Under the pieces are notes generated by a model that worked only from the letters and a program-made list of their open reading frames with translations, made no database searches and was not told the origin of the DNA. Below are positions 1-61,644 of a DNA stretch of 61,644 nt, piece by piece. Source of the DNA: an uncultured virus (IMG/VR IMGVR_UViG_3300037493_005316) (Duplodnaviria > Heunggongvirae > Uroviricota > Caudoviricetes). The stretch is from the IMG/VR virus record IMGVR_UViG_3300037493_005316; one strand, given 5' to 3'. Every line of letters starts with the position of its first letter. Within the stretch, counting starts at the first letter, position 1. Position numbers and translations under genes: made by a program.

Positions 1-2
1 AT

Positions 3-158
3 TCGGACGAGCACACGGGCGGTGGGGCGATCGACATCCACTACCGCACGTTGACCGGGGAGCAGCAGGAGCAACTCGTGCTCGGCGTCACGAAACTCGG
101 TGCGAATCCCTTGATCGAGGATCCCCCGCTCCTGCACGTGAGCGACATTCCGGCGTAG
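3..158 (+). CDS. 3' end of a gene truncated by the window edge; possible peptidase M15-like Zn peptidase
   Basis: Frame 3 is open to TAG at 156-158 and reads SDEHTGGGAIDIHY...PPLLHVSDIPA. HxxGxAxD plus a late His matches the M15 motif. Only 51 aa are visible. Confidence 0.4.
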   Translation, partial: SDEHTGGGAIDIHYRTLTGEQQEQLVLGVTKLGANPLIEDPPLLHVSDIPA

Positions 159-179
159 CCGAAGGCGTCGGCGCCGCGG

Positions 180-2744
180 CTACCAGCGGTATTGCACCGT
201 TGCGGGCGGGGTCCAAGGCATCGAGACGAGGCGGACGCTGGATCTACGGGCAAGGTTATGGGACAAAACCGATGCGCCCGTCGAAGCGGTCCAGTAGCGA
301 CTCGCGCTTTTGGTGAAGAGATCCCCGCCGGGGACGCTGACAGTCGTTCCAATAGGGAGGTTGATGAGCTGTTCGGCCGTAAGCCCCACATCCGCCGCCG
401 ATTCTTGGACGTCCGAGGACTCGGTCGAAAACGCGTCAGGGTCTCCGAAACGGTTAAACCACGAAGACGGCATCCCCACCTTGACCCAGTTGTACGCCCG
501 AGCGTAGGAGTTGTGTACCATTGCCCCGATCGGTAGGGCGTCGAGTTCTGCGAGCGTGAGCCCCCCGTGTGCGGAAGGGGCCGCGACCTGCTTCACGTGA
601 CGCAGCCCCTTCCGCACACGTGCGCCCTCGGATTCGGCGACGGCGTACAGCTTCCAGCGGCGCTTCAACCAGAGCTTCGTCCGCGTGTTCGGGGCCGCAT
701 CAAGCAGTACCGAACGCGGGTTTTTCTGGATGAGTTGGAGCATTTTCTTGCGTGACATACCTTTCGACATGTCGGTGAAGGCCGCCCACAACATCCCCCA
801 GCAGACCAGATCCTCAGCGTTCGACGTGCTCTCGAAAGCGCGGATCTCAACCGTGCCGAGGCGGAACAGGCTCATCCCGTTCAGCGCGAAGTACCTCTCG
901 CCGGGACGGCGATCCGTTGCCCACTCTCCGGAGCCCGCCGAGAACAGAGTCACCTTTTCAGCGCGTCGAGCTTTCCCCGGCGTGCGAAGCCGTGGAGTTT
1001 CGTCTTCGATCCACGTTGCCGGAGCTTCTTCGCCACGCTCTCGGCCGAGGGCAGCGATCACGCGTTTCCGAGCTTCTTTTTCCAGGTCTTCTTGCGAAGC
1101 ACCTTCTCCCCCCGTACGTTTACGAGGATCGAGCGGGGCTCCTTCCCCCGCCTCTTCCATGTGCGAACGAGGTTCGGCCCATCCGCCGATCAACGTCGCT
1201 TGTCGCTCGGGACGCAGCGTGTCGAGGGCCGCGCGTTCGACGTGGTTCCAGAGCGTGAACATGCGCTTCAAGTCGACCCAGGAGAGGTCGCGAGCATCGA
1301 CATGCAGATGAAAACCTGTGTCGTAGTTCCCCGAGTGCGTGGCGACGACTTGGTCCTGAACGAGAGCAGAACAGAGTTCTTCCGCCTGTCTCACGAACGC
1401 GTCGCCGTTCGCGGGAGTCGTGATGATTTCCTTCCCCCGGACCGAGCCGTCGTGCTCGATCTTCATGTCCCACTTGTCCGCGACGAGTGCTACGACGGGG
1501 TCACCGTACCCCCTGCCCCCATGGTCGGTCTCGATCTCGCAGGTCAGGAAGCGACGGCTCTTGTTGATCTTGAAGCTGTCCGCGACGATCGCGGTCATGT
1601 CTTGGCGTCGGTTACGGTAGCCGAAGGCTACTCCACCCTCGTTGCGGCACTCCGCGTGGTTCGAGACGAGAGGCAGAATTTCTCGGAGCCGCGCGGGGGG
1701 CTCCTTTCGTAAGGATGAGACGTCAGCGAGCCGACAGGAGTAGGAGGTAGAGACCGCCTTTTCGGCAATCTCGGCGTACGTTGGCGTCCATTTCCGGAGG
1801 CCCGGAATCGTTGCACGAGGTTCTTCCCGTTCCCGAAGAGGCTCGAAGTCAGGTTCGTGTCCGGGGCAGTGGTCATCACAGCGATCATCACCTTCTTGGG
1901 AGCACTGAGCGCACTGGTTTTCTGTCGATTGTGTTTCGTTACAATGCTCGCAGTTGAAGCAGTCACCGGTGTTCGAGCAGCAGTCGGGGCACTCGTCGCA
2001 GTTCGAGCAGGTTCCCCCTTCGTCCATCGAACGCCGTTCGTCGCAGCCCGAACAGGTGTAGCAGTTTCCGATGTGCTCACAGCACGCGAAGCAGCGGTCG
2101 CAGAGTTCGCAATAGTCGTCTCCTTCCGGCACCATGTCCTTGTGTCGTCGCGGAGTGTTTCCGTAGCCGCGCGGGACCCCCTGACACGCACGGCAGTCGC
2201 AGCAGTCGGAACACTGGCTGCACTCTTCGCAGACCCCGTCCGACTTCTCTGAGCAGCCGGAACAGACTGGACACTCGCAGTGGCTCTCAGCGTCGGAGTC
2301 GCACTTCGAGCAGTTGTCGCAGAGGTTCGCTTGGGCGACCTTGTGATCACCCTCTTCACAGGCGACGCACCCGCAGCAGTCAGAGCACTGGTCGCAGACC
2401 TCGCAGATTTTGGTCGAGTCTACGCGGTCAAAGCACGCAGGGCAGGGGGAACAACTGCATGTGCCTGTGATACCGGGAGCCCCAGAGATCGTAAGGTCGC
2501 AAGTGTCGCACACAGGGCCCGACACGTAGTAGACGGGTTCGAAGTTCTGGAGCACGTTCGCGCCGAACAGCGAGGTGTCCCCCGCCGATGCCGCCCCGAC
2601 GTGTTGCCACACCCGGCGAATGACCGGCTGAAGGTAACTCTCTTCGGCGCTCAGCGAGACTTTCTCGAAGCTGCCGTTCGTACAACGCACGACGCTCCCG
2701 TAGGGGAGTGAGATCAGTTCGGCGAGGGTGAGGATCTTGGACAT
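180..2744 (-). CDS. Amidoligase_2-like (COOH-NH2 ligase) protein with Cys-rich repeats and LPxG modules (paralog A5)
   Basis: Motifs FLTCEIETD, WDMKIEHDGSV, EIITTP, TGFHLHVD, RYFALN and GTVEIRAF. CxxCxxC repeats at the N-terminus. GAGG RBS upstream. Confidence 0.85.
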   Translation of the reverse strand: MSKILTLAELISLPYGSVVRCTNGSFEKVSLSAEESYLQPVIRRVWQHVGAASAGDTSLFGANVLQNFEPVYYVSGPVCDTCDLTISGAPGITGTCSCSPCPACFDRVDSTKICEVCDQCSDCCGCVACEEGDHKVAQANLCDNCSKCDSDAESHCECPVCSGCSEKSDGVCEECSQCSDCCDCRACQGVPRGYGNTPRRHKDMVPEGDDYCELCDRCFACCEHIGNCYTCSGCDERRSMDEGGTCSNCDECPDCCSNTGDCFNCEHCNETQSTENQCAQCSQEGDDRCDDHCPGHEPDFEPLREREEPRATIPGLRKWTPTYAEIAEKAVSTSYSCRLADVSSLRKEPPARLREILPLVSNHAECRNEGGVAFGYRNRRQDMTAIVADSFKINKSRRFLTCEIETDHGGRGYGDPVVALVADKWDMKIEHDGSVRGKEIITTPANGDAFVRQAEELCSALVQDQVVATHSGNYDTGFHLHVDARDLSWVDLKRMFTLWNHVERAALDTLRPERQATLIGGWAEPRSHMEEAGEGAPLDPRKRTGGEGASQEDLEKEARKRVIAALGRERGEEAPATWIEDETPRLRTPGKARRAEKVTLFSAGSGEWATDRRPGERYFALNGMSLFRLGTVEIRAFESTSNAEDLVCWGMLWAAFTDMSKGMSRKKMLQLIQKNPRSVLLDAAPNTRTKLWLKRRWKLYAVAESEGARVRKGLRHVKQVAAPSAHGGLTLAELDALPIGAMVHNSYARAYNWVKVGMPSSWFNRFGDPDAFSTESSDVQESAADVGLTAEQLINLPIGTTVSVPGGDLFTKSASRYWTASTGASVLSHNLARRSSVRLVSMPWTPPATVQYRW

Positions 2745-2784
2745 GGACTACCTCGGCTCTTCCCGGGCGTTGTACTTCACGATC

Positions 2785-5226
2785 CTACCAGCGGTACTGC
2801 ACCGTCGCGGGCGGGGTCCAAGGCATCGAGACGAGTCTCACACCCAAACTGCCGACAATGCGCGCGTCATACGTACCGTACGATCCGCTGTCGTCTTTCC
2901 AATCACCGCTCGCTACTTTTGTCCAGCGCCGCACGTGCCCGCGCTCGACAACTTCTACGATTGACCCTACGGGGAAAACGTTGAGTTGGCCCGCGTAAAG
3001 ATAGCCCTGGGGCGCGTTTTGGATCCCCCTGTATCGTTCGTGTAGAACTGCTGACGGGATGGGATCTCCATACGGATTTAGCCACGTGGAAGGCTCGGTT
3101 TTCACGTAGACATTCCCCGTGCCCGCAGGAATCACCATCGCCCCGATCGGTAGGGCGTTGATTTCCGACAGCCGGAGCGTAGGCACTTCCGGTTCTGGCG
3201 CCTGTGCGGGCGCCGCTTGCTTCACCGGGCGTAGACCCCGCCGCGCTCGCGCGCCATCAGACTCGGCGGGTGCGTACAGCTTCCAACGGCGTTTGAGCCA
3301 CGTCTTGACCCGTGCCGAAGGCGCGGTGTCCAGAAGCACCGTGCGGGGGTTCTGCTTGATGAGTTTCAGCATCTTCTCGCGGGTCATCCCCTTCGTCGCG
3401 TCGGTGAAGGCGGCCCACAGGAGACCCCAACAGACCAGATCCTCCGCGTTCGAGGTGCTTTCAAAGGCGCGGATTTCCACGGTACCCAGGCGGAACAGAC
3501 TCATGCCGTTCAGCGCGTAGTACCGTTCGCTCGGGCGACGGTCCTGTGCCCACTCTCCGGCGCCGCCCGAGGTCAGCGTCACCTTCTCGCCGCGCCGAGC
3601 CCTGGAGGGTGTGCGAAGGTAGGTGTGCTCGCCTTCTTCGGTCCACGACGGTTCATCTCCACCCAGGGCGCCGATCAGCTTCTTCTTGGCCGCGTATTCG
3701 CCACCGCCCGTGCGGCGGGGATCAAGGAAGCCGCCTTCCGCTGCCTCTCCGGTATCCGCACGGGGCTTCGACCACCGACTGAGCGTCGCTTGGCGTTCGG
3801 GACGAAGCGCGTCGAGGGCGGCACGTTCTACGTGGCTCCAGAGCGTGAACATGCGCTTCAAGTCGGCCCACGAGAGGTCACGAGCGTCCACATGGAGGTG
3901 AAAACCCGTGTCCGAGCTTCCGAGGCGTGTTGCTACGACTTGGTCCACAACGAGCGCGGAACAGAGTTCCTCTGCCTGTCGCACGAACGCGTCGCCGTTC
4001 GCAGGGGTCGTGATGATTTCGAGCCCTCGGATCGAGCCGTCGTGCTCGATCTTCATGTCCCACTTCTCCGCGACTCGACTAATGAAGGTGCTAAATCCAG
4101 CATCGTGGTCGGTCTCGATCTCACAGGTCAGGAATCGATGACTCTTGTTGATCTTGAAGCTGTTCGCATCGATCGCGGTCATGTCTTGACGGCGATCTCG
4201 CTGGTAGAAAGAGACACCGCCATTGTTACGGCAGTTGATGTGCTCTGCCTTGCACCCGGCTCCAGAGATAGACACGGCTTTCTCGGCGATCTCCGCAGCT
4301 TCTGCGGACCACTTTTCAAGTCCGGGTACCGTGGACGTGGGCTCGCCCCGCTCCTGAAGAGGCTCCCACTCGGGTTCGTGTCCCGAGCAGCAATCACTAC
4401 ATCGAACATCCCCTTCTTCGGAGCACCGACCGCACTGGTTGTCGGTCGACTGGGCGCCGCAATCCTCGCAGTCGATGCAGTTGCCGTTGTTCGAGCAGCA
4501 GTCGGGGCACTCGTCGCAGTTCGAGCAGGTCCCCCCGTCGTCCATCGAACGGCGCTCGTCGCAGCCCGAACAGGTGTAGCAGTTTCCGAGGTGCTCACAG
4601 CACGCGAAGCAGCGGTCGCAGAGGCCACACCAGTCCCCGCCGTCCGGCACCGTCCCCGCATGCCCCCGTGGCGTGTTCCCGTACCCTCGCGGAAGCCCAG
4701 GACACGTGTTGCAGTCGCAGCAGTCGGAACACTGGCTGCACTCTTCGCAGACCCCGTCCGACTTCTCTGAGCAGCCGGAACAGACTGGACACTCGCAGTG
4801 GCTCTCAGCGTCGGCGTCGCACTTCGAGCAGTTGTCGCAGAGGTTCGCCTGGGCGACCTTGTGATCGCCCTCTTCGCAGGCGACGCACCCGCAGCAGTCA
4901 GAGCACTGGTCGCAGACCTCGCAGATATTGCTCGTGTCTACGCGGTCAAAGCACGCAGGACACGCTGCACAGGCGCAGCCCTCGCCAAGGCCCCTGTCGC
5001 ACGTGGCGCACGCCGGACCCGACACGAAGTAGGGGTCAAAGGATCGGAGAACGTTCGCCCCGAATACGGAAGTACCCCCACTCTCCTGCCACAAGCGCTG
5101 GCCTTCCGGGCGAAGCCCTTCCTCAAAGGGCGCTACCTTCGTGAAGTCGCCGTTTGTACACCGGACGACGCTCCCTACGGGGAGCGAGATCATTTCGGCA
5201 AGCGTGAGGATTTCGGGTGCGGGCAT
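2785..5226 (-). CDS. Amidoligase_2-like protein with Cys-rich repeats and LPxG modules (paralog A4)
   Basis: Same catalytic motifs as A5. Cys-rich block nearly identical to A5. Confidence 0.85.
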   Translation of the reverse strand: MPAPEILTLAEMISLPVGSVVRCTNGDFTKVAPFEEGLRPEGQRLWQESGGTSVFGANVLRSFDPYFVSGPACATCDRGLGEGCACAACPACFDRVDTSNICEVCDQCSDCCGCVACEEGDHKVAQANLCDNCSKCDADAESHCECPVCSGCSEKSDGVCEECSQCSDCCDCNTCPGLPRGYGNTPRGHAGTVPDGGDWCGLCDRCFACCEHLGNCYTCSGCDERRSMDDGGTCSNCDECPDCCSNNGNCIDCEDCGAQSTDNQCGRCSEEGDVRCSDCCSGHEPEWEPLQERGEPTSTVPGLEKWSAEAAEIAEKAVSISGAGCKAEHINCRNNGGVSFYQRDRRQDMTAIDANSFKINKSHRFLTCEIETDHDAGFSTFISRVAEKWDMKIEHDGSIRGLEIITTPANGDAFVRQAEELCSALVVDQVVATRLGSSDTGFHLHVDARDLSWADLKRMFTLWSHVERAALDALRPERQATLSRWSKPRADTGEAAEGGFLDPRRTGGGEYAAKKKLIGALGGDEPSWTEEGEHTYLRTPSRARRGEKVTLTSGGAGEWAQDRRPSERYYALNGMSLFRLGTVEIRAFESTSNAEDLVCWGLLWAAFTDATKGMTREKMLKLIKQNPRTVLLDTAPSARVKTWLKRRWKLYAPAESDGARARRGLRPVKQAAPAQAPEPEVPTLRLSEINALPIGAMVIPAGTGNVYVKTEPSTWLNPYGDPIPSAVLHERYRGIQNAPQGYLYAGQLNVFPVGSIVEVVERGHVRRWTKVASGDWKDDSGSYGTYDARIVGSLGVRLVSMPWTPPATVQYRW

Positions 5227-5229
5227 GAG

Positions 5230-7638
<2,409 letters not shown>

Positions 7639-7641
7639 GAG

Positions 7642-10416
7642 CTATCTCCGCCACGGGCGACGAAGCTCGCCACGAAGTGAGGGTGGAGCGATCGGGGCGG
7701 GGACCGGCGCCGGGGCTTCGCGCGGGAGCGAGATCAGAGTCGTGTACCGCCAGAGCTGGTAGGCGTGGCGAGGTTCCCGATCCCTCGTGGCGACCCACTC
7801 GACGCGATTCAAGCGTTCCTCTTCGGCTCCACCCCGAGAGTATGCGGTCTTGACGTACGTCTCGTTGAAGTTGTCTCGCACGACAGCCCCAACAGGCAGT
7901 TCGGTGAGCTGGATGAGACTCACCATCTGCCCGACTGTCGGGGGGAGGGAATCGCTGGCGATGCGCGGGATGAGGTTGATGAGGTAGTTGTTCGCCAACA
8001 CGTCGGCGGTCAGGTGAACGTTACGATACCCTTGCCACTCTTGGGGCTCACCTGCGGAGTCACGGGGGGCTTGGTTCAACGGAACGCGCGTCCAGCGCCC
8101 GACCAGACCGCTGTCGCGCCCTACTTGCCCCCCGTTGGATGTTCCCACGACCGCGCCGACGGGCAGCGCGTAAAGTTGTGTGTCGGTGAGTCCGAACATG
8201 AAGGGCAGGGCGATGACGTAGTCGCCAACGGCCAGCATCTCCCCCGAGGACACGCTTTTGCCCCCGTCGTTGATCCAGAGTCCGGGCATCCCGATCTTCA
8301 CGCTGGCCCTGTACGTGCCCGGAATAACGACCATCGTGCCTATGGGCAGCGCGTTGAGTTCCGCACGCGTGAGTACCGGACCCTCATCGTTCTGAAAGTC
8401 GTCGTCTTCGAAAACGGCTTCGACCTTCTTCACAGGGCGAAGACCCTTCCGGCCCTTCACACCTTCGATACCTTCAGGCGCGTAGAGCTTCCAACGCCGC
8501 TTCAACCAGAGCTTCGTCCGCGTGTTCGGGGCGGCATCAAGCAGTACCGAACGAGGGTTTTTCTGGATGAGTTGGAGCATCTTCTTACGGGACATACCTT
8601 TCGACATGTCGGTGAAGGCCGCCCACAACATCCCCCAACACACGATGTCTTCGGCGTTCGACGTTCCCTCGAAGGCGCGGATTTCGATCGTTCCGTACCG
8701 GAACAGGGACATGCCGTTCAGCGCGTAGTACCGTTCCGACGGGTAGTGCGCCAGCCAGGGCCCTGAAGGGCTGGTTGCGAGGGTGCGGCGTTCCGCTTCG
8801 ATCCCCGTCCGAAGACGCCCTTCGGGCGTGAGGTCGGCTTTCTTGGCTTTCGCACCTCGTGGGCGATTTAGGGCGGCGATGACCGCCTTCTTGGCTTCCG
8901 CTTCGTGTTCAGAGGAGCCTTCTTCGCCGCCGGTACGGCGTCGTGGATCGAGAATCGCTCCCTCGGCTCCCTCGTCTTCGCGGCGGTTCGCGTAGGATTC
9001 AAGCCCGCTGGCTCGTTCGGGTCGGAGCGCGTCGAGCGCAGCCCCTTCTACGTGGGCCCACAGCGTGAACATCCGTTTGAGATCGGACCAGGAGAGATCC
9101 CGTGCGTCCACATGAAGGTGGTACCCTGTGCCATAGTTGCCGAACTTCGTCACCACGACACCGTCGGTCACGAATGCGGAGCACAACTCCTCGATCTGAT
9201 CGATGAAGGCGTCACCGTTCGTCGGGAGGGTGATTATTTCCCGACCCCGAACGGAGGGATCGTTGTGGATTTCCATGTCCCACTTCTGGATGATCTTCTG
9301 CACGAAGCCGTAGGGACGTCCGCCGTGGTCCGTCTCGATCTCGCAGCCCATGTGGCGACGGCTCGGGTTCCGCTTGAACGACGTCGCGTCGATGAAACGC
9401 AGAGGGCGGTGCCGTTCAGCGCTGAACGGAACGCCTCCCGCGCAACGTTGACCGTGAAGGCCGCAATTTGAGTCGGTCATCACCGCTTTTTCAGCGAGTG
9501 CCGCGAGTTCAGGTCCCCACTTCGGAAGATCAGACGGGGTCGCACGGGGCGCGGGCGAAGACGAAGCGGCAGGGAGAGAGATAACTGCGGCGTCATCCAC
9601 CTCGCCCGGTATCGAAAAGCGGGAAAGGGTAGTGTAGATATCGCGCCCCAGTTCCCCGCTCGGAAACACACGGCGCCACCCCTGTTCTACCCGTTGGAAG
9701 TCGTACGTATTGCTAGAATTGGTGTCGACGACAACCCGGGCGCCTTGCGGCAACTGTTGAAGAAGGCCGAAGCCGACGCGCTCTCCCACCGCGAACGGCT
9801 CTTCCTCTTCTTCCTCTTCCTCTTCCGCGCCGGGGCAGCACGAAGTGCAGTGCATGCTGCGCCCCTCGTGTTCTTCCAGGCTGCACCGGGTGTCGTAGCT
9901 CTGACGTTCGTTACAGTCGTCGCACGTGAAACAGTTGCCGCCGTGCTCGCAACAGGCCATGCAGGAGTCGCAGGACGAACACCAGTCTTCGGGGTTCCGA
10001 TCCGTATTCACTCGATCCTGGTGCCCGCGTGCGCGCCCTGCGTACCGAGAGCTGCAACTGCTGCACGAACAGCAGTTGTCGCAGCCCTCACACATTTCGC
10101 AAGTGCCGTCGACGTGGTTGCCGCACCGGGGACACCACGAACACTCGCAGTGATCCGCCGCGCCGTCGTCTTCTCCTTGGCAGTTGCCGCAGTTGTCGCA
10201 GAGCCCGCTACCGACGCGGTGCCCGTTGCCGCGATTTCCGTACGGACACAAGGCGCACTCGCAGCATTCGTCACACTTGCCGCAGTTGTCGCACAGCGAG
10301 TCTACGAGTCCGTTGCAGGAGGGGCAGCCCACGCAGGGGCAGGTATCCAGCGCCGTGTTGCAGTTAGCACATATGACGACTTCCGGGGTTTCGCCTTCGG
10401 GGTTTGTGCGAGGCAT
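7642..10416 (-). CDS. Amidoligase_2-like protein with Cys-rich repeats, poly-Glu tract and LPxG modules (paralog A2)
   Basis: Motifs MGCEIETD, DPSVRGREIITLP, TGYHLHVD, RYYALN and GTIEIRAF. Confidence 0.85.
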   Translation of the reverse strand: MPRTNPEGETPEVVICANCNTALDTCPCVGCPSCNGLVDSLCDNCGKCDECCECALCPYGNRGNGHRVGSGLCDNCGNCQGEDDGAADHCECSWCPRCGNHVDGTCEMCEGCDNCCSCSSCSSRYAGRARGHQDRVNTDRNPEDWCSSCDSCMACCEHGGNCFTCDDCNERQSYDTRCSLEEHEGRSMHCTSCCPGAEEEEEEEEEPFAVGERVGFGLLQQLPQGARVVVDTNSSNTYDFQRVEQGWRRVFPSGELGRDIYTTLSRFSIPGEVDDAAVISLPAASSSPAPRATPSDLPKWGPELAALAEKAVMTDSNCGLHGQRCAGGVPFSAERHRPLRFIDATSFKRNPSRRHMGCEIETDHGGRPYGFVQKIIQKWDMEIHNDPSVRGREIITLPTNGDAFIDQIEELCSAFVTDGVVVTKFGNYGTGYHLHVDARDLSWSDLKRMFTLWAHVEGAALDALRPERASGLESYANRREDEGAEGAILDPRRRTGGEEGSSEHEAEAKKAVIAALNRPRGAKAKKADLTPEGRLRTGIEAERRTLATSPSGPWLAHYPSERYYALNGMSLFRYGTIEIRAFEGTSNAEDIVCWGMLWAAFTDMSKGMSRKKMLQLIQKNPRSVLLDAAPNTRTKLWLKRRWKLYAPEGIEGVKGRKGLRPVKKVEAVFEDDDFQNDEGPVLTRAELNALPIGTMVVIPGTYRASVKIGMPGLWINDGGKSVSSGEMLAVGDYVIALPFMFGLTDTQLYALPVGAVVGTSNGGQVGRDSGLVGRWTRVPLNQAPRDSAGEPQEWQGYRNVHLTADVLANNYLINLIPRIASDSLPPTVGQMVSLIQLTELPVGAVVRDNFNETYVKTAYSRGGAEEERLNRVEWVATRDREPRHAYQLWRYTTLISLPREAPAPVPAPIAPPSLRGELRRPWRR

Positions 10417-10419
10417 GAG

Positions 10420-13400
10420 CTATCTCCGCCACGGGCGGCGGAGTTCGCCGCGAAGGGAGGGTGGAGCGCCCGGCGCAGGTGTTGGGGCCGCGCGCGGAAA
10501 CGAGACCACGATACTTCCCGTGCTTATTTCTTGAGCTGAGAAGGTAATGTTCGGGGAACGGATAAGCCGCCATTCATCTTGATGGATACGCTCGTCGGTA
10601 TCCAAATCAACAGTGGCGGGGTCTACGACTTTTACGTAGTTCTCGCTTCCGTTACGCACAACCGCGCCCATCGGAAGCTCGGTGAGTTGCCGTGCTGTTA
10701 CGCGTTGTCCTACGACAGGCAGGGGGAGAAAATCAGGATTACCCTCAAAGGCGATGAGGGTTTGAACAGCCCCAAGACTGATAAGGTCAGCCGAGGATAT
10801 GTCTTCGCCAACATCGCTTCCGCCCCACACAGGGAGCCCTGCGTCGTCGAGGTACCGTTGTGCGCGACGATAGTATCGATCTTCGACGATCGCACCCACA
10901 GGAAGTGACGTCAGAACCGACAGCTCGTCGATCTCTCCGCCGAGCGCGGGGTGTGTGACCGAAACCTCTCCGGTGGCGGCCTTCTTCACGGGGCGAAGAC
11001 CCTTCCGTCCCTTCACGCCCTCGACGCCTTCGGGCGCGTAGAGCTTCCAACGCCGCTTCAGCCAGAGCTTAGTCCGCGCGTTCGGAGCCGCATCCAGCAG
11101 CACCGAGCGAGGGTTCTGCTGGATGATCTGGAGCATCTTCTTGCGCGACATACCCTTCGTCATGTCGGTGAAGGCCGCCCACAACATCCCCCAACACACG
11201 ATGTCTTCCGCGTTCGATGTTCCCTCGAAGGCGCGGATTTCGATCGTTCCGTACCGGAACAGGGACATACCGTTCAGCGCGTAGTACCGTTCCGAGGGGA
11301 AGCGCGCGGCCTGCCAGTCCCCTGAGGGGCTGGTTGCGAGAGTACGTCGCTCTGCTTTGATCCCCGCCCGAAGACGCCCTTCGGGCGTGAGGTCGGCTTT
11401 CTTGGCTTTCGCACCACGTGGGCGATTTAGGGCGGCGATGACCGCCTTCTTGGCTTCCGCTTCGTGTTCCTCAGAACCTTCTTCGCCGCCGGTACGGCGT
11501 CGAGGGTCGAGAATCGCCCCCTCGGCTCCCTCGTCTTCACGACGGTTCGCGAAGTCGACAAGCCCTCTGGCTCGTTCCGGTCGGAGCGCATCAAGAGCCG
11601 CTCCCTCGACGTGAGCCCACAGCGTAAACATCCGCTTGAGATCGGACCAGGAGAGATCCCGAGCGTCCACGTGAAGGTGGTACCCCGTGCCATCGCCACC
11701 AAACTTCGTCACGACGACGCCGTCGGTCACGAACGCGGAGCACAGCTCCTCGATCTGCTCGATGAAGGTGTCCCCGTTCGTGGGGAGGGTGATGATTTCC
11801 CGACCCCGAACGGAGGGATCGTTGTGGACCGCCATGTCCCACTTCTGGATGATCTTCTGCACGAACCCATTTGGCTGCCCGCCGTGGTCCGATTCGATCT
11901 CGCAGCCCAGATGCCGATGGCTCGGGTTGCGTTTGAAGGTCGTCGAGTTGATGAACCTAAGAACATGGCTGCGTTCGGATCGGAAGGGAACGCCGCCTGC
12001 ACAGCGTTTCCCATCGTGAAGGTCGCAGGTGCTACGCATGACAGCGCGTTCAGCGAGCGCCGCGAGTTCGGGTCCCCACTTCGGAAGGCCAGAAGGGGTC
12101 GCAGGGGGACCCCCTGTGGAAAAGGAAGCTGAGACTCCCGGGAGAGAGGTGATCGTTACGACCGTAGCGTCCCCGAAGCTCTCTGCTGTGGTCAACAAAT
12201 CGTGTGGACTCACCAAATCATCGTTCGGGAAGTTCGTTCGACGCCACGTTTTAGAGTGGGTGTTGAAGGCAGCGCCTTCCACCACTTTGACGTACGGGAC
12301 ACCATTCGCGAGTATCACGCTGCCTACGGGCAACTGGGGAAGAAGGCCATAGCCGATTTCTTCCCCCACGCTGAACGCTTCCTCTTCCTCTTCCTCCTCT
12401 TCGTCCACGCCGGGGCAGCACCGGGTGCAGTGGTAGTTGTCTTCGTGTTCTTCCAGACTGCACCGGTTGTCGTGGCCCTGACGTTCGTTACAGTCGTCGC
12501 ACGTGAAGCAATCCCCGACGTACTCGCAGCAGGCGGTGCACCGGTCGCAGGAGGTACACCATTCCTCAGGGTTCTGATCGGTGTTCACGTGATGTTTGTG
12601 GTCGGAAACGCGTCGGCGTTCCCCGTACGTGCAGGTGTTACAGGAGCAGCACGAATCGCATCCGTTGCACTCTTCGCAGATCGCGTCCACGCGAGAGTTG
12701 CATTGCTCGCAGTACGAGCACGAGCAGTGATCCGCCGCGCCGTCGTCTTCTCCAACACAGTAGGTGCAGTTCTCGCAGAGGGTACCGGCGCCGACGCGGT
12801 GGCCGTCATACCGCGCGCCGCACATGACGCACTCGCAGCAGGGCGAAACCCCGTCCACGCAGTTGCCGCAGTTGTCGCACAGCTCGTCGACACGAAAATT
12901 GCAGTTCGGACAGACCGCGCAGAGGCAAGCGTCCAGTTCCTCGCCGCAGTTCGAGCAGGTCTCTTCAATGACTGGAGCCGCGCCTTCGGGGGCGGGTACG
13001 AGCGCCGTACCTGGGACGCCGCTTTCCGCGAACATCGAGAACTGCCCGACGGCGGGACGAAACGCCGCCGCGGTGGGACGGATCGTTGACACGGGGACCA
13101 CGCGGTTCCCCACGAGGACCGTATTCCCTGTCACCCACCCGTAGTCCTGAAGCTCCCGCACGAGCGCGTCGATGCCCGGGTAGTAGACCTCGAACCCCGG
13201 CGGGATGTAGAGGGGTTGGTAGGGCTCACGCCGCTGGCTCGCGTCGAGGGCGGCGTCGATCCACTCCCAGATGTTGATGCCGGGGGATCCCCCTTGACTC
13301 CCGCCACTTTCGACGCCCACGCGCGCAGCGCTCGGCGAGATGACGAGCGTGCCTTCCTGCGGCAGTCCCTGCTCCGCGTAGCGGGTGGCGTTCTGCCTGA

Positions 13401-13440
13401 CGTAGACCCAGAGCGGTGCGCGATCGGTGAAGCGAGGCAT
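10420..13440 (-). CDS. Amidoligase_2-like protein with unique N-terminus, Cys-rich repeats, poly-Glu tract and LPxG modules (paralog A1)
   Basis: Motifs LGCEIESD, TGYHLHVD, RYYALN and GTIEIRAF. Catalytic region very similar to A2. Confidence 0.85.
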   Translation of the reverse strand: MPRFTDRAPLWVYVRQNATRYAEQGLPQEGTLVISPSAARVGVESGGSQGGSPGINIWEWIDAALDASQRREPYQPLYIPPGFEVYYPGIDALVRELQDYGWVTGNTVLVGNRVVPVSTIRPTAAAFRPAVGQFSMFAESGVPGTALVPAPEGAAPVIEETCSNCGEELDACLCAVCPNCNFRVDELCDNCGNCVDGVSPCCECVMCGARYDGHRVGAGTLCENCTYCVGEDDGAADHCSCSYCEQCNSRVDAICEECNGCDSCCSCNTCTYGERRRVSDHKHHVNTDQNPEEWCTSCDRCTACCEYVGDCFTCDDCNERQGHDNRCSLEEHEDNYHCTRCCPGVDEEEEEEEEAFSVGEEIGYGLLPQLPVGSVILANGVPYVKVVEGAAFNTHSKTWRRTNFPNDDLVSPHDLLTTAESFGDATVVTITSLPGVSASFSTGGPPATPSGLPKWGPELAALAERAVMRSTCDLHDGKRCAGGVPFRSERSHVLRFINSTTFKRNPSHRHLGCEIESDHGGQPNGFVQKIIQKWDMAVHNDPSVRGREIITLPTNGDTFIEQIEELCSAFVTDGVVVTKFGGDGTGYHLHVDARDLSWSDLKRMFTLWAHVEGAALDALRPERARGLVDFANRREDEGAEGAILDPRRRTGGEEGSEEHEAEAKKAVIAALNRPRGAKAKKADLTPEGRLRAGIKAERRTLATSPSGDWQAARFPSERYYALNGMSLFRYGTIEIRAFEGTSNAEDIVCWGMLWAAFTDMTKGMSRKKMLQIIQQNPRSVLLDAAPNARTKLWLKRRWKLYAPEGVEGVKGRKGLRPVKKAATGEVSVTHPALGGEIDELSVLTSLPVGAIVEDRYYRRAQRYLDDAGLPVWGGSDVGEDISSADLISLGAVQTLIAFEGNPDFLPLPVVGQRVTARQLTELPMGAVVRNGSENYVKVVDPATVDLDTDERIHQDEWRLIRSPNITFSAQEISTGSIVVSFPRAAPTPAPGAPPSLRGELRRPWRR

Positions 13441-13494
13441 CGGTGGACCCAGGGCGCGTCGCGTGGTGTTAGAAACGCGCGTTGCGCGATCGTA

Positions 13495-14163
13495 TCACTT
13501 TCCCGGGTCAGCGGCTTTGCCCAACTCTGAAAGACGGGCTTCTGTGTCGATAAGCACTTTTTCGGCGCGGATGTACGCTTCACGTGTCTGCTCGTAGGAC
13601 TGACGAACGTCCACCAAACAGGCTGTGATAGCTGACTTTTCGTCAACGTGAACGCAACTGTAGAGGACGAGTTTTCCGGTTACTGAAAGGGTAAAAAACG
13701 CGCCGCCCCCGTCGAGGGCAACCCAAACGTATTGAGCACCTCGCCGCGTGCTTGTCCAACGTTGCGTGGGCTCGATATAGTCTCGAAGTTGATCAGCGAG
13801 TTCCGCCACCCGATGAAGTTCATCTACGGGAGGTTGACGCCCGTGACATTGGGCACACAGCCATTCCCCTCGAAGCCAGTTCTCTGGCTCGTAGCCGTAG
13901 GCATGATGAAAATGCAGGGTTTCTAGTGGTTTATTTCCGCACTCTGCGCATTCAGAGGCTCGGGTCAGGCGTCCTGATATAATCGCGCGTGCACAGACTT
14001 TGTGTGCCTGGGCTCTAAGGTCTTTGAGCCGAGGCTCCAGAGTTTTAACTCTAGCAAATTCTGTTTGCAACGGAAGAGCCTCGCTAACGGGGCGTCTTCG
14101 GGGCCATTCCCTGTTCAGCGCATCTACCAAGTCAAGGTAAGGATCTGAATCGAAGGGACGCAC
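13495..14163 (-). CDS. HNH-like Zn-binding nuclease domain protein
   Basis: CAECG...HFHH..Y......WLCAQCH. GTG start lies 1 nt after the recombinase stop, with AAGGAG RBS. Confidence 0.6.
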   Translation of the reverse strand: MRPFDSDPYLDLVDALNREWPRRRPVSEALPLQTEFARVKTLEPRLKDLRAQAHKVCARAIISGRLTRASECAECGNKPLETLHFHHAYGYEPENWLRGEWLCAQCHGRQPPVDELHRVAELADQLRDYIEPTQRWTSTRRGAQYVWVALDGGGAFFTLSVTGKLVLYSCVHVDEKSAITACLVDVRQSYEQTREAYIRAEKVLIDTEARLSELGKAADPGK

Positions 14164-14164
14164 T

Positions 14165-15211
14165 TTACTCCTTACTCTTGTTCTCGATGATTTTGCCCAG
14201 TTCGTTGAACACCAACGTGGCAGGGTTGTCCATGCGCGCGAGAGCCTCTTCTGCGTAGTGATCTGTCATCCTGGGGTCGCGGTGTCTCAGGTGATGCTGC
14301 GTTCGACTCCGATTGGCTCCCAGAGAACTGGCCGAGGATGCGAGACCCCGACGGAAGCTGTGACCCGAATACGTCTTGAGCGCGTCTTTTTGAAAACCGG
14401 CTCGGCGCAGGGCGCGTTTGAGAATTCGGGCCACACTGCCGCTATCGATGGACTCTGATCCGAGTACATGATCGTGTCGGTCTACGCGTCGGAAGACGGG
14501 ACCTGTAGTGATTTCGGACACAGTAAGCCACGCGTGGAGAGCCACAACCGGACACACAAGAGGAACACGCGGGATCCTGGGGACCGGGACGATTTCGCCG
14601 TGTCCCGTCTTACTGATGCGGATCAGCACGTCGAGTCCCGTCGGCGTCTCCACGAGATCGGACACTTCCAGTGCTGAAAGCTCTTCTCGTCGAGCGGCCA
14701 TCGCGTAGGCAAGTAAGATGACGAGGCGATCTCGTAGGCCCGCGCGCGTTGTTAGATCCAAGGTCAGGATGAGGTCCGCCACGACTTCAGGGGTCAGTGC
14801 TTTTTTCGGGTCCTGCACCTTGCCGAGCTTGGCCTTTTCTTTTCTCAAACCCGACATGTACCTCTTGATCAACTCGTCTTCGCCAGGGCGGTCATGGCCC
14901 GCAAGACGATGCGCGCGGTTTATCACCGTCAGGTGAAGACGCACCGTGGCGACTTTCGCACGTTCGGCGAGTTCTGTTAGGTACAGACGAACAGTTTCTA
15001 CCTCTGCCGGAAGAGATGCAGACCCCATTTCGTCACACCACGCGTCGAACGCTGCCCACGCCTTTTTGTAGGTTATTTCAGTGTTGTAGTTATCGGCTTC
15101 TTTTGATGTCTTGTCAGCAGCAGACTTCAAACGTTCGCGCCGTGTGGCTATTGCAGTTTCACTTTTCGGCACAATAGCAATAGCAAAAATCTCTTCGCTT
15201 TTCTCACTCAT
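14165..15211 (-). CDS. Cre-like tyrosine recombinase
   Basis: N-terminal SAM-like core-binding region (W.AF.AWC...LPA...V..YL). Catalytic R (ARREEL), K (SKT), HSFR, H (RHRD) and Y (TDHY). Start moved to ATG 15211. Confidence 0.9.
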   Translation of the reverse strand: MSEKSEEIFAIAIVPKSETAIATRRERLKSAADKTSKEADNYNTEITYKKAWAAFDAWCDEMGSASLPAEVETVRLYLTELAERAKVATVRLHLTVINRAHRLAGHDRPGEDELIKRYMSGLRKEKAKLGKVQDPKKALTPEVVADLILTLDLTTRAGLRDRLVILLAYAMAARREELSALEVSDLVETPTGLDVLIRISKTGHGEIVPVPRIPRVPLVCPVVALHAWLTVSEITTGPVFRRVDRHDHVLGSESIDSGSVARILKRALRRAGFQKDALKTYSGHSFRRGLASSASSLGANRSRTQHHLRHRDPRMTDHYAEEALARMDNPATLVFNELGKIIENKSKE

Positions 15212-15229
15212 GTGAGTCGCCCCCAAGCT

Positions 15230-15265
15230 CTGACGCCCGATAACTCTCCCCTTATCGGGCGTCAG
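15230..15265. promoter_or_regulatory. lox-like recombination site candidate (14-bp perfect inverted arms, asymmetric 8-bp spacer)
   Basis: CTGACGCCCGATAA-CTCTCCCC-TTATCGGGCGTCAG, 18 nt upstream of the recombinase start codon. Confidence 0.75.
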
Positions 15266-15335
15266 GAATACACGCAAGAAAGATATTGCCGTCAGTCGGA
15301 CGACTCGATACACGAGGCGTACAGGAGGTGTGTCA

Positions 15336-15614
15336 ATGGCTACACCGGCAAATCAGATCACGATTCGAGTAGAGGAGGCGGCAATGAGTGACTTCATCGA
15401 ATCGAAGCGCCTCGCTGCGGAACTTTCGCCCCTCGGTGTCAAGGTGGCCGATGGTGAACTTCATCGCCGCGCGTACAGCATCGGAATCAAGTCGTTGCTC
15501 GCGCAACTCGTCTCGGAGCGTTCGCATCGGACGTCTCCGTCTACTTCCGTTTCTGTTCCCGTTCCCGCTCCCGTTCCTGTTCCCGTCCCCGAACCCGTCA
15601 CCCCGTCTACCTAG
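15336..15614 (+). CDS. Small hypothetical protein, possibly DNA-binding, with Pro/Val-rich tail
   Basis: AGGAGG RBS at 15323-15328. Divergent from the recombinase. Confidence 0.6.
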   Translation: MATPANQITIRVEEAAMSDFIESKRLAAELSPLGVKVADGELHRRAYSIGIKSLLAQLVSERSHRTSPSTSVSVPVPAPVPVPVPEPVTPST

Positions 15615-15626
15615 AGAGGATCTCAG

Positions 15627-16184
15627 ATGTCAGTCAAGTTGTTCGTTGGTGGAGTGAGCTGGAACGCCACCGACGCCTCCCTCCACGAAGCCTTCTCCGA
15701 GTTTGGCGAAGTCACTGACGCCAAGATCATCACCGACCGCGAAACGGGGAAGTCGCGAGGCTTCGGTTTCGTGACCTTCAAGAGCCCCGCCGATGCCGCC
15801 AACGCGCTCGACGCCATGAACGGCTCCACGCTCGACGGTCGGACCATCACGGTAAACGAGGCCGCGGTCAAGCCCCGGAACGGCGGCGACGACCGGGGAT
15901 CTCGTCCGGGTCCTAACGGCCCACGCAACGACATGCGTGGACCTTCGAGTCGTAACCCCTCGGGCTCCGAGCCCGAAATCACGCGCCGCCCCTCGTCCGC
16001 GCGACGGGAGGAGCCCAACGAGCGGGACCACGGCGAGGGCATGAGCCCTCCGAAGTCGAAAAATCGCAAGAGCAGCACACCACCCCCCGAGAGCATGTTC
16101 GTGGAGCGCGTGACGCGAGCCCCCGTGCGCGAAGCACGCGACTGGGGGGACACCTCCGGGGGTACCGACGACGATCGGGGCTGA
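15627..16184 (+). CDS. RRM (RNP) RNA-binding protein with disordered C-terminus
   Basis: RNP2 KLFVGGV, RNP1 RGFGFVTF, and MNGSTLDGRTITVNEA. Confidence 0.92.
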   Translation: MSVKLFVGGVSWNATDASLHEAFSEFGEVTDAKIITDRETGKSRGFGFVTFKSPADAANALDAMNGSTLDGRTITVNEAAVKPRNGGDDRGSRPGPNGPRNDMRGPSSRNPSGSEPEITRRPSSARREEPNERDHGEGMSPPKSKNRKSSTPPPESMFVERVTRAPVREARDWGDTSGGTDDDRG

Positions 16185-16186
16185 CC

Positions 16187-16531
16187 GTGACCACGTTCTT
16201 GTGGGTCTGGCTTGTGGTCCTCGCTTACAGACTGGTCCCGTACCTCGTCGAGAGCGTTGCCGGGATGCTGTTTGTCCCCGAAGCCGTTCGACGCGGCTTT
16301 ATCGCCAACGGACAGGCCCTCATCGCGGAGAGCCAGATCCGCTTCACTGAGGTGTGGCCCCGGTGGGTGAGCCAGAACGTGCGCACCATTCGGGTTCCGG
16401 CGCTCGTATGGGTAGATGCCCATGTGCTCCTCGTGTGGCCCTGGCTGTGGCCGATCTGGCTTGGGCCTAAGCTCGGCGTACAGCACCGAGTCTTCCACAA
16501 GATGATGGACCACTGGTGGCGCGTGAAGTAG
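16187..16531 (+). CDS. Hypothetical membrane protein
   Basis: Two hydrophobic, Trp-rich segments. Operon spacing. Confidence 0.6.
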   Translation: MTTFLWVWLVVLAYRLVPYLVESVAGMLFVPEAVRRGFIANGQALIAESQIRFTEVWPRWVSQNVRTIRVPALVWVDAHVLLVWPWLWPIWLGPKLGVQHRVFHKMMDHWWRVK

Positions 16532-16574
16532 GCAACGAGAAGGAGACAACGTCGAACTGGATAGGAGCCTTCCC

Positions 16575-17105
16575 TTGGCAAAGAAGCAGCTAGATCGCCC
16601 GACCAAAGCGCTAAAGGCGGAAACCGCCGCGTTGCGAGAACACGATCGTCTACGGGGGATGGTGCGTTCCTGCACAGAGGACGAAGACGTTCGTGAGCGC
16701 GCGTTCATCGTTCTGCGCTTTTTGCATGAGACGGCGCTACAGGCGATCTTGTCGCCAAAGGTCAAGCCCTGGGTTCCCCTTGTTCGTGAAACGGAAGGGC
16801 CCACAGGCCGGGGCGTGATGCTTCGCTGGTCCTGGGATGAGGACATCGGCCTTCCTGGCTTTGAAGCCTTCAGCGAACACCCGAATCGGCTCGATATCTC
16901 GCTCACGATCGAGCCCAATATGCCTGATCGTGTCTTGCTTCAAGGGCGCATCTCGCAGCCCTTGGATGTTACGCAGTTGGAGTCGTTGTTCGTTGGGACG
17001 ACCCCTGCTGAGAACGTGGCGGGCGTATCCGCTGCGTCGAGCGCGTCGCGGCAGCTATTCAACAGATTTAAGAGGTCTTGCCGGTCTTTTGGTAGAAAGG
17101 TGTGA
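16575..17105 (+). CDS. Hypothetical protein
   Basis: AGGAG RBS before the TTG start. Confidence 0.6.
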   Translation: MAKKQLDRPTKALKAETAALREHDRLRGMVRSCTEDEDVRERAFIVLRFLHETALQAILSPKVKPWVPLVRETEGPTGRGVMLRWSWDEDIGLPGFEAFSEHPNRLDISLTIEPNMPDRVLLQGRISQPLDVTQLESLFVGTTPAENVAGVSAASSASRQLFNRFKRSCRSFGRKV

Positions 17106-17163
17106 AGGCTTCTTGTGCTTGTGTCCGTTTAGGTTACAACTGTGTGCGTATCGGAGCGAGAGT

Positions 17164-17469
17164 ATGCTGCACAACATCGAAGCCGAAGGTATGTACTGTA
17201 TCTTCGAGGCGGACTCTGACGGTTCTCATCGTCTTTGCTTTTTCGGCTTCGATGGTCACAACAACACGCGGGTACTGGTTGCGGGCAGACTCCGGCACGC
17301 GGACGTCTCGGGTGTCGCGTTTTACCGGGGGCTCCGTGGAATCCTTCAGGTCAACGGCAAGGACGCACAAGAGGACGTGCCTGTGTCGGCGGGCGACCTC
17401 GTAAGCGTTCGTTTCGTTAAGTGGGAGGCAGAGAAGATCGACTACGACGGCCGTGGGATCGGGCCGTGA
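17164..17469 (+). CDS. Hypothetical protein
   Basis: GGAG RBS and ATG 17164. Stop overlaps the next start. Confidence 0.55.
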   Translation: MLHNIEAEGMYCIFEADSDGSHRLCFFGFDGHNNTRVLVAGRLRHADVSGVAFYRGLRGILQVNGKDAQEDVPVSAGDLVSVRFVKWEAEKIDYDGRGIGP

Positions 17470-17711
17470 GTACCGAAATCGACATCGACGGAATCCCTGT
17501 TGTGGTGGGCGACCACGACTACTCGCGACGCGACTGTTATCGCTGCTGGCAGATCGGGAAAAGGCATGTGCCCCGAACCTGTTTGGTCAGGTACAACGTC
17601 GGCACGGAACATGAGTGGATAGCTGCAAGCTGTACTCCCTGCCTGAAAAGGGACAGCGTCCCATTCCCGACGAAGACGTTGGTGATTTCGACCTTTGAGG
17701 CAACGACATGA
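17466..17711 (+). CDS. Small Zn-finger-like protein
   Basis: CYRC...CTPC. 4-nt overlaps with neighbours at both ends. Confidence 0.5.
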   Translation: MSTEIDIDGIPVVVGDHDYSRRDCYRCWQIGKRHVPRTCLVRYNVGTEHEWIAASCTPCLKRDSVPFPTKTLVISTFEATT

Positions 17712-18349
17712 CGCTTGTCGACAACATCAACATCGCGTGCGGCGAGTTCCGTGTCTGGCTGCTGTTCAACGTGTCCTCGTACGACGAGACCCGAAGCGGC
17801 GGACTCTCCCAACGTGTCTGGTACATGGAGTTCGAGAGCTGCGGAGAAGACCCCACCGTCGACGCCTGGATGGCTGAGTGTGACGCGAAGGCCGAAGTGA
17901 AGAACCGAGAGATCAAGAAGGAACAGGAGCGGCTCGCGCAGGAGCGCGCGTTGCTGACTCCTCCGAAGTTCGGGAGTTGGATCTCCCCTGGGCTCATTCA
18001 GCCTTGGGATATGTACAAGCCGCGCACGTGGCTGGATTACGTCGTGGACAACATCGGATGGGGCGAAGTCCTTCACTCGGGTATTTCGCGGGACGAGTGG
18101 CCTTCGGACGACACGGGGGAAGAGGGTCCGCTTGACTTCCTGCTTCGCAAGGGCATCGCGCCGGGACAGCCGTTTCTCATGCGCTTCTTCGGACACAGCT
18201 CCTCTTGTGACTACTGGGGTGACTACGACGAGGAGTGGTCCTGCGAAGTGATCGCCGTCGGGCCGCCCCCGCCGAACGTGATTGAAGAGATCGAACAGGC
18301 GTGGGCTCTGAAAGAGCGGCTCGCCATTTCGCTTCGGGAGAGCGCGTGA
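17708..18349 (+). CDS. Hypothetical acidic protein
   Basis: ATGA overlap, GAGG RBS, GC3-rich codons. Confidence 0.65.
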   Translation: MTLVDNINIACGEFRVWLLFNVSSYDETRSGGLSQRVWYMEFESCGEDPTVDAWMAECDAKAEVKNREIKKEQERLAQERALLTPPKFGSWISPGLIQPWDMYKPRTWLDYVVDNIGWGEVLHSGISRDEWPSDDTGEEGPLDFLLRKGIAPGQPFLMRFFGHSSSCDYWGDYDEEWSCEVIAVGPPPPNVIEEIEQAWALKERLAISLRESA

Positions 18350-18756
18350 GTGAACAACCTCGATGTATCCGACACGGGCACGGCGATCTCTCGCGCGAGA
18401 CGTGGTGCGGCGAGTACGCAGACCCTCTCACGTTCGCGGACGTGGACGGTGCGCTGTACTCGATCGTTGGGCAGCGCCCTCAGGAAGTGTGTCTGAAGTG
18501 CGTTGAAGCCGTGCAAACCACCCTCGCGTCAGGGTTCACAGACCCGTTCCCGAAAGACGGCTTCGGTTTCGGGCACGTTGGTCGGATCCGCCACGCAATC
18601 AAGGCCGCACCGGAACGAGGGAGGTGCCGCGCGTCGGCAGGACCCCCCTACAACGCGACGTGTGTCCTGCTGCAACACGACGAGCGCACGCCACACGAGG
18701 TCTTCGGTCTCGGCAACGTCCATCAGTGGTTCACGGAAAAGGAGTGGGGCGAGTGA
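18346..18756 (+). CDS. Hypothetical protein with Cys/His motifs
   Basis: GTGA overlaps in the operon chain. Confidence 0.5.
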   Translation: MSEQPRCIRHGHGDLSRETWCGEYADPLTFADVDGALYSIVGQRPQEVCLKCVEAVQTTLASGFTDPFPKDGFGFGHVGRIRHAIKAAPERGRCRASAGPPYNATCVLLQHDERTPHEVFGLGNVHQWFTEKEWGE

Positions 18757-19076
18757 CGACCGACAACAGATATGACTGGATCAAGGTCAAATACTACACC
18801 GACGACCCGAACCTCTCGTGGGAGGAAAGGTACGAGCGTCTTGAAGAGCATCACCGTGTCGAGACGGAGTTCCTGATCACCGTGGTCGAGAAGCTCGCGG
18901 GTCCGCACGGTGTCGAGCACGCTGTCGAGCGCGCCGAGAACGACGATCGACTGTTGGAGATGGCGAATCGTCAAGGCGACCTCGTTTGGCGTCGGCACGG
19001 GCACGGAGATCCCCTTACGCCCGACGAAGAGGCAGAACTCAACGCGCTCGACGCAGAACTGGACAGGATCGGCTGA
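18753..19076 (+). CDS. Hypothetical protein
   Basis: AAGGAG RBS and GTGA overlap. Confidence 0.6.
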   Translation: MTTDNRYDWIKVKYYTDDPNLSWEERYERLEEHHRVETEFLITVVEKLAGPHGVEHAVERAENDDRLLEMANRQGDLVWRRHGHGDPLTPDEEAELNALDAELDRIG

Positions 19077-19285
19077 TGTTCACACCTCGACCGGACCCTC
19101 GAACGCAGATGGTGTTCTGCATCCCTTGCTCCGACTTCTTCTGGTATGGCGCTCTGTGCAAGCACTTGTGGTGGTGCGACACCGGGCGCTGTTTCATGGG
19201 CGGCGGAGATGCGGACTATCCGTGTAGCAGCCCGACATGCGAGGGCTGCGTCGAGCGACTCAAGACGTGGAATGAACGGCTGTGA
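19076..19285 (+). CDS. Small Cys-rich hypothetical protein
   Basis: TGATG overlap. 8 Cys in 69 aa. Confidence 0.5.
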   Translation: MFTPRPDPRTQMVFCIPCSDFFWYGALCKHLWWCDTGRCFMGGGDADYPCSSPTCEGCVERLKTWNERL

Positions 19286-19554
19286 AGATCCAAGTCGACA
19301 TCGCGGCACGGCACACGTGGCTCCAGACGCTTCTCGAACAACGCGCCTCGGAGATCGCCAAAGAGCGCATCGTCGCCAAGGGCACGTTCAAGAAGTGGAA
19401 GATGGATCTGGACACGGTCCCCGACGTTCATCAGCAGGACTTCCTGTTCTGGGTTGTGGACGACGATCCGTACAGCGATGAAAGTCCGGACTACCTCAAG
19501 GTGAGCCTTCAAGAAGTGCTCCAAGACCTTGTGTTTAAGAGGACACAGGTATGA
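19282..19554 (+). CDS. Hypothetical protein
   Basis: Overlap chain and codon usage. Confidence 0.6.
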   Translation: MKIQVDIAARHTWLQTLLEQRASEIAKERIVAKGTFKKWKMDLDTVPDVHQQDFLFWVVDDDPYSDESPDYLKVSLQEVLQDLVFKRTQV

Positions 19555-19913
19555 ACCGAAAGCAAAAACGCGCCTCCGGGTCGGGCTCTGTCATGGCGAC
19601 GTCGAAGCTGAAGCAGGAGCCAACACACCTGCTCGTGGGGTGTGTTGGAGTGGGTTCCAAGGCTTGTGGTCAAGCCGTGGCGGTCCCCTACGCCGCGTTC
19701 TCGAACGCGGATCGCCTCTTCACCGCGCTCCAGGGCGTCAACTGGTTCATGGGCGTCACGGAGGGCGATGCCCCTGCGGCTCTCGACGTGAGCCCCAAGC
19801 TGGTTCACTCGATCTTGTGTACCTCGTGCGCGGATACCGTACTGCGCTCGCCTTCTCCGGGGATCGGACACTACGCGGTTCCGGGCAGTACGCAGCGTGT
19901 GGAGGAAGAGTGA
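19551..19913 (+). CDS. Hypothetical protein
   Basis: GAGG RBS and ATGA overlap. Confidence 0.55.
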   Translation: MNRKQKRASGSGSVMATSKLKQEPTHLLVGCVGVGSKACGQAVAVPYAAFSNADRLFTALQGVNWFMGVTEGDAPAALDVSPKLVHSILCTSCADTVLRSPSPGIGHYAVPGSTQRVEEE

Positions 19914-20722
19914 GCGACACACAAGATAACATCTCGGACGAGCAGCGCGTTATCGACGCGATCTCCACGCTACAAAACAGAGGCGCCGCTGAGCAGATCA
20001 AGAAGCTGCTCGGATACCGCGACGCGTTCTACGCTCTCGTGGGCTGGAAGAAGGACGACTACGCGGTGCTCACGAAGGACCTGAACGGCGCCACGCATGG
20101 CGCTTGGAAGGGTCTCCCCTACCTCGTGGAAGGCAGCGTTGGAAAGGTCATCAAGGTCGACTGGGACAGCTATCGCAAGCGGCCTAGCGTGCTGTGGGAG
20201 CCTGGGATCGAACCCTCTACTTCCCTCCGCAGCGTGAAGCAGTTCGCGTCAGACAAGGCCCGTGGAAGTATCGAGCGGCTTTACTCAGGCGGCTTGACGA
20301 TGAATCGGGACTTCCCCGACGACGCGACACGAAAAGCGATGCAGGAGCGAATCGACGCGTTCGTCGACCACGGGCTCGCACATGATGGGTCTTCTCAGGG
20401 TTACGTCCCGTTCACGGTGGCGTCACCCGACTACCCCCACTGCTACGCGCTTTGGCTTGAAGACATCCGTCACGCGGACGAGACGGATACGAAGAGGGCC
20501 ACAGAAATCCGGGTGCAGTGTCTGCGGTGTGGTGTCGAGACGGCGTGTGCCGCGTTGCTCACGTACGTCTACGACGGCGCAGACAAGAGCGGCGGTGGGA
20601 TGCGCCCTGCGCGCGAGGGTGAGGAAGTGCGTCTGCCGTACCGGCGCTGCCCCTCGTGCAAGGTCGAAAGCAAGGGCTTGATCGTGTTGAATCCCCCGTG
20701 GCCCATGGCGCCTGAAAAGTGA
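19910..20722 (+). CDS. Hypothetical protein with C-terminal Zn ribbon
   Basis: GGAGG RBS and GTG 19910. CLRCG...CPSC. Confidence 0.6.
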   Translation: MSDTQDNISDEQRVIDAISTLQNRGAAEQIKKLLGYRDAFYALVGWKKDDYAVLTKDLNGATHGAWKGLPYLVEGSVGKVIKVDWDSYRKRPSVLWEPGIEPSTSLRSVKQFASDKARGSIERLYSGGLTMNRDFPDDATRKAMQERIDAFVDHGLAHDGSSQGYVPFTVASPDYPHCYALWLEDIRHADETDTKRATEIRVQCLRCGVETACAALLTYVYDGADKSGGGMRPAREGEEVRLPYRRCPSCKVESKGLIVLNPPWPMAPEK

Positions 20723-20753
20723 ACCTGTGAGCGTTTTCTGTTACCCTCTCGAC

Positions 20754-21374
20754 ATGTCTACGCCTGAAACACCTGAAAACCCTCCCGCCGCCACGACTTC
20801 TTCCGTGCGGCAGACACCGAACACGTTCTGGGCCGCCGTCGACGACCTGAACAAGAAGATCAGCAACAACCTCGTGTGGTTCGCGGCCAGCATGATCGTC
20901 GTCGGAGTTCTCGGTACGATCGGCATGTGGACTACCGTAGCCGAGTGGGCGAGAGACGCCGCCGTTCAGGAACTGCACAACAACGCCGCGGTACAGGCAC
21001 AGATCAAGTCGGACGTTGACAACGCCGTGGAGCAAGCGACTCACGACGACTCCGTTGCCATCTTGGTCGGCGCGCGTATTCGGAAGGACACGGATTTCAT
21101 GGCGGATCTCGTGACGACACTCCGCATGGACGTCCAGCTCATGGATGTACTGAAGGGCGTTCCCGGAGAACAGGGTCGCCCAGGCCCTCAGGGTAAGCAG
21201 GGCGTTCCCGGTCCTCAGGGTGTGCAGGGGGCTCAAGGTTCCCAGGGGCCACAGGGCGTTTCCGGTCCACAAGGGGAGACCGGTGTACCTGGACGTGACG
21301 GAACCGATGGGGCGAAGGGTGCGGACGGGGCGCCTGGGGCACCGGGCGCGGCTGGGGTCTGCACTTGTCCGTGA
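20754..21374 (+). CDS. Membrane-anchored collagen-like protein
   Basis: One TM segment and ~22 Gly-X-Y triplets ending in CTCP. TGT-TACCCT lies 6 nt before the ATG. Confidence 0.8.
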   Translation: MSTPETPENPPAATTSSVRQTPNTFWAAVDDLNKKISNNLVWFAASMIVVGVLGTIGMWTTVAEWARDAAVQELHNNAAVQAQIKSDVDNAVEQATHDDSVAILVGARIRKDTDFMADLVTTLRMDVQLMDVLKGVPGEQGRPGPQGKQGVPGPQGVQGAQGSQGPQGVSGPQGETGVPGRDGTDGAKGADGAPGAPGAAGVCTCP

Positions 21375-21937
21375 CCGCCTCCGAGCTTGAAGTCGCGAAA
21401 GTCTTCTTCGAGCTGGTCAGCACCCTCTCGATCGTCATCGGCGGGGTCTGGGCGGTCGTGCAGATCCGCACCGGGGAACGGGACCGCCGTGCGGAATGGC
21501 TCTGGCGGCTCTCGTCTGAGTTCTACGCGAACAAGGACTTCGAGAAGCTTCGGAGGCTCCTCGATGATCCTTCGTGGACGAAGTGGTCCGAAATCAGCCC
21601 CGATCGCCTCGACGACTACCTGCACTTCCTAGAGATGGTCGCGATGCTCTCGGACACGGGACAATTCGAACGTAAGTACGTTCACGCCGTGTTCGGGTAC
21701 TGGGTCGAGCGCGTAGCCGCCAAGGAAGGCGCTCCCGCGTACTTGAAGAAGTACGGCTACGAACACCTCTTGGCATGGGTCGAGAAGCGGGAGTACACGC
21801 CGCCCCTCCCCGAGCCGAAGCCGTACCCGAAGCCACCGTCGGTCGGGTTCTGTCAGAGCAAACACACACCGTGTTCTACGGGCGAGCCGTGCGGCGGTGC
21901 TTGTCCGGATGGGATTTCGCGGCGCGGGGTGTCGTAG
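21371..21937 (+). CDS. N-terminally membrane-anchored protein (DUF4760-like appearance)
   Basis: TM helix followed by a helical domain with YLHFLEMVA. Confidence 0.55.
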   Translation: MTASELEVAKVFFELVSTLSIVIGGVWAVVQIRTGERDRRAEWLWRLSSEFYANKDFEKLRRLLDDPSWTKWSEISPDRLDDYLHFLEMVAMLSDTGQFERKYVHAVFGYWVERVAAKEGAPAYLKKYGYEHLLAWVEKREYTPPLPEPKPYPKPPSVGFCQSKHTPCSTGEPCGGACPDGISRRGVS

Positions 21938-21951
21938 GACACCCTTGGTGA

Positions 21952-22296
21952 TCAGACTGAATCGTTTTCCGCCATAGCCTCGACGAAGTGAAGGACCGCT
22001 TCGCGCGTCTTCACACTCAAACGGCGAACCCCGGCGAGCAATGCCACCTCCTGGTGCGAGATGACTGACCCTTCAGGGTCGAGCAGCCGCCCGGGAACGA
22101 CGCCCAGGGCTGCGGCTATCCGGCAGATCGTGTCAACATCCGCGCCCTTGCCGCTCTCCAACCGCGACACCGATGCGATCGAAAGCCCCGCACCCTCGGC
22201 CAACTGCGCCTGTGTGAGCCCGTTTTCAGCGCGCAGGCGCTGGATACGGGGGCCGATGTGGGCAGGAAAAGACTGCTGGTTGCGCTCTTTCGACAC
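21952..22296 (-). CDS. XRE-family HTH transcriptional regulator
   Basis: IGPRIQRLRAENGLTQAQLAEGAGLSIASVSRLESG...IAAALGV. Confidence 0.88.
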   Translation of the reverse strand: MSKERNQQSFPAHIGPRIQRLRAENGLTQAQLAEGAGLSIASVSRLESGKGADVDTICRIAAALGVVPGRLLDPEGSVISHQEVALLAGVRRLSVKTREAVLHFVEAMAENDSV

Positions 22297-22332
22297 GAGT
22301 GCTCGTTTGGTTTGTGCATGAGGTGCCGCGCG

Positions 22333-24039
22333 TTACACGCCGTTGGCGGACAGGATACTAAGAAGGGTCTGGATTTCGGGAAGCCGAAGAGGCATTCCTC
22401 GATGCGCTTCGACCAATTCGGAGATTTTGGTCAGTGTTTCCATCGCCGCCACACGTGCACGCCTCTTTTCCGTCGAGGGTGAAGCTTTCGGGACTACGCT
22501 CAGAGCGGGAGCGGGAGCGGGAGCGGGAGCGGGAGCGGGAGCGGGAGCGGGAGCGGGAGCGGGGGGCGCTGGATGCCAAAGGACGTCTGGATTACTCGGA
22601 GCGGGAGCGGGAGCGGGAGCGGGAGCGGGAGCGGGAGCGGGAACTGGAACGGGAACGGGAACGATAGAGCCGCCGTGCAGCAGCAGTCGGTTAAGGTGTT
22701 CCTCGGTCCCGGTCCACATCGGAACAGGAGCGGGAGCGGGAGCGAGATAGAACCGTTTCCGCTGACCCGCCACCAAGCGCCGCAGGCGCTGCCAGTTCGC
22801 TTGAGTGAGTACGTGCCCTACCTGAGCAGCGGAATTTCCAGAAAGGTTGAGCGCTTGGAGAAGCGCGCTCAGGCTTACTTGCCTCCCCGGTGCCGTCTGG
22901 GCGATCCCGAGTGCTGTTTCCAGGATCTGATTGGTAAAGAACGTGACCGGTGACACACCGGGCACGCGGACCGACACAGGTGCCTTCTCAGCCGGTGCCT
23001 TCTCAGCCGGTGCCTTCTCAGCCGGTGCCTTCTCAGCCGGTGCCTTCTCAGCCGGTGCCTTCTCAGCCGGTGCCTTCTCAGCCGGGAAGACGCAGGGCTC
23101 GTCGAAGATCGAGGTGTCCTTTTCTGCCTGTTGTTTCTCCCACGTGAGATACTCAGCAGACTGAACACCTTTGCGAAGCTCAGCCATTTTCAGATGGGTT
23201 GCTACCAACGAGTGTGTGGACAAGAGGTGCTTACGAAATGCGTCTGCACGGTCGTCGGCCGGGCGCTCACCAATTCCATCTCGTTCGAGGGCGGAAGGCA
23301 TTTCCGCAGCGGGCTGCGTGGCCCTCCACTCGCGCCAGAGCCTCCAGGCGCAGGCAACGCTGACGCCCTTCCACGTTTTCCCTCGGGATACGGCACGGAC
23401 TGTGTTCGCGTACACGCTTGCAGTCGATTCTTTACGCCCGCGTTTTACTAGGTGCCGTTTGAACAGGGCCAGCTCACGTTCCAGCTCGTGTGCAGGCACT
23501 CCTACACCGTTTGTAGGTATCTGCGCGGGGGCAGAGTTTCGACGGAGCATACGCTGCTGGCTCGGGTTGGGACCTACGTCACCTGTCGTGAGCCATCGTG
23601 CCCAGAGGTCCAACGCTCCCTTGTGACGTACAGAAAGACCGTTAGCATGAGCCTTAACGGAAGCCACGTAGTCCCCCGCCGTGGTTGCTACACGTCCTGA
23701 TGCAATCAAGCACTTCTTGAATTCCGCAAGCGCTTCTGGCGTAGGAGCAGGAAATTCCGCGTCAGGAGCAGCAGTGTGTGTTGCGGCGCTTTCCTTTGAC
23801 GAAGCTGTTTCTCGGTACCAGAGAAGTTTGAACTTGTTTCCGCTTTTTTCCTTTCGTCGCCGCCACCCGTCAGCTTGCAGGATACGAGACGCCTTTATGT
23901 TCGCCCAAGACGCCTGCTGCGAGATAGACAGCTCTGTGTCTGGAGGCACTCCTAGAGCGAGTCGCGCGAGGTCAAACAGTCCCACAGGAGACGTCGCGTT
24001 CTTCAGCACTTCGCGGAACGTGTTCTCGTCAAAGGACAT
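22333..24039 (-). CDS. Modular putative DNA-binding protein with Pro/Ala linkers
   Basis: Repeated F..hL...GR...TA..Y...V segments, two basic wHTH-like segments, (AEKAP)7 and (PA)n. Confidence 0.65.
   Translation of the reverse strand: MSFDENTFREVLKNATSPVGLFDLARLALGVPPDTELSISQQASWANIKASRILQADGWRRRKEKSGNKFKLLWYRETASSKESAATHTAAPDAEFPAPTPEALAEFKKCLIASGRVATTAGDYVASVKAHANGLSVRHKGALDLWARWLTTGDVGPNPSQQRMLRRNSAPAQIPTNGVGVPAHELERELALFKRHLVKRGRKESTASVYANTVRAVSRGKTWKGVSVACAWRLWREWRATQPAAEMPSALERDGIGERPADDRADAFRKHLLSTHSLVATHLKMAELRKGVQSAEYLTWEKQQAEKDTSIFDEPCVFPAEKAPAEKAPAEKAPAEKAPAEKAPAEKAPAEKAPVSVRVPGVSPVTFFTNQILETALGIAQTAPGRQVSLSALLQALNLSGNSAAQVGHVLTQANWQRLRRLVAGQRKRFYLAPAPAPVPMWTGTEEHLNRLLLHGGSIVPVPVPVPAPAPAPAPAPAPAPSNPDVLWHPAPPAPAPAPAPAPAPAPAPAPALSVVPKASPSTEKRRARVAAMETLTKISELVEAHRGMPLRLPEIQTLLSILSANGV
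22504..22641. repeat. Two tracts of 6-bp AGCGGG repeats (Pro-Ala coding)
   Basis: Direct reading of the sequence. Confidence 0.9.
22979..23083. repeat. 7 x 15-bp perfect tandem repeat GGTGCCTTCTCAGCC (AEKAP)
   Basis: Direct reading of the sequence. Confidence 0.95.
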
Positions 24040-24800
24040 TACGCCCTCCCCTTTTCTTGCTGTTCTTCAATTAGTCTTTGCCGATACACGTTGTTGTCGT
24101 CGTCCATGCCCACGAACCCAAAGCGGATGGGCGTGTACAACATGGCTACACCCTGTCCAACGTGGGTCGGGGTCTGCCAACTTCTGTACCTGTACCCGGA
24201 GGATTCAGCCGACACTCCGAAGTGCGTCCTGAGTAGCCTGTGGTAGGTGTCGGGACTTGGATCCATGGACCGCGTGCCCACGTTGATCCCGAGTAAGAAG
24301 TGGCTCCCGTGCCGCCGACGCTGCTGCTCGACAAACATGGCGAGTGTCGCGAGGTGTCCCTCCAGTTTCTTGCCGTCCCAGCCGTCCAGCCCGTCAAAGT
24401 TCAAGGCTCGGACACGAGATACGCGGACATCGTCGCTTTGAAGGAGATCGAATAGCTCCCCTCCGACCCATCGAGCGTTCTTGTCTCCATAGAGGGCTCG
24501 ACACTCACGGATGACGTCTAGCCTTTGGTCAACGCCTACGAGCATCGCGTCAGAGGTCAGCCACTTTCGCCCGCTTAGAAGGGCGTACATAGGGGCGCGT
24601 GTTCCGGCAAGGTCAAGAACATCGACACCCGGCCTCAACCTCTTCGCCCTCAGGTCAAAGAGTTGGTTCGACGTGCTCAGGTGTCCCGCGAAAATCTCGC
24701 GTTGAATCTTTTTCTCGGGCCCCACCGCTGTGAAGTTGGAAGGGCTGCGTTTCAAGGCGTTCCCCAGAGCGCGAGAGAGGTACCTCGTGCAGAGGCCCAC
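24039..24800 (-). CDS. Hypothetical protein, possibly Rossmann/methyltransferase-like fold; start uncertain
   Basis: VLDLAG...LVGVD...LNFDG spacing. Stop overlaps the next ATG. Confidence 0.45.
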   Translation of the reverse strand: MGLCTRYLSRALGNALKRSPSNFTAVGPEKKIQREIFAGHLSTSNQLFDLRAKRLRPGVDVLDLAGTRAPMYALLSGRKWLTSDAMLVGVDQRLDVIRECRALYGDKNARWVGGELFDLLQSDDVRVSRVRALNFDGLDGWDGKKLEGHLATLAMFVEQQRRRHGSHFLLGINVGTRSMDPSPDTYHRLLRTHFGVSAESSGYRYRSWQTPTHVGQGVAMLYTPIRFGFVGMDDDNNVYRQRLIEEQQEKGRA

Positions 24801-25270
24801 GCGGAGAGGAGTGGGGATTCTCCTGCCGTTTCGTCACAAACGAGTAGCAAGCTTCTGCTCTGATCCTTCAAACGCGTGTTTCCGATATTGGCGGGCACAC
24901 GTTCGGGGGTCACAGGGTAGACAGGGAAAAGCTTCGTGAACATGAGAAAGGATATCAGGCTTGTTTCCTGGTTATCGCCCCACATGCCCGAGGTATCGTA
25001 CGCAACCCGGAAGGCTTGTCCGTAGCTCGGAAGCACCCATGTGTGGGGAAAGGGTTCGGTGTACTCCCTTGTGAGATATACGAAGGAGTCGAACTTCTTT
25101 CCCCCTAGAAGCTCTTGGAAGAGACACGATGCCCACGCAGCATCCGCTTGGAGAGGGGGAGCCACGTACACATTAACGTGAGGCGTCTCCCGATGTTCCA
25201 GCGCGGACGCCGCCCTTTTGATTTCGCCGTACCACCAGGGAGGCAATTCGGTTTCCGAGTTCTTTGGCAT
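24752..25270 (-). CDS. Hypothetical protein
   Basis: GAGG RBS, ORF in the operon direction. Confidence 0.5.
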   Translation of the reverse strand: MPKNSETELPPWWYGEIKRAASALEHRETPHVNVYVAPPLQADAAWASCLFQELLGGKKFDSFVYLTREYTEPFPHTWVLPSYGQAFRVAYDTSGMWGDNQETSLISFLMFTKLFPVYPVTPERVPANIGNTRLKDQSRSLLLVCDETAGESPLLSAWASARGTSLALWGTP

Positions 25271-25331
25271 GGGGCCTCGTGGGGGACGTCAAAAAAAAGG
25301 GGGGGAAGGGCTCGCTCGTTCCGACAGCTTC

Positions 25332-26528
25332 TCAGCCCTTACGTCCATTGATCGTCAGACGCGCGCCTTTCGCGATGCCGTCGTTCACGCCGCGAAGCAA
25401 GTGGTCGGACAACGCGGCGCCTCGGGCGGCGGACAGACCCCGGCTCGCCGGAAGTTCCGACCAGTCGAGAAGGCGCTGGGGCACGCCCAGCAGGGTCGCC
25501 TCGTTGTCTTGCGCATTCTCTCGCCACAAGCGTAGTGCGAAGGCGATGCCCGATGACGACTGCAACGTGTAGAGTTTGTGTTTGGAAGACGCGCCGTCGC
25601 ACGCTTGTCCCCACCACTCCGCGAGAATTCGCGCCATGGCGTCAACGCGGTGTAGGGTGTTCGGGTCCGAAGTGCGCCACGCGTCGAGCTGCGTCTGCGC
25701 CTTCGTGGCCTTCACCGAGCCGTCTCCGTCCGCCATGCAGAAACCTGCGACGATCGAGGTCCAGCTCAATTTGGGCCCGCTACGGGTGAACGCGGGATTG
25801 AGTTGGTACGCTGCGAAGATACCCGGCCACAAGGACTCACCCTGCGAGCTTTTCAGGTGATCCAGGGTCCGGTACTTCCTTCCGTGGTTGAGGTTGGCGA
25901 TCTGATCCGTCACGTAGCTTCCAGGACCCGAGCGCATCTGCACGTCGAACGTCACAGGCTCGTTGGAGACACCGCGCTTGGAGAGTTTGAAGCCCCAGCG
26001 GGAGGCCGCATAGATCCGATGCTGCCCGTCGAGGACGTAGAACACGTCTTTGATCGTTGGGTGGGGGTACATCACGAGGACCGTCTGGTCGGAAACGGTT
26101 TCCATAACCACAGCCAGAGCCTTTGCGTGCCCGACTCCGATGTCCCTGTTTGCGATGGGGCGGAACCGGGTTTCCCAGTCCCCCTTGGCTACCGACATCT
26201 GGACGTACTCACGATCCTTGCGCACCGACACGGGGGGCAGGTACGTTTCGATGACTTCCTGCACCTCGGGGAGAGTGTCCCCCGTGTACAGGGTGGCGAG
26301 GATGCGGAGCATCGACAGATCAAGCCGCACTTCGGTCAGACCCAGACCCGACGCCACGACCTCTTCGACGTGCTTTGCCAGCCGCTTGCACGTCAGCTTG
26401 CCCATGGCGATCTTCCCGAGGCGTTTCTGAACGCGATCCAGGGATCCCAGAACGGCGACGGCGCCCACGGAGTCTACGTCGAAAACACCTGACGCAGCGT
26501 ACGTATCGACAAGTTCTGTTACCAACAT
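25332..26528 (-). CDS. ParB-like/DGQHR domain protein
   Basis: FQ/FR-type RPI motif, YVLDGQHR and IANLN.GR. Confidence 0.7.
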   Translation of the reverse strand: MLVTELVDTYAASGVFDVDSVGAVAVLGSLDRVQKRLGKIAMGKLTCKRLAKHVEEVVASGLGLTEVRLDLSMLRILATLYTGDTLPEVQEVIETYLPPVSVRKDREYVQMSVAKGDWETRFRPIANRDIGVGHAKALAVVMETVSDQTVLVMYPHPTIKDVFYVLDGQHRIYAASRWGFKLSKRGVSNEPVTFDVQMRSGPGSYVTDQIANLNHGRKYRTLDHLKSSQGESLWPGIFAAYQLNPAFTRSGPKLSWTSIVAGFCMADGDGSVKATKAQTQLDAWRTSDPNTLHRVDAMARILAEWWGQACDGASSKHKLYTLQSSSGIAFALRLWRENAQDNEATLLGVPQRLLDWSELPASRGLSAARGAALSDHLLRGVNDGIAKGARLTINGRKG

Positions 26529-26579
26529 GGCATCTTTTCCAGGGTAGTTATGTTTGTGACGGGGGGTGGAGGTAGAGAT

Positions 26580-27194
26580 TCAGCGGCGGCGCGGTCGGCG
26601 TCGGTTTTCACGTTTGTCGCGCTTGCGCAAGATTTCGCCCAGCTTCGCCAGGAACGCGTCGCGCTCAGAGAGTTTGACGGGCTTCGCGGGCGGCGCGTGT
26701 CGCGCTTGTTCGGCAATACGCGCGAGAACCGCCTGTCGCGCGGCATTCCGAGCGAGGATCACTCTGTCGGAGGCCCACGGTTTTTGATCTGCGTGCGCAC
26801 ATCCCCATCCCGCTGAGGGAACCGAAGCGCAGGTCTCCACGTCAAGAGCGGGACGGGGGCGCATGTTTGGGGTAAGGCGATCCAGTCCCAAAAAGACGAC
26901 CAAAGCGTCAGCGTTAAGCCCTTCAAAGGCGTGTAAGTTGTAAAGCTCTGCTCTGGAAACGGGCTCGCCGTCCAAAGCTCGGCAGAGCGCGTCGAGACCT
27001 ACGAGCACGTTTCGGGACTTCGGTTCTTGAGAGGTCTGATACCGCTGAAGAACCGGATACGGTCCAGTTTTGCGACTAAGCCCCGTTACCTTTCGGAAGC
27101 GAAAGAACGGCTTGTCGTCACCTCTCTCAAAGGAGGGGCCGAGACCCAAATGTCCGGCCCGCAGCCGTCCGGCGATGTTTTCGAGGGTTCTCAT
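26580..27194 (-). CDS. Hypothetical basic protein
   Basis: ATG 27194 lies just downstream of a sigma70-like promoter. Confidence 0.55.
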   Translation of the reverse strand: MRTLENIAGRLRAGHLGLGPSFERGDDKPFFRFRKVTGLSRKTGPYPVLQRYQTSQEPKSRNVLVGLDALCRALDGEPVSRAELYNLHAFEGLNADALVVFLGLDRLTPNMRPRPALDVETCASVPSAGWGCAHADQKPWASDRVILARNAARQAVLARIAEQARHAPPAKPVKLSERDAFLAKLGEILRKRDKRENRRRPRRR

Positions 27195-27200
27195 ACCCTC

Positions 27201-27229
27201 TATGTATCCGATACGGTTACATTCGTCAA
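27201..27229 (-). promoter_or_regulatory. Sigma70-like promoter candidate with overlapping palindromic operator
   Basis: TTGACG-N17-TACATA-N6-ATG. GTATCC-N5-GGTTAC at 27204-27220. Confidence 0.45.
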
Positions 27230-27295
27230 GTAGAAACTTTGCATGTCTAGAAGGCGTCTCAAACCTAAATGTCCACCGATTCCTCGAACTGAAAC

Positions 27296-28207
27296 CTAAA
27301 CTCGGACCACAGCTACCCACGCCGACCCGACGACGCCACCGATGGCCGCTCCGAGCCACGAGTCCAGACCCGCTGGCTTGGAGAACAGCCCACCGAAGAC
27401 GGCTCCGACCGCGCCACCGATGAGGATCGCTTTCGCTGACGGCGGTCCTTCCTCGGCTCCGAACCCGCCTACGTTCGCCTCGACTTCATCGTGAAGCGAG
27501 TCCGGCATGTCCGTGAACAGCACCGTGGCGCTCTTGCCGTCAGGGCTTCGCAGCAGCACGGACGTCAACGCAGCGTCGACCACGCCGCCCTGTCCGTACG
27601 CCAATTCCTCGGCCAACGCCTGAGCCATCGGGAGTTGACCCGGCTGCGTCAGATCGAACTCGACGCCCACCGCACGTCCGCGCCGCGCGTTCCGTACCCC
27701 CCGCACGCCACGACGAATCAACGCCTGACGCAGCTTCAGGGACGAGTCCGCGGCGCGCATTCCCACGCCCTTCTGGAAGACGTTCCCCGGAGGATCTGCC
27801 CACGTGGAGTCGAAACGACCGATGATGTATTCAGGGCCAAACCCACGCCCCGGGCCTTGTCCGCCATGGGCGAGGGCTGGGCCGTAGGCGTTACCGGGCG
27901 TGATCGGGTTCCCGTTCGGCGCAAACGCCCAGCCGTACTGATCCGACTGCATCTGCGACGTGAGCATCCACGACGCAGGATCCATACTTCCAGGCCCCGC
28001 CGTGTACGCACGAAGCTCACTCAGGCCGCCCGAAGGGAAGAACCCATCGCCTGCGCCAGGACCCCACATCGGGCGTCTACGTCGTTTCTGGCGTCGACGG
28101 CGATCTTCTCCGAGAGCGCCCACGCGCGAGGAACCGAACGGCTGCTTCTGAACGCGTACGTCGGACGACGCGAGAACCGCTGTTACGAAGCCGTTACCGT
28201 TACTCAT
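27296..28207 (-). CDS. Gly-rich protein with C-terminal glycine-zipper TM hairpin
   Basis: ILIGGAVGAVFGG...LGAAIGGVVG. GGAGAGG RBS. Confidence 0.6.
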   Translation of the reverse strand: MSNGNGFVTAVLASSDVRVQKQPFGSSRVGALGEDRRRRQKRRRRPMWGPGAGDGFFPSGGLSELRAYTAGPGSMDPASWMLTSQMQSDQYGWAFAPNGNPITPGNAYGPALAHGGQGPGRGFGPEYIIGRFDSTWADPPGNVFQKGVGMRAADSSLKLRQALIRRGVRGVRNARRGRAVGVEFDLTQPGQLPMAQALAEELAYGQGGVVDAALTSVLLRSPDGKSATVLFTDMPDSLHDEVEANVGGFGAEEGPPSAKAILIGGAVGAVFGGLFSKPAGLDSWLGAAIGGVVGSAWVAVVRV

Positions 28208-28446
28208 CCTCTCCCCCATCCGACATTGACGCGATGGACGCGCTCACCAAGGTCCGGAAGTTCTCCGACTTCCTCCTGCTCGACCCTTCTTGGCGGCGAG
28301 TACCCGAACGCGAAGGGGAGGATCGCCCCTCCCGCGACGGCCCCTGAGATAGCGCCCACTCCGGGCCGACCGATTACGGCGCCTGCCGCCCCGCCCACGA
28401 TGCCACCGACAAGACCCCAGTAAAAAACGTCGGTGGTTCGAGACAT
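28204..28446 (-). CDS. Small glycine-zipper membrane protein
   Basis: GLVGGIVGGAAGAVIG...GAISGAVAGG. GGAG RBS, with TGcTATACT further upstream. Confidence 0.6.
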   Translation of the reverse strand: MSRTTDVFYWGLVGGIVGGAAGAVIGRPGVGAISGAVAGGAILPFAFGYSPPRRVEQEEVGELPDLGERVHRVNVGWGRG

Positions 28447-28673
28447 GGGCACTCCAAGATCGTGGCCGGAAGTATAGCACGGCGACGGGACAACGTTCGC
28501 ACTACACCACGTAGTAGAGGACCATAACGCGCGGTCATCGCCAAGATGGGCTTGTCCCTCTCTAGTGTTGCCGTGATACTTATAGCTTGAACTCCACGAC
28601 GACAGATTGTTGTCGTCGGATGACACCACTCCGAGCGCAATCCGGCCGGATCACGGAAAAAGGAAGGACTACC

Positions 28674-28982
28674 ATGGCTCTCGTTGCCACCATCCAGACC
28701 AACCCCGTTACCGGCCTCGACGCGGTCGCTTACGACCTCGTCAACGCAGCCGCTGAAGCCACCAGCACGGTCACCATCACCCCCGCGCTGACGTTCGTAC
28801 CCGAGTACGCCTTCGTGCAGGACACCACCGCGGCAGGTGTTGTTGCAGGGCGCCAGTGGGCGGCCATCATCACCACGGGATCTCCTGTCACCGTCGTCAT
28901 CAGCACTGCCTCGACGGCCGCTACGGCGTGCGCGGCACGCGTGCAGATCGGTCGGTGGCCCCGTCCCCAGAACCGTTCCTAA
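28674..28982 (+). CDS. Small beta-rich protein, paralog 1 of 3 (possible virion decoration/fibre protein)
   Basis: AAGGA RBS. MAL.AT...PEY...IGRWPRPQNRS. Confidence 0.75.
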   Translation: MALVATIQTNPVTGLDAVAYDLVNAAAEATSTVTITPALTFVPEYAFVQDTTAAGVVAGRQWAAIITTGSPVTVVISTASTAATACAARVQIGRWPRPQNRS

Positions 28983-29038
28983 GCCGTCTCCACCACTCGG
29001 ACACCACCCCGGTTTTTTCCGGGAAAAAGGAAATCACC

Positions 29039-29359
29039 ATGGCTCTCACCGCAACTCAAGTCGTCAATCCCGCTCAGGGCCCTGACTTCGTCATCTACAC
29101 CATCGCGGACGACGGGGCGGCCAACCTCGCCTCTGTCTCCATCGATCCCGGCACCGTCTGGACCCCCGAGTACGCCCTCTTTCAGATCACGACGACGGCG
29201 GTTCAGGCGACCCGTCGTGCATGGGCTGGCGTGATCAACACGACGACCGGTGCGGTCGTTGTCTCCACCGCGGGTGTGGATACCGGTGCCGGTGCTGGCA
29301 CCGTCGGTACCGTGCGCGTGACCATCGGTCGGTGGCCCCGCCCCCAGAACCGTTCCTAA
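29039..29359 (+). CDS. Small beta-rich protein, paralog 2 of 3
   Basis: AAGGA RBS and the same motifs. Confidence 0.75.
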   Translation: MALTATQVVNPAQGPDFVIYTIADDGAANLASVSIDPGTVWTPEYALFQITTTAVQATRRAWAGVINTTTGAVVVSTAGVDTGAGAGTVGTVRVTIGRWPRPQNRS

Positions 29360-29386
29360 TCCAAGACACCACAAGGGGAAATCACC

Positions 29387-29689
29387 ATGGCTCTCACCGC
29401 CACCGCTGTATCTGACAACAACCTTTTCGGCCCCGACGTCGTCATGTACGACATCGCGGACTCCGGCGTCGGTGCCGCAACCAGCGTCACCTTCGATCCC
29501 GCCCTCGTCTGGACCCCCGAGTTCTGCCTCATCCAGCCGACCAGCACGGCGGACATTGGCCGCAACTGGGGCGCCTCCATCAACACGACGACCGGCGAAG
29601 TCACCGTGTCGCAGGCTGTCACCGCCGCCGCAGTTGCGTCCGCGCGCTGCTTCATCGGTCGCTGGCCGAAGCCGCAGAACCACAACTAG
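29387..29689 (+). CDS. Small beta-rich protein, paralog 3 of 3
   Basis: Same motifs, ending IGRWPKPQNHN. Confidence 0.75.
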   Translation: MALTATAVSDNNLFGPDVVMYDIADSGVGAATSVTFDPALVWTPEFCLIQPTSTADIGRNWGASINTTTGEVTVSQAVTAAAVASARCFIGRWPKPQNHN

Positions 29690-29697
29690 CTCCGAGC

Positions 29698-29736
29698 GAG
29701 TTTCACCGTACGCAAGTGAGTTTCACCGTACGCAAG
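29698..29736. repeat. Tandem duplication of GAGTTTCACCGTACGCAAG (20-bp period)
   Basis: Direct reading of the sequence. Confidence 0.9.
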
Positions 29737-29767
29737 CTAGTTAGCCTTAGCCCCGACAAGGCTCTTT

Positions 29768-29810
29768 GACGCCGCCCCTCGTGGAAATCGAGTGGCGGCG
29801 TCTTCTGTTT
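29768..29810 (+). terminator. Probable intrinsic terminator between convergent genes
   Basis: GACGCCGCC...GGCGGCGTC stem followed by TTCTGTTT. Confidence 0.65.
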
Positions 29811-29824
29811 GAGGGAGACGATCT

Positions 29825-30595
29825 TTAGACCGACCGACGGTCGAGGATTTCACGTTCGCGTTCGGCCGTTTCCTGCGACGGCGGGCGCAAGAACCCCGAG
29901 GCGGGAACGCTGGTTCGGATCGTCCCGTCGTCTCTCAGTCTCGCGTACTTGTCCACAAAGGCCATGTAGTCCGCGGGCGTGGCGTGCTGAGAGGCAACGG
30001 CAGGATTGGAGAACGGCTTGTTCGGATCTGCCTTGCGTGCGCTCGGCTGGAACACGGAGAGGTAGAGGGACTGCTTCGTCGGAAAGGGCTTGAACTGCTC
30101 GAAGTAATCCTCGACGTAAGGCATCTGATCCGACGGGTCCGCGGTGTAGAACAACTCTTCGAGTGACGTTCCAAGCTCCGCTGCTCGCGCGGGGATCCAC
30201 TGAAGAAGACCCGTCGCACCACCCTTCGGGTTGAAGGCGAACACCGCCCCCTTGCCCGTGGGAGCCCTTTCCAGTACGGGCCCAGGAACCGCCTGCGCCC
30301 TCGGCGAGAACTGAGACTCGGCTCGGATCACGTTCGCGAGGAGAAAAGGGTTCGCGTCGAGACGATCTGCCGCGGATGCGATCTGCGCCGCGAGATCCTC
30401 GTTCATGTAGGGATACCCCTTGTATGCCTCGAAGATCCGCTGCCCCGCAGACCGAATGTCCCACCCTTCAGGGAGTCCGGCAACGTTCGATTCGGCCATG
30501 CGGCTCGTCACACGGGGGATCGAAAGAGCAAAAACGCTCAGTCCGAAACCCACCCCCAGGAACGCAAGCAGGTTGTAGTCAGAGGATCTCGACAT
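29825..30595 (-). CDS. SLT-type lytic transglycosylase with N-terminal membrane anchor
   Basis: VIRAESQF (catalytic Glu), GATGLLQW.P..A..LG and an N-terminal hydrophobic helix. Confidence 0.8.
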   Translation of the reverse strand: MSRSSDYNLLAFLGVGFGLSVFALSIPRVTSRMAESNVAGLPEGWDIRSAGQRIFEAYKGYPYMNEDLAAQIASAADRLDANPFLLANVIRAESQFSPRAQAVPGPVLERAPTGKGAVFAFNPKGGATGLLQWIPARAAELGTSLEELFYTADPSDQMPYVEDYFEQFKPFPTKQSLYLSVFQPSARKADPNKPFSNPAVASQHATPADYMAFVDKYARLRDDGTIRTSVPASGFLRPPSQETAEREREILDRRSV

Positions 30596-30622
30596 TTGCG
30601 CACCCACCTACAGGGAGAGAGT

Positions 30623-31213
30623 TTACGAGACCTTGTACTCGCCATGGTACTCGCGCGCGTGCCCCTTGGAAATCAACGTCGAGGTGAGCGTGCTCCCATC
30701 GGGAAGTACGACGTCGGCGAGGTAGCGCCCGTGAACCTCGACCTTCTCCCCGTGACCGATCAGGCGGGTAGCCACCTTGCGCGTCGCGATGACGACGGGG
30801 GCGCCAACCGGAAGCAGCGCGGCTGTAAAAGCAGCCGCTGCGATCCCCTCAGGGCATGCCTTCCCCCCGTGGCTCTCGGGACAGTTGACCCCGTCGACTC
30901 GAACGATGATTCGGCGACGTGATCCTTCCCAAAGTTCGGCGTCGAACCACAACGTGTCGCCGTCTACACAGCGCGCCGTCTTTGCGGGATACCGGTACAG
31001 CGGCCCCGTGGACGCGATGATTTTCCCCGCTGTGATCTTCCGCGACGTCTTCTCACACTGGAACAGGACAGCCGTGCCGTCCGGAGGCATGACCCCCTCC
31101 GTCAGTCGGACATCTCGCTCGATGAACGTGTCGAGTCCGTGATCCACAAGCAAACGTGCGGTACTGAGGACCGTAGCTTTTACGATCCGCGTGAGGGGTT
31201 TTGGGGCGAGCAT
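30623..31213 (-). CDS. Thermonuclease (SNase-like) family protein
   Basis: VDGDT, VRVDGVNCPE, GRYLADV and LISKGHAREY. Confidence 0.8.
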   Translation of the reverse strand: MLAPKPLTRIVKATVLSTARLLVDHGLDTFIERDVRLTEGVMPPDGTAVLFQCEKTSRKITAGKIIASTGPLYRYPAKTARCVDGDTLWFDAELWEGSRRRIIVRVDGVNCPESHGGKACPEGIAAAAFTAALLPVGAPVVIATRKVATRLIGHGEKVEVHGRYLADVVLPDGSTLTSTLISKGHAREYHGEYKVS

Positions 31214-31279
31214 GTGGTGTCTCCGAGAGCGCGCGTGGACGCGTTCGTCCTACGTCCTATCCCGGATTTCCAAAACGAC

Positions 31280-31795
31280 CTAGTACGTGACGGGCAGCGT
31301 CGTTCCGTACGGAGCTTCGGATACGTGGTTTTCGATGACCAGGATGACGCCCATGTCGTCGAAATTCTCGCCCCGCCACTTCACCGCCCCGTTTAGAACG
31401 TAGCCCCAGGGCTGAAGGAAGTGCTCGACGATGTATTCGATCCAGTCGGTGTATTCGTAGAACTTCTCGTTTCCGTTCCACTCGATGTGACGCCCGTCCT
31501 TGGTGGGAACCCACTTGCACCAGAGCCCAGGCTGTCCTTCCGGCGGCTTGTTGTCATCGACGACATCGCCTCCGTTACTCTGCCCACAGAACCCGTCTTC
31601 CGCCACGTAGTAGGCGCCCTCGGGCCCAACAGGCAGACCCGCGGCGAGACGAAGGGGATCGGGTCGCGTCTCGGTCTTCGAGGCGTCACGGCGCATCCGC
31701 CGCGTGTCCGAGAAGGCGAGCAGGTACGTCTTGTGCTCGGGCGTGAGCGGGCGGTCCAGATCGAACGCGCCCTGGAAATCGGTGTCGTAGCCCAT
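31280..31795 (-). CDS. Hypothetical phage-type protein
   Basis: GGAGG RBS. Globular, Trp-rich (QPGLWCKW...WNG.EKFY.Y..W). Confidence 0.7.
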   Translation of the reverse strand: MGYDTDFQGAFDLDRPLTPEHKTYLLAFSDTRRMRRDASKTETRPDPLRLAAGLPVGPEGAYYVAEDGFCGQSNGGDVVDDNKPPEGQPGLWCKWVPTKDGRHIEWNGNEKFYEYTDWIEYIVEHFLQPWGYVLNGAVKWRGENFDDMGVILVIENHVSEAPYGTTLPVTY

Positions 31796-31796
31796 T

Positions 31797-32825
31797 TCAG
31801 TAACCCTCCACAGGAATGCTCGGAGGCAGGACGCGCTCGATCTCGCCCTGCGCGATGGTGATCTTGCAGCCCGCCGACCCGTTAATATTTCCGCTTCCAA
31901 CAGGTTGAGAAGCCGCGATCTGCTTCTGAACCGCTTCGTACGTCCCCTCGAACACGACGGCGCGAACAACGCGAACGTGCTCCTTCGGGCCGATGTCGGG
32001 CTTGGCAGCGGCGAGGATGTTCTTAGCTACTTCGAGGTGAGCGTCCGCACAGGGCGTCTCGCCGCACGAACAAGGCTTCCCGATGTGCGACGTGACGCGG
32101 TACACGCCGTTCAGATGGACAGGCTTCCCATCGATCAGGAGAGGGGTAGCGTTCGACGCGCTGCTCTCGAAGTCCTTGCGGATCTGCGCGCCTTCGTCGC
32201 CGAGCTTTTCAAGCTCTTGTACCCGTTCGGCCAACCGCTTCGCCTTCTGCTTGCTTTCAAACGCCTGCTTTGCGGCTTCTTCGTAGGCTTTTTCCCCAGC
32301 GGTCCCTGCGGAGAACAGGTTCAGTCGCCGTCGGTATGACAGCTCGTCATTCGCCCTCAGTGCTTCGACTTTTGCGGCAACGTGTGCCGCGCGCAGGCTC
32401 TCCAGCGTCTGCTTCTTGTCCTTCTCGAAAGCCTCATCCCCGCTACGACGATCTCGCAGAGTCACCGCGCGTAGCCACGCCTCGCGCAGCTTCGGATGCA
32501 CCTGCAACGCCGTGGCGGCCATGCTCCTTTCGAGCCACCGCATGAAGCGTGGAGAGGCCCACCCCTTAGGGTGTTCGTCCAGGCTGTTGCCCTCCACGAA
32601 CAAGCAGGGTTCGCCGAGGAACCACAGCGAGGTGGAGTTCATAATCCCGCCACCCTGCAAGAGCGGCACGGAGGGCGTTCCGACATCGTTCGTGATGCAC
32701 TCCCAGCCAAGGCAGCCCCACGACTGCATTTCGTGTTTCGACTTCGGAAACGGGAGATCAAGTACGAGATCCTTCAAGGCAGGCTCCAGGGTGAGGTGTC
32801 GTAACCAAAACGGACACAGCGTCAA
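31797..32825 (-). CDS. Hypothetical protein with coiled coil; start uncertain
   Basis: Long ORF in the operon direction. Confidence 0.55.
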   Translation of the reverse strand: MTLCPFWLRHLTLEPALKDLVLDLPFPKSKHEMQSWGCLGWECITNDVGTPSVPLLQGGGIMNSTSLWFLGEPCLFVEGNSLDEHPKGWASPRFMRWLERSMAATALQVHPKLREAWLRAVTLRDRRSGDEAFEKDKKQTLESLRAAHVAAKVEALRANDELSYRRRLNLFSAGTAGEKAYEEAAKQAFESKQKAKRLAERVQELEKLGDEGAQIRKDFESSASNATPLLIDGKPVHLNGVYRVTSHIGKPCSCGETPCADAHLEVAKNILAAAKPDIGPKEHVRVVRAVVFEGTYEAVQKQIAASQPVGSGNINGSAGCKITIAQGEIERVLPPSIPVEGY

Positions 32826-32871
32826 GTGGGTTTTTAGACCCCCCCGTCCGATCTTGAACGTGTCGTGCGTC

Positions 32872-33363
32872 CTACGTGATCGTGTTCAAAACGAGCGCGT
32901 ACCGAATCCCGCTCCTCACAGGAGAGACCGAGTGTTCCGGGCCCTGCTGCCCGTCGATCGAGGTGGGCATCACCAACACGTCCCCCCGTTCGAGGCGGAA
33001 CTTCCGGTACCTCGGGTCTGATGCGGCGACGGACGAGATGGCGCCACGCCACTCCCCGAACACCGTGATGACGGTTTGACCGTGGTTGTTCCGGGGATCC
33101 CGGTGTGCCTTCACCCCCTCGGTGGGGAGGTAGCGTTGAACGAACACCGTTGTCCATTCCTGCGGACTCAGCTCCATGAGGCGCAGAGCGATCGGCTTTA
33201 TGTGCTCAGGAATAAGCCCGTACTCCTTACCGTAAGCCGCGCCGAACATGCGAAACGAGAAGTTACCCAGCCACTCGGGCACAGGCTTGTAGTCCAGCGT
33301 TGGGGCCCACGCTTCGAGCGTTTCCAGCTCGGCTAGGGTGAGGTACGAGGAGAGGATGTTCAC
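32872..33363 (-). CDS. AlkB-like 2OG-Fe(II) dioxygenase
   Basis: QRY...GV.AHRD, G...M......HSV and RYAL give the HxD...H...R triad. Confidence 0.8.
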   Translation of the reverse strand: MNILSSYLTLAELETLEAWAPTLDYKPVPEWLGNFSFRMFGAAYGKEYGLIPEHIKPIALRLMELSPQEWTTVFVQRYLPTEGVKAHRDPRNNHGQTVITVFGEWRGAISSVAASDPRYRKFRLERGDVLVMPTSIDGQQGPEHSVSPVRSGIRYALVLNTIT

Positions 33364-33593
33364 GTGTCCGCCTCAGGTTTCCATCGATCGATGAGCGCGA
33401 GGGCCCCGACGTTAAACGCGACACTAAACAGCAGCAGTCCCGCAGCCACCAGGGGCCACCAGTGGATGTCCGTTCGACGTTCACATGGCGCTATCGCTTC
33501 GGAGCCGAGGAACGCAACCCAGTAGATCGGCTGCATGACGATGACGTTCGCGAGGCGTTTCCGCGTTTTGTACGAGAGGTGCGAGAGATCCAT
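33360..33593 (-). CDS. Small two-TM membrane protein
   Basis: GGAG RBS and two hydrophobic segments. Confidence 0.5.
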   Translation of the reverse strand: MDLSHLSYKTRKRLANVIVMQPIYWVAFLGSEAIAPCERRTDIHWWPLVAAGLLLFSVAFNVGALALIDRWKPEADT

Positions 33594-33892
33594 CAGGTGT
33601 TCTCCACAAGGTCCGAGCGTCCAAGCAGCGTGAGCGCCTCGCTCAATGAAAAGCGGGTGCGGGCGAGGAATTCGTCCGACCGATTCGACGGCAGCGGCTC
33701 GTACTCCCACGTCAGGTCGCGGTTCAGACAGTCCCCCCGCCACAGAGCGACCCACAGGCCCTTGAGCGGCACTCGAAGCTCCAGCGTTACCGTCTCCGGC
33801 TTCGTGTGGAAGTATTTCTCAACGAAGAGCTTTTCATGGACTTTCGGACTCGGCGCGATCTCGAACCGGGTGGCGTGTTGGAGCAAGCTCAT
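33593..33892 (-). CDS. Hypothetical protein
   Basis: Overlap chain. Confidence 0.55.
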   Translation of the reverse strand: MSLLQHATRFEIAPSPKVHEKLFVEKYFHTKPETVTLELRVPLKGLWVALWRGDCLNRDLTWEYEPLPSNRSDEFLARTRFSLSEALTLLGRSDLVENT

Positions 33893-34134
33893 CCTTCCGT
33901 CCTCGCCACCAGATGACCCAGTTCGGTTCCAGAGATCGGGCTGTAGGTTTCCAACTTCAAGTCGACGTCTCGGAACGAAAGACGGTAATGCCCCTTGGGC
34001 AGTTGCGGGCAGAACACCAACGAGAAGATCAGTTCTCGCCAAAGAAGGTGCTCGCTGCGCACAAGGTGCTGGGTTTCCCCCTCGGGACTCACGCAGAGCA
34101 ACAGGGGCGAATCAACGGCCATGTTCATGCTCAT
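33889..34134 (-). CDS. Hypothetical protein
   Basis: ATGA overlaps at both ends. Confidence 0.45.
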   Translation of the reverse strand: MSMNMAVDSPLLLCVSPEGETQHLVRSEHLLWRELIFSLVFCPQLPKGHYRLSFRDVDLKLETYSPISGTELGHLVARTEG

Positions 34135-34613
34135 ACGTCTTCCTCTTCATTGACCCAGGCGTAACGCACTTCGTACTCACTCACGTACACGCGGCCACCA
34201 ACAATATCGGAGAGTTCCTTTAGAAGTTCTCCTACCGTCACGTTGGGGTCGAGGAAGTAGGACTGGTCGTTGAGCGGCTCAAGATCACTTGATCTGGCCC
34301 TCGACGCGACGTGCATGGCGAGACCGTCGGCGTGGGCCATAATCACGGGGGAGGTGACAAAGTTTTCTCGGGTCTCGCCTTGGAGAACCAAGCGAACCGT
34401 GACCCCCTGGAAAGTACACGTAGCTTGAAGCCCCTGTGACGGCGGGCGACGAGCCACCTCTTCGGCGCTGGCGTGCCCTTGCGAGGCGAGAAGAAGTGCG
34501 GCACGGTCTACGTCGCCTTCCGATGCCTCGAACGCCTTGCGGCACCGCAGGAAGCCCGCTTCGGGGAAACGCAAGACGAGATCCTTCAATTGCTCAACGG
34601 TCATCGGTGTCAT
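34131..34613 (-). CDS. tsf: Divergent short elongation factor Ts-like protein
   Basis: LKDL...GFL.CRKA...SEGD.DRA...L...G (UBA-like N-domain), ET..NFV, LAMHVA and L.DQ.Y..DP..TV.ELL. Confidence 0.75.
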   Translation of the reverse strand: MTPMTVEQLKDLVLRFPEAGFLRCRKAFEASEGDVDRAALLLASQGHASAEEVARRPPSQGLQATCTFQGVTVRLVLQGETRENFVTSPVIMAHADGLAMHVASRARSSDLEPLNDQSYFLDPNVTVGELLKELSDIVGGRVYVSEYEVRYAWVNEEEDV

Positions 34614-34902
34614 GTCTTCCTCGAAGCAGAGCTTCCGTCCAACGTTCCTCTGGCGGCTTCCACGTACTCGGCGGCATCGGCGACCCGAAAGTCTCGCGCC
34701 ACGCGGATGCCACGACCGCGTCGTTCTCCGCGATCTGTTCGCCGGTCTGAAACCGAAGGGCCGCGTTCTCGTCTCGGTAACTCTTGCACCCAGAAGCGCA
34801 CTCCCACGCGTTCGACGGCGCGTCCAGGGTGCGTCCGCCGCGCGCGACTCGCCGAATGCGCGTGAACAGCTTTACGGGGCCTTGGCACTTGGGGCAGTTC
34901 AT
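34594..34902 (-). CDS. Zn-ribbon protein
   Basis: CPKC...WEC...C. Confidence 0.5.
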   Translation of the reverse strand: MNCPKCQGPVKLFTRIRRVARGGRTLDAPSNAWECASGCKSYRDENAALRFQTGEQIAENDAVVASAWRETFGSPMPPSTWKPPEERWTEALLRGRHDTDDR

Positions 34903-35201
34903 GGTGAGGTCTCGGAAGCCTTCGCGTAGATCGCGCCGTACATCGCTCCTGTCAAACGCTTGCTCAGCACGTCGTGCTCGTCGATGAGACGCGTGCTCTC
35001 AGCGAGTAGCGCGCTCCACTCAAAGGTCACACTCTCGGGTCGAGGTTCCGCCGCACGATTCGCAGCTCTGGAAACAACCGTGCGCATCCCGTGGCTGTTC
35101 AAAAGGATGCGTTGGCTAAGCTTGCGTAGCTCTTCGTGAAGTTCGAGAACCTCCGCGCGTGCAGCGACAAAATCGAGATCGGCTCCCGTGTGGTCAATCA
35201 T
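34899..35201 (-). CDS. Hypothetical protein
   Basis: Overlap chain. Confidence 0.5.
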   Translation of the reverse strand: MIDHTGADLDFVAARAEVLELHEELRKLSQRILLNSHGMRTVVSRAANRAAEPRPESVTFEWSALLAESTRLIDEHDVLSKRLTGAMYGAIYAKASETSP

Positions 35202-35650
35202 TTCGACCCCCGATTCGCCCGGATCGTCGTCCGCACCGACATGAGCACCTTCCCGAGCCAGTCACGCCCGCCGGGGAAGTTCGGCCCGCCGCCCCACCAC
35301 TTGTCCGCGCAGTTTTCGTGAATCGAGCGTTCACCTGTTTCGAGCAGTAGGTTCCGCAAGTACGGGCTCTGCTCGAACTTGGCGAGGTTCACGCCCAGCA
35401 TGATGTCGTACTTCACGTTGTCCCAGTCAGAGCGAAGCTTGCAGTTTCGGCCGAGCTTCTTCACCGCGCGGGGATCCGACGCAGCTCGAACCTGCTTCCG
35501 GTACTCCGAGTCATCGGACTTGTAGTACATGAACGCCTGCTCGGTGTTCGCCCACTTGTGGCCGTCGTACAGGAAGTCGGCGGGAAACCAGTTCGAGAAC
35601 TCGCCGTACTCGCTTTGGGTGCCGTAGAAGAGGATGGGACTGGTGCTCAT
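35198..35650 (-). CDS. NADAR (YbiA-like) family protein
   Basis: YGEFSNWF, TEQAF...K, KKLGR, AKFEQ...LL.TG...I.E, D.WWG and N/D.LGKVLM.VR. Confidence 0.9.
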   Translation of the reverse strand: MSTSPILFYGTQSEYGEFSNWFPADFLYDGHKWANTEQAFMYYKSDDSEYRKQVRAASDPRAVKKLGRNCKLRSDWDNVKYDIMLGVNLAKFEQSPYLRNLLLETGERSIHENCADKWWGGGPNFPGGRDWLGKVLMSVRTTIRANRGSK

Positions 35651-35931
35651 GGTTTCTCCGCCAGCTCGGGCTTCGAGTAGTACGCCCAGTAGTGTTCGGT
35701 GTGGCACTTTCGCAGCGATTCCGACGGAAAGCGGCGTTGGGCCTCCCGCCACACGGAATCTCGATTCCCGTCAGCTCGCGGCTCCTTGAGAGCGAACACG
35801 ATACGCTCGGGATCGATGACCCGCTCGGGCGGCTGCTTGGTGGGATTCCCGCCGAAGGCCCACTGAACGCGAACGCGAATCTCTTCTGGCACGACCAGAT
35901 CGGCTACCTCGGCTCCCATGTGATCGATCAT
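35647..35931 (-). CDS. Hypothetical protein
   Basis: Overlap chain. Confidence 0.5.
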   Translation of the reverse strand: MIDHMGAEVADLVVPEEIRVRVQWAFGGNPTKQPPERVIDPERIVFALKEPRADGNRDSVWREAQRRFPSESLRKCHTEHYWAYYSKPELAEKP

Positions 35932-36371
35932 GGCATTTCCCACGGCGGAACGGGTTTCGGCTCTTCGGGCGTCTCAGGCGTGAAACGGTCTCGCAAAGGC
36001 TTCGGAAGGAACTGACCGAGCGTCTCCCACCACGTCTTCTTCTCGTCGCGAAGCTTCATCCACCAGCGTGAATTCGCGGCTTCGTACGCGCGTGCAGCTT
36101 CGGCATGCTCGGGGCAGAAAGTTCCGCTAAACGTAGCGCGCCACCCCGAGTGCTGCGGCGGCGGTGTTTCGTATCCGATGCCCCTCTCCCAGAGAGCCGC
36201 GTGCGTGGGGTTTTTCGCCTCGTATTCAGGGTGGGGCGTCCACTCGGGCGGCATCACGTGGTACTCACCCGGCGGGAACCACACCGTGGCGATTCGCACG
36301 TGTGCGTCGCACGTATCGATCGCGCAACGGTACTCTCGAACGACGCGCGTGGTGTCCTTACGGCGCTTCAT
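35928..36371 (-). CDS. Hypothetical protein
   Basis: AAGGAG RBS and ATGA overlap. Confidence 0.55.
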   Translation of the reverse strand: MKRRKDTTRVVREYRCAIDTCDAHVRIATVWFPPGEYHVMPPEWTPHPEYEAKNPTHAALWERGIGYETPPPQHSGWRATFSGTFCPEHAEAARAYEAANSRWWMKLRDEKKTWWETLGQFLPKPLRDRFTPETPEEPKPVPPWEMP

Positions 36372-37222
36372 GACCCGTACTCCTTGACGCACGCGCGCAT
36401 CGTGTTGTCGTGAAGATCAAGTACCTTCCTGAGTGGGCGCACGTACCCCCCAGCAAGATTCCAGACGACCGGAACCTGCATCGCGTGCAGCCAGCGGAAC
36501 ACGATCCGGTCCCGCTCCAGCAGTTGCTCGGTCGAGAGGACTCCCCGACCGAAGGGATCCTCAGAGTGGGGATCTGCACCGGCTTGGTAGAGCACGAGTC
36601 CACACCCTGCAAACGACTTCACGATGTCGGGCAACCTCTGAAGCCACGCATCCCCGTCACCGCGATGGATACGTTCGTCCCCGTACGAGTAGTGCTGGAC
36701 GTTCGGATCTACCCCCGCCCGACGCCCTTGGTCGATGATATCGTCCGTACCGTTTCCGTAGTGCTCGTCCAGGTCGAGGACCCCGATCCTGTCGGTGTAT
36801 CCATCGGCCCTCAACGCAAGCACAGTCACCATCAGCCCGTTGAACGTGCAGAATCCCTCACAGCGATTGTATGAGGCGTGGTGAAACCCGCTCGTAGGCG
36901 ACACAGCGACGGGGACGCGTTCCTGCACCACAAATCGCCCCGCTGACAGCATCGACCCCGTTGTCCATGGCAAGGCATGGGCCACTGCTCTGGAACGGGT
37001 GCCGAAGCCGTTTGCGCGGGTCAGATTTAAGACCCCTCGAACGAAATCCGGATCGTGGGCGCGATCGAAGTCTTCGAGCGTCGCGGGGACCGGTTCGTGG
37101 ATCTGGAAGGGGAAGTTTTGGGTCCGCCACGACGCGACCACCTCGGCGGGCTTCTTGGCGGACGGGCTCGCGCCGACGTGTTCCGTGACGACTTGTCTGG
37201 GGTCATAGAAAACAGGAATCAT
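36368..37222 (-). CDS. Histone deacetylase (Zn-dependent HDAC/AcuC) family protein
   Basis: GFHHA, GFCTFN, LDLDEHYGNGT, YQAGADPH..DPFG and LAGGY. Confidence 0.92.
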   Translation of the reverse strand: MIPVFYDPRQVVTEHVGASPSAKKPAEVVASWRTQNFPFQIHEPVPATLEDFDRAHDPDFVRGVLNLTRANGFGTRSRAVAHALPWTTGSMLSAGRFVVQERVPVAVSPTSGFHHASYNRCEGFCTFNGLMVTVLALRADGYTDRIGVLDLDEHYGNGTDDIIDQGRRAGVDPNVQHYSYGDERIHRGDGDAWLQRLPDIVKSFAGCGLVLYQAGADPHSEDPFGRGVLSTEQLLERDRIVFRWLHAMQVPVVWNLAGGYVRPLRKVLDLHDNTMRACVKEYGS

Positions 37223-37228
37223 GCCGGT

Positions 37229-37256
37229 AGCGTAACCTGTACGGATACGCTGTCAA
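37229..37256 (-). promoter_or_regulatory. Sigma70-like, probably leaderless promoter with palindromic operator
   Basis: TTGACA-N16-TACGCT-N6-ATG. GTAACC-N5-GGATAC at 37232-37248. Confidence 0.55.
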
Positions 37257-37540
37257 GTATTGAGCGCGGACGCGAACGCCGCGAACCCTGCCGCGAACGC
37301 CTTCCGCATCTGCGCGTTGCTCGCGGCGCTGGCGGCGTCTCGCGCCTCTTCCCGAAGGACGTGGGCGGACGAGGAGTAGTTCGGGATGGCGATTTCGCCG
37401 TCTTGAGCCGATCCCCCCTTCGCGATGAGCAGTTCCCAGGTGACGGTCTCCCCGTAGGAAGTGCGCTTTTCGAGGATTCGTTCGTCGGCCTCCAACGTGT
37501 AGCCGTTGTCTTTCGTGATCGTGACGATTCGCAGGGTCAT
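37253..37540 (-). CDS. Hypothetical protein
   Basis: GGAG RBS and ATGA overlap. Confidence 0.55.
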   Translation of the reverse strand: MTLRIVTITKDNGYTLEADERILEKRTSYGETVTWELLIAKGGSAQDGEIAIPNYSSSAHVLREEARDAASAASNAQMRKAFAAGFAAFASALNT

Positions 37541-39141
37541 TTGTTGCTCCAGTTTGTTGGCGAGATGGGCGCGGGCGTCGGAGGTTTCGTTTTCGCGTAC
37601 CAGTACGCCACGCGCTTCTTCGCGATCTCGGCGTACGGACCCTCGCGTTCGATACCGATGACGGGGAAGCCCTCGATCAGCGCGGCGCAGGCTGTCGTGC
37701 CCGAGCCGAGGAAGGGATCGATGACCTTCCCCCCCGGCGGGGTTACGAGCCGCAGCACCCACGACATCAACCTCAACGGCTTCACGGTTATGTGGTTGTT
37801 CACGCGCTTCTGGCCCTCGACGGGCTCCAAGCCTTCATCCCGGTCCTTCGGACTCACCTTCGTTTCGTAGAACATGGGGAGGTCGTCGGCGTCCATCGCC
37901 CAGTCGAACGTGGGGAAAAAGCGATCAACGGTGCCTTCGTCGCCGTACTCCGTCATCTTTTTGCCGACGAGCGTGTCGTCCGCACCGTACACGTTGCTGT
38001 CCTTCGCCTTGCGCTTCACAGCGCCGATTCCAGACTTCTTGACCCCATTCACGTCAGCGAGGGTTCGGACAGCGCACCAGGGCACGCATGCGTAGAGAGA
38101 AACGATTTCGTTGCCGTCGGCGTCACCAAGACCTACAGGGTCTCCAAGCTCCGCCTCATCGGCACCTCGGTACCCACCGCTGTACTGACCGCCGGTCTTC
38201 CACGAGCCACTCTTGGTCCCGGTAATCGCCTTCACCCTCCGGTCACCAATTCTGACACACTCGGGCGCGTGAGTGAGCAAGAAGTCCTTAGGGTGGCGGC
38301 CCTTTTTCTGCCCTTCGTTCTGATGTGTCTCCTGCGCCGCGGAGTCTCCGTAGACACCTTTTGAAACAGCGGACTCGGCGCCGCGGCTGTGGGTGCTCGT
38401 CTCATCCGTTCCCTTCGTGCGACAGGCGCCGATGTTCAGAACGCCCGTGCCCCACTTGAGCACGTGCTCCGCGATGGTCCCGTCCAGAGGCTTTCGCGCG
38501 AGAATGATGGGTTCGTGAGACGGCGACAGGTCGTCACCGAAATCGGACCATTCTGCGGATGCGGACGAGCCAGGAGCCGTGATCGTCGCTCCGTTTTCCG
38601 TGCGATCACAGACGTTACCCGTGTCATCGAGAGCGCCGACAGACCCAGAAGTGTACAGCCGGTTCGGGCGCACGCGAGACGCGTCGAAGCCTACGACCGC
38701 ACGCTCAGTTCCGAGGTATTCGTCGATACGCTTGGACGTATCGCGGCCCTTTGGCAGCCCTTTCGATTGGACCCAAGAAATCGTTCCACGGGACTCGAAT
38801 CCTGCGAGACGCAACGACAGGCCCATCAGGTCTACGGTCTTCGCCCCCGCGAAGCAGGCGATCCACCCTCCGGGCTTCAACACCCGATAGACCTCTCTCC
38901 AGATGTGCGGGCCCGGAACGAACGAGTCCCACTCGGCACCCATGAAGCCGCTCTGTCCTGGTGAGTAGTGTAGACCCGAGAGCCATGCCTTCAGCATATC
39001 CTCGGCGTCTGGCTCTTTCCCGAGCCCGTAGGGAGGGTCGGTTACGGCCGCATCGAGGGTGTTGTCGGGGAGCTGGCGAAGGACGTCCAGGCAGTCCCCT
39101 CGGAACACCTTCGCACGGAACGGTTTGGAGAGATCGATCAC
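37537..39141 (-). CDS. DNA methyltransferase, N4-C/N6-A, beta class
   Basis: N-terminal TDPPY, H.TVKP and C-terminal DPFLGSGTT. Confidence 0.92.
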   Translation of the reverse strand: MIDLSKPFRAKVFRGDCLDVLRQLPDNTLDAAVTDPPYGLGKEPDAEDMLKAWLSGLHYSPGQSGFMGAEWDSFVPGPHIWREVYRVLKPGGWIACFAGAKTVDLMGLSLRLAGFESRGTISWVQSKGLPKGRDTSKRIDEYLGTERAVVGFDASRVRPNRLYTSGSVGALDDTGNVCDRTENGATITAPGSSASAEWSDFGDDLSPSHEPIILARKPLDGTIAEHVLKWGTGVLNIGACRTKGTDETSTHSRGAESAVSKGVYGDSAAQETHQNEGQKKGRHPKDFLLTHAPECVRIGDRRVKAITGTKSGSWKTGGQYSGGYRGADEAELGDPVGLGDADGNEIVSLYACVPWCAVRTLADVNGVKKSGIGAVKRKAKDSNVYGADDTLVGKKMTEYGDEGTVDRFFPTFDWAMDADDLPMFYETKVSPKDRDEGLEPVEGQKRVNNHITVKPLRLMSWVLRLVTPPGGKVIDPFLGSGTTACAALIEGFPVIGIEREGPYAEIAKKRVAYWYAKTKPPTPAPISPTNWSNK

Positions 39142-41555
39142 TTCGCCACCTTCATCAAAGCGTTCTCGCTCTCTTTCGCCTTTGCGCTCCAGTACGTGAG
39201 CCGCGCCTTGATGATCTCGACGTACTCAGCTTCACGTTCAATCAAAACGGGGCGGAACCCTTCCAGCACAGCCGCGCAACCCGTAGATCCACTTCCCGCG
39301 AAGGGGTCGAGAACGATCCCCCCTGGAGGCGTGACGAGCGTGATCAGCCACTTCATCAGGGCGATCGATTTCAGCGTCGGATGGGTGTTCCCACGAGATC
39401 CACCGCTCGCGGACTTCAACTCCCCGCAACCCGCTTCACGCTCTTTCGTGCTTGGCTTCGCGAAGTAGTGAAAGGGCGCTTTAAGCTCGGAGAGTCCTGC
39501 GGATCCGAGAACAGGGTCCTCTTGTTCCGCGGACCAATCAAACGTCGGGAACATACGGGAAGCGCCACCGCTGTCGCCCCGAACGAAAGGGGCCGAGGAC
39601 TTTCGATTGAACGAAGGGATGGCCTCGTTTCCCGACTTCTTGTTGTCCCCAGTGGCGCCTCCACCAGACATTCCTGGGCGAGCGCCGCTCTGCGCATCCA
39701 ACTCGGCGACCGGACACCCTTCCACACACGTCCAGGTCGCGACTTCCTGATCCCCATGCAACGATCCGTGAGGCACACCGTCGGATTTTACTTCCCCGAC
39801 GTTGTAGAACCCAGGCTCCCGAGGGGAGTAGTCGGGGGTACGGTTGTCCCCCTTTACGACGACGGTGCCTGTACGAATGCACCCCGTTGTGCGGCTTAGC
39901 TCAAAACAGGGGGCCAGCAGAGGATGAAGCATGTAGCCAGCCACTTCAAGTTCGAGTTCTCCAGGCGTAACGCACGAAGTTCCCGATCCGCCGCTCGATG
40001 ATCCTTCGAGTGCTCCGTCCGGTCCACTACCTCCAAGTTTTCCGGCCGATTGTCCCCCTTCTCCCCGTTTTTGTGATGCACTACCTCGCTCCGGTGCAGG
40101 GGCCGCCCTAACACCCTCGCCATCGTGATTCGGTGTTCCAGAATGTATGCCCTTCCGGGGTTCATATGAGCCGCCAACACCTGATCTTCCGGTGTCAGTA
40201 GGGCCACAATCGTATGAACGTACCCCGCCGTGTCCGTAGTTCTCCCCCCCTTCCACTGGCTCGATTCGGATAGGCGATTCCCCTTCCGAGCGCGCATTTT
40301 CGCCAGGGATGCCTCCGAGTGGCGCTTCCCTGTCCGTGTGCGCGGAGTCCAGTATTTTCGATGACATGGTTTGGAGCAAAACTTCCGGCGCCCGTTCCGC
40401 ACCCACGCGGGAGTCACTTGGAATGGTGTCGCGCAGTGGAGACAGACAATCGTCACCCATGCGATTTTCCTTATGGCTTTTTTTGACGCTCCAACGCACC
40501 CCTTTGAGCAGTATTTCCGTTTTTTCAGCGCGCTCGGAATCCCCCGAAACTCCGTGCCGCAATGCACGCATGGCTTCGTCAATGCCGTAGTAGGAGTGGA
40601 TCTGGTCACGCATCAACTCCGGGGTGGTGGCCGCCAAAGTATACCACGGAATGATCGCGTGGCTGAACACGGTGTTCGGCGGCCAACGGCCCGTAGCAGA
40701 AAACTCCATATCCGAGCCTCGACCGTCAAGCAGGCCCGCACGGCTCTCTGTATAAACCTTGTCGCTTTTACCGCTCCCCTTATACGTTCGGGTTTCTACT
40801 CCGACCCGGCTCCCGTCGATGTTCAACGCACCCGTGCCATACTTCTGGACGTTCGCCGCGACAGTTTTTTCGGAGCAAGGCTTACGGCAGAGAATCCAAT
40901 CCTCGCGGGAAGGCTTCAACGCGGTGCCCCATCCGTCCCACTGCTTCGCTGCATCGGTGGCGGGCGCCGTAATCTTAGCTTCCCCTTGCCAACCGTAGGT
41001 TGTTTCTGGGTTTCCAGCCATGTAGGTACCCGTCATTTTCCCAGCGGGGGCGGGGTGGTCGCCCACCACCTCCCGCTCCGCGCCCGCCGCCTTGTCGATT
41101 GCCTTGGATATACTTAGGCTTTTCGGGAATCCACTCAAAAACATGTGTGAAATTACTTCCCTCACCTCGAACCCTGCGTCTTCCAGCGCGGTCGTCGTCC
41201 AATGGACCGTGCGCGGGATGCCCCACACGATCGCGTGTCCACCGGGTTTGAGCACGCGAAGGCACTCGGCGAAGACGGGAGTAATCCCGGAGATAAACTG
41301 ATCCCGGGCACGAAGATGCTCCGCCCTGTTTCCTTTGTGCTGCCCGATGCGCGGGGACTCGATCCCGACAGAGCCCCCATAGACGTTGTAGTTCGCCACA
41401 CCGTCGGGTTTATCCCATTCTTTGCCCATAAAAACTATTCCCGCGGGCGGATCCGTACAGATCGCGTCGATGCTGTTGTCCGGAATGGACTTCAGTACCT
41501 GGGCCGAATCCCCTCGGAACACCTTCGCGCGGAACGGTTTGGACAAGTCGATCAC
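39138..41555 (-). CDS. DNA methyltransferase, N4-C/N6-A, beta class, with ~256-codon in-frame insertion
   Basis: TDPPA, HPTLK and DPFAGSGST. First 16 aa identical to the adjacent MTase. Confidence 0.88.
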   Translation of the reverse strand: MIDLSKPFRAKVFRGDSAQVLKSIPDNSIDAICTDPPAGIVFMGKEWDKPDGVANYNVYGGSVGIESPRIGQHKGNRAEHLRARDQFISGITPVFAECLRVLKPGGHAIVWGIPRTVHWTTTALEDAGFEVREVISHMFLSGFPKSLSISKAIDKAAGAEREVVGDHPAPAGKMTGTYMAGNPETTYGWQGEAKITAPATDAAKQWDGWGTALKPSREDWILCRKPCSEKTVAANVQKYGTGALNIDGSRVGVETRTYKGSGKSDKVYTESRAGLLDGRGSDMEFSATGRWPPNTVFSHAIIPWYTLAATTPELMRDQIHSYYGIDEAMRALRHGVSGDSERAEKTEILLKGVRWSVKKSHKENRMGDDCLSPLRDTIPSDSRVGAERAPEVLLQTMSSKILDSAHTDREAPLGGIPGENARSEGESPIRIEPVEGGENYGHGGVRSYDCGPTDTGRSGVGGSYEPRKGIHSGTPNHDGEGVRAAPAPERGSASQKRGEGGQSAGKLGGSGPDGALEGSSSGGSGTSCVTPGELELEVAGYMLHPLLAPCFELSRTTGCIRTGTVVVKGDNRTPDYSPREPGFYNVGEVKSDGVPHGSLHGDQEVATWTCVEGCPVAELDAQSGARPGMSGGGATGDNKKSGNEAIPSFNRKSSAPFVRGDSGGASRMFPTFDWSAEQEDPVLGSAGLSELKAPFHYFAKPSTKEREAGCGELKSASGGSRGNTHPTLKSIALMKWLITLVTPPGGIVLDPFAGSGSTGCAAVLEGFRPVLIEREAEYVEIIKARLTYWSAKAKESENALMKVAK
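39896..40609 (-). CDS. HNH homing endonuclease nested in the +1 frame of the MTase
   Basis: Two CxxC...(Y/F)CSxxC fingers, QWKGG and YILEHR..MA..LGRPL...EVVHHKNG.K.DNRPENL. Own GGAG RBS and TGgTATACT. Confidence 0.85.
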   Translation of the reverse strand: MTRSTPTTALTKPCVHCGTEFRGIPSALKKRKYCSKGCVGASKKAIRKIAWVTIVCLHCATPFQVTPAWVRNGRRKFCSKPCHRKYWTPRTRTGKRHSEASLAKMRARKGNRLSESSQWKGGRTTDTAGYVHTIVALLTPEDQVLAAHMNPGRAYILEHRITMARVLGRPLHRSEVVHHKNGEKGDNRPENLEVVDRTEHSKDHRAADRELRALRLENSNLKWLATCFILCWPPVLS

Positions 41556-41764
41556 GGTGTAGCCCTCTCAAGTCCTGCCAGAATCGCCCTCGCCATCCCG
41601 ATCCCATCGTCAACGCTCGCGCAGCCCCGGCGCGTGACCCCGAACACTTCCACCTCGAAGTCGCAGGTGTAAACGCCCTTCGGAGCGGGGCGCACCTCGG
41701 CCACATGCCGCTCGCCTTGGAAGGCCGAAGCCTTCGTGGGGTGTCGGTACCAGATGATGTTCAC
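41552..41764 (-). CDS. Small hypothetical protein
   Basis: GTGA overlaps at both ends. Confidence 0.45.
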   Translation of the reverse strand: MNIIWYRHPTKASAFQGERHVAEVRPAPKGVYTCDFEVEVFGVTRRGCASVDDGIGMARAILAGLERATP

Positions 41765-42282
41765 GCGCTCACCACGCGCAGAATCGCGCCCCACGTGGCG
41801 AACGCTGTCTCGAACTTCGTATCGTTACTCCCCCAGTACACAGCCGCTACCGCCATCGGCGCACCCTTATTTCCCCCTCCGATGAACGGAAAGCGCGGCG
41901 TTCCGACGAAACAGATTCGCGAGCACGAAGGAAACACGTATTCTTTCCAGTGGCGGGTATTGGGCGCAACGGGCACGAGTGCGATGACTTCGGAACCCTC
42001 TAAAGCCGAGGTGTGACATCTCTGAAGCCAGTCGCGAATCGTCGTTCCGCGAAGAGCGTCCCTCCCGTACGGAGGGTTACAGAACACCGTTTTGTAAGGG
42101 GTCCACGACAGCGAGAGACCGTCCTGAGGAAGATGGAAAGACGTCGTTGCACGCACAACGGATCCAACTCCTGCACAGGGATCGAGATCGACGGTGCCTA
42201 GAACCTCGTAGACCGACGACAGAAAGGCGGGTGGGGTGAACCACTCCTTGTCTGTTGTGACGCTCTGGCGACCCGCGGTCAC
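41761..42282 (-). CDS. Phage-type N6-adenine DNA methyltransferase (Dam-like)
   Basis: EWFTP, DLDPCA, DGL...W, VFCNPPY and LVP....T.HW. Confidence 0.85.
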   Translation of the reverse strand: MTAGRQSVTTDKEWFTPPAFLSSVYEVLGTVDLDPCAGVGSVVRATTSFHLPQDGLSLSWTPYKTVFCNPPYGRDALRGTTIRDWLQRCHTSALEGSEVIALVPVAPNTRHWKEYVFPSCSRICFVGTPRFPFIGGGNKGAPMAVAAVYWGSNDTKFETAFATWGAILRVVSA

Positions 42283-42563
42283 GGCTTCGTCTCATTCAGG
42301 TATTCGGCAAGCGTATCGCCGTGACACCGCTTGGGAGCACAGAAGCAGCCTAGACGCTTGCCTTTCAGCTCCTCGACACGGCGCTTGAACTCGGGGTCTG
42401 AAGCGATGCGTGCCTGGAAGTAGCCCTTGTACCTCGCCAACACCAACGAGCGCTGGGCTTCCCTGTCCAGGGGAAAAGGGTTGCCGAAGTAGCCGTCCTG
42501 GCCCTTCCCCGCACGGCCAATGTAGACGTCGTAGCCGTCTTTGATGTGCACGACAATTGTCAC
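42279..42563 (-). CDS. DUF4326-like protein
   Basis: YDVYIGR, FGNPF and LKGKRLGCFCAP..CHGD.L. Confidence 0.85.
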   Translation of the reverse strand: MTIVVHIKDGYDVYIGRAGKGQDGYFGNPFPLDREAQRSLVLARYKGYFQARIASDPEFKRRVEELKGKRLGCFCAPKRCHGDTLAEYLNETKP

Positions 42564-42736
42564 GGCCAAACCCCAAGCGTCTTCTGAATTTCCACCCACA
42601 TCGTGTCCCACTCGCTCGACGAAGGACCCTCCTCGCCACGACTGCGCGCACGCGACACGGCCATCGCGTAGTGGAACACCTCACGCCGATCTTGGGCTGC
42701 GAGGCGTTGATACAAAGCGGCGCGCTTGGGATCCAC

Positions 42737-43243
42737 CTACAGATCCTTGCCTGCGTGGATCAATCTCTCCGCCAGGGCCACGGTCCCCTCAAGCGTGTCG
42801 CGGATGCCATACGCCAGCCATGGACCCAGGCGGTGGCGGATGTACTTCTCCCCCGTAAATCCAGGTTCAATACCGATCGCAACACGAGCCCCACGCGCGA
42901 TCGACCACTCCCCCAACTCGAAGCGCGTGGTCTGGGCATACGCACGCTCACAGGAGTGATCCTGCTCCTTCGCGAGCCAGAACAGGATCACGCCCTCGCG
43001 TGCGGCGCGCTGAAGCCAACGCGTCTCCCAATCCACTTGCTCGGCGTACTGGACAGCGCCGAACTCCCCCTCGAAACGTGTGACCCGCTTCGGATTCGCG
43101 ATGTGGATTTCCGGTGCGGACGCGAACATCTCGGTCGCCCGGGGTTGCCAATCCGGCGCCCCCTGAATCGGTCCCGCAAGGAACACGACGGGGCCCGTGA
43201 CCTTGAACGGGTCGGTGGGATCTGGAGGGAGGAAGAGGCTCAT
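42737..43243 (-). CDS. Nucleoside 2-deoxyribosyltransferase-like protein
   Basis: VFLAGPIQGAPDWQ, IANP, QVDWE, ILFWL and TTRFELG. Confidence 0.8.
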   Translation of the reverse strand: MSLFLPPDPTDPFKVTGPVVFLAGPIQGAPDWQPRATEMFASAPEIHIANPKRVTRFEGEFGAVQYAEQVDWETRWLQRAAREGVILFWLAKEQDHSCERAYAQTTRFELGEWSIARGARVAIGIEPGFTGEKYIRHRLGPWLAYGIRDTLEGTVALAERLIHAGKDL

Positions 43244-43434
43244 ACGCTGTCCGTGTCTGAAGGAAGGTCGTTCTTGGGGTCGTCGTCAGCTTGTGGCGTC
43301 TCGGCATACACGTGCTGAGGAGCCTCCGCGTAGGTCGGCTTCCCGAACGGCGAGTCCTCACACACGGGGCACGGCCCGTCGTTCCCCTCGGGGATACGCG
43401 AGCCGCACTTGCCACAAGACGTCGGTGCCATCAC
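43240..43434 (-). CDS. Small Zn-ribbon protein
   Basis: CGKCG...CPVC. Overlap chain. Confidence 0.5.
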   Translation of the reverse strand: MMAPTSCGKCGSRIPEGNDGPCPVCEDSPFGKPTYAEAPQHVYAETPQADDDPKNDLPSDTDSV

Positions 43435-43997
43435 GCGGGCTCGAAGTCTTTGTCGGGAGGTCCGCCCCCGATCGGGCGCATGGGGTCGAGAGGTCCCCCA
43501 GGGAAGTTGAGTACCGCGAAGTTCGGGCGTTCATCTTCCTCGTCGCCGTGCGTCATGCCTGCGAGCTTCACACCCATCTGCGTAGCCATCGGCACCATCG
43601 CAAGTGTCGGCTGCATAAGCGCACCCAACGGGTCTTGAGCGTTCTTGTCCTTCAACAAGAGGATCATCAACTCGTGGGCCAGGGTCACGGGCATCCCGCC
43701 CTCGACCATGGCCTTGTACTTCGCTGCGAGCGCGACTCCGACCGCGTGATGGTTCTCGACCTTCCACGTGTTCCGGTGAACCCAGCTCGCCCCCTGCTCC
43801 AGCAAGGGGCCCAGCTCGGCCATGTCGGCGCTGGTCTCCTTGACCATAGCCACTGCTTCCTTGACCTTCGCGCGAAGACGCTCGATCTTCTCCGCCCCGG
43901 ATGTGTGCTTCTTCGCCTTGTGCTTCTTCATCCTTGGGGGCGTCCGCGGCCCCTTGACCGGACCCTTCCCACTTCCCTTGCCCTTCTTCGTGGTCAT
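43431..43997 (-). CDS. Hypothetical protein with Lys-rich N-terminus
   Basis: AAGGAG RBS. Confidence 0.65.
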   Translation of the reverse strand: MTTKKGKGSGKGPVKGPRTPPRMKKHKAKKHTSGAEKIERLRAKVKEAVAMVKETSADMAELGPLLEQGASWVHRNTWKVENHHAVGVALAAKYKAMVEGGMPVTLAHELMILLLKDKNAQDPLGALMQPTLAMVPMATQMGVKLAGMTHGDEEDERPNFAVLNFPGGPLDPMRPIGGGPPDKDFEPA

Positions 43998-44317
43998 GTG
44001 CTTGCTCCTTGGGTCAAAACGAGATCGATACTTGCCGAAAGACTGTCCTTGAAGCTGGACACCTCGCCACTCAGCCTTTTCAGGGCGTCTTCAAGGTTGG
44101 ACACCTCACTGGTCAGATCGTCCCTGAAGCTGGACAATTCCTGAGTCAGCGTTGTCAGGGTGTCGTCGACATCGGTCAGATCGTCCAGATACCCGTTGCG
44201 TTCAATTGCGAGCACCTGATCGAGCGTGATGTCGTACTTAACCGCACGTGCCTTTGCGCGAGCAAGCCTATGTGCGAATAGTTCATCGTATTGTTGCGGG
44301 GACAGCATGTGTGACAC
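43994..44317 (-). CDS. Hypothetical coiled-coil protein
   Basis: AAGGAG RBS and heptad pattern. Confidence 0.55.
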   Translation of the reverse strand: MSHMLSPQQYDELFAHRLARAKARAVKYDITLDQVLAIERNGYLDDLTDVDDTLTTLTQELSSFRDDLTSEVSNLEDALKRLSGEVSSFKDSLSASIDLVLTQGAST

Positions 44318-44326
44318 GAGGGCTCC

Positions 44327-46327
44327 TTACTCAAACGTGGTGGATTCCCAATCGTCAGGCATCTCGAAGCTGGGAGGGCCGGACGGGGGAGCTGAAACCG
44401 AGGGCGAAGGTGCCGCCGAGGGAGCGGGTGCGGCAGGAGGGGCTTCGACAGCCGCCTTCTTGCGAGGCTTCTTATCAGGCGCGGGCACCGGGGGAGGGGG
44501 AGGAGTAGGAGTCTCGACGGGAATCTCGGTATCGGAAGCCTCCCCTGATGCGTCCGTCGACACCCCGTTCTCTGCGGACGCGAACCCCGACAGGTCCAGC
44601 ACGGTCCAGTCTTTCGGAACGCGCTTCGGGGGCGTCGTCGAGAGCAGGAGGATCTGGTACGGTACCGCTGAGAGAGCCCGCATCACCGCCGAGAGATCAT
44701 CGGGGTGCCACGCCTTCTCCGAAGGCACGACCAAGAGGGCAAAGGGGGGCGGGGTGGACATCGAGTCCAAGATCGCCACCGTAAAAGCGAGCCAGACCAT
44801 CGCCTCCTCGGCACCCGAGAGAACGAGGTTCACGTTCCCGTCGCGTTCAAGGCCGATACGACATACGTCCCTGGACTTTCCGTCGGAGGTCTTGTCGTGC
44901 AGCACGAGGGAGAACCGACGGTCAGGCGGCAGGTACTTCTGCACGCGGTCGCGGAAGATCCCGACACCTTTGTCGAGCAACTCCCACGCCACACTCTCCA
45001 GGTCGTCGGCGTACTTCGACCACCATTTCGCAGACGTGTCGTGCGAAACACTCGCCGCCCGGGCGGTGCGAATCGTCGCCCACTGCTGCTGCAAGCGGAT
45101 GAGCTGCCCGTGAAGGTCCTGCGCGGTGTCGACCATTTCGCGCGCCCTCTCGATCGTGACTCCTTCGCCAAGAGAAGGCATCGAAACTGGATCTGATCCC
45201 TCGATCAACGCGAGGGCTTGCTCCTTCACGGAGAGATCCAATTTCGTCTGCCGAATCATGTCCTCGGCCATGGCTCGGGCTTCGAGAGCCGCGGCGTTGG
45301 TGGCGTGATAGACCTCCAATGCGGATCTGTACTGCTCTGCACGCGCGGCGTCTTCCTCGACGTAGCTCCCCGCAATCCCATCGAGCTGGACGCGCCAGAC
45401 ATCGAGAGACTCCAACGCGACGTCACCCCCGCAGGCGAGACAATTCCGCAGTCCTGCATTCTTCGCGGCACCATTCGCAGTGATGGCAACGGTCACGAGT
45501 GCCCGCATAGGGTCTGTGGGTACAAACTCGGGAGCAGGCATCTTCGGAATCGGGGCCACCAAGTCGATGTTCGCTTCCATCCAGGCAATGTCCTGTCGAG
45601 CCTTTGCGACGTCGGCTTCGATTTGGGGACGGTTCTTGATGGTGGACGCGCGCACGGCCTGCTCGACCACTTCGCGCATACGCTCGATGGCTAAGGTGGC
45701 TTGGCGCATGTCCTCGTCGGTGGGCTCGGCGTCGAGATTTTCCGCGAGCTTCTCGACGAGTGCTGTGTTGCTCTGGAAGTCCTGCTGTTCCTGCTTTGAG
45801 TGATCCCTCGCCTCCCCGATAACGAGGATCATCTGCTCGATGTTCGTAGGAAGCACCTGATCTGCGAGGTCCGGCGACTTCTTCTGGAGCAGCGTGCGGA
45901 TGTCCTGCTCCGTGACCGTCTGCGCCACGAAAGGGAGCAAGAACGTTCGCGCCTTGGCGGAACCCCCACGAAACCCCTCTCGGATCTTCCGCACAGGGAG
46001 ACGCCAAGCATCGACGGAACGCTCCGTAGCTTCTGTGGAGACCAGAGAGCCGTCGGACAAAAGCAGCGTTGCCGAGGCCGGACCCGTGCCGGGGGAAGCA
46101 AAGAAATTGAGATCCCCAGGCTCGAACACGGAATCCTGACCGAGAGCGTCGTCGATCGTGCCCGTCAGGGCAAGCTCACAGGCCCTAGAAATCCTTGACT
46201 TTCCAGCCCCGTTGCGACCCACGACCACCGTGTGCTGCCCGAGAAATACCTCGAACGGACGTCCGGGTCCTGCCTGGATGTTCGTAGTGATCTTGGTGAC
46301 ATGCGGAGCTGCGAAGGGAAGGGGCAC
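44327..46327 (-). CDS. SMC/Rad50-like ATPase
   Basis: Walker A GRNGAGKS, coiled coils, central CLAC hook and LSGAE signature. Walker B is degenerate. Confidence 0.75.
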   Translation of the reverse strand: MPLPFAAPHVTKITTNIQAGPGRPFEVFLGQHTVVVGRNGAGKSRISRACELALTGTIDDALGQDSVFEPGDLNFFASPGTGPASATLLLSDGSLVSTEATERSVDAWRLPVRKIREGFRGGSAKARTFLLPFVAQTVTEQDIRTLLQKKSPDLADQVLPTNIEQMILVIGEARDHSKQEQQDFQSNTALVEKLAENLDAEPTDEDMRQATLAIERMREVVEQAVRASTIKNRPQIEADVAKARQDIAWMEANIDLVAPIPKMPAPEFVPTDPMRALVTVAITANGAAKNAGLRNCLACGGDVALESLDVWRVQLDGIAGSYVEEDAARAEQYRSALEVYHATNAAALEARAMAEDMIRQTKLDLSVKEQALALIEGSDPVSMPSLGEGVTIERAREMVDTAQDLHGQLIRLQQQWATIRTARAASVSHDTSAKWWSKYADDLESVAWELLDKGVGIFRDRVQKYLPPDRRFSLVLHDKTSDGKSRDVCRIGLERDGNVNLVLSGAEEAMVWLAFTVAILDSMSTPPPFALLVVPSEKAWHPDDLSAVMRALSAVPYQILLLSTTPPKRVPKDWTVLDLSGFASAENGVSTDASGEASDTEIPVETPTPPPPPVPAPDKKPRKKAAVEAPPAAPAPSAAPSPSVSAPPSGPPSFEMPDDWESTTFE

Positions 46328-46376
46328 GGGGGCCTCAGAGGGAAACGGGCAGGAACAAACCAGCCCTGGGTATATA

Positions 46377-46670
46377 CTACGTAGTCAACTCGGTAACAAG
46401 GCCCGAATTGGAAATCTTTGGGCGACCCGGCTTCTTGCCTTTTTGCAGGCCCTCCATCACCTTCTCCCGAAACTCCTCGGGGGTCAGACGGCGAAACTGC
46501 CAGCCGTAATCTGCTTTCCAATGTCGAAGCGTGACCGGACTGACCTTCAGGATCTCCGACCACTCTCGTTCGGTGAAACTCGACGCGTTGAGATCCAAAA
46601 GCGCGATCACGCGCTCCTTCTCTTCACGCGTGAATCTGTGAGCAGGTCCGCGCTGCTTTGACGCCGACAT
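46377..46670 (-). CDS. Small HTH protein
   Basis: FTREEKERVI...SEILKVSPVTLRHWK. Confidence 0.6.
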   Translation of the reverse strand: MSASKQRGPAHRFTREEKERVIALLDLNASSFTEREWSEILKVSPVTLRHWKADYGWQFRRLTPEEFREKVMEGLQKGKKPGRPKISNSGLVTELTT

Positions 46671-46936
46671 TACGTCGCCCCGCGCAGCGGAGAGGCAGCA
46701 TCCTGCATGTCGTGCAGGATGGTCGTAAACTCGCGCACCTCGTCACGCGCTTCCGCCAAGTCCTCGGTCAAGTCCACGACGTCCCGCCGAAGTTTCCGAA
46801 GCTCGACTGCGGACTCACACGCAGGGCACCCAAACGGCCCTTCGCCGTGGATCAGGGGCGCGTGCCCGTCCGTGCAGTGGAACAAGCCAAGACGTGTGTC
46901 CAGAAGGGACTTGAATCTCTCGACAGAGACCGTCAC
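46670..46936 (-). CDS. Hypothetical protein (Cys motif plus coiled coil)
   Basis: CTDGH...CPAC and a heptad tail. Confidence 0.5.
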   Translation of the reverse strand: MTVSVERFKSLLDTRLGLFHCTDGHAPLIHGEGPFGCPACESAVELRKLRRDVVDLTEDLAEARDEVREFTTILHDMQDAASPLRGAT

Positions 46937-46958
46937 GCCGCACCCCCGAAGGCGTACG

Positions 46959-47225
46959 TCAGACGGCTACGAGGTCCGAAGCGTCCGTGAGCATCGAGTC
47001 GGGGGCCGTAGCCGACTTCTTGAGTTGCTTCTCTGCCAGCTTCTTCAGGGCCCGCTGATGAGCCTCGACACTCGGGCGACTGTCTCCCGAGAACCACCGG
47101 TACACCGAACGACGATCTGCGCCGATCGCGTGCGCCAAACGGTCGACGGTCCAGCCTCGCGAGAGAAGCAGTTGAACCTCGGGGTGAGGCTCGTATGGCG
47201 GCGACGAGCGACGGGGTCTTGACAT
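46959..47225 (-). CDS. Cro/XRE-like HTH protein
   Basis: GWTVDRLAHAIGADRRSVYRWFSG...P. Confidence 0.7.
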   Translation of the reverse strand: MSRPRRSSPPYEPHPEVQLLLSRGWTVDRLAHAIGADRRSVYRWFSGDSRPSVEAHQRALKKLAEKQLKKSATAPDSMLTDASDLVAV

Positions 47226-47232
47226 GAACCGA

Positions 47233-47261
47233 AATGTACATGGGGCTGTGTCCTCTGTCAA
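47233..47261 (-). promoter_or_regulatory. Sigma70-like, probably leaderless promoter
   Basis: TTGACA-N17-TACATT-N7-ATG with no RBS. Confidence 0.6.
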
Positions 47262-47303
47262 ACGGTGGTGTACGAAGCGGATACGGAGACGTGAACGTAG
47301 CGA

Positions 47304-50300
47304 TCATTTTGGTTCCCACGGGATCAACACTCCCTCGGCGTTGAACTTGGGTTCTGCGTCCTTGTACCACCTTCGCATCAGCAGTGGATCCGCCTTGACT
47401 TTGACGTCGGGCGTAAAGTGTTTCATCCCTGTGATCATCAAGTGCGCGAGGCGAGCGGCTGCAAGGGGGGCGTTCTCGTTGTCTCGCGTTTCCAGGACGA
47501 ACTCGTCGTGCAGGAACAGCACGAGACGCGAACCGAAAAGAGCTGTGGGCCCCTTGCCGTCTCGGTAAGGGTCTTCAAGGTAGCACTCCTTAAAGATCAT
47601 CCAGCCTGCGCGCTTCGCTCCGTCGGCAGCCATCCCTTGGAAAAGGGTGTTACAACCGTCATTGTAGCCACACCCACCTCGGACTCTACCCGAGCGCAGT
47701 TGCTCGATGCGCGATTTGCCTTGCATCTCGGGTTCTGGGTGCTCCCAGCGAATTCGCTTGCCGAGGTTCGTTGCGGGACGTCCGGGCTGGCCCATGTACC
47801 GAAGATACAGGACCATCTCAGACCACTTGCGAAGCCACACAGGTTTCAGTTGCCGCGCCTTGTCCGCAGTAATGAGGACACCATAGTTCGCGCGTGCGAA
47901 TTCAACGAAGCTGTCAGGACCCATCCCACCTGGAAAACCGAAGTTCAGGCACTGACCCGTTACAACGGGCGTATCGCCATCCCGAACGACAACGAATGTC
48001 GCAGGAACAGAGAGACAGACCACGTTCCCTGTATAAGGAATGCGCGTGACTTCAAGATTTTCACCTCTCGTGAGATGGTGGTCTTTGACGCTCAACCTCC
48101 AACAGACAGCGTGCGCTGGCTGTTCCGGATCGTATTCTCGGGAAACGCGAACACGCGTCTTCCTCCCCTCCAGAGTCGCAATCGCCTGAAGGACATCAAT
48201 GTTCTGACGGATAGTCGAGTAGTACGCAAACATAGTCCAGTTTTCAGAAACAGTGCCGTCCCAGTGTGCCACCTCATCTAGCACCACCTGACGGAGTCGC
48301 GGCGTCAGATGGATCCACCACCAGGGCAACTTTTTCTCGTCAAGGCCCTCTTTGACGCACTCCGCCAGCGGTGCATCGAGAACGAACAGCGCCGCCCCTT
48401 GGGATGTGACGCTCTCTGTATAAAGACTCTCGAAGCCTATAAGGAGCTTGCGCATCCGTTCGATCTTACGAACTTTGCTGAAACCGAGACGTATCTGCTT
48501 CCCGAACGTGGTGTAGTTCCCATCCGCCTGAGTTGCGACAGCGAGACGAAGTAGTCGTTCGTCTATTTCCATAGCACCTGCCAGACACTTCCCTGTGTTA
48601 GGCCAGTATCGAACCTTCGCCATGTCTTCGGGCGTTACAACCTTGACGTTTCCAACGCACTTATTTTTCGTACTGTACGAAAACGCCAACATCCTATGGT
48701 CAGGCGTGACGCGTAGATCGATTCCTTCGTTTTTAAGATGAACAAGCTCGCCGCCTTCGTTCGGCTTCTCGAAGATATTTGTCGGGACTTCCCAACGCGT
48801 TTCAACAGCGCCGCCCGCTTGTGGATACGCCGCGAGAACTTCGTCGCCTGAAACCAGATCCAGGATCTTCGACCAGCCACGTCTCGTCAGAACCTCAGTG
48901 TCTGGATGAAAACACTTCGCCAACTGACGAGCTTCTTTAACAACTTTTTCTCCTTTGCGTGCGAGTGCCTCCTCGTACGAAATCCCAAGCAACTGCGCAG
49001 CTACGTCCGTGTGGGGATCCAGATCCCCGTTAATAGCCGCCGCCAACTTGCTAATACCGAACAGGTCGAGACACGCCTGCGCCAACGTACAAAGCTCAAT
49101 GAAGCTATAGTCCGCCTCAGCGTAGAGCCAGCCCCGACGCGGGATGAAACACTCCCGAATTCCGCCTTTTCGCGGGGGTTGCTGCAAATTTGGGTCGCGC
49201 GCTGAAGTGCGCCCAGACGCCACAATTTCGTTCCAGTAGGGGTTGATCGGTACTTGTGTTCCCGACAGAAGCGTGGGCACAAACGTCGTCAGGATCTTCT
49301 CGACTCCGGAACGTTCTCCAACTGCACGAAGAGTGCCGTTCACACACCCATCAGTACACCCACCCGTCCGAACCTGCTTCCCCGTCGCGTCTTTCTCGAA
49401 TTTTAGATCCGTGCATTCAGGCAGACACGGATACGGAGACGCGAGCAGCGTGTCACGGTCTGTCGCGATGTTCGGAGGCTTCGGGTTCCCGTCCTTGTCG
49501 GGCTTGCTCCCACCCGCCGTTTTTGGCGCGCGGTCTTCCCCCCCATACGCCAGAACGACGAGACTCCGAAGCGCCTTCATGTCCTTACTTTCGACCTCGA
49601 CGCCCTTCGCCATCTTGGATTTGAGCAGGCCCGCCTTTCGCAGCACGTCGTTCATGTGCGCGTATTCGGCCTTCGCGTTTTCAGCGAGGTCGGCCACACG
49701 CACAGGATCTGTACGAACGCCCCACGCCCCCATGAACTTGAGCCAAAGCGCACCCCGTGCCTGCGGGTGCTCGTCGGGGATTGGACCTTCAGCCTCGACC
49801 TGTTGATGTATCCAAATTGCCATCGTCCACCGCGGGTCGTCGATCGCATACCCGAACGCCCTCTCCGGCCACTGCGCCAAAGGTACGTCATCCAGTTCAC
49901 GATACCGAAGACGCCAGGGGGCTTCCTGCCCCTTCGCGAGCCCTTCATACACCACCTGCCCGTTGGGCAGTACCTTGGCCTTCCCCTTCTCCTCTGAGAT
50001 GTCGACGTTGAATCGACGCTTGATGATCGCCGCGAGGTTGAAGCGGTTCTTAGCCTTCGCGCCCACCTCGCCTTCGTCGGCAAGCAACCCTTTCGACAGC
50101 AGGATCAACTTGTCCCGTACTCCCGTGTCTTCGACGCGATCCTCATCGTAAGCACGAGCGATCTTTGGAAGCAGCGTCGCGTCAATCGCACAGCACACGG
50201 CGAAGTCGTAGGCAATGTTGTGCCCGACGATCACCCACCCGTTGTCGAGGAACGCGTGCAGGAGGTAGATCGCGTCGTCGCGAAGGTAGAGTCCTGACTC

Positions 50301-50522
50301 CCCCTTCTCCGTACAGAAACCACCGCAGACGAGACGCGGGGCCGCGAGCCCCTGGATGATCAAGTAGGTCTCGGTGTCCACCGCCACTCGGGGACGATCG
50401 TCCCCCGTCGTGTACTTCGCATTCCGAAGCGTCATCAGCACTTCTGACGCAGACAGAACGACCGACGGTGTCGGAAGTACCGCAACCTCGGCCCCTTCGT
50501 CCTGTTCTTGCTCAAACAACAT
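47304..50522 (-). CDS. polA: Family A DNA polymerase with 3'-5' exonuclease domain and an intein
   Basis: Exo motifs DTET, GHNIAYD and YAIDD. Polymerase motifs SGRTS...PNLQ, ADYSFIEL (A), RQLAK/CLNFG (B) and LHDE (C). Confidence 0.93.
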   Translation of the reverse strand: MLFEQEQDEGAEVAVLPTPSVVLSASEVLMTLRNAKYTTGDDRPRVAVDTETYLIIQGLAAPRLVCGGFCTEKGESGLYLRDDAIYLLHAFLDNGWVIVGHNIAYDFAVCCAIDATLLPKIARAYDEDRVEDTGVRDKLILLSKGLLADEGEVGAKAKNRFNLAAIIKRRFNVDISEEKGKAKVLPNGQVVYEGLAKGQEAPWRLRYRELDDVPLAQWPERAFGYAIDDPRWTMAIWIHQQVEAEGPIPDEHPQARGALWLKFMGAWGVRTDPVRVADLAENAKAEYAHMNDVLRKAGLLKSKMAKGVEVESKDMKALRSLVVLAYGGEDRAPKTAGGSKPDKDGNPKPPNIATDRDTLLASPYPCLPECTDLKFEKDATGKQVRTGGCTDGCVNGTLRAVGERSGVEKILTTFVPTLLSGTQVPINPYWNEIVASGRTSARDPNLQQPPRKGGIRECFIPRRGWLYAEADYSFIELCTLAQACLDLFGISKLAAAINGDLDPHTDVAAQLLGISYEEALARKGEKVVKEARQLAKCFHPDTEVLTRRGWSKILDLVSGDEVLAAYPQAGGAVETRWEVPTNIFEKPNEGGELVHLKNEGIDLRVTPDHRMLAFSYSTKNKCVGNVKVVTPEDMAKVRYWPNTGKCLAGAMEIDERLLRLAVATQADGNYTTFGKQIRLGFSKVRKIERMRKLLIGFESLYTESVTSQGAALFVLDAPLAECVKEGLDEKKLPWWWIHLTPRLRQVVLDEVAHWDGTVSENWTMFAYYSTIRQNIDVLQAIATLEGRKTRVRVSREYDPEQPAHAVCWRLSVKDHHLTRGENLEVTRIPYTGNVVCLSVPATFVVVRDGDTPVVTGQCLNFGFPGGMGPDSFVEFARANYGVLITADKARQLKPVWLRKWSEMVLYLRYMGQPGRPATNLGKRIRWEHPEPEMQGKSRIEQLRSGRVRGGCGYNDGCNTLFQGMAADGAKRAGWMIFKECYLEDPYRDGKGPTALFGSRLVLFLHDEFVLETRDNENAPLAAARLAHLMITGMKHFTPDVKVKADPLLMRRWYKDAEPKFNAEGVLIPWEPK
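47952..48914 (-). mobile_element. 321-aa intein with LAGLIDADG-like endonuclease region, in polymerase motif B
   Basis: Block A CFHPDTEVLT, block B VTPDHRM, QADG and HWDG motifs, block F/G VVCLSVP...VVTGQ|C. Confidence 0.9.
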
Positions 50523-50628
50523 GCGGACTCCGGACGACAAACACACGAGCAGACGGCAGGTACACACCCACGAGCCGTGAGGCCGGGGGTGTGTACCCTA
50601 TGCAGTTACGCGAGGACTCAGGAACGGG

Positions 50629-51093
50629 CTACGAGGCAGCCGATTCCATGCGGGCGCCGGGGCTCCACTGGTGCCGAGAGTACGTCCCGCCAGCCTTGGT
50701 CTGAACGTGCGTGACCTGCACGCGAAGCTTCTGCCCCACGACCGCTTGGCCGTTGTTCGCGGTCATGCCTTCCATCACGTCTTCGGTGATCTGAGACATG
50801 TCGAACGACTGACCCACAGGGAGCGCGTTCGCGAGAACGGCTGCCGCGAACATCTTCACGTTGCTGAGGAAGCCGTCCTTGTCCGCGCCGCAGAAGTAGT
50901 TCGCGGTAGAGCCGACCGGATGCTTCTCGGGATTGCTGGTCTGCACGATCTGAAAGTCGATCGCGACGAAGTCCACGCTCTTCCGCGTCCTACCCGTGGA
51001 AATCCGCTGAAGCACGACGTCGAAGACGCCGGGGTTCAGGTAGTTTCCGCCTTCGGACGTCTGTGCGTTTTCGATGCCCTTGAAAAGTCCCAT
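50629..51093 (-). CDS. Putative ssDNA-binding (OB-fold) protein
   Basis: Size and position between polymerase and helicase. GNYL.PG.F...T+.G..Y....W.P pattern. GGAG RBS. Confidence 0.55.
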   Translation of the reverse strand: MGLFKGIENAQTSEGGNYLNPGVFDVVLQRISTGRTRKSVDFVAIDFQIVQTSNPEKHPVGSTANYFCGADKDGFLSNVKMFAAAVLANALPVGQSFDMSQITEDVMEGMTANNGQAVVGQKLRVQVTHVQTKAGGTYSRHQWSPGARMESAAS

Positions 51094-51233
51094 GATGTTT
51101 CGATCTCCGCTGTTTTTTATTCGAGTAAGTCAAGAACCTTCGCTCTCGACGAGGGGATTGTAACGCCGATCCCCCGAGTGACAAGTGACACTACGCCTTT
51201 TTTTCTCTGCCTCATTCACAGGGTTGTACCTAG

Positions 51234-53135
51234 TCAAATCCACGCCGCGTAAAGCAGCTTTTGAGCGCCGCCTTGGGTCTGCTTGATGTAGTACGCATCG
51301 CGCTTCGCCGACTCGATGGTCTTCAGTCCTTCCTCTGTCGCAGCGTAGTAGTCAAAGGTGACCTCGTCAGCGATCTGACCGTACCGGTGCAGGCGCCCGA
51401 GTAGCTGCTCACACGTTTTCCCCGATGAAGGAAAGGAGAGGATCAACCCTTCACTGTTCTTCTGTAGATTCAACCCCGTGCCATGGGCCCGAATCGAGAG
51501 CATCATCCCCCGACCGTCGTCTGGCGGGACCTCGCCCGCGCCGTAGATTTCCGGCACGTCATCCGAGCCTGTGTTCTGGCACAGCGCTCGAACTTCGCGA
51601 AGACGCTCCTCAGTCGCCTTGTCGTTGTACCAAACAATCCCTTTCGGGTGCTCGTTTCTCCAGACGAGTGCGTCGTGTACGAGGTAATCGGAGATCCAAA
51701 CAGTCTCCGTCGGTGGCCTCGGGCGATGCCGAACCTCGTTCCATGCAGTCCATGCTCCGGTAAGCGCCTTCGCAAAATGTCCGAGATGAAAATCGCCCAG
51801 CCGCCCATCCATCACTGCACGCGTCACAAGCAGCGGGGAGTCGAAGCCTGAAAGACTCCGCTGCAACGCCTGACGCACAGCTCGATGCCAATCAGCGCGC
51901 CGCTGCAACCAGACATAGTCCACGATGCCGTTGGGCCACACCCACCGGTAGTAGAACCCTTGGACAAGCTGCTGCGCACAACGCCAGTAATCGATCGCTG
52001 TGACGAGTTCCTCGCCGTCTGGACGCGTCCATGTTTTCCGAAGCTCGATGATCGTCTGCCAGACTTCTGCGGGTATAGTCACATCCCGTTTACGCAGATA
52101 CAAACTGCACGCGACGGACCCCTCTTCCGTCGCAACGACGCCCTGCGTAGCCCGGAAACGAGACAGGAATACGGACCGCGCCTTTGCTCGACGCTCCTTG
52201 TCTTCCTCGATCTCCCGAAGCTCAGGGGCAAACTCGTAAAACGCTGACCAGTCCTGCGGACGCGAGCGCGTCTCGGCGTCGCTGTCTACACAGTTCGCCC
52301 ATGCGATCAGATCCCGCGCGAGAAGCGGAAGAGGGCTGTTGTCCCGAAGTGCGAGTTCAGAGAGATGGGCGTAATCTTTCAAGCCCTTCGACGTGAACGT
52401 GCCGGACAGACCGCAGAAGCGCGTGTCCGGAAATGCTTGGTAGTAGCGCAAAACGCGCTTTGTTCTGGCCGAATCCGGATTGCCTATCATGTGCGCCTCG
52501 TCGGCAATGATGAGATCCGGACGAAGCTCTTCCAGTATTCGTGTCGAAGATGCCGACGACAACATCGAGTACGGCATGATCCTAAGAGGCTCACTTGTGG
52601 ACGTCTGTTCCAAAGGGAGCTTCCAGTGGGGTTTGAACTTCTCGATCTCCCGACGAAGAGGGATCTGCATCGTCGGGGGGATGAACAGCAAGGGGCGGCG
52701 CGCCCCCATCGCAGGGCCGAGAAGCAGTGTCAGAAGCCCCTTCCCGGCACCGACCGCCAGAGGTGCGAGAAGCCCCCCGACGCGCGGTGCCCAGTAGAGC
52801 GAGAGACTCTGAACGAGGTTCAGAGCCATCGTCCCCTCAGAGGTCTTGAACTTCTCTGTGAGATCGACCTCGAAGTTGGACGAGTTCCATGAGGGAAGTC
52901 CCCGAATACGTTTCGCCTCGCTCTGCGGAACCTCAGCCTCTGGTATTTCAGCAGTCTGCCCCTGAAGACGCCGCAGCGCTTCCATTCCGGACACCTGCTC
53001 GATTGCCTCGTCGGCGTTGGACATAAGCGTCCTGCCTGCGTTCGGAGAACGAGGCATGACGGCGGCCACCTTCGTCGTCTGCTGCGTTTGCAGACGACGA
53101 AGGAGATCCCAGGCCGATGGTGCAGCCCCGCTCAT
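51234..53135 (-). CDS. SF2 (SNF2-like) helicase
   Basis: VGAGK, IIADEAH, LSGT, GTGLNLQ and EQLLGRLHRYGQ. Confidence 0.85.
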   Translation of the reverse strand: MSGAAPSAWDLLRRLQTQQTTKVAAVMPRSPNAGRTLMSNADEAIEQVSGMEALRRLQGQTAEIPEAEVPQSEAKRIRGLPSWNSSNFEVDLTEKFKTSEGTMALNLVQSLSLYWAPRVGGLLAPLAVGAGKGLLTLLLGPAMGARRPLLFIPPTMQIPLRREIEKFKPHWKLPLEQTSTSEPLRIMPYSMLSSASSTRILEELRPDLIIADEAHMIGNPDSARTKRVLRYYQAFPDTRFCGLSGTFTSKGLKDYAHLSELALRDNSPLPLLARDLIAWANCVDSDAETRSRPQDWSAFYEFAPELREIEEDKERRAKARSVFLSRFRATQGVVATEEGSVACSLYLRKRDVTIPAEVWQTIIELRKTWTRPDGEELVTAIDYWRCAQQLVQGFYYRWVWPNGIVDYVWLQRRADWHRAVRQALQRSLSGFDSPLLVTRAVMDGRLGDFHLGHFAKALTGAWTAWNEVRHRPRPPTETVWISDYLVHDALVWRNEHPKGIVWYNDKATEERLREVRALCQNTGSDDVPEIYGAGEVPPDDGRGMMLSIRAHGTGLNLQKNSEGLILSFPSSGKTCEQLLGRLHRYGQIADEVTFDYYAATEEGLKTIESAKRDAYYIKQTQGGAQKLLYAAWI

Positions 53136-53995
53136 GTTGTCGGGTGCTCGGATCCGCGCCAGATCGGTTCGGGAAACCCGTGCGCTTCGTACAGCTTGTG
53201 ATCTCTATTGTTCTTGAACAGGGACAAGTTCTCGATCCGGTTGTCAGTGTGGTCGTGATTCTCGTGATGCACAGTCTCGATACGCGTCAGGGGGCGTCCC
53301 AACGCTTGCGCCACGCGCAGTCGATGCTCCGGAACATACCCGTTGCTGCGGGACATCGATATAAGGTCAGGAGGACAACGCCAAAACGTCAATTCCCGAA
53401 CCGTTACGACGCCTCCACGCCAAAGAGGGTGAGACGTACCTCGGGCTTTCTTGCTCTTACAGTAGGCGCGCATTTCGGGTGTAGAGGTTGTGATCTTCTG
53501 CACCTCGCGCATCCATGCTGAAAGCTCGGCACCTCGATTTTTTGTGACGCTTGCACCGAAACACTCCGCGGAACAGTATTTGCCCTTTAGGGAGTGTGTG
53601 TTGGGCTCGAAAGTCTGTTCGCAGGTCAAACAGACAGGTCTAGGTTTCTTGTTAGCCTTGACTTTTTCACTGCGGAGCAGCGCGGCGGATATCGTGGCTG
53701 CGTGCTCTTGACTCTTGGAAGCGTGCTTGCCCCAGCACGCCCTGGAACAGAATCTCCCACCCTTCGAGCTAGGTGTCTGCCTGCATTCCTGGCAGAGCGG
53801 CCGTTGTTTTGAAGCAGAAACGCAAACACGAGAACAGTAGCTTTGTCGCGTTTGTGAAACAGGCTCCCCGCAGTGCAGACAGGGGGGACGAGGCTTCGAG
53901 GTACGGTGTTTACTCGAACAGGTTCGCGAACAGTACCTTTGAGCCTTGTTCGCAGCCTTAAACGGTTTACCGCAATCTTCGCATGCTCCCGTCAT
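53132..53995 (-). CDS. Free-standing HNH endonuclease with four CxxC...CSxxC fingers
   Basis: WRGG and YVPEHRL..AQALGRPL...ETVHH.N....DNRIENL. Confidence 0.85.
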   Translation of the reverse strand: MTGACEDCGKPFKAANKAQRYCSRTCSSKHRTSKPRPPCLHCGEPVSQTRQSYCSRVCVSASKQRPLCQECRQTPSSKGGRFCSRACWGKHASKSQEHAATISAALLRSEKVKANKKPRPVCLTCEQTFEPNTHSLKGKYCSAECFGASVTKNRGAELSAWMREVQKITTSTPEMRAYCKSKKARGTSHPLWRGGVVTVRELTFWRCPPDLISMSRSNGYVPEHRLRVAQALGRPLTRIETVHHENHDHTDNRIENLSLFKNNRDHKLYEAHGFPEPIWRGSEHPTT

Positions 53996-54028
53996 CCCGC
54001 GCCCCCCTCCCGCCCTGTTTTCCCTTCT

Positions 54029-56098
54029 CTACCAGGACTTGATGATACGCTTCGCGATGGGCTGCAAGACTTCCAAGCAGGCATTCGTTGCGGGGAATCG
54101 CGTGTTGCACACAACAACCCCCGTAGGAGGCTCCTGCATGATGAAAGCCGCCATGTAATGCGGACCTTTTCCAAAACCAATGAGCGTGTAAAACGGCACG
54201 CGCTCTGCCTCCGCGGCTTTTTTCATCCAGGGGGTCAAGATGTCTTCGAGGAAGGTAACTTTGACTCGATCCTCCCCCTTCTCAGGCATACAGTCGATGT
54301 AGAGTGTGAGTCCAGCGTCCACCTGCGGAGCCTCCTCTGCGCCTTCAGCCAGGGAAGAAACGGCCGTCGCCGCTCCCGCCGGAAGATGGTCCTTCACGGA
54401 CTCGAACGCGACCTGCGCGACCAGCGCCTTTTCCTCGTCGGAGAGCTTCGCGAAGCCTTCGACGAACGACTGAGACATCGCCACGGGATCGAGGGTCGAC
54501 GCCGGAGCAGCCGCCTGGACCGGAGCCACGGGCGGGGGCGCGGTCAGGTTGTTGTCGATGGTGCGGCGCACGTCATCCACACTCATGTCGTCGATCTGAT
54601 CCTCGTTCCAGCCCAAAGCCCCGAGCTTTGCACGCCATCCCGGCGGGCGGCGCGTGGAGGTAGAGGCTTCGGGCGCTGCTGCAACCGGCGCAGGGGGCGG
54701 GGTCGAAGGCGTCGAGGCCATCGAAGACATGAGCTGGTCGACCGCGTTCTTCGTCGCGTTTGACGGCGCGTCGGGCGGAACCACCGCCCCCCCGGGCGGA
54801 GACGCCACAGGTGCCTTCAAGCTGTACTTCGACAGGACCTCAGCCGCTGCCGCAGGCGTTGATGCCGTAGGCGCCTGCGCCACGACAGGCGGTGTCGGAA
54901 CGACCTGCGGAGGTGCCACGACCGGTGCCACGACCGGTGCCACGACCGGTGCCACGACCGGTGCCACGACCGGTGCCACGACCGGTGCCACGACCGGTGT
55001 GGAAGCCGACTTCTGGGCCAGCGCCGCGAGCGCCGCGAAACGGGACGCGACATCTCCGGCAGGTGCGGACGTAACCGGAGGCGTGGGCGTAACCGGAGGC
55101 GGCACGTTCTTGTTTTGGAGAGCCTTGAGTGCTTCGAGAGGGTTCATACGGGAAGTCTCCTTCGGGGTCGAGTGTGTGGGTGTTGTCGATGTTGATTCAG
55201 TAGGAGCAAAAGTCACTTGGTTCTGAGGAGCAGGGCTCGAATCCTGGAACATTCGACTGGAAGACGACGCCGGAGCGTCGAGATCCTGAAGGCGTCCCAG
55301 GGAGTTGCAGTACGTGAGGAAGTGACAACCTCCGTACTTGGTACAAGCGTCGTAGCTAGGGGTCACGTCGAGAGCGCGCCTGTGCAGCGCTGCCACCTTC
55401 ATGTCCGCCACAGTGGGTTCCAGAGAAGCCCACTGCTCATTAAGATGCTGCTTCGAGAAGACGACAGAGGTACGGCGCGCCTGCGGGGCACCCTTCGTGA
55501 GGTACACGAAGTGCGTAGCCCTCACCCCTTCGATCTTCGAGAGAGAGTCCCCGCCCCACTCGGCGTGCGCGAGCGCGAACTTCGAGTAGATCACCATCTG
55601 GGGGTTCGTGAGAAGCTCAGCCTCCGTCTTCGCGTACTTCATGTTCGACGTGCTCTTGTGATCCCCAACCTCAGGGATCGGAGGATGAGGCGTCAACATG
55701 TCGATACGCCCAGAGACGTCGATCCCCGACAGCTTCAAAGTGTTTGCAGGGTGGTCCTTCATGTTCAACTCGACGAGAACCGTCCCCGGCGCGGGCATAT
55801 AAGGAAGTCCTGCCGCGGCCATCTTCCCTGCCGGGTGAGTCAAATCCGGCTTCACCCCTTCGAGAAGGTAACGTTCCATGAACGTGTGGATCATCTCGCC
55901 GAGAGCGGCGCTCGGCCGCTGCTTCGTCTTGATTCCGTAGACCGACTCGAACCACCACGCGCGATTGCACGAGAGGAAGTTGTCGATTTGCGAAGCGGAA
56001 ACCCGCTCAAACTTGCGCAGCTCTGGACCCTTGGCAGAGCCAACCTCGGACCCTGCTCCGGGAGTCTTAAAAAGAGCTGCGAAGGACGAAACTGTCAT
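54029..56098 (-). CDS. PD-(D/E)XK (RecB/Cas4-like) exonuclease with long Pro/Ala linker and C-terminal domain
   Basis: SASQI....C, G..IH, GRID, DHKS, QMVIY and C....GC.....C. Confidence 0.8.
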   Translation of the reverse strand: MTVSSFAALFKTPGAGSEVGSAKGPELRKFERVSASQIDNFLSCNRAWWFESVYGIKTKQRPSAALGEMIHTFMERYLLEGVKPDLTHPAGKMAAAGLPYMPAPGTVLVELNMKDHPANTLKLSGIDVSGRIDMLTPHPPIPEVGDHKSTSNMKYAKTEAELLTNPQMVIYSKFALAHAEWGGDSLSKIEGVRATHFVYLTKGAPQARRTSVVFSKQHLNEQWASLEPTVADMKVAALHRRALDVTPSYDACTKYGGCHFLTYCNSLGRLQDLDAPASSSSRMFQDSSPAPQNQVTFAPTESTSTTPTHSTPKETSRMNPLEALKALQNKNVPPPVTPTPPVTSAPAGDVASRFAALAALAQKSASTPVVAPVVAPVVAPVVAPVVAPVVAPVVAPPQVVPTPPVVAQAPTASTPAAAAEVLSKYSLKAPVASPPGGAVVPPDAPSNATKNAVDQLMSSMASTPSTPPPAPVAAAPEASTSTRRPPGWRAKLGALGWNEDQIDDMSVDDVRRTIDNNLTAPPPVAPVQAAAPASTLDPVAMSQSFVEGFAKLSDEEKALVAQVAFESVKDHLPAGAATAVSSLAEGAEEAPQVDAGLTLYIDCMPEKGEDRVKVTFLEDILTPWMKKAAEAERVPFYTLIGFGKGPHYMAAFIMQEPPTGVVVCNTRFPATNACLEVLQPIAKRIIKSW
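54912..54999. repeat. 7 x 12-bp perfect tandem repeat GGTGCCACGACC (VVAP)
   Basis: Direct reading of the sequence. Confidence 0.95.
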
Positions 56099-56200
56099 GT
56101 ACTGCACCTGTGGAATTTGAACCGTAGCGTGAAGGCAAACGTGTGGCAAGTGTCATTCTTTTAGCCCGGACTTTTTTTGTCCGCGCAGAAGGTCAGACCC

Positions 56201-58939
56201 CTACGCCGGAGGCGGCGCGTTCAGCCCGGGAACCGCGCTGTAAGAGGACTTTCCACCCCCAGGGGGTTCAGGCGAGATCACTTCGGGCGGGATCTGATAG
56301 AACCACTCCATCTTGCCGCCGACGCGGCGTTGTTTCCGCGAGCACTCCAGAGTCTTCAGGATTTTCGCAACGCGCATCTCCTGCGCGCGGTTGATCTGCC
56401 CGAGCGGAAGCATGAGACACACCGTCAGCACTTCGGCCATCGTAATCGCCGACTTCTTGTTGTCGACGATGTAGTTCAGAACCAAGGAATCCCACGCGTC
56501 CGACTGTTGGAATCGCTCCGACGCCTGGGAGAGCAACGTCATGTCCGTCATGTCGTACCAGTACGACTCGCCCCGATCGAACCTCACGACAGCTTCGGCC
56601 CAAAGCTGATCTCGGTTCGTGGTGATCCACTCCGCATCGACCTGCCGAACTTCGACGGGGATGAAGCGACGACTACCTGAAGCGTCCGCGAGGAACTGCT
56701 CTTCGTTCGTGCTGCCGACGAGGATCGTCTGCCGATGACGACGCTGCATGTGGTGACCATACGGCGGCCGGAACTTGTCGGTCGTGCTGGAGATGAACGC
56801 CTTCACCTTCGTCGTCTCCGCCTTCTTGACGGAGTCCAACTCGCTCAGCTCGTAGAACCACGTTCCTTGAAGCTGAAGAATCGAGTCCTTGTCACCGATG
56901 TCTCGCATCAACGAGTCGTCGAACCATGACGCACCTGCAAGGGCTTTGAGCCCCGTTGATTTCTTGCGCCCCTGGGCGCCGTACAGAACGACGACCGTGT
57001 CCACCTTGCACCCGGCAGGGCTCAGCACCCGCGCGACCGCGCCGATGCACAGCTTGGTACCGGCCTCGCTCAGGTACTTGATGTCGACTGTCTCCGCGCC
57101 GTCCGCCGACACGCCCGTCACGGCTACTTTGCCCGTGATGTTTCCAGCGGCTCCGAAGCCCCTTCGCATCAGGTGTTCGAGTCGAGAGACCCCATCCCAA
57201 ACGAGACCTCGCAGGTAGTCCGCGACGGGGTTGAATTCGTGCTTGCGGGCCACGGATAACATCGCTTCGCGCAGGATGTTAGTACCCACGTCTACGAGGT
57301 ATCGACGCTGAATGTCGGCGTTGATCTCGGTGTCCAGGTGATCCGTAGCCGAACGGGTGCTTCCCTCGTGGACGAGCTGGATGTCCTCGGCGAAGAGGTT
57401 GTACTTGATCTTCCCGACGTACGCCGGATCCGTCTCGATGATGGCAAGCACGTTCGCCAAGACCGACTTCGGACCCTTTTCCGTCATCAGCAGTTTGCCC
57501 ACCGTGGCGGTGTCGCTACCGCTGATGAGATTGTTCAGAATCTGAGTCTTCTTCTTCGTCGCTTTGAGGATCTTATCGGCCTCTTGGATCTTGTCTGCAA
57601 GCCGCTTCACGCGCTGCTTGCTAGCGATAAGCTCCTTCGCAGCCTCATCACTCGCAGGATCTGACTCCGACGTGCTTATTTTCGCCAGCCCCTGCCGGTA
57701 CTTCAGCTTCACCTTCGCCCGAGCTTCTTCGAGCTGCGCCTCTGCGTGTTCCGCGCGCAACCGTTCGAGCGCCCTTTCCAGGCGAGCACAAGTCGCGGCA
57801 GCATCCTCGACCGTCTCCCCTCCCGTCCCAGAAGACGAGTCGTCCTGGGAAGGCTCAGGCTTCTCGGGACGACCGAGCTGCACAGGGCTAGTCACATCCC
57901 CAACGGGCTTCCCGAGGGGGCAGTCCTTACAGGCGTTCGACAGCTTCCGGATGTTCTCGCAGCCGCGCGGGCCCGCATCGACGACTGCCCGCTTGAGCTT
58001 CTCCTCCGTCTCGTCGTAGGAGTACCCGCCGTGAGCGGCTCCGATCTCGTGCGCGGACTTCCGACCGTCCTTGCAGCGGCCGATGATCGATAGCCAAGCG
58101 AACCACTCAGGCTCGGGGAGCTTCGCGGCGTTGTCTCGCGCATGCCGCATGAAGGCGCACTTCGACTCGATCAGCCCTAGATCCTCCAACTCGTGGCAGT
58201 TCTGGATCCCCGCGAACATGGGCTGCTTCAGCCGCGGGCGCCCCTCCATCTTCTTCAAGAAGGCGGCGATGATGTCCGCCGACGCTTTCTCCGCGACGTT
58301 CTGCGGCTGTACGAAATCCGAGTTGGGCGTAGGCGTCGCAGATGCGGGAGGCACCCCTACTTCGGGGGTGCTGAAAATTTCGTCGACGTTGAGCGCCTCT
58401 CCAGCATGGTGCTCCGAGATCGCACCTTGCTCGAAGTCGACCCGGCGCGTCGGAATGAAGAACATCCGGCTGGGTTCCGAGATCGGATCTGGAAGCGCTC
58501 CCCGACCGCTCGTGTACTTGAGCGCCCACCGCTCCCACAGCCACGTGTGTTCCGTGGCCGTGACAGGGCGAGAGTACGGCAACACGATCCGGAAACGATG
58601 GGCGTCGATCCGGTGGGACGCTGTCGTATGAAGCACGTACTCAAAGGCCGACCAGACGCTGCGCGCCTGTTCGATCGTGACGGAGCGATCTGCCTCGGGC
58701 TTCCAGTCGTAATCCAAGACGAGAGCGGTGACGGTCTCGATCCCCTGCGTCGTTTCGCCCTTCCTGCGAACCGCCCCGTCGCGGTACAGAGCCGGGGACC
58801 ACAGAGGGATCTTCTCCCGCTCCGCGGAAGAGTTGATGTCTGTCCACTCAAGGAAATCATCAGGCCATACGGACGTCGCGCGGTGGGGAAACGTGTCCTT
58901 GAGGTTCGTGAAGGTGGAATGCTCGATGGAAGTAGGCAT
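56201..58939 (-). CDS. Primase-helicase (AEP-like primase, Cys-cluster domain, VapE-type ATPase)
   Basis: LVLDYD, HTTASH, RFRIVLP, EPEWF and C...GC...C..C. VapE motifs WDGVSRL, G.QG.KKST, ELSEL, FRPPYG, GSTN and D.SGSRRF. Confidence 0.88.
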   Translation of the reverse strand: MPTSIEHSTFTNLKDTFPHRATSVWPDDFLEWTDINSSAEREKIPLWSPALYRDGAVRRKGETTQGIETVTALVLDYDWKPEADRSVTIEQARSVWSAFEYVLHTTASHRIDAHRFRIVLPYSRPVTATEHTWLWERWALKYTSGRGALPDPISEPSRMFFIPTRRVDFEQGAISEHHAGEALNVDEIFSTPEVGVPPASATPTPNSDFVQPQNVAEKASADIIAAFLKKMEGRPRLKQPMFAGIQNCHELEDLGLIESKCAFMRHARDNAAKLPEPEWFAWLSIIGRCKDGRKSAHEIGAAHGGYSYDETEEKLKRAVVDAGPRGCENIRKLSNACKDCPLGKPVGDVTSPVQLGRPEKPEPSQDDSSSGTGGETVEDAAATCARLERALERLRAEHAEAQLEEARAKVKLKYRQGLAKISTSESDPASDEAAKELIASKQRVKRLADKIQEADKILKATKKKTQILNNLISGSDTATVGKLLMTEKGPKSVLANVLAIIETDPAYVGKIKYNLFAEDIQLVHEGSTRSATDHLDTEINADIQRRYLVDVGTNILREAMLSVARKHEFNPVADYLRGLVWDGVSRLEHLMRRGFGAAGNITGKVAVTGVSADGAETVDIKYLSEAGTKLCIGAVARVLSPAGCKVDTVVVLYGAQGRKKSTGLKALAGASWFDDSLMRDIGDKDSILQLQGTWFYELSELDSVKKAETTKVKAFISSTTDKFRPPYGHHMQRRHRQTILVGSTNEEQFLADASGSRRFIPVEVRQVDAEWITTNRDQLWAEAVVRFDRGESYWYDMTDMTLLSQASERFQQSDAWDSLVLNYIVDNKKSAITMAEVLTVCLMLPLGQINRAQEMRVAKILKTLECSRKQRRVGGKMEWFYQIPPEVISPEPPGGGKSSYSAVPGLNAPPPA

Positions 58940-59010
58940 TGGGGGTGCCGCCTGAAGAGTAGAGCGCTGACGGAAGGAGAGGAGAGTGTGACTTCTGACA
59001 CTGAGAGAGC

Positions 59011-59045
59011 GGAGAAGCGCCTGGAAGGCTTGCGCTTCTCCTTTT
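59011..59045 (+). other. Stem-loop in the intergenic region upstream of the primase-helicase
   Basis: GGAGAAGCGC-N11-GCGCTTCTCC followed by TTTT on the + strand. Confidence 0.5.
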
Positions 59046-59256
59046 CGTCAGCTACATCAAGGTTAGAGGGTGGGTTGAGTCGGTGACACGACTCCCCACC
59101 CTTCGTTCGTCTATCCGTTGTACTTCACCCCCCGAGTGTTGTCTAGGGCTGGGGGCAACTCAGCAATCGCGCGCGAAAAATGCCGACTTTACGCCGACGC
59201 AGAATGCTTCTCCCACCGCTTTCGGCGTTGTCCGCTGTCTAGTCGTAGGTCGCCTT

Positions 59257-59808
59257 TCACGACGTTCTACCTGACGGTATCCGAAGAAGGCTTGCACCTT
59301 TTTCAGTAAAAAAGAGCCCGAGCCCTACAGCGTGCAGCACGTCGTTCAGGTACGTCGATCTTGACGGAATTAGGATCTTCGACTTCCAGTTCCGGTCCGC
59401 GACCTTCGCCTCGACTCTTGTTGCCATGATGGCCCGGGGCACCTGCCCCTTCCAAACCCCTGCGTCCACTCCAACGTGTCGCGCGAGGGGGAACCTCGCG
59501 CAAACCGCCATCGCGACGCCGTGCAGGTGGAGGAGATCCGCGGGACGCGCCTTGCCCGCGGTGTAAATCTTCATGGTCTCGACGCCTACCACGTCGGGGA
59601 CGAATCCTTTTCCCTGAAGCACGTCTTCGATCGCGCAGGCGAGCGAGACACAGGCCGCAGGACCCTCAAGGGTGTCGTCCGGTAGGGGTACAAACTGCGC
59701 GAAGTGAAGATCGACGCTCCGCTGATCCAGGACCGACGGTACGCTTCCCAAATCAAAACACGCGATTCCACACCCGTACTTCCCAGGGTCTACGGTCAGT
59801 ATCTTCAC
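59257..59808 (-). CDS. RuvC-like (RNase H fold) Holliday junction resolvase
   Basis: ILTVDPG...G, VGVE, WKG and D..HAVGLG. Confidence 0.65.
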   Translation of the reverse strand: MKILTVDPGKYGCGIACFDLGSVPSVLDQRSVDLHFAQFVPLPDDTLEGPAACVSLACAIEDVLQGKGFVPDVVGVETMKIYTAGKARPADLLHLHGVAMAVCARFPLARHVGVDAGVWKGQVPRAIMATRVEAKVADRNWKSKILIPSRSTYLNDVLHAVGLGLFFTEKGASLLRIPSGRTS

Positions 59809-60311
59809 GCTGTCTTGCCGCGCAACCACATCATCGCGCTCTTGAGCACAACGGGGTGCGGGTAGTACGGTTCGATCCCAGGCACTGAGACTCTACGCAA
59901 CGCCTCATCATGAGGCAGTCCGTCTTCCAGCCGAAGAATCGCATACGCGACGGAAGCGGATCTACTCAGTCCGGCCGCGCAGTGTACCAAGGTGGGGCCT
60001 TGTTCTCGGGCAAGGGACACTCGGGGAACGATCTCGTTGAGATGCCCTTTCGGGATAGGATGGCCGTCGTCGAACGGAGCCGAGAACACCTTGTCTGCGA
60101 AAGGCGCGTAGTCTCGCTCGATCGCGCCCTCGTCCAGTGTTCGACCACAGAGATCCACAACGAGCGCCCACCTCGTCCCGTGTGACGGAGAACCGTCCGC
60201 ACCTACGAACAAGTTCGGGCCCACCTCGCGAAGGTTTTGGGGTTCGAGCTTGTTGAGGGTTCTCGTAGGGGCAGTGATCCAACGAGGGTAACGAGTGCGC
60301 ATCGAGAGCAT
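59805..60311 (-). CDS. Dual-specificity/tyrosine phosphatase family protein
   Basis: PFDD loop and LVHCAAGLSRS (CX5R). Confidence 0.85.
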   Translation of the reverse strand: MLSMRTRYPRWITAPTRTLNKLEPQNLREVGPNLFVGADGSPSHGTRWALVVDLCGRTLDEGAIERDYAPFADKVFSAPFDDGHPIPKGHLNEIVPRVSLAREQGPTLVHCAAGLSRSASVAYAILRLEDGLPHDEALRRVSVPGIEPYYPHPVVLKSAMMWLRGKTA

Positions 60312-60459
60312 GTACCACTGTACCTCACGCTACGCACGAAGAAGGACAAGCGGGGCCTGTCGGTTGACTACGTAGTCATATGCCGCGTACTCGCTACACT
60401 TCCCTTCCAACGCGCGCCGTGATACGTTTTTGGCGCACCACTCCCCGAGGTCATCCGCC

Positions 60460-61644
60460 ATGGCAAACCGGTCCCCCATCAATCTCGGCGTGGATGACCT
60501 CCCCGGCGGAACGGGTCCCCGTAAAGTCGTCACGACGGATAATCTCGCGTTCCCGGCAGCCGGAGGCGCGCCCCCCTCTCCCGTGTCGGGAGCGGAGATG
60601 ACGGGCTACAAGGATACCGCCCCCTTGATCGGTGCGGACAACGTTCAAGATGCCATCACTGCTTTGAAGGGCGGCGGGGGCGGGGGCTTCACGCCGCCTG
60701 ACGAGTTTTGGGTTGACCAGAACGGGGCGGCCGGGACGTACCTGACGATCGGCGATGCGATGGCTGATGTTGTGAATCCCGGATCAATTCTGCATCTCCA
60801 TGGCGCGCAGACGCACTTGTGGGGTCCAGATGCGAGCACGCTCCTGTCTGCCTTGATTGGAACCTACGCAACGGGTTCCTTCACCGTGGTCACGGCTCCA
60901 CTGGCCGCTGGCGATGTCGTGATCGTCGTGACGGGCGTGGCGGGGCCGCGCACACCGGGATCTGATAACTTCGACGTAACGCTCGGGACGCCCGCACTCC
61001 TCGCAGCCGAAATCGCCGCCGCGCTGAACGACCCGTTGAACACGGCGACGGGCTTCAGCTACCTCGCGGTCGGCGCGACCATCACCATGACCGCGCTCGC
61101 ACCGGGACCGAGCGGAAACGGATTCCTGATTGCTGGGAACATCCTCACCGTTCCACCGGGCGGCGTCGTTGCCATCACGGCCGAGACAAGCGGGGGTGTA
61201 AACGCACGCCTCGACTTCCTCTCGTACAACGGCGCTGCGACCCTCACCAATGCGGCCGGTGGTGACTTCACTACAGATGCAATCCTCGGGTTCGATGGCA
61301 TCGACCTGTTGATCGCCGATGCCTACATCGGATGTGTCGCGACCTTCACGAACTGCACGGGGTCTTTTGGGTCCGCGCTCCTGATGAACTACTTGCAGGC
61401 CACCCCGGCAACGAATCCCCCGACACTCACGTTCAACGACTGCAACCTGCCCGAGAACTACTACTACTGCGACGTCGGCAGCAACAACAGCGCGGTGGTC
61501 TGGAACCGCTGCACGGTCGGGAAGACGGACGGGGCGCGGTTCGTCCACGACCCCACCGAGGTCGACAGTTCGTGGACCTTCAACGACTGCATCTTCCGAC
61601 CGACCATCGCTGGGGGAATCCCCGTGTTCGAGACGACGCAGACG
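60460..61644 (+). CDS. 5' part of a probable structural (tail fibre/spike-like) protein, truncated by the window edge
   Basis: GAGG RBS and ATG 60460. The frame appears open to the window end. NVQDAITAL, YLTIGDAM and later beta-helix-like F.NC repeats. Not in the ORF track because it has no stop. Confidence 0.65.
   Translation, partial: MANRSPINLGVDDLPGGTGPRKVVTTDNLAFPAAGGAPPSPVSGAEMTGYKDTAPLIGADNVQDAITALKGGGGGGFTPPDEFWVDQNGAAGTYLTIGDAMADVVNPGSILHLHGAQTHLWGPDASTLLSALIGTYATGSFTVVTAPLAAGDVVIVVTGVAGPRTPGSDNFDVTLGTPALLAAEIAAALNDPLNTATGFSYLAVGATITMTALAPGPSGNGFLIAGNILTVPPGGVVAITAETSGGVNARLDFLSYNGAATLTNAAGGDFTTDAILGFDGIDLLIADAYIGCVATFTNCTGSFGSALLMNYLQATPATNPPTLTFNDCNLPENYYYCDVGSNNSAVVWNRCTVGKTDGARFVHDPTEVDSSWTFNDCIFRPTIAGGIPVFETTQT

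What the first reader, a model, noticed from the sequence alone, without database searches (positions are those of the whole stretch)
39888..40655. Self-contained promoter-RBS-HNH cassette overprinted inside a methyltransferase whose own frame stays open
Seen: relative to the neighbouring paralog (...LLTHA-PEC.RIG), this MTase has an insertion of about 768 nt (256 codons) between FSHA and TGCIRTG. The insertion consists almost entirely of an extended -10 element (TGgTATACT, 40646-40638), a GGAG RBS (40620-40617), and a 237-aa HNH endonuclease ORF in the +1 frame that stops about 8 nt before the insertion ends. The MTase frame has no stop across it, and the inserted peptide has no intein motifs. 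There is also almost no non-coding room for a group I/II intron core. Established: homing endonucleases normally avoid disrupting the host gene by intron or intein splicing, or by lying between genes. Inference: a splicing-independent homing element tolerated as a disordered loop in the MTase variable region, or removed by an unknown mechanism such as ribosomal bypassing.
Basis: partly seen in the sequence, partly recalled or inferred. Interest (0 to 1): 0.88.

Follow-up and report, generated by a model that had tools for sequence, protein, structure and literature searches.

The report
Hidden HNH gene inside phage methylase
A selfish homing-endonuclease gene sits, shifted by one base, inside a phage DNA methyltransferase gene whose own reading frame has been kept free of stop codons, a trick first described in 2025 (the "ShiLan domain") and found here at a new site and in a new frame.

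Summary
The 805-aa N6_N4 methyltransferase ORF (39138-41555, minus strand) carries a 256-codon in-frame insertion (39888-40655). That insertion is almost filled by a 237-aa HNH_3 endonuclease ORF (39896-40609) in the +1 frame, with GGAG 7 nt before its GTG start.

The open host frame is not chance. P is about 0.001 by synonymous shuffling, and 13 of 7106 equal-length windows of this phage's own genes are stop-free. In an HNH-led search, 22 of 250 HNH matches had a same-strand frame open across the whole HNH ORF. Eighteen of those lie in methyltransferases with no intein ends, and each has 0 host-frame stops against 4-28 in the other frame.

No intron or intein signature was found. The HNH frame folds confidently (pLDDT 85.7), while most of the host-frame insert does not (below 50).

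The kind is already published as the "ShiLan domain" hidden HNH of mycobacteriophage methylases (Genes 2025, PMC11855218). The window's HNH and methylase are both homologous to ShiLan's, but the insertion site (aa 300 versus about 226), the frame offset and the HNH clade differ. This is a new variant of a known kind.

New here are the stop-avoidance statistics, the presence of a Shine-Dalgarno, and conserved host-frame peptides at both ends of the insert. The claimed internal promoter is unsupported. No expression data exist.

The parts
39138..41555 (-). Host gene: beta-class N6/N4 DNA methyltransferase ORF, 805 aa, open across the insertion
   Evidence: PF01555, E 8e-22; thousands of homologues. 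Motifs TDPPAGIVFMGKEWD and VLDPFAGSGSTG lie on either side of the insert. GC3 is 0.70 in the N part and 0.69 in the C part.
39888..40655 (-). Inserted element, 768 nt = 256 codons (MTase aa 301-556), in frame with the host and stop-free in the host frame
   Evidence: In the host frame, GC by position switches to the HNH frame's pattern. AF2 pLDDT is below 50 for aa 366-533.
39896..40609 (-). HNH_3 homing-endonuclease ORF, 237 aa, GTG start, frame +1 of the host; two CxxC...C..C zinc-finger repeats, a NUMOD-like stretch (label recalled, from no call), then an HNH core
   Evidence: PF13392; 277 homologues; every invariant column of A2 is present. AF2 pLDDT 85.7. Best PDB fold match is I-HmuI, which is weak (E 0.17). 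tblastn to the ShiLan gp65 insert gives 32.7% identity, E 4e-12.
40617..40620 (-). Shine-Dalgarno GGAG, 7 nt upstream of the HNH GTG, preceded by an in-frame TGA that closes the HNH frame upstream
   Evidence: By eye, comparable purine-rich motifs stand before the first start of 11 of 21 nested HNH ORFs.
40587..40655 (-). 5' host-frame module of the insert (aa 301-323, IIPWYTLAATTPELMRDQIHSYY). It matches the motif hydrophobic-Y/V-x-L ... I-x-x-Y-Y shared by all 9 site-A loci and lies upstream of the HNH start.
   Evidence: support is moderate: host codon position 3 is least conserved in 2 of 4 windows. AF2 strand 304-307 and helix 313-335, pLDDT about 70-80.
39888..39956 (-). 3' host-frame module of the insert (aa 534-556, LELEVAGYMLHPLLAPCFELSRT), overlapping the unconserved C-terminal tail of the HNH. 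Relatives share LEV..D(I/V)P..W(L/R).YF here; the window keeps only LEV and F-E-x-S-R-T.
   Evidence: host position 3 least conserved: 0.37-0.39 against 0.56-0.64 for position 1; HNH tails cannot be aligned. AF2 strands 537-539 and 551-553, pLDDT 61-76.
40638..40646 (-). TGGTATACT, extended -10-like string. Not supported as a promoter.
   Evidence: Present. No sigma-70-like site found. Relatives read CTCTACACT, GCGTACGCT, GTCTATCGC and TACTATACC at the aligned place.
37537..39141 (-). Insertion-free paralogous MTase (534 aa, DPPYG motif). Its GTG start overlaps the TGA stop of the 805-aa ORF (GTGA).

Best explanation
This is a ShiLan-type 'hidden HNH' homing element. It is a selfish HNH_3 endonuclease gene lodged inside a phage N6/N4 DNA methyltransferase gene, on the same strand but one base out of frame.

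The element has neither an intron nor an intein. Ribosomes translating the methyltransferase simply read through it, because the element is a multiple of three long and its host-frame reading has been purged of stop codons. The product is an 805-aa methyltransferase with a 256-aa extra segment looped out between the conserved ...RWPPN..SH and xGC... motifs. The middle of that segment is an unselected, probably disordered 'shadow' of the HNH gene. Its two ends are host-frame-conserved peptides that probably pack together and hold the loop's base closed.

The HNH itself is made at a low level by internal initiation (GGAG, 7 nt, GTG). It presumably cuts insertion-free alleles of the methyltransferase in co-infecting relatives, and repair then copies the element in (homing).

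Shown: anatomy, homology, stop avoidance, frame-specific conservation, absence of known splicing signatures.
Inferred: read-through protein, internal initiation, homing, retained methylase activity.
For: 1. Anatomy is exactly as described.

2. Stop avoidance in the window: P(0 stops) = 0.0012-0.0013 by synonymous shuffle, and 13 of 7106 control windows are stop-free.

3. The search was led by the HNH, so it was blind to the host frame. Of 250 HNH matches in 243 loci, 22 have a same-strand alternative frame open over the whole HNH ORF.
- 18 of these (17 distinct) lie inside PF01555 methyltransferases without intein ends.
- All 21 elements tested (20 of the 22 loci plus the window) have 0 host-frame stops against 4-28 in the other frame, and P(0)<=0.03 in 17 of 21.
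- Across all 250 matches, the nested ones included, the median is 4.7 and 7.6 stops per 100 codons in the two alternative frames. An intergenic HNH in L090 has 11.

4. The same insert at the same site is seen in the diverged MTases P0003, P0009 and P0043 (39, 45 and 35-37% identity), while the closest homologue P0002 (59-63%) lacks it. That patchy distribution is typical of homing.

5. Which frame is selected: HNH codon position 3 (host position 1) is the least conserved across the core, while host position 3 is least conserved at the 3' end and, less clearly, at the 5' end.

6. AF2: HNH frame pLDDT 85.7; host-frame insert below 50 for aa 366-533, with the MTase core above 85.

7. No intron model in the window or in 15 related loci, and no Hint domain.

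8. A published precedent has homologous parts. The ShiLan gp65 hidden HNH gives tblastn E 4e-12. ShiLan gp65 aligns with the window MTase. My re-derivation gives a 195-aa GTG-started ORF with 0 host-frame stops, as in PMC11855218.
Against: - There is no transcript, protein or methylation evidence. The only RNA run held only short contigs from other organisms' conserved MTase parts, and no run showed an empty allele.
- For 4 of 21 elements (the ShiLan-site group) the synonymous-shuffle test is weak (P 0.11-0.29). In that frame offset, stops depend mostly on the amino-acid sequence.
- The window's own 3' host-frame module departs from the family motif, so this copy may be partly degenerate.
- The motif IV variant DPPAG lacks the usual aromatic residue, though it is the norm in this family.
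- The codon-position profile was made on an alignment fitted to the host-frame protein, which may favour the host frame at the poorly alignable ends. It rests on 9 sequences and carries no significance test.
- Rfam's group I model is insensitive to introns with large ORFs.
Confidence: 0.8

Rival explanations
1. The HNH is no longer, or never was, a selfish homing gene. It has been domesticated by the phage, for example as a nuclease working with the methyltransferase in a nested restriction-modification-like pair, or in packaging or anti-competitor functions. Nesting would then serve co-regulation.
For: The region is crowded with modification genes: two PF01555 MTases, a Dam-like MTase, DUF4326 and a deoxyribosyltransferase-like gene. 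The HNH keeps every invariant residue of its family. The ShiLan authors raise a similar thought in their section 4.2.
Against: The same HNH clade sits at the same codon of MTases only 35-45% identical, while the closest homologue is empty. Related HNH clades occupy other conserved MTase sites and inteins. Relatives are commonly free-standing. All of this is the signature of homing rather than of a fixed partnership.
Confidence: 0.08
2. The insert is removed at the RNA level by an unrecognised self-splicing or host-assisted intron, and the open frame is a fail-safe or an accident.
For: Phage group I introns often carry HNH ORFs (recalled; also stated in PMC11855218). Covariance models can miss introns with large ORFs. 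The end of the insert resembles the upstream flank (FSHA against LSRT; 7 of 11 bases by eye).
Against: No Rfam hit at E<=10 in the window and none at E<=1 in 15 related loci. Only 46 nt + 8 nt lie outside the HNH ORF. Purging of stops and host-frame selection at the ends are unexplained if the RNA is spliced. The ShiLan authors found no intron with RNAweasel.
Confidence: 0.05
3. The methyltransferase was killed by the insertion and is a decaying pseudogene. Its frame is open by chance in GC-rich DNA, and the neighbouring paralog covers the function.
For: The DNA is 61% GC and long spurious ORFs abound. A paralog lies immediately downstream. The window's 3' module is atypical.
Against: Chance is about 0.1-0.2% for this window and cannot explain 18 further methylase-nested loci with zero stops. 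The C-terminal part keeps coding-type GC3 of 0.69 and intact motif I. The paralog's start overlaps this ORF's stop (GTGA), which would couple its translation to read-through.
Confidence: 0.04
4. The insert is removed after translation by a non-canonical intein-like or protease-dependent mechanism, or is skipped by ribosomal bypassing.
For: In-frame, stop-free insertion at a conserved motif is what inteins do. In relatives L059 and L090 an HNH of this family is nested out of frame inside true inteins.
Against: No Hint domain was found. The insert begins with Ile and ends with Arg-Thr, without Cys/Ser...His-Asn ends. AF2 shows helices and no HINT-like fold. Only about 15 and 3 codons lie outside the HNH ORF. 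Known bypassing spans tens of nucleotides, not 768 (recalled), and would not need an open frame.
Confidence: 0.03

Closest known systems
ShiLan domain / hidden out-of-frame HNH of mycobacteriophage ShiLan gp65 DNA methylase (Arsenault, Gosselin & Gogarten, Genes 2025, PMC11855218: abstract and sections 1, 3, 4 and figure legends read; Genes 2023, PMC9957025: passages read)
   Same: - The host family is the same: ShiLan gp65 aligns with the window MTase.
- The HNH family is the same (32.7% identity over aa 52-204, E 4e-12).
- The design is the same: an in-frame insert with no host-frame stops, almost filled by a same-strand out-of-frame GTG-started HNH whose stop lies within the last few bases. 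There is no intron or intein signature, and distribution among methylases is patchy.
   Different: - Site: ShiLan lies at window aa about 218-228 (ALKPS.EP...KP) and the window's element after aa 300 (RWPPN..SH|xGC).
- Frame: the host codon starts at HNH offset 1 in ShiLan and offset 2 here.
- HNH clade and size: 195 aa against 237 aa with an extra N-terminal zinc finger.
- ShiLan has no detectable RBS (paper section 4.3), while the window has GGAG.
- Hosts: ShiLan's are cultured actinobacteriophages. This is a large uncultured phage-like contig, and relatives occur in MAGs of several phyla.
Pacc40 gp60 methylase insertion with a hidden HNH/AP2-like ORF (same paper, section 3.6)
   Same: An out-of-frame nuclease-like ORF inside an in-frame, stop-free insertion of a phage methylase, at a site other than ShiLan's.
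   Different: The methylase family is different and poorly alignable, and the ORF is 160 aa and less certainly an HNH, according to the paper. I did not compare its sequence here.
Inteins carrying an out-of-frame or antisense homing endonuclease (bioRxiv 10.1101/2025.01.02.630785, passages read); here also loci L059 and L090
   Same: The endonuclease gene is overprinted in another frame of an in-frame, translated insertion. L059 and L090 carry HNHs of this same family.
   Different: Those inserts have intein ends (CLSEDTE... / ...TGN|S) and splice out of the protein. The window's insert has none.
Group I intron-encoded HNH endonucleases such as I-HmuI, and free-standing homing endonuclease genes that lie between genes or split them (recalled background)
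   Same: An HNH homing endonuclease targeting a conserved site of a phage gene. I-HmuI is the best, though weak, structural match.
   Different: There is no ribozyme, and the host gene is neither split nor spliced. Neutrality is obtained by translation through the element.

Membership tests
ShiLan-type hidden-HNH insertion element | Insertion in frame with the host methylase, a multiple of 3 long, with no host-frame stop | tested here: met
   768 nt and 0 stops. P about 0.001.
ShiLan-type hidden-HNH insertion element | Same-strand, out-of-frame HNH ORF that nearly fills the insertion | tested here: met
   714 of 768 nt, frame +1, PF13392.
ShiLan-type hidden-HNH insertion element | HNH homologous to the ShiLan hidden HNH | tested here: met
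   tblastn 32.7% identity, E 4e-12, under the gp65 CDS. However, it falls in a different blastp neighbour group from ShiLan/Cr-LKS3.
ShiLan-type hidden-HNH insertion element | Host is a methylase of the ShiLan gp65 family | tested here: met
   BLASTP E 8e-25 and collinear motif blocks.
ShiLan-type hidden-HNH insertion element | Same insertion site and same frame offset as ShiLan | tested here: not met
   Site aa 300 against about 218-228; offset 2 against 1. Hence filed as a variant, not as the same element.
ShiLan-type hidden-HNH insertion element | Patchy distribution across diverged hosts (a sign of homing) | tested here: met
   Present in P0003, P0009, P0043, L004, L005, L164 and L165, but absent from the closest homologue P0002 and from the paralog. 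No phylogenetic incongruence test was run.
HNH homing endonuclease (HNH_3, I-HmuI-like) | HNH/beta-beta-alpha-Me catalytic motif and zinc ligands conserved | tested here: met
   PF13392 E 1.1e-9. Invariant E158 H159 R160, H178 H179, N187, N191, H200, H204 and the Cys pairs are all present.
HNH homing endonuclease (HNH_3, I-HmuI-like) | Fold like a solved homing HNH | tested here: inconclusive
   AF2 pLDDT 85.7. The top Foldseek hit is I-HmuI 1u3e, but with E 0.17 and TM 0.24-0.32. No PDB hit by sequence profile.
HNH homing endonuclease (HNH_3, I-HmuI-like) | Cleaves the empty allele and promotes gene conversion | not testable with these tools
   Needs a bench assay.
Group I (or II) self-splicing intron | Ribozyme core detectable, with room for it outside the ORF | tested here: not met
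   No Rfam match at E<=10. None at E<=1 in 15 related loci. 54 nt lie outside the ORF.
Intein | HINT splicing domain with a Cys/Ser first residue and a (H)N + Cys/Ser/Thr junction | tested here: not met
   No Hint family. Ends are Ile...Arg-Thr|Thr. The AF2 model is helical or disordered. True inteins are recognisable in PolA of this window, and in L059 and L090.
Beta-class N6/N4 DNA methyltransferase (PF01555) | Motif IV (D/S/N)PP(Y/F/W) and motif I FxGxG, in the order IV...I | tested here: inconclusive
   Motif I DPFAGSGSTG is intact. Motif IV reads DPPAG (no aromatic residue), but P36 P37 A38 G39 I40 are invariant or nearly so across 61 family members, so this is a family trait and not decay. 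Activity was not tested.

The most novel reading that the evidence does not exclude
Read-through nesting may be a general, recurrent third way for homing endonuclease genes to be harmless, beside introns and inteins, and one with adaptations of its own.

One HNH_3 family has taken it up in at least three non-intein lineages. These use two frame offsets, at least two sites of the ShiLan-type methylases, and further sites in more distant PF01555 methylases, in phages and prophages of several bacterial phyla.

The site-A lineage, to which the window belongs, has also evolved host-frame terminal peptides: phi-Y-x-L...I-x-x-Y-Y at the start and LEV..D-I-P..W-L-x-Y-F at the end, the latter resembling the flanking G-R-W-P-x-N...S-H motif. 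These may act as a non-covalent clasp, a structural stand-in for intein splicing domains, so that the host enzyme folds around a 250-aa passenger.
Probability: 0.4. Interest if true: 0.72.

Novelty: new variant of a known kind. Interest (0 to 1): 0.55.

Why it matters
Homing endonuclease genes are textbook examples of selfish DNA that survives by not harming its host gene, through intron or intein splicing. The ShiLan-type elements show a splicing-free route: the gene is overprinted in another frame of an insertion that the host protein simply carries.

This window adds four things.
- It shows that the arrangement is not a curiosity of a few mycobacteriophages.
- It supplies what appears to be the first quantitative evidence that the host frame is actively kept open (searches, and the parts of the papers I read, turned up no such test).
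- It gives a case with a clear ribosome-binding site for the hidden gene.
- It gives a testable idea of how a 250-residue passenger is tolerated, namely conserved host-frame end modules.

There is also a practical side. Gene callers miss these nucleases and report oversized 'methyltransferases' with unexplained low-complexity inserts.

Tried and rejected
- **Whole-genome search.** None is held for this window.
- **Megablast of the locus against phage records.** No match.
- **First single-protein locus search.** L001-L003 hold only distant free-standing HNHs with no MTase nearby.
- **Public reads.** Seven runs hold parts of the stretch. I laid one RNA run and three DNA runs. All were contigs. 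The RNA contigs were under 95% alike (two at 95-99%) and covered only conserved MTase parts. No joint spanned the insertion and no empty allele appeared. The one 'goes back' joint is just the similar N-termini of the two tandem paralogs. So there is no information on splicing or expression.
- **Promoter.** The scan found none and the -10-like string is not conserved.
- **Hydropathy.** I tested whether the host-frame 'shadow' peptide is more hydrophilic than synonymous shuffles give. Mean z was -0.8 over 20 elements with mixed signs, which is inconclusive.
- **PDB.** A sequence-profile search with the HNH family found nothing.
- **L059.** I first read it as a non-methylase host of a splicing-free element. 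Translation showed a canonical intein (CLSEDTE...LTGN|S) in a DnaA/IstB-like ATPase, and L090 likewise holds an intein in an MTase. Both were moved to 'intein with out-of-frame HNH'.
- **L134 and L243.** Both have an open alternative frame with no recognisable host family. In L134 it barely exceeds the HNH ORF. Both were left out.
- **Check of the frame-switch on an HNH-frame alignment.** The core agrees, but the HNH tails could not be aligned, so the 3' end could not be scored that way.
- **First Rfam call on 19 loci.** Over the size limit, so I repeated it with 15 loci.
Full report
**1. What is there**

On the minus strand, an 805-aa ORF (39138-41555) matches the DNA methylase family PF01555 in two pieces. 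It is followed by a 534-aa paralog (37537-39141) that matches PF01555 end to end.

BLASTP aligns aa 1-300 and aa 551-794 of the long protein with aa 1-292 and 287-519 of the short one. A multiple alignment with insertion-free homologues places a 256-residue insertion between ...RWPPNTVFSHA and TGCIRTG.... The closest insertion-free homologue is P0002, at 59-63% identity, which reads ...PPNTVFSHG SGCVRTG.... In window coordinates the insertion is 40655-39888.

Inside it, in the +1 frame, lies a 237-aa ORF (40609-39896, GTG start) that matches HNH_3 (PF13392, E 1.1e-9).
- TGGTATACT at 40646-40638
- GGAG at 40620-40617, 7 nt before the GTG
- TAA at 39898-39896, 8 nt before the insertion ends
- a TGA that closes the HNH frame two codons before the GTG

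**2. Is the open host frame chance?**

The DNA is 61% GC and spurious ORFs of 250-315 codons exist nearby, so the question is fair. Three tests say it is not chance.

- Shuffling synonymous codons of the HNH ORF gives a mean of 5.1 stops in the methylase frame and no stop in only 0.12-0.13% of shuffles. The mechanism is visible: none of the 54 HNH codons beginning AA, AG or GA is preceded by a codon ending in T, against 34 of 183 elsewhere.
- In 31 other ORFs of this window, the same frame offset has 2.3 stops per 100 codons, and only 13 of 7106 238-codon windows are stop-free.
- The other alternative frame of the HNH ORF has 13 stops.

GC by codon position shows that inside the insertion the HNH frame carries the coding signal, with HNH third-position GC at 0.65. 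The methylase flanks keep their own signal, with GC3 of 0.70 and 0.69.

**3. Relatives**

A search with the methylase found thousands of homologues. I read 15 of them. Three (P0003, P0009, P0043; 39, 45 and 35-37% identity) carry an insertion at the same place. Its 'conservation' in the methylase frame is the shadow of HNH motifs. For example, IHSGTP lies over YILEHR, GGQS.GKL over HHKNG..DNR, and EVLLQ over RKFCSKPC.

Searching 1.84 billion representatives with the host-frame insert gave 10 proteins at E<=0.001. All matched across 200 or more of the 256 residues, and 7 of the 10 had a PF01555 hit.

These searches could only find open frames, so I also searched from the HNH side, which is blind to the host frame. 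There were 277 HNH homologues, and a 36-sequence alignment was used to fetch 240 loci from metagenome, viral and genome collections.

Of 250 HNH matches in 243 loci, 22 have a same-strand alternative frame open across the entire HNH ORF. They break down as follows.
- 16 are flanked by tblastn matches to the window methylase, N part and C part where both lie on the contig, and always in one frame.
- 3 more (L061, L158, L183) are in more distant PF01555 genes.
- L059 is in a DnaA/IstB-like ATPase.
- L134 and L243 have no recognisable host.

Inspection of the host-frame ends showed that L059 and one of the 16, L090, are true inteins (CLSEDTE.../...TGN|S) with the HNH overprinted inside. That leaves 18 loci (17 distinct, since L024 = L028) of splicing-free nesting in methylases.

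I tested 21 elements: 20 of the 22 loci (L134 and L243 were left out) plus the window. All have 0 host-frame stops against 4-28 stops in the other frame, and the synonymous-shuffle P(0) is <=0.03 in 17 of the 21. The four weak cases (P 0.11-0.29) belong to the frame offset in which stops are fixed mainly by the amino-acid sequence, so that null model is too lenient for them.

Across all 250 matches, the nested ones included, the medians are 4.7 and 7.6 stops per 100 codons in the two alternative frames. A second, intergenic HNH in L090 has 11.

**4. Not an intron, not an intein**

- Rfam at E<=10 over 37000-42500 gives only a chance lncRNA hit.
- At E<=1 over 15 related loci, including ShiLan and Cr-LKS3, there is only a tRNA, a weak tRNA-Sec and a sub-threshold twister hit elsewhere.
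- Only 46 + 8 nt of the insert lie outside the HNH ORF.
- No Hint family is found, and the insert starts with Ile and ends with Arg-Thr.
- The same tools and eyes do recognise real inteins in this window's PolA (aa 552-872) and in L059 and L090.

**5. Folding**

With a 61-sequence alignment, AlphaFold2 models the methylase core at pLDDT 85-98. Insert residues 366-533 fall below 50, and the two ends are intermediate: aa 301-330 at about 70-80 with strand 304-307 and helix 313-335, and aa 531-560 at 61-76 with strands 537-539 and 551-553. The HNH-frame product folds at mean pLDDT 85.7. Its best PDB match is I-HmuI, but weakly (E 0.17).

**6. It is a known kind**

A literature search found Arsenault, Gosselin & Gogarten, Genes 2025 (PMC11855218). 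I read the abstract, sections 1, 3 and 4, and the legends and tables. I also read passages of the 2023 forerunner, PMC9957025.

They describe the 'ShiLan domain' as follows:
- a 202-aa in-frame, stop-free insertion in the DNA methylase gp65 of mycobacteriophage ShiLan and relatives
- it hides a 195-aa HNH in the third frame, with a GTG 18 bp into the insert and a TAA in its last four bases
- no detectable intron or intein
- a patchy, homing-like distribution
- a predicted looping structure
- no detectable RBS, for which they propose leaderless initiation

The window's parts are homologous to both of ShiLan's parts. tblastn of the window HNH hits the gp65 CDS of ShiLan, Bipolar, Filuzino, OwlsT2W, Pollywog, MISSy, Murica, Starcevich, Mantra and Totinger, and the methylase of Cylindrospermopsis phage Cr-LKS3, at 31-33% identity. 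ShiLan gp65 aligns with the window methylase. I recovered the 195-aa GTG ORF with 0 host-frame stops in ShiLan.

A bioRxiv survey (10.1101/2025.01.02.630785, passages read) reports inteins with out-of-frame or antisense endonucleases, which is the category of L059 and L090. Searches for 'homing endonuclease' + 'overprinting' (0 papers), 'ShiLan domain' (2 papers) and 'out-of-frame' + 'HNH endonuclease' + 'methylase' + 'insertion' (2 papers) found nothing further.

**7. How the window differs**

The ShiLan insert lies at the ALKPS.EP...KP motif (window aa about 218-228), and the host codon starts at HNH offset 1. L024/L028, L049 and L153 map to that site. L046 and L148 share the offset and the HNH group, but I did not resolve their site.

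The window's insert lies after aa 300, with offset 2. By blastp neighbours, its HNH groups with L164, L165, L004 and L005 (47-52% identity; about 240 aa; two N-terminal zinc fingers). A shorter sister group (L006, L007, L008, L166, L011) is at the same or a nearby site. ShiLan and Cr-LKS3 group with the offset-1 loci, and L061, L158 and L183 form another group in distant methylases.

Relatives occur on contigs titled as MAGs of Lysinibacter, Omnitrophota, a betaproteobacterium and Steroidobacteraceae.

Unlike ShiLan, the window has a good Shine-Dalgarno. By eye, 11 of 21 nested HNH ORFs have a purine-rich GGAGG-like motif shortly before their first start, often overlapping a stop that closes the HNH frame. 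This was not formally tested.

The -10-like string is not conserved and no promoter was found.

**8. Host-frame end modules (new, moderately supported)**

I compared the nine site-A DNA loci codon position by codon position.
- In the methylase flank, host position 3 is the least conserved (0.40, against 0.59 and 0.81).
- In the HNH core, host position 1, which is HNH position 3, is the least conserved. At the HNH motif the values are 0.35-0.53 against 0.66-0.80.
- In the last 20 or so codons of the insert, the pattern flips back to the host frame (position 3 at 0.37-0.39, position 1 at 0.56-0.64), although the HNH ORF still runs there.
- In the first 20 or so codons, upstream of the HNH start, host position 3 is clearly lowest in two of four windows.

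Correspondingly, the host-frame peptides are shared across both site-A groups and in P0003, P0009 and P0043: phi-Y/V-x-L...I-x-x-Y-Y at the start and LEV..D(I/V)P..W(L/R).YF at the end. The HNH-frame tails, by contrast, cannot be aligned.

The end motif G-W-L-R-Y-F-E-x-S resembles the upstream flank G-R-W-P-x-N-L-L-L-S-H. This mirrors the ShiLan authors' remark that the start of their insert resembles the downstream flank.

The window's own end module is atypical (MLHPLLAPCFELSRT). The alignment was built on host-frame proteins, which may bias the ends, and no significance test was run.

I infer that these modules pack together, consistent with the moderately confident strands, and close the base of the loop.

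**9. Mechanism proposed**

- Shown: the anatomy, homologies, stop purge, frame-specific selection, and lack of splicing signatures.
- Inferred: (a) the methylase is translated straight through, giving an 805-aa enzyme with an extruded insert; (b) the HNH is made by internal SD-led initiation at a low level; (c) it cuts empty alleles and is copied in by repair.
- A further inference: the downstream paralog starts at a GTGA overlap with this ORF's stop, so a premature stop could also reduce the paralog's translation.

**10. Context**

The window is phage-like. It encodes a collagen-like tail fibre, a family A DNA polymerase with an intein, primase/helicase, exonuclease, three DNA methyltransferases, DUF4326, a deoxyribosyltransferase-like protein and a histone-deacetylase-like protein. 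The protein occurs on a contig of 123,644 bases. The runs that hold it are labelled sediment metagenomes.

**11. Verdict**

This is a real and non-random feature. Its kind was published in 2025. Here it appears as a new variant in site, frame, HNH clade, the presence of an SD, and a likely broader host range. The supporting statistics and the end-module observation were not in the parts of the papers I read; their supplements and GitHub repository were not seen. No expression evidence could be obtained.

Noticed in passing
window 47952-48914 (-), within the family A DNA polymerase ORF 47304-50567: The PolA ORF (1087 aa) carries a canonical-looking intein of 321 aa (aa 552-872). It begins CFHPDTEVLT, ends VVTGQ|C and contains a LAGLIDADG-like stretch. 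Pfam's DNA_pol_A match stops at aa 535, and PHROG hits to 'ribonucleotide reductase' and 'thymidylate synthase' families cover the intein. This phage therefore hosts at least two kinds of homing element.
   Followed up: partly
L059:2385-4124 and L090:998-2917: Here HNHs of the same family are overprinted out of frame inside true inteins (CLSEDTE... / ...RRNGK.F.TGN|S). One intein is in a DnaA/IstB-like ATPase and one is at the YG|SGFPKS site of a PF01555 methylase. Both have 0 host-frame stops where about 12 and 19 are expected. The passages I read of the 2025 bioRxiv intein survey list an out-of-frame EndoVII-like endonuclease and in-frame HNH, but not an out-of-frame HNH.
   Followed up: partly
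window 39138-39141 (-): The stop of the 805-aa methylase and the start of the paralogous 534-aa methylase overlap as GTGA. The two proteins share an identical first 16 residues (MIDLSKPFRAKVFRGD) although they are only about 38% identical overall. This suggests recent gene conversion or a constrained 5' end.
   Followed up: partly
window 41437-41451 (-) (aa 35-39 of the 805-aa MTase) and homologues P0002-P0078: Motif IV of this methylase family reads DPPAGI.FMGK.WD, with no aromatic residue after PP, and is nearly invariant in 61 sequences. The neighbouring paralog and ShiLan gp65 have DPPYG. The base-stacking residue may be supplied elsewhere, for example by the invariant F of FMGK.
   Followed up: no
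window 180-13440 (-): There are five tandem paralogous ORFs of 802-1006 aa, each with a central Amidoligase_2 (PF12224) domain. They occupy 13 kb at one end of the window.
   Followed up: no
P0008, P0009, P0241 and ShiLan gp65 (L244:693-3575): The same methylase family also carries inteins at the FG|SGFPKS site. P0009 has both the intein and the site-A hidden-HNH insert, plus a third Gly/Arg-rich insertion. These methylases are hot spots for several homing elements, as the 2023 ShiLan paper noted for actinophages.
   Followed up: partly
window 36368-37222, 41761-42282, 42279-42611, 42737-43243 (-): The neighbours of the methylases are a histone-deacetylase-family protein, a Dam-like MTase, DUF4326 and a nucleoside 2-deoxyribosyltransferase-like protein. 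This looks like a DNA-modification cluster.
   Followed up: no
window 40560-40655 (-) compared with L004, L005 and L164: The window's HNH seems to have lost the start codon used by its closest relatives. Their (A/G)TGAC(G/C)TCCC aligns with the window's GCCACCACCCC, which is followed by an in-frame TGA. The window HNH restarts 9-12 codons later at a GTG with its own GGAG, and it still includes the conserved PTTAL.KPC motif.
   Followed up: partly
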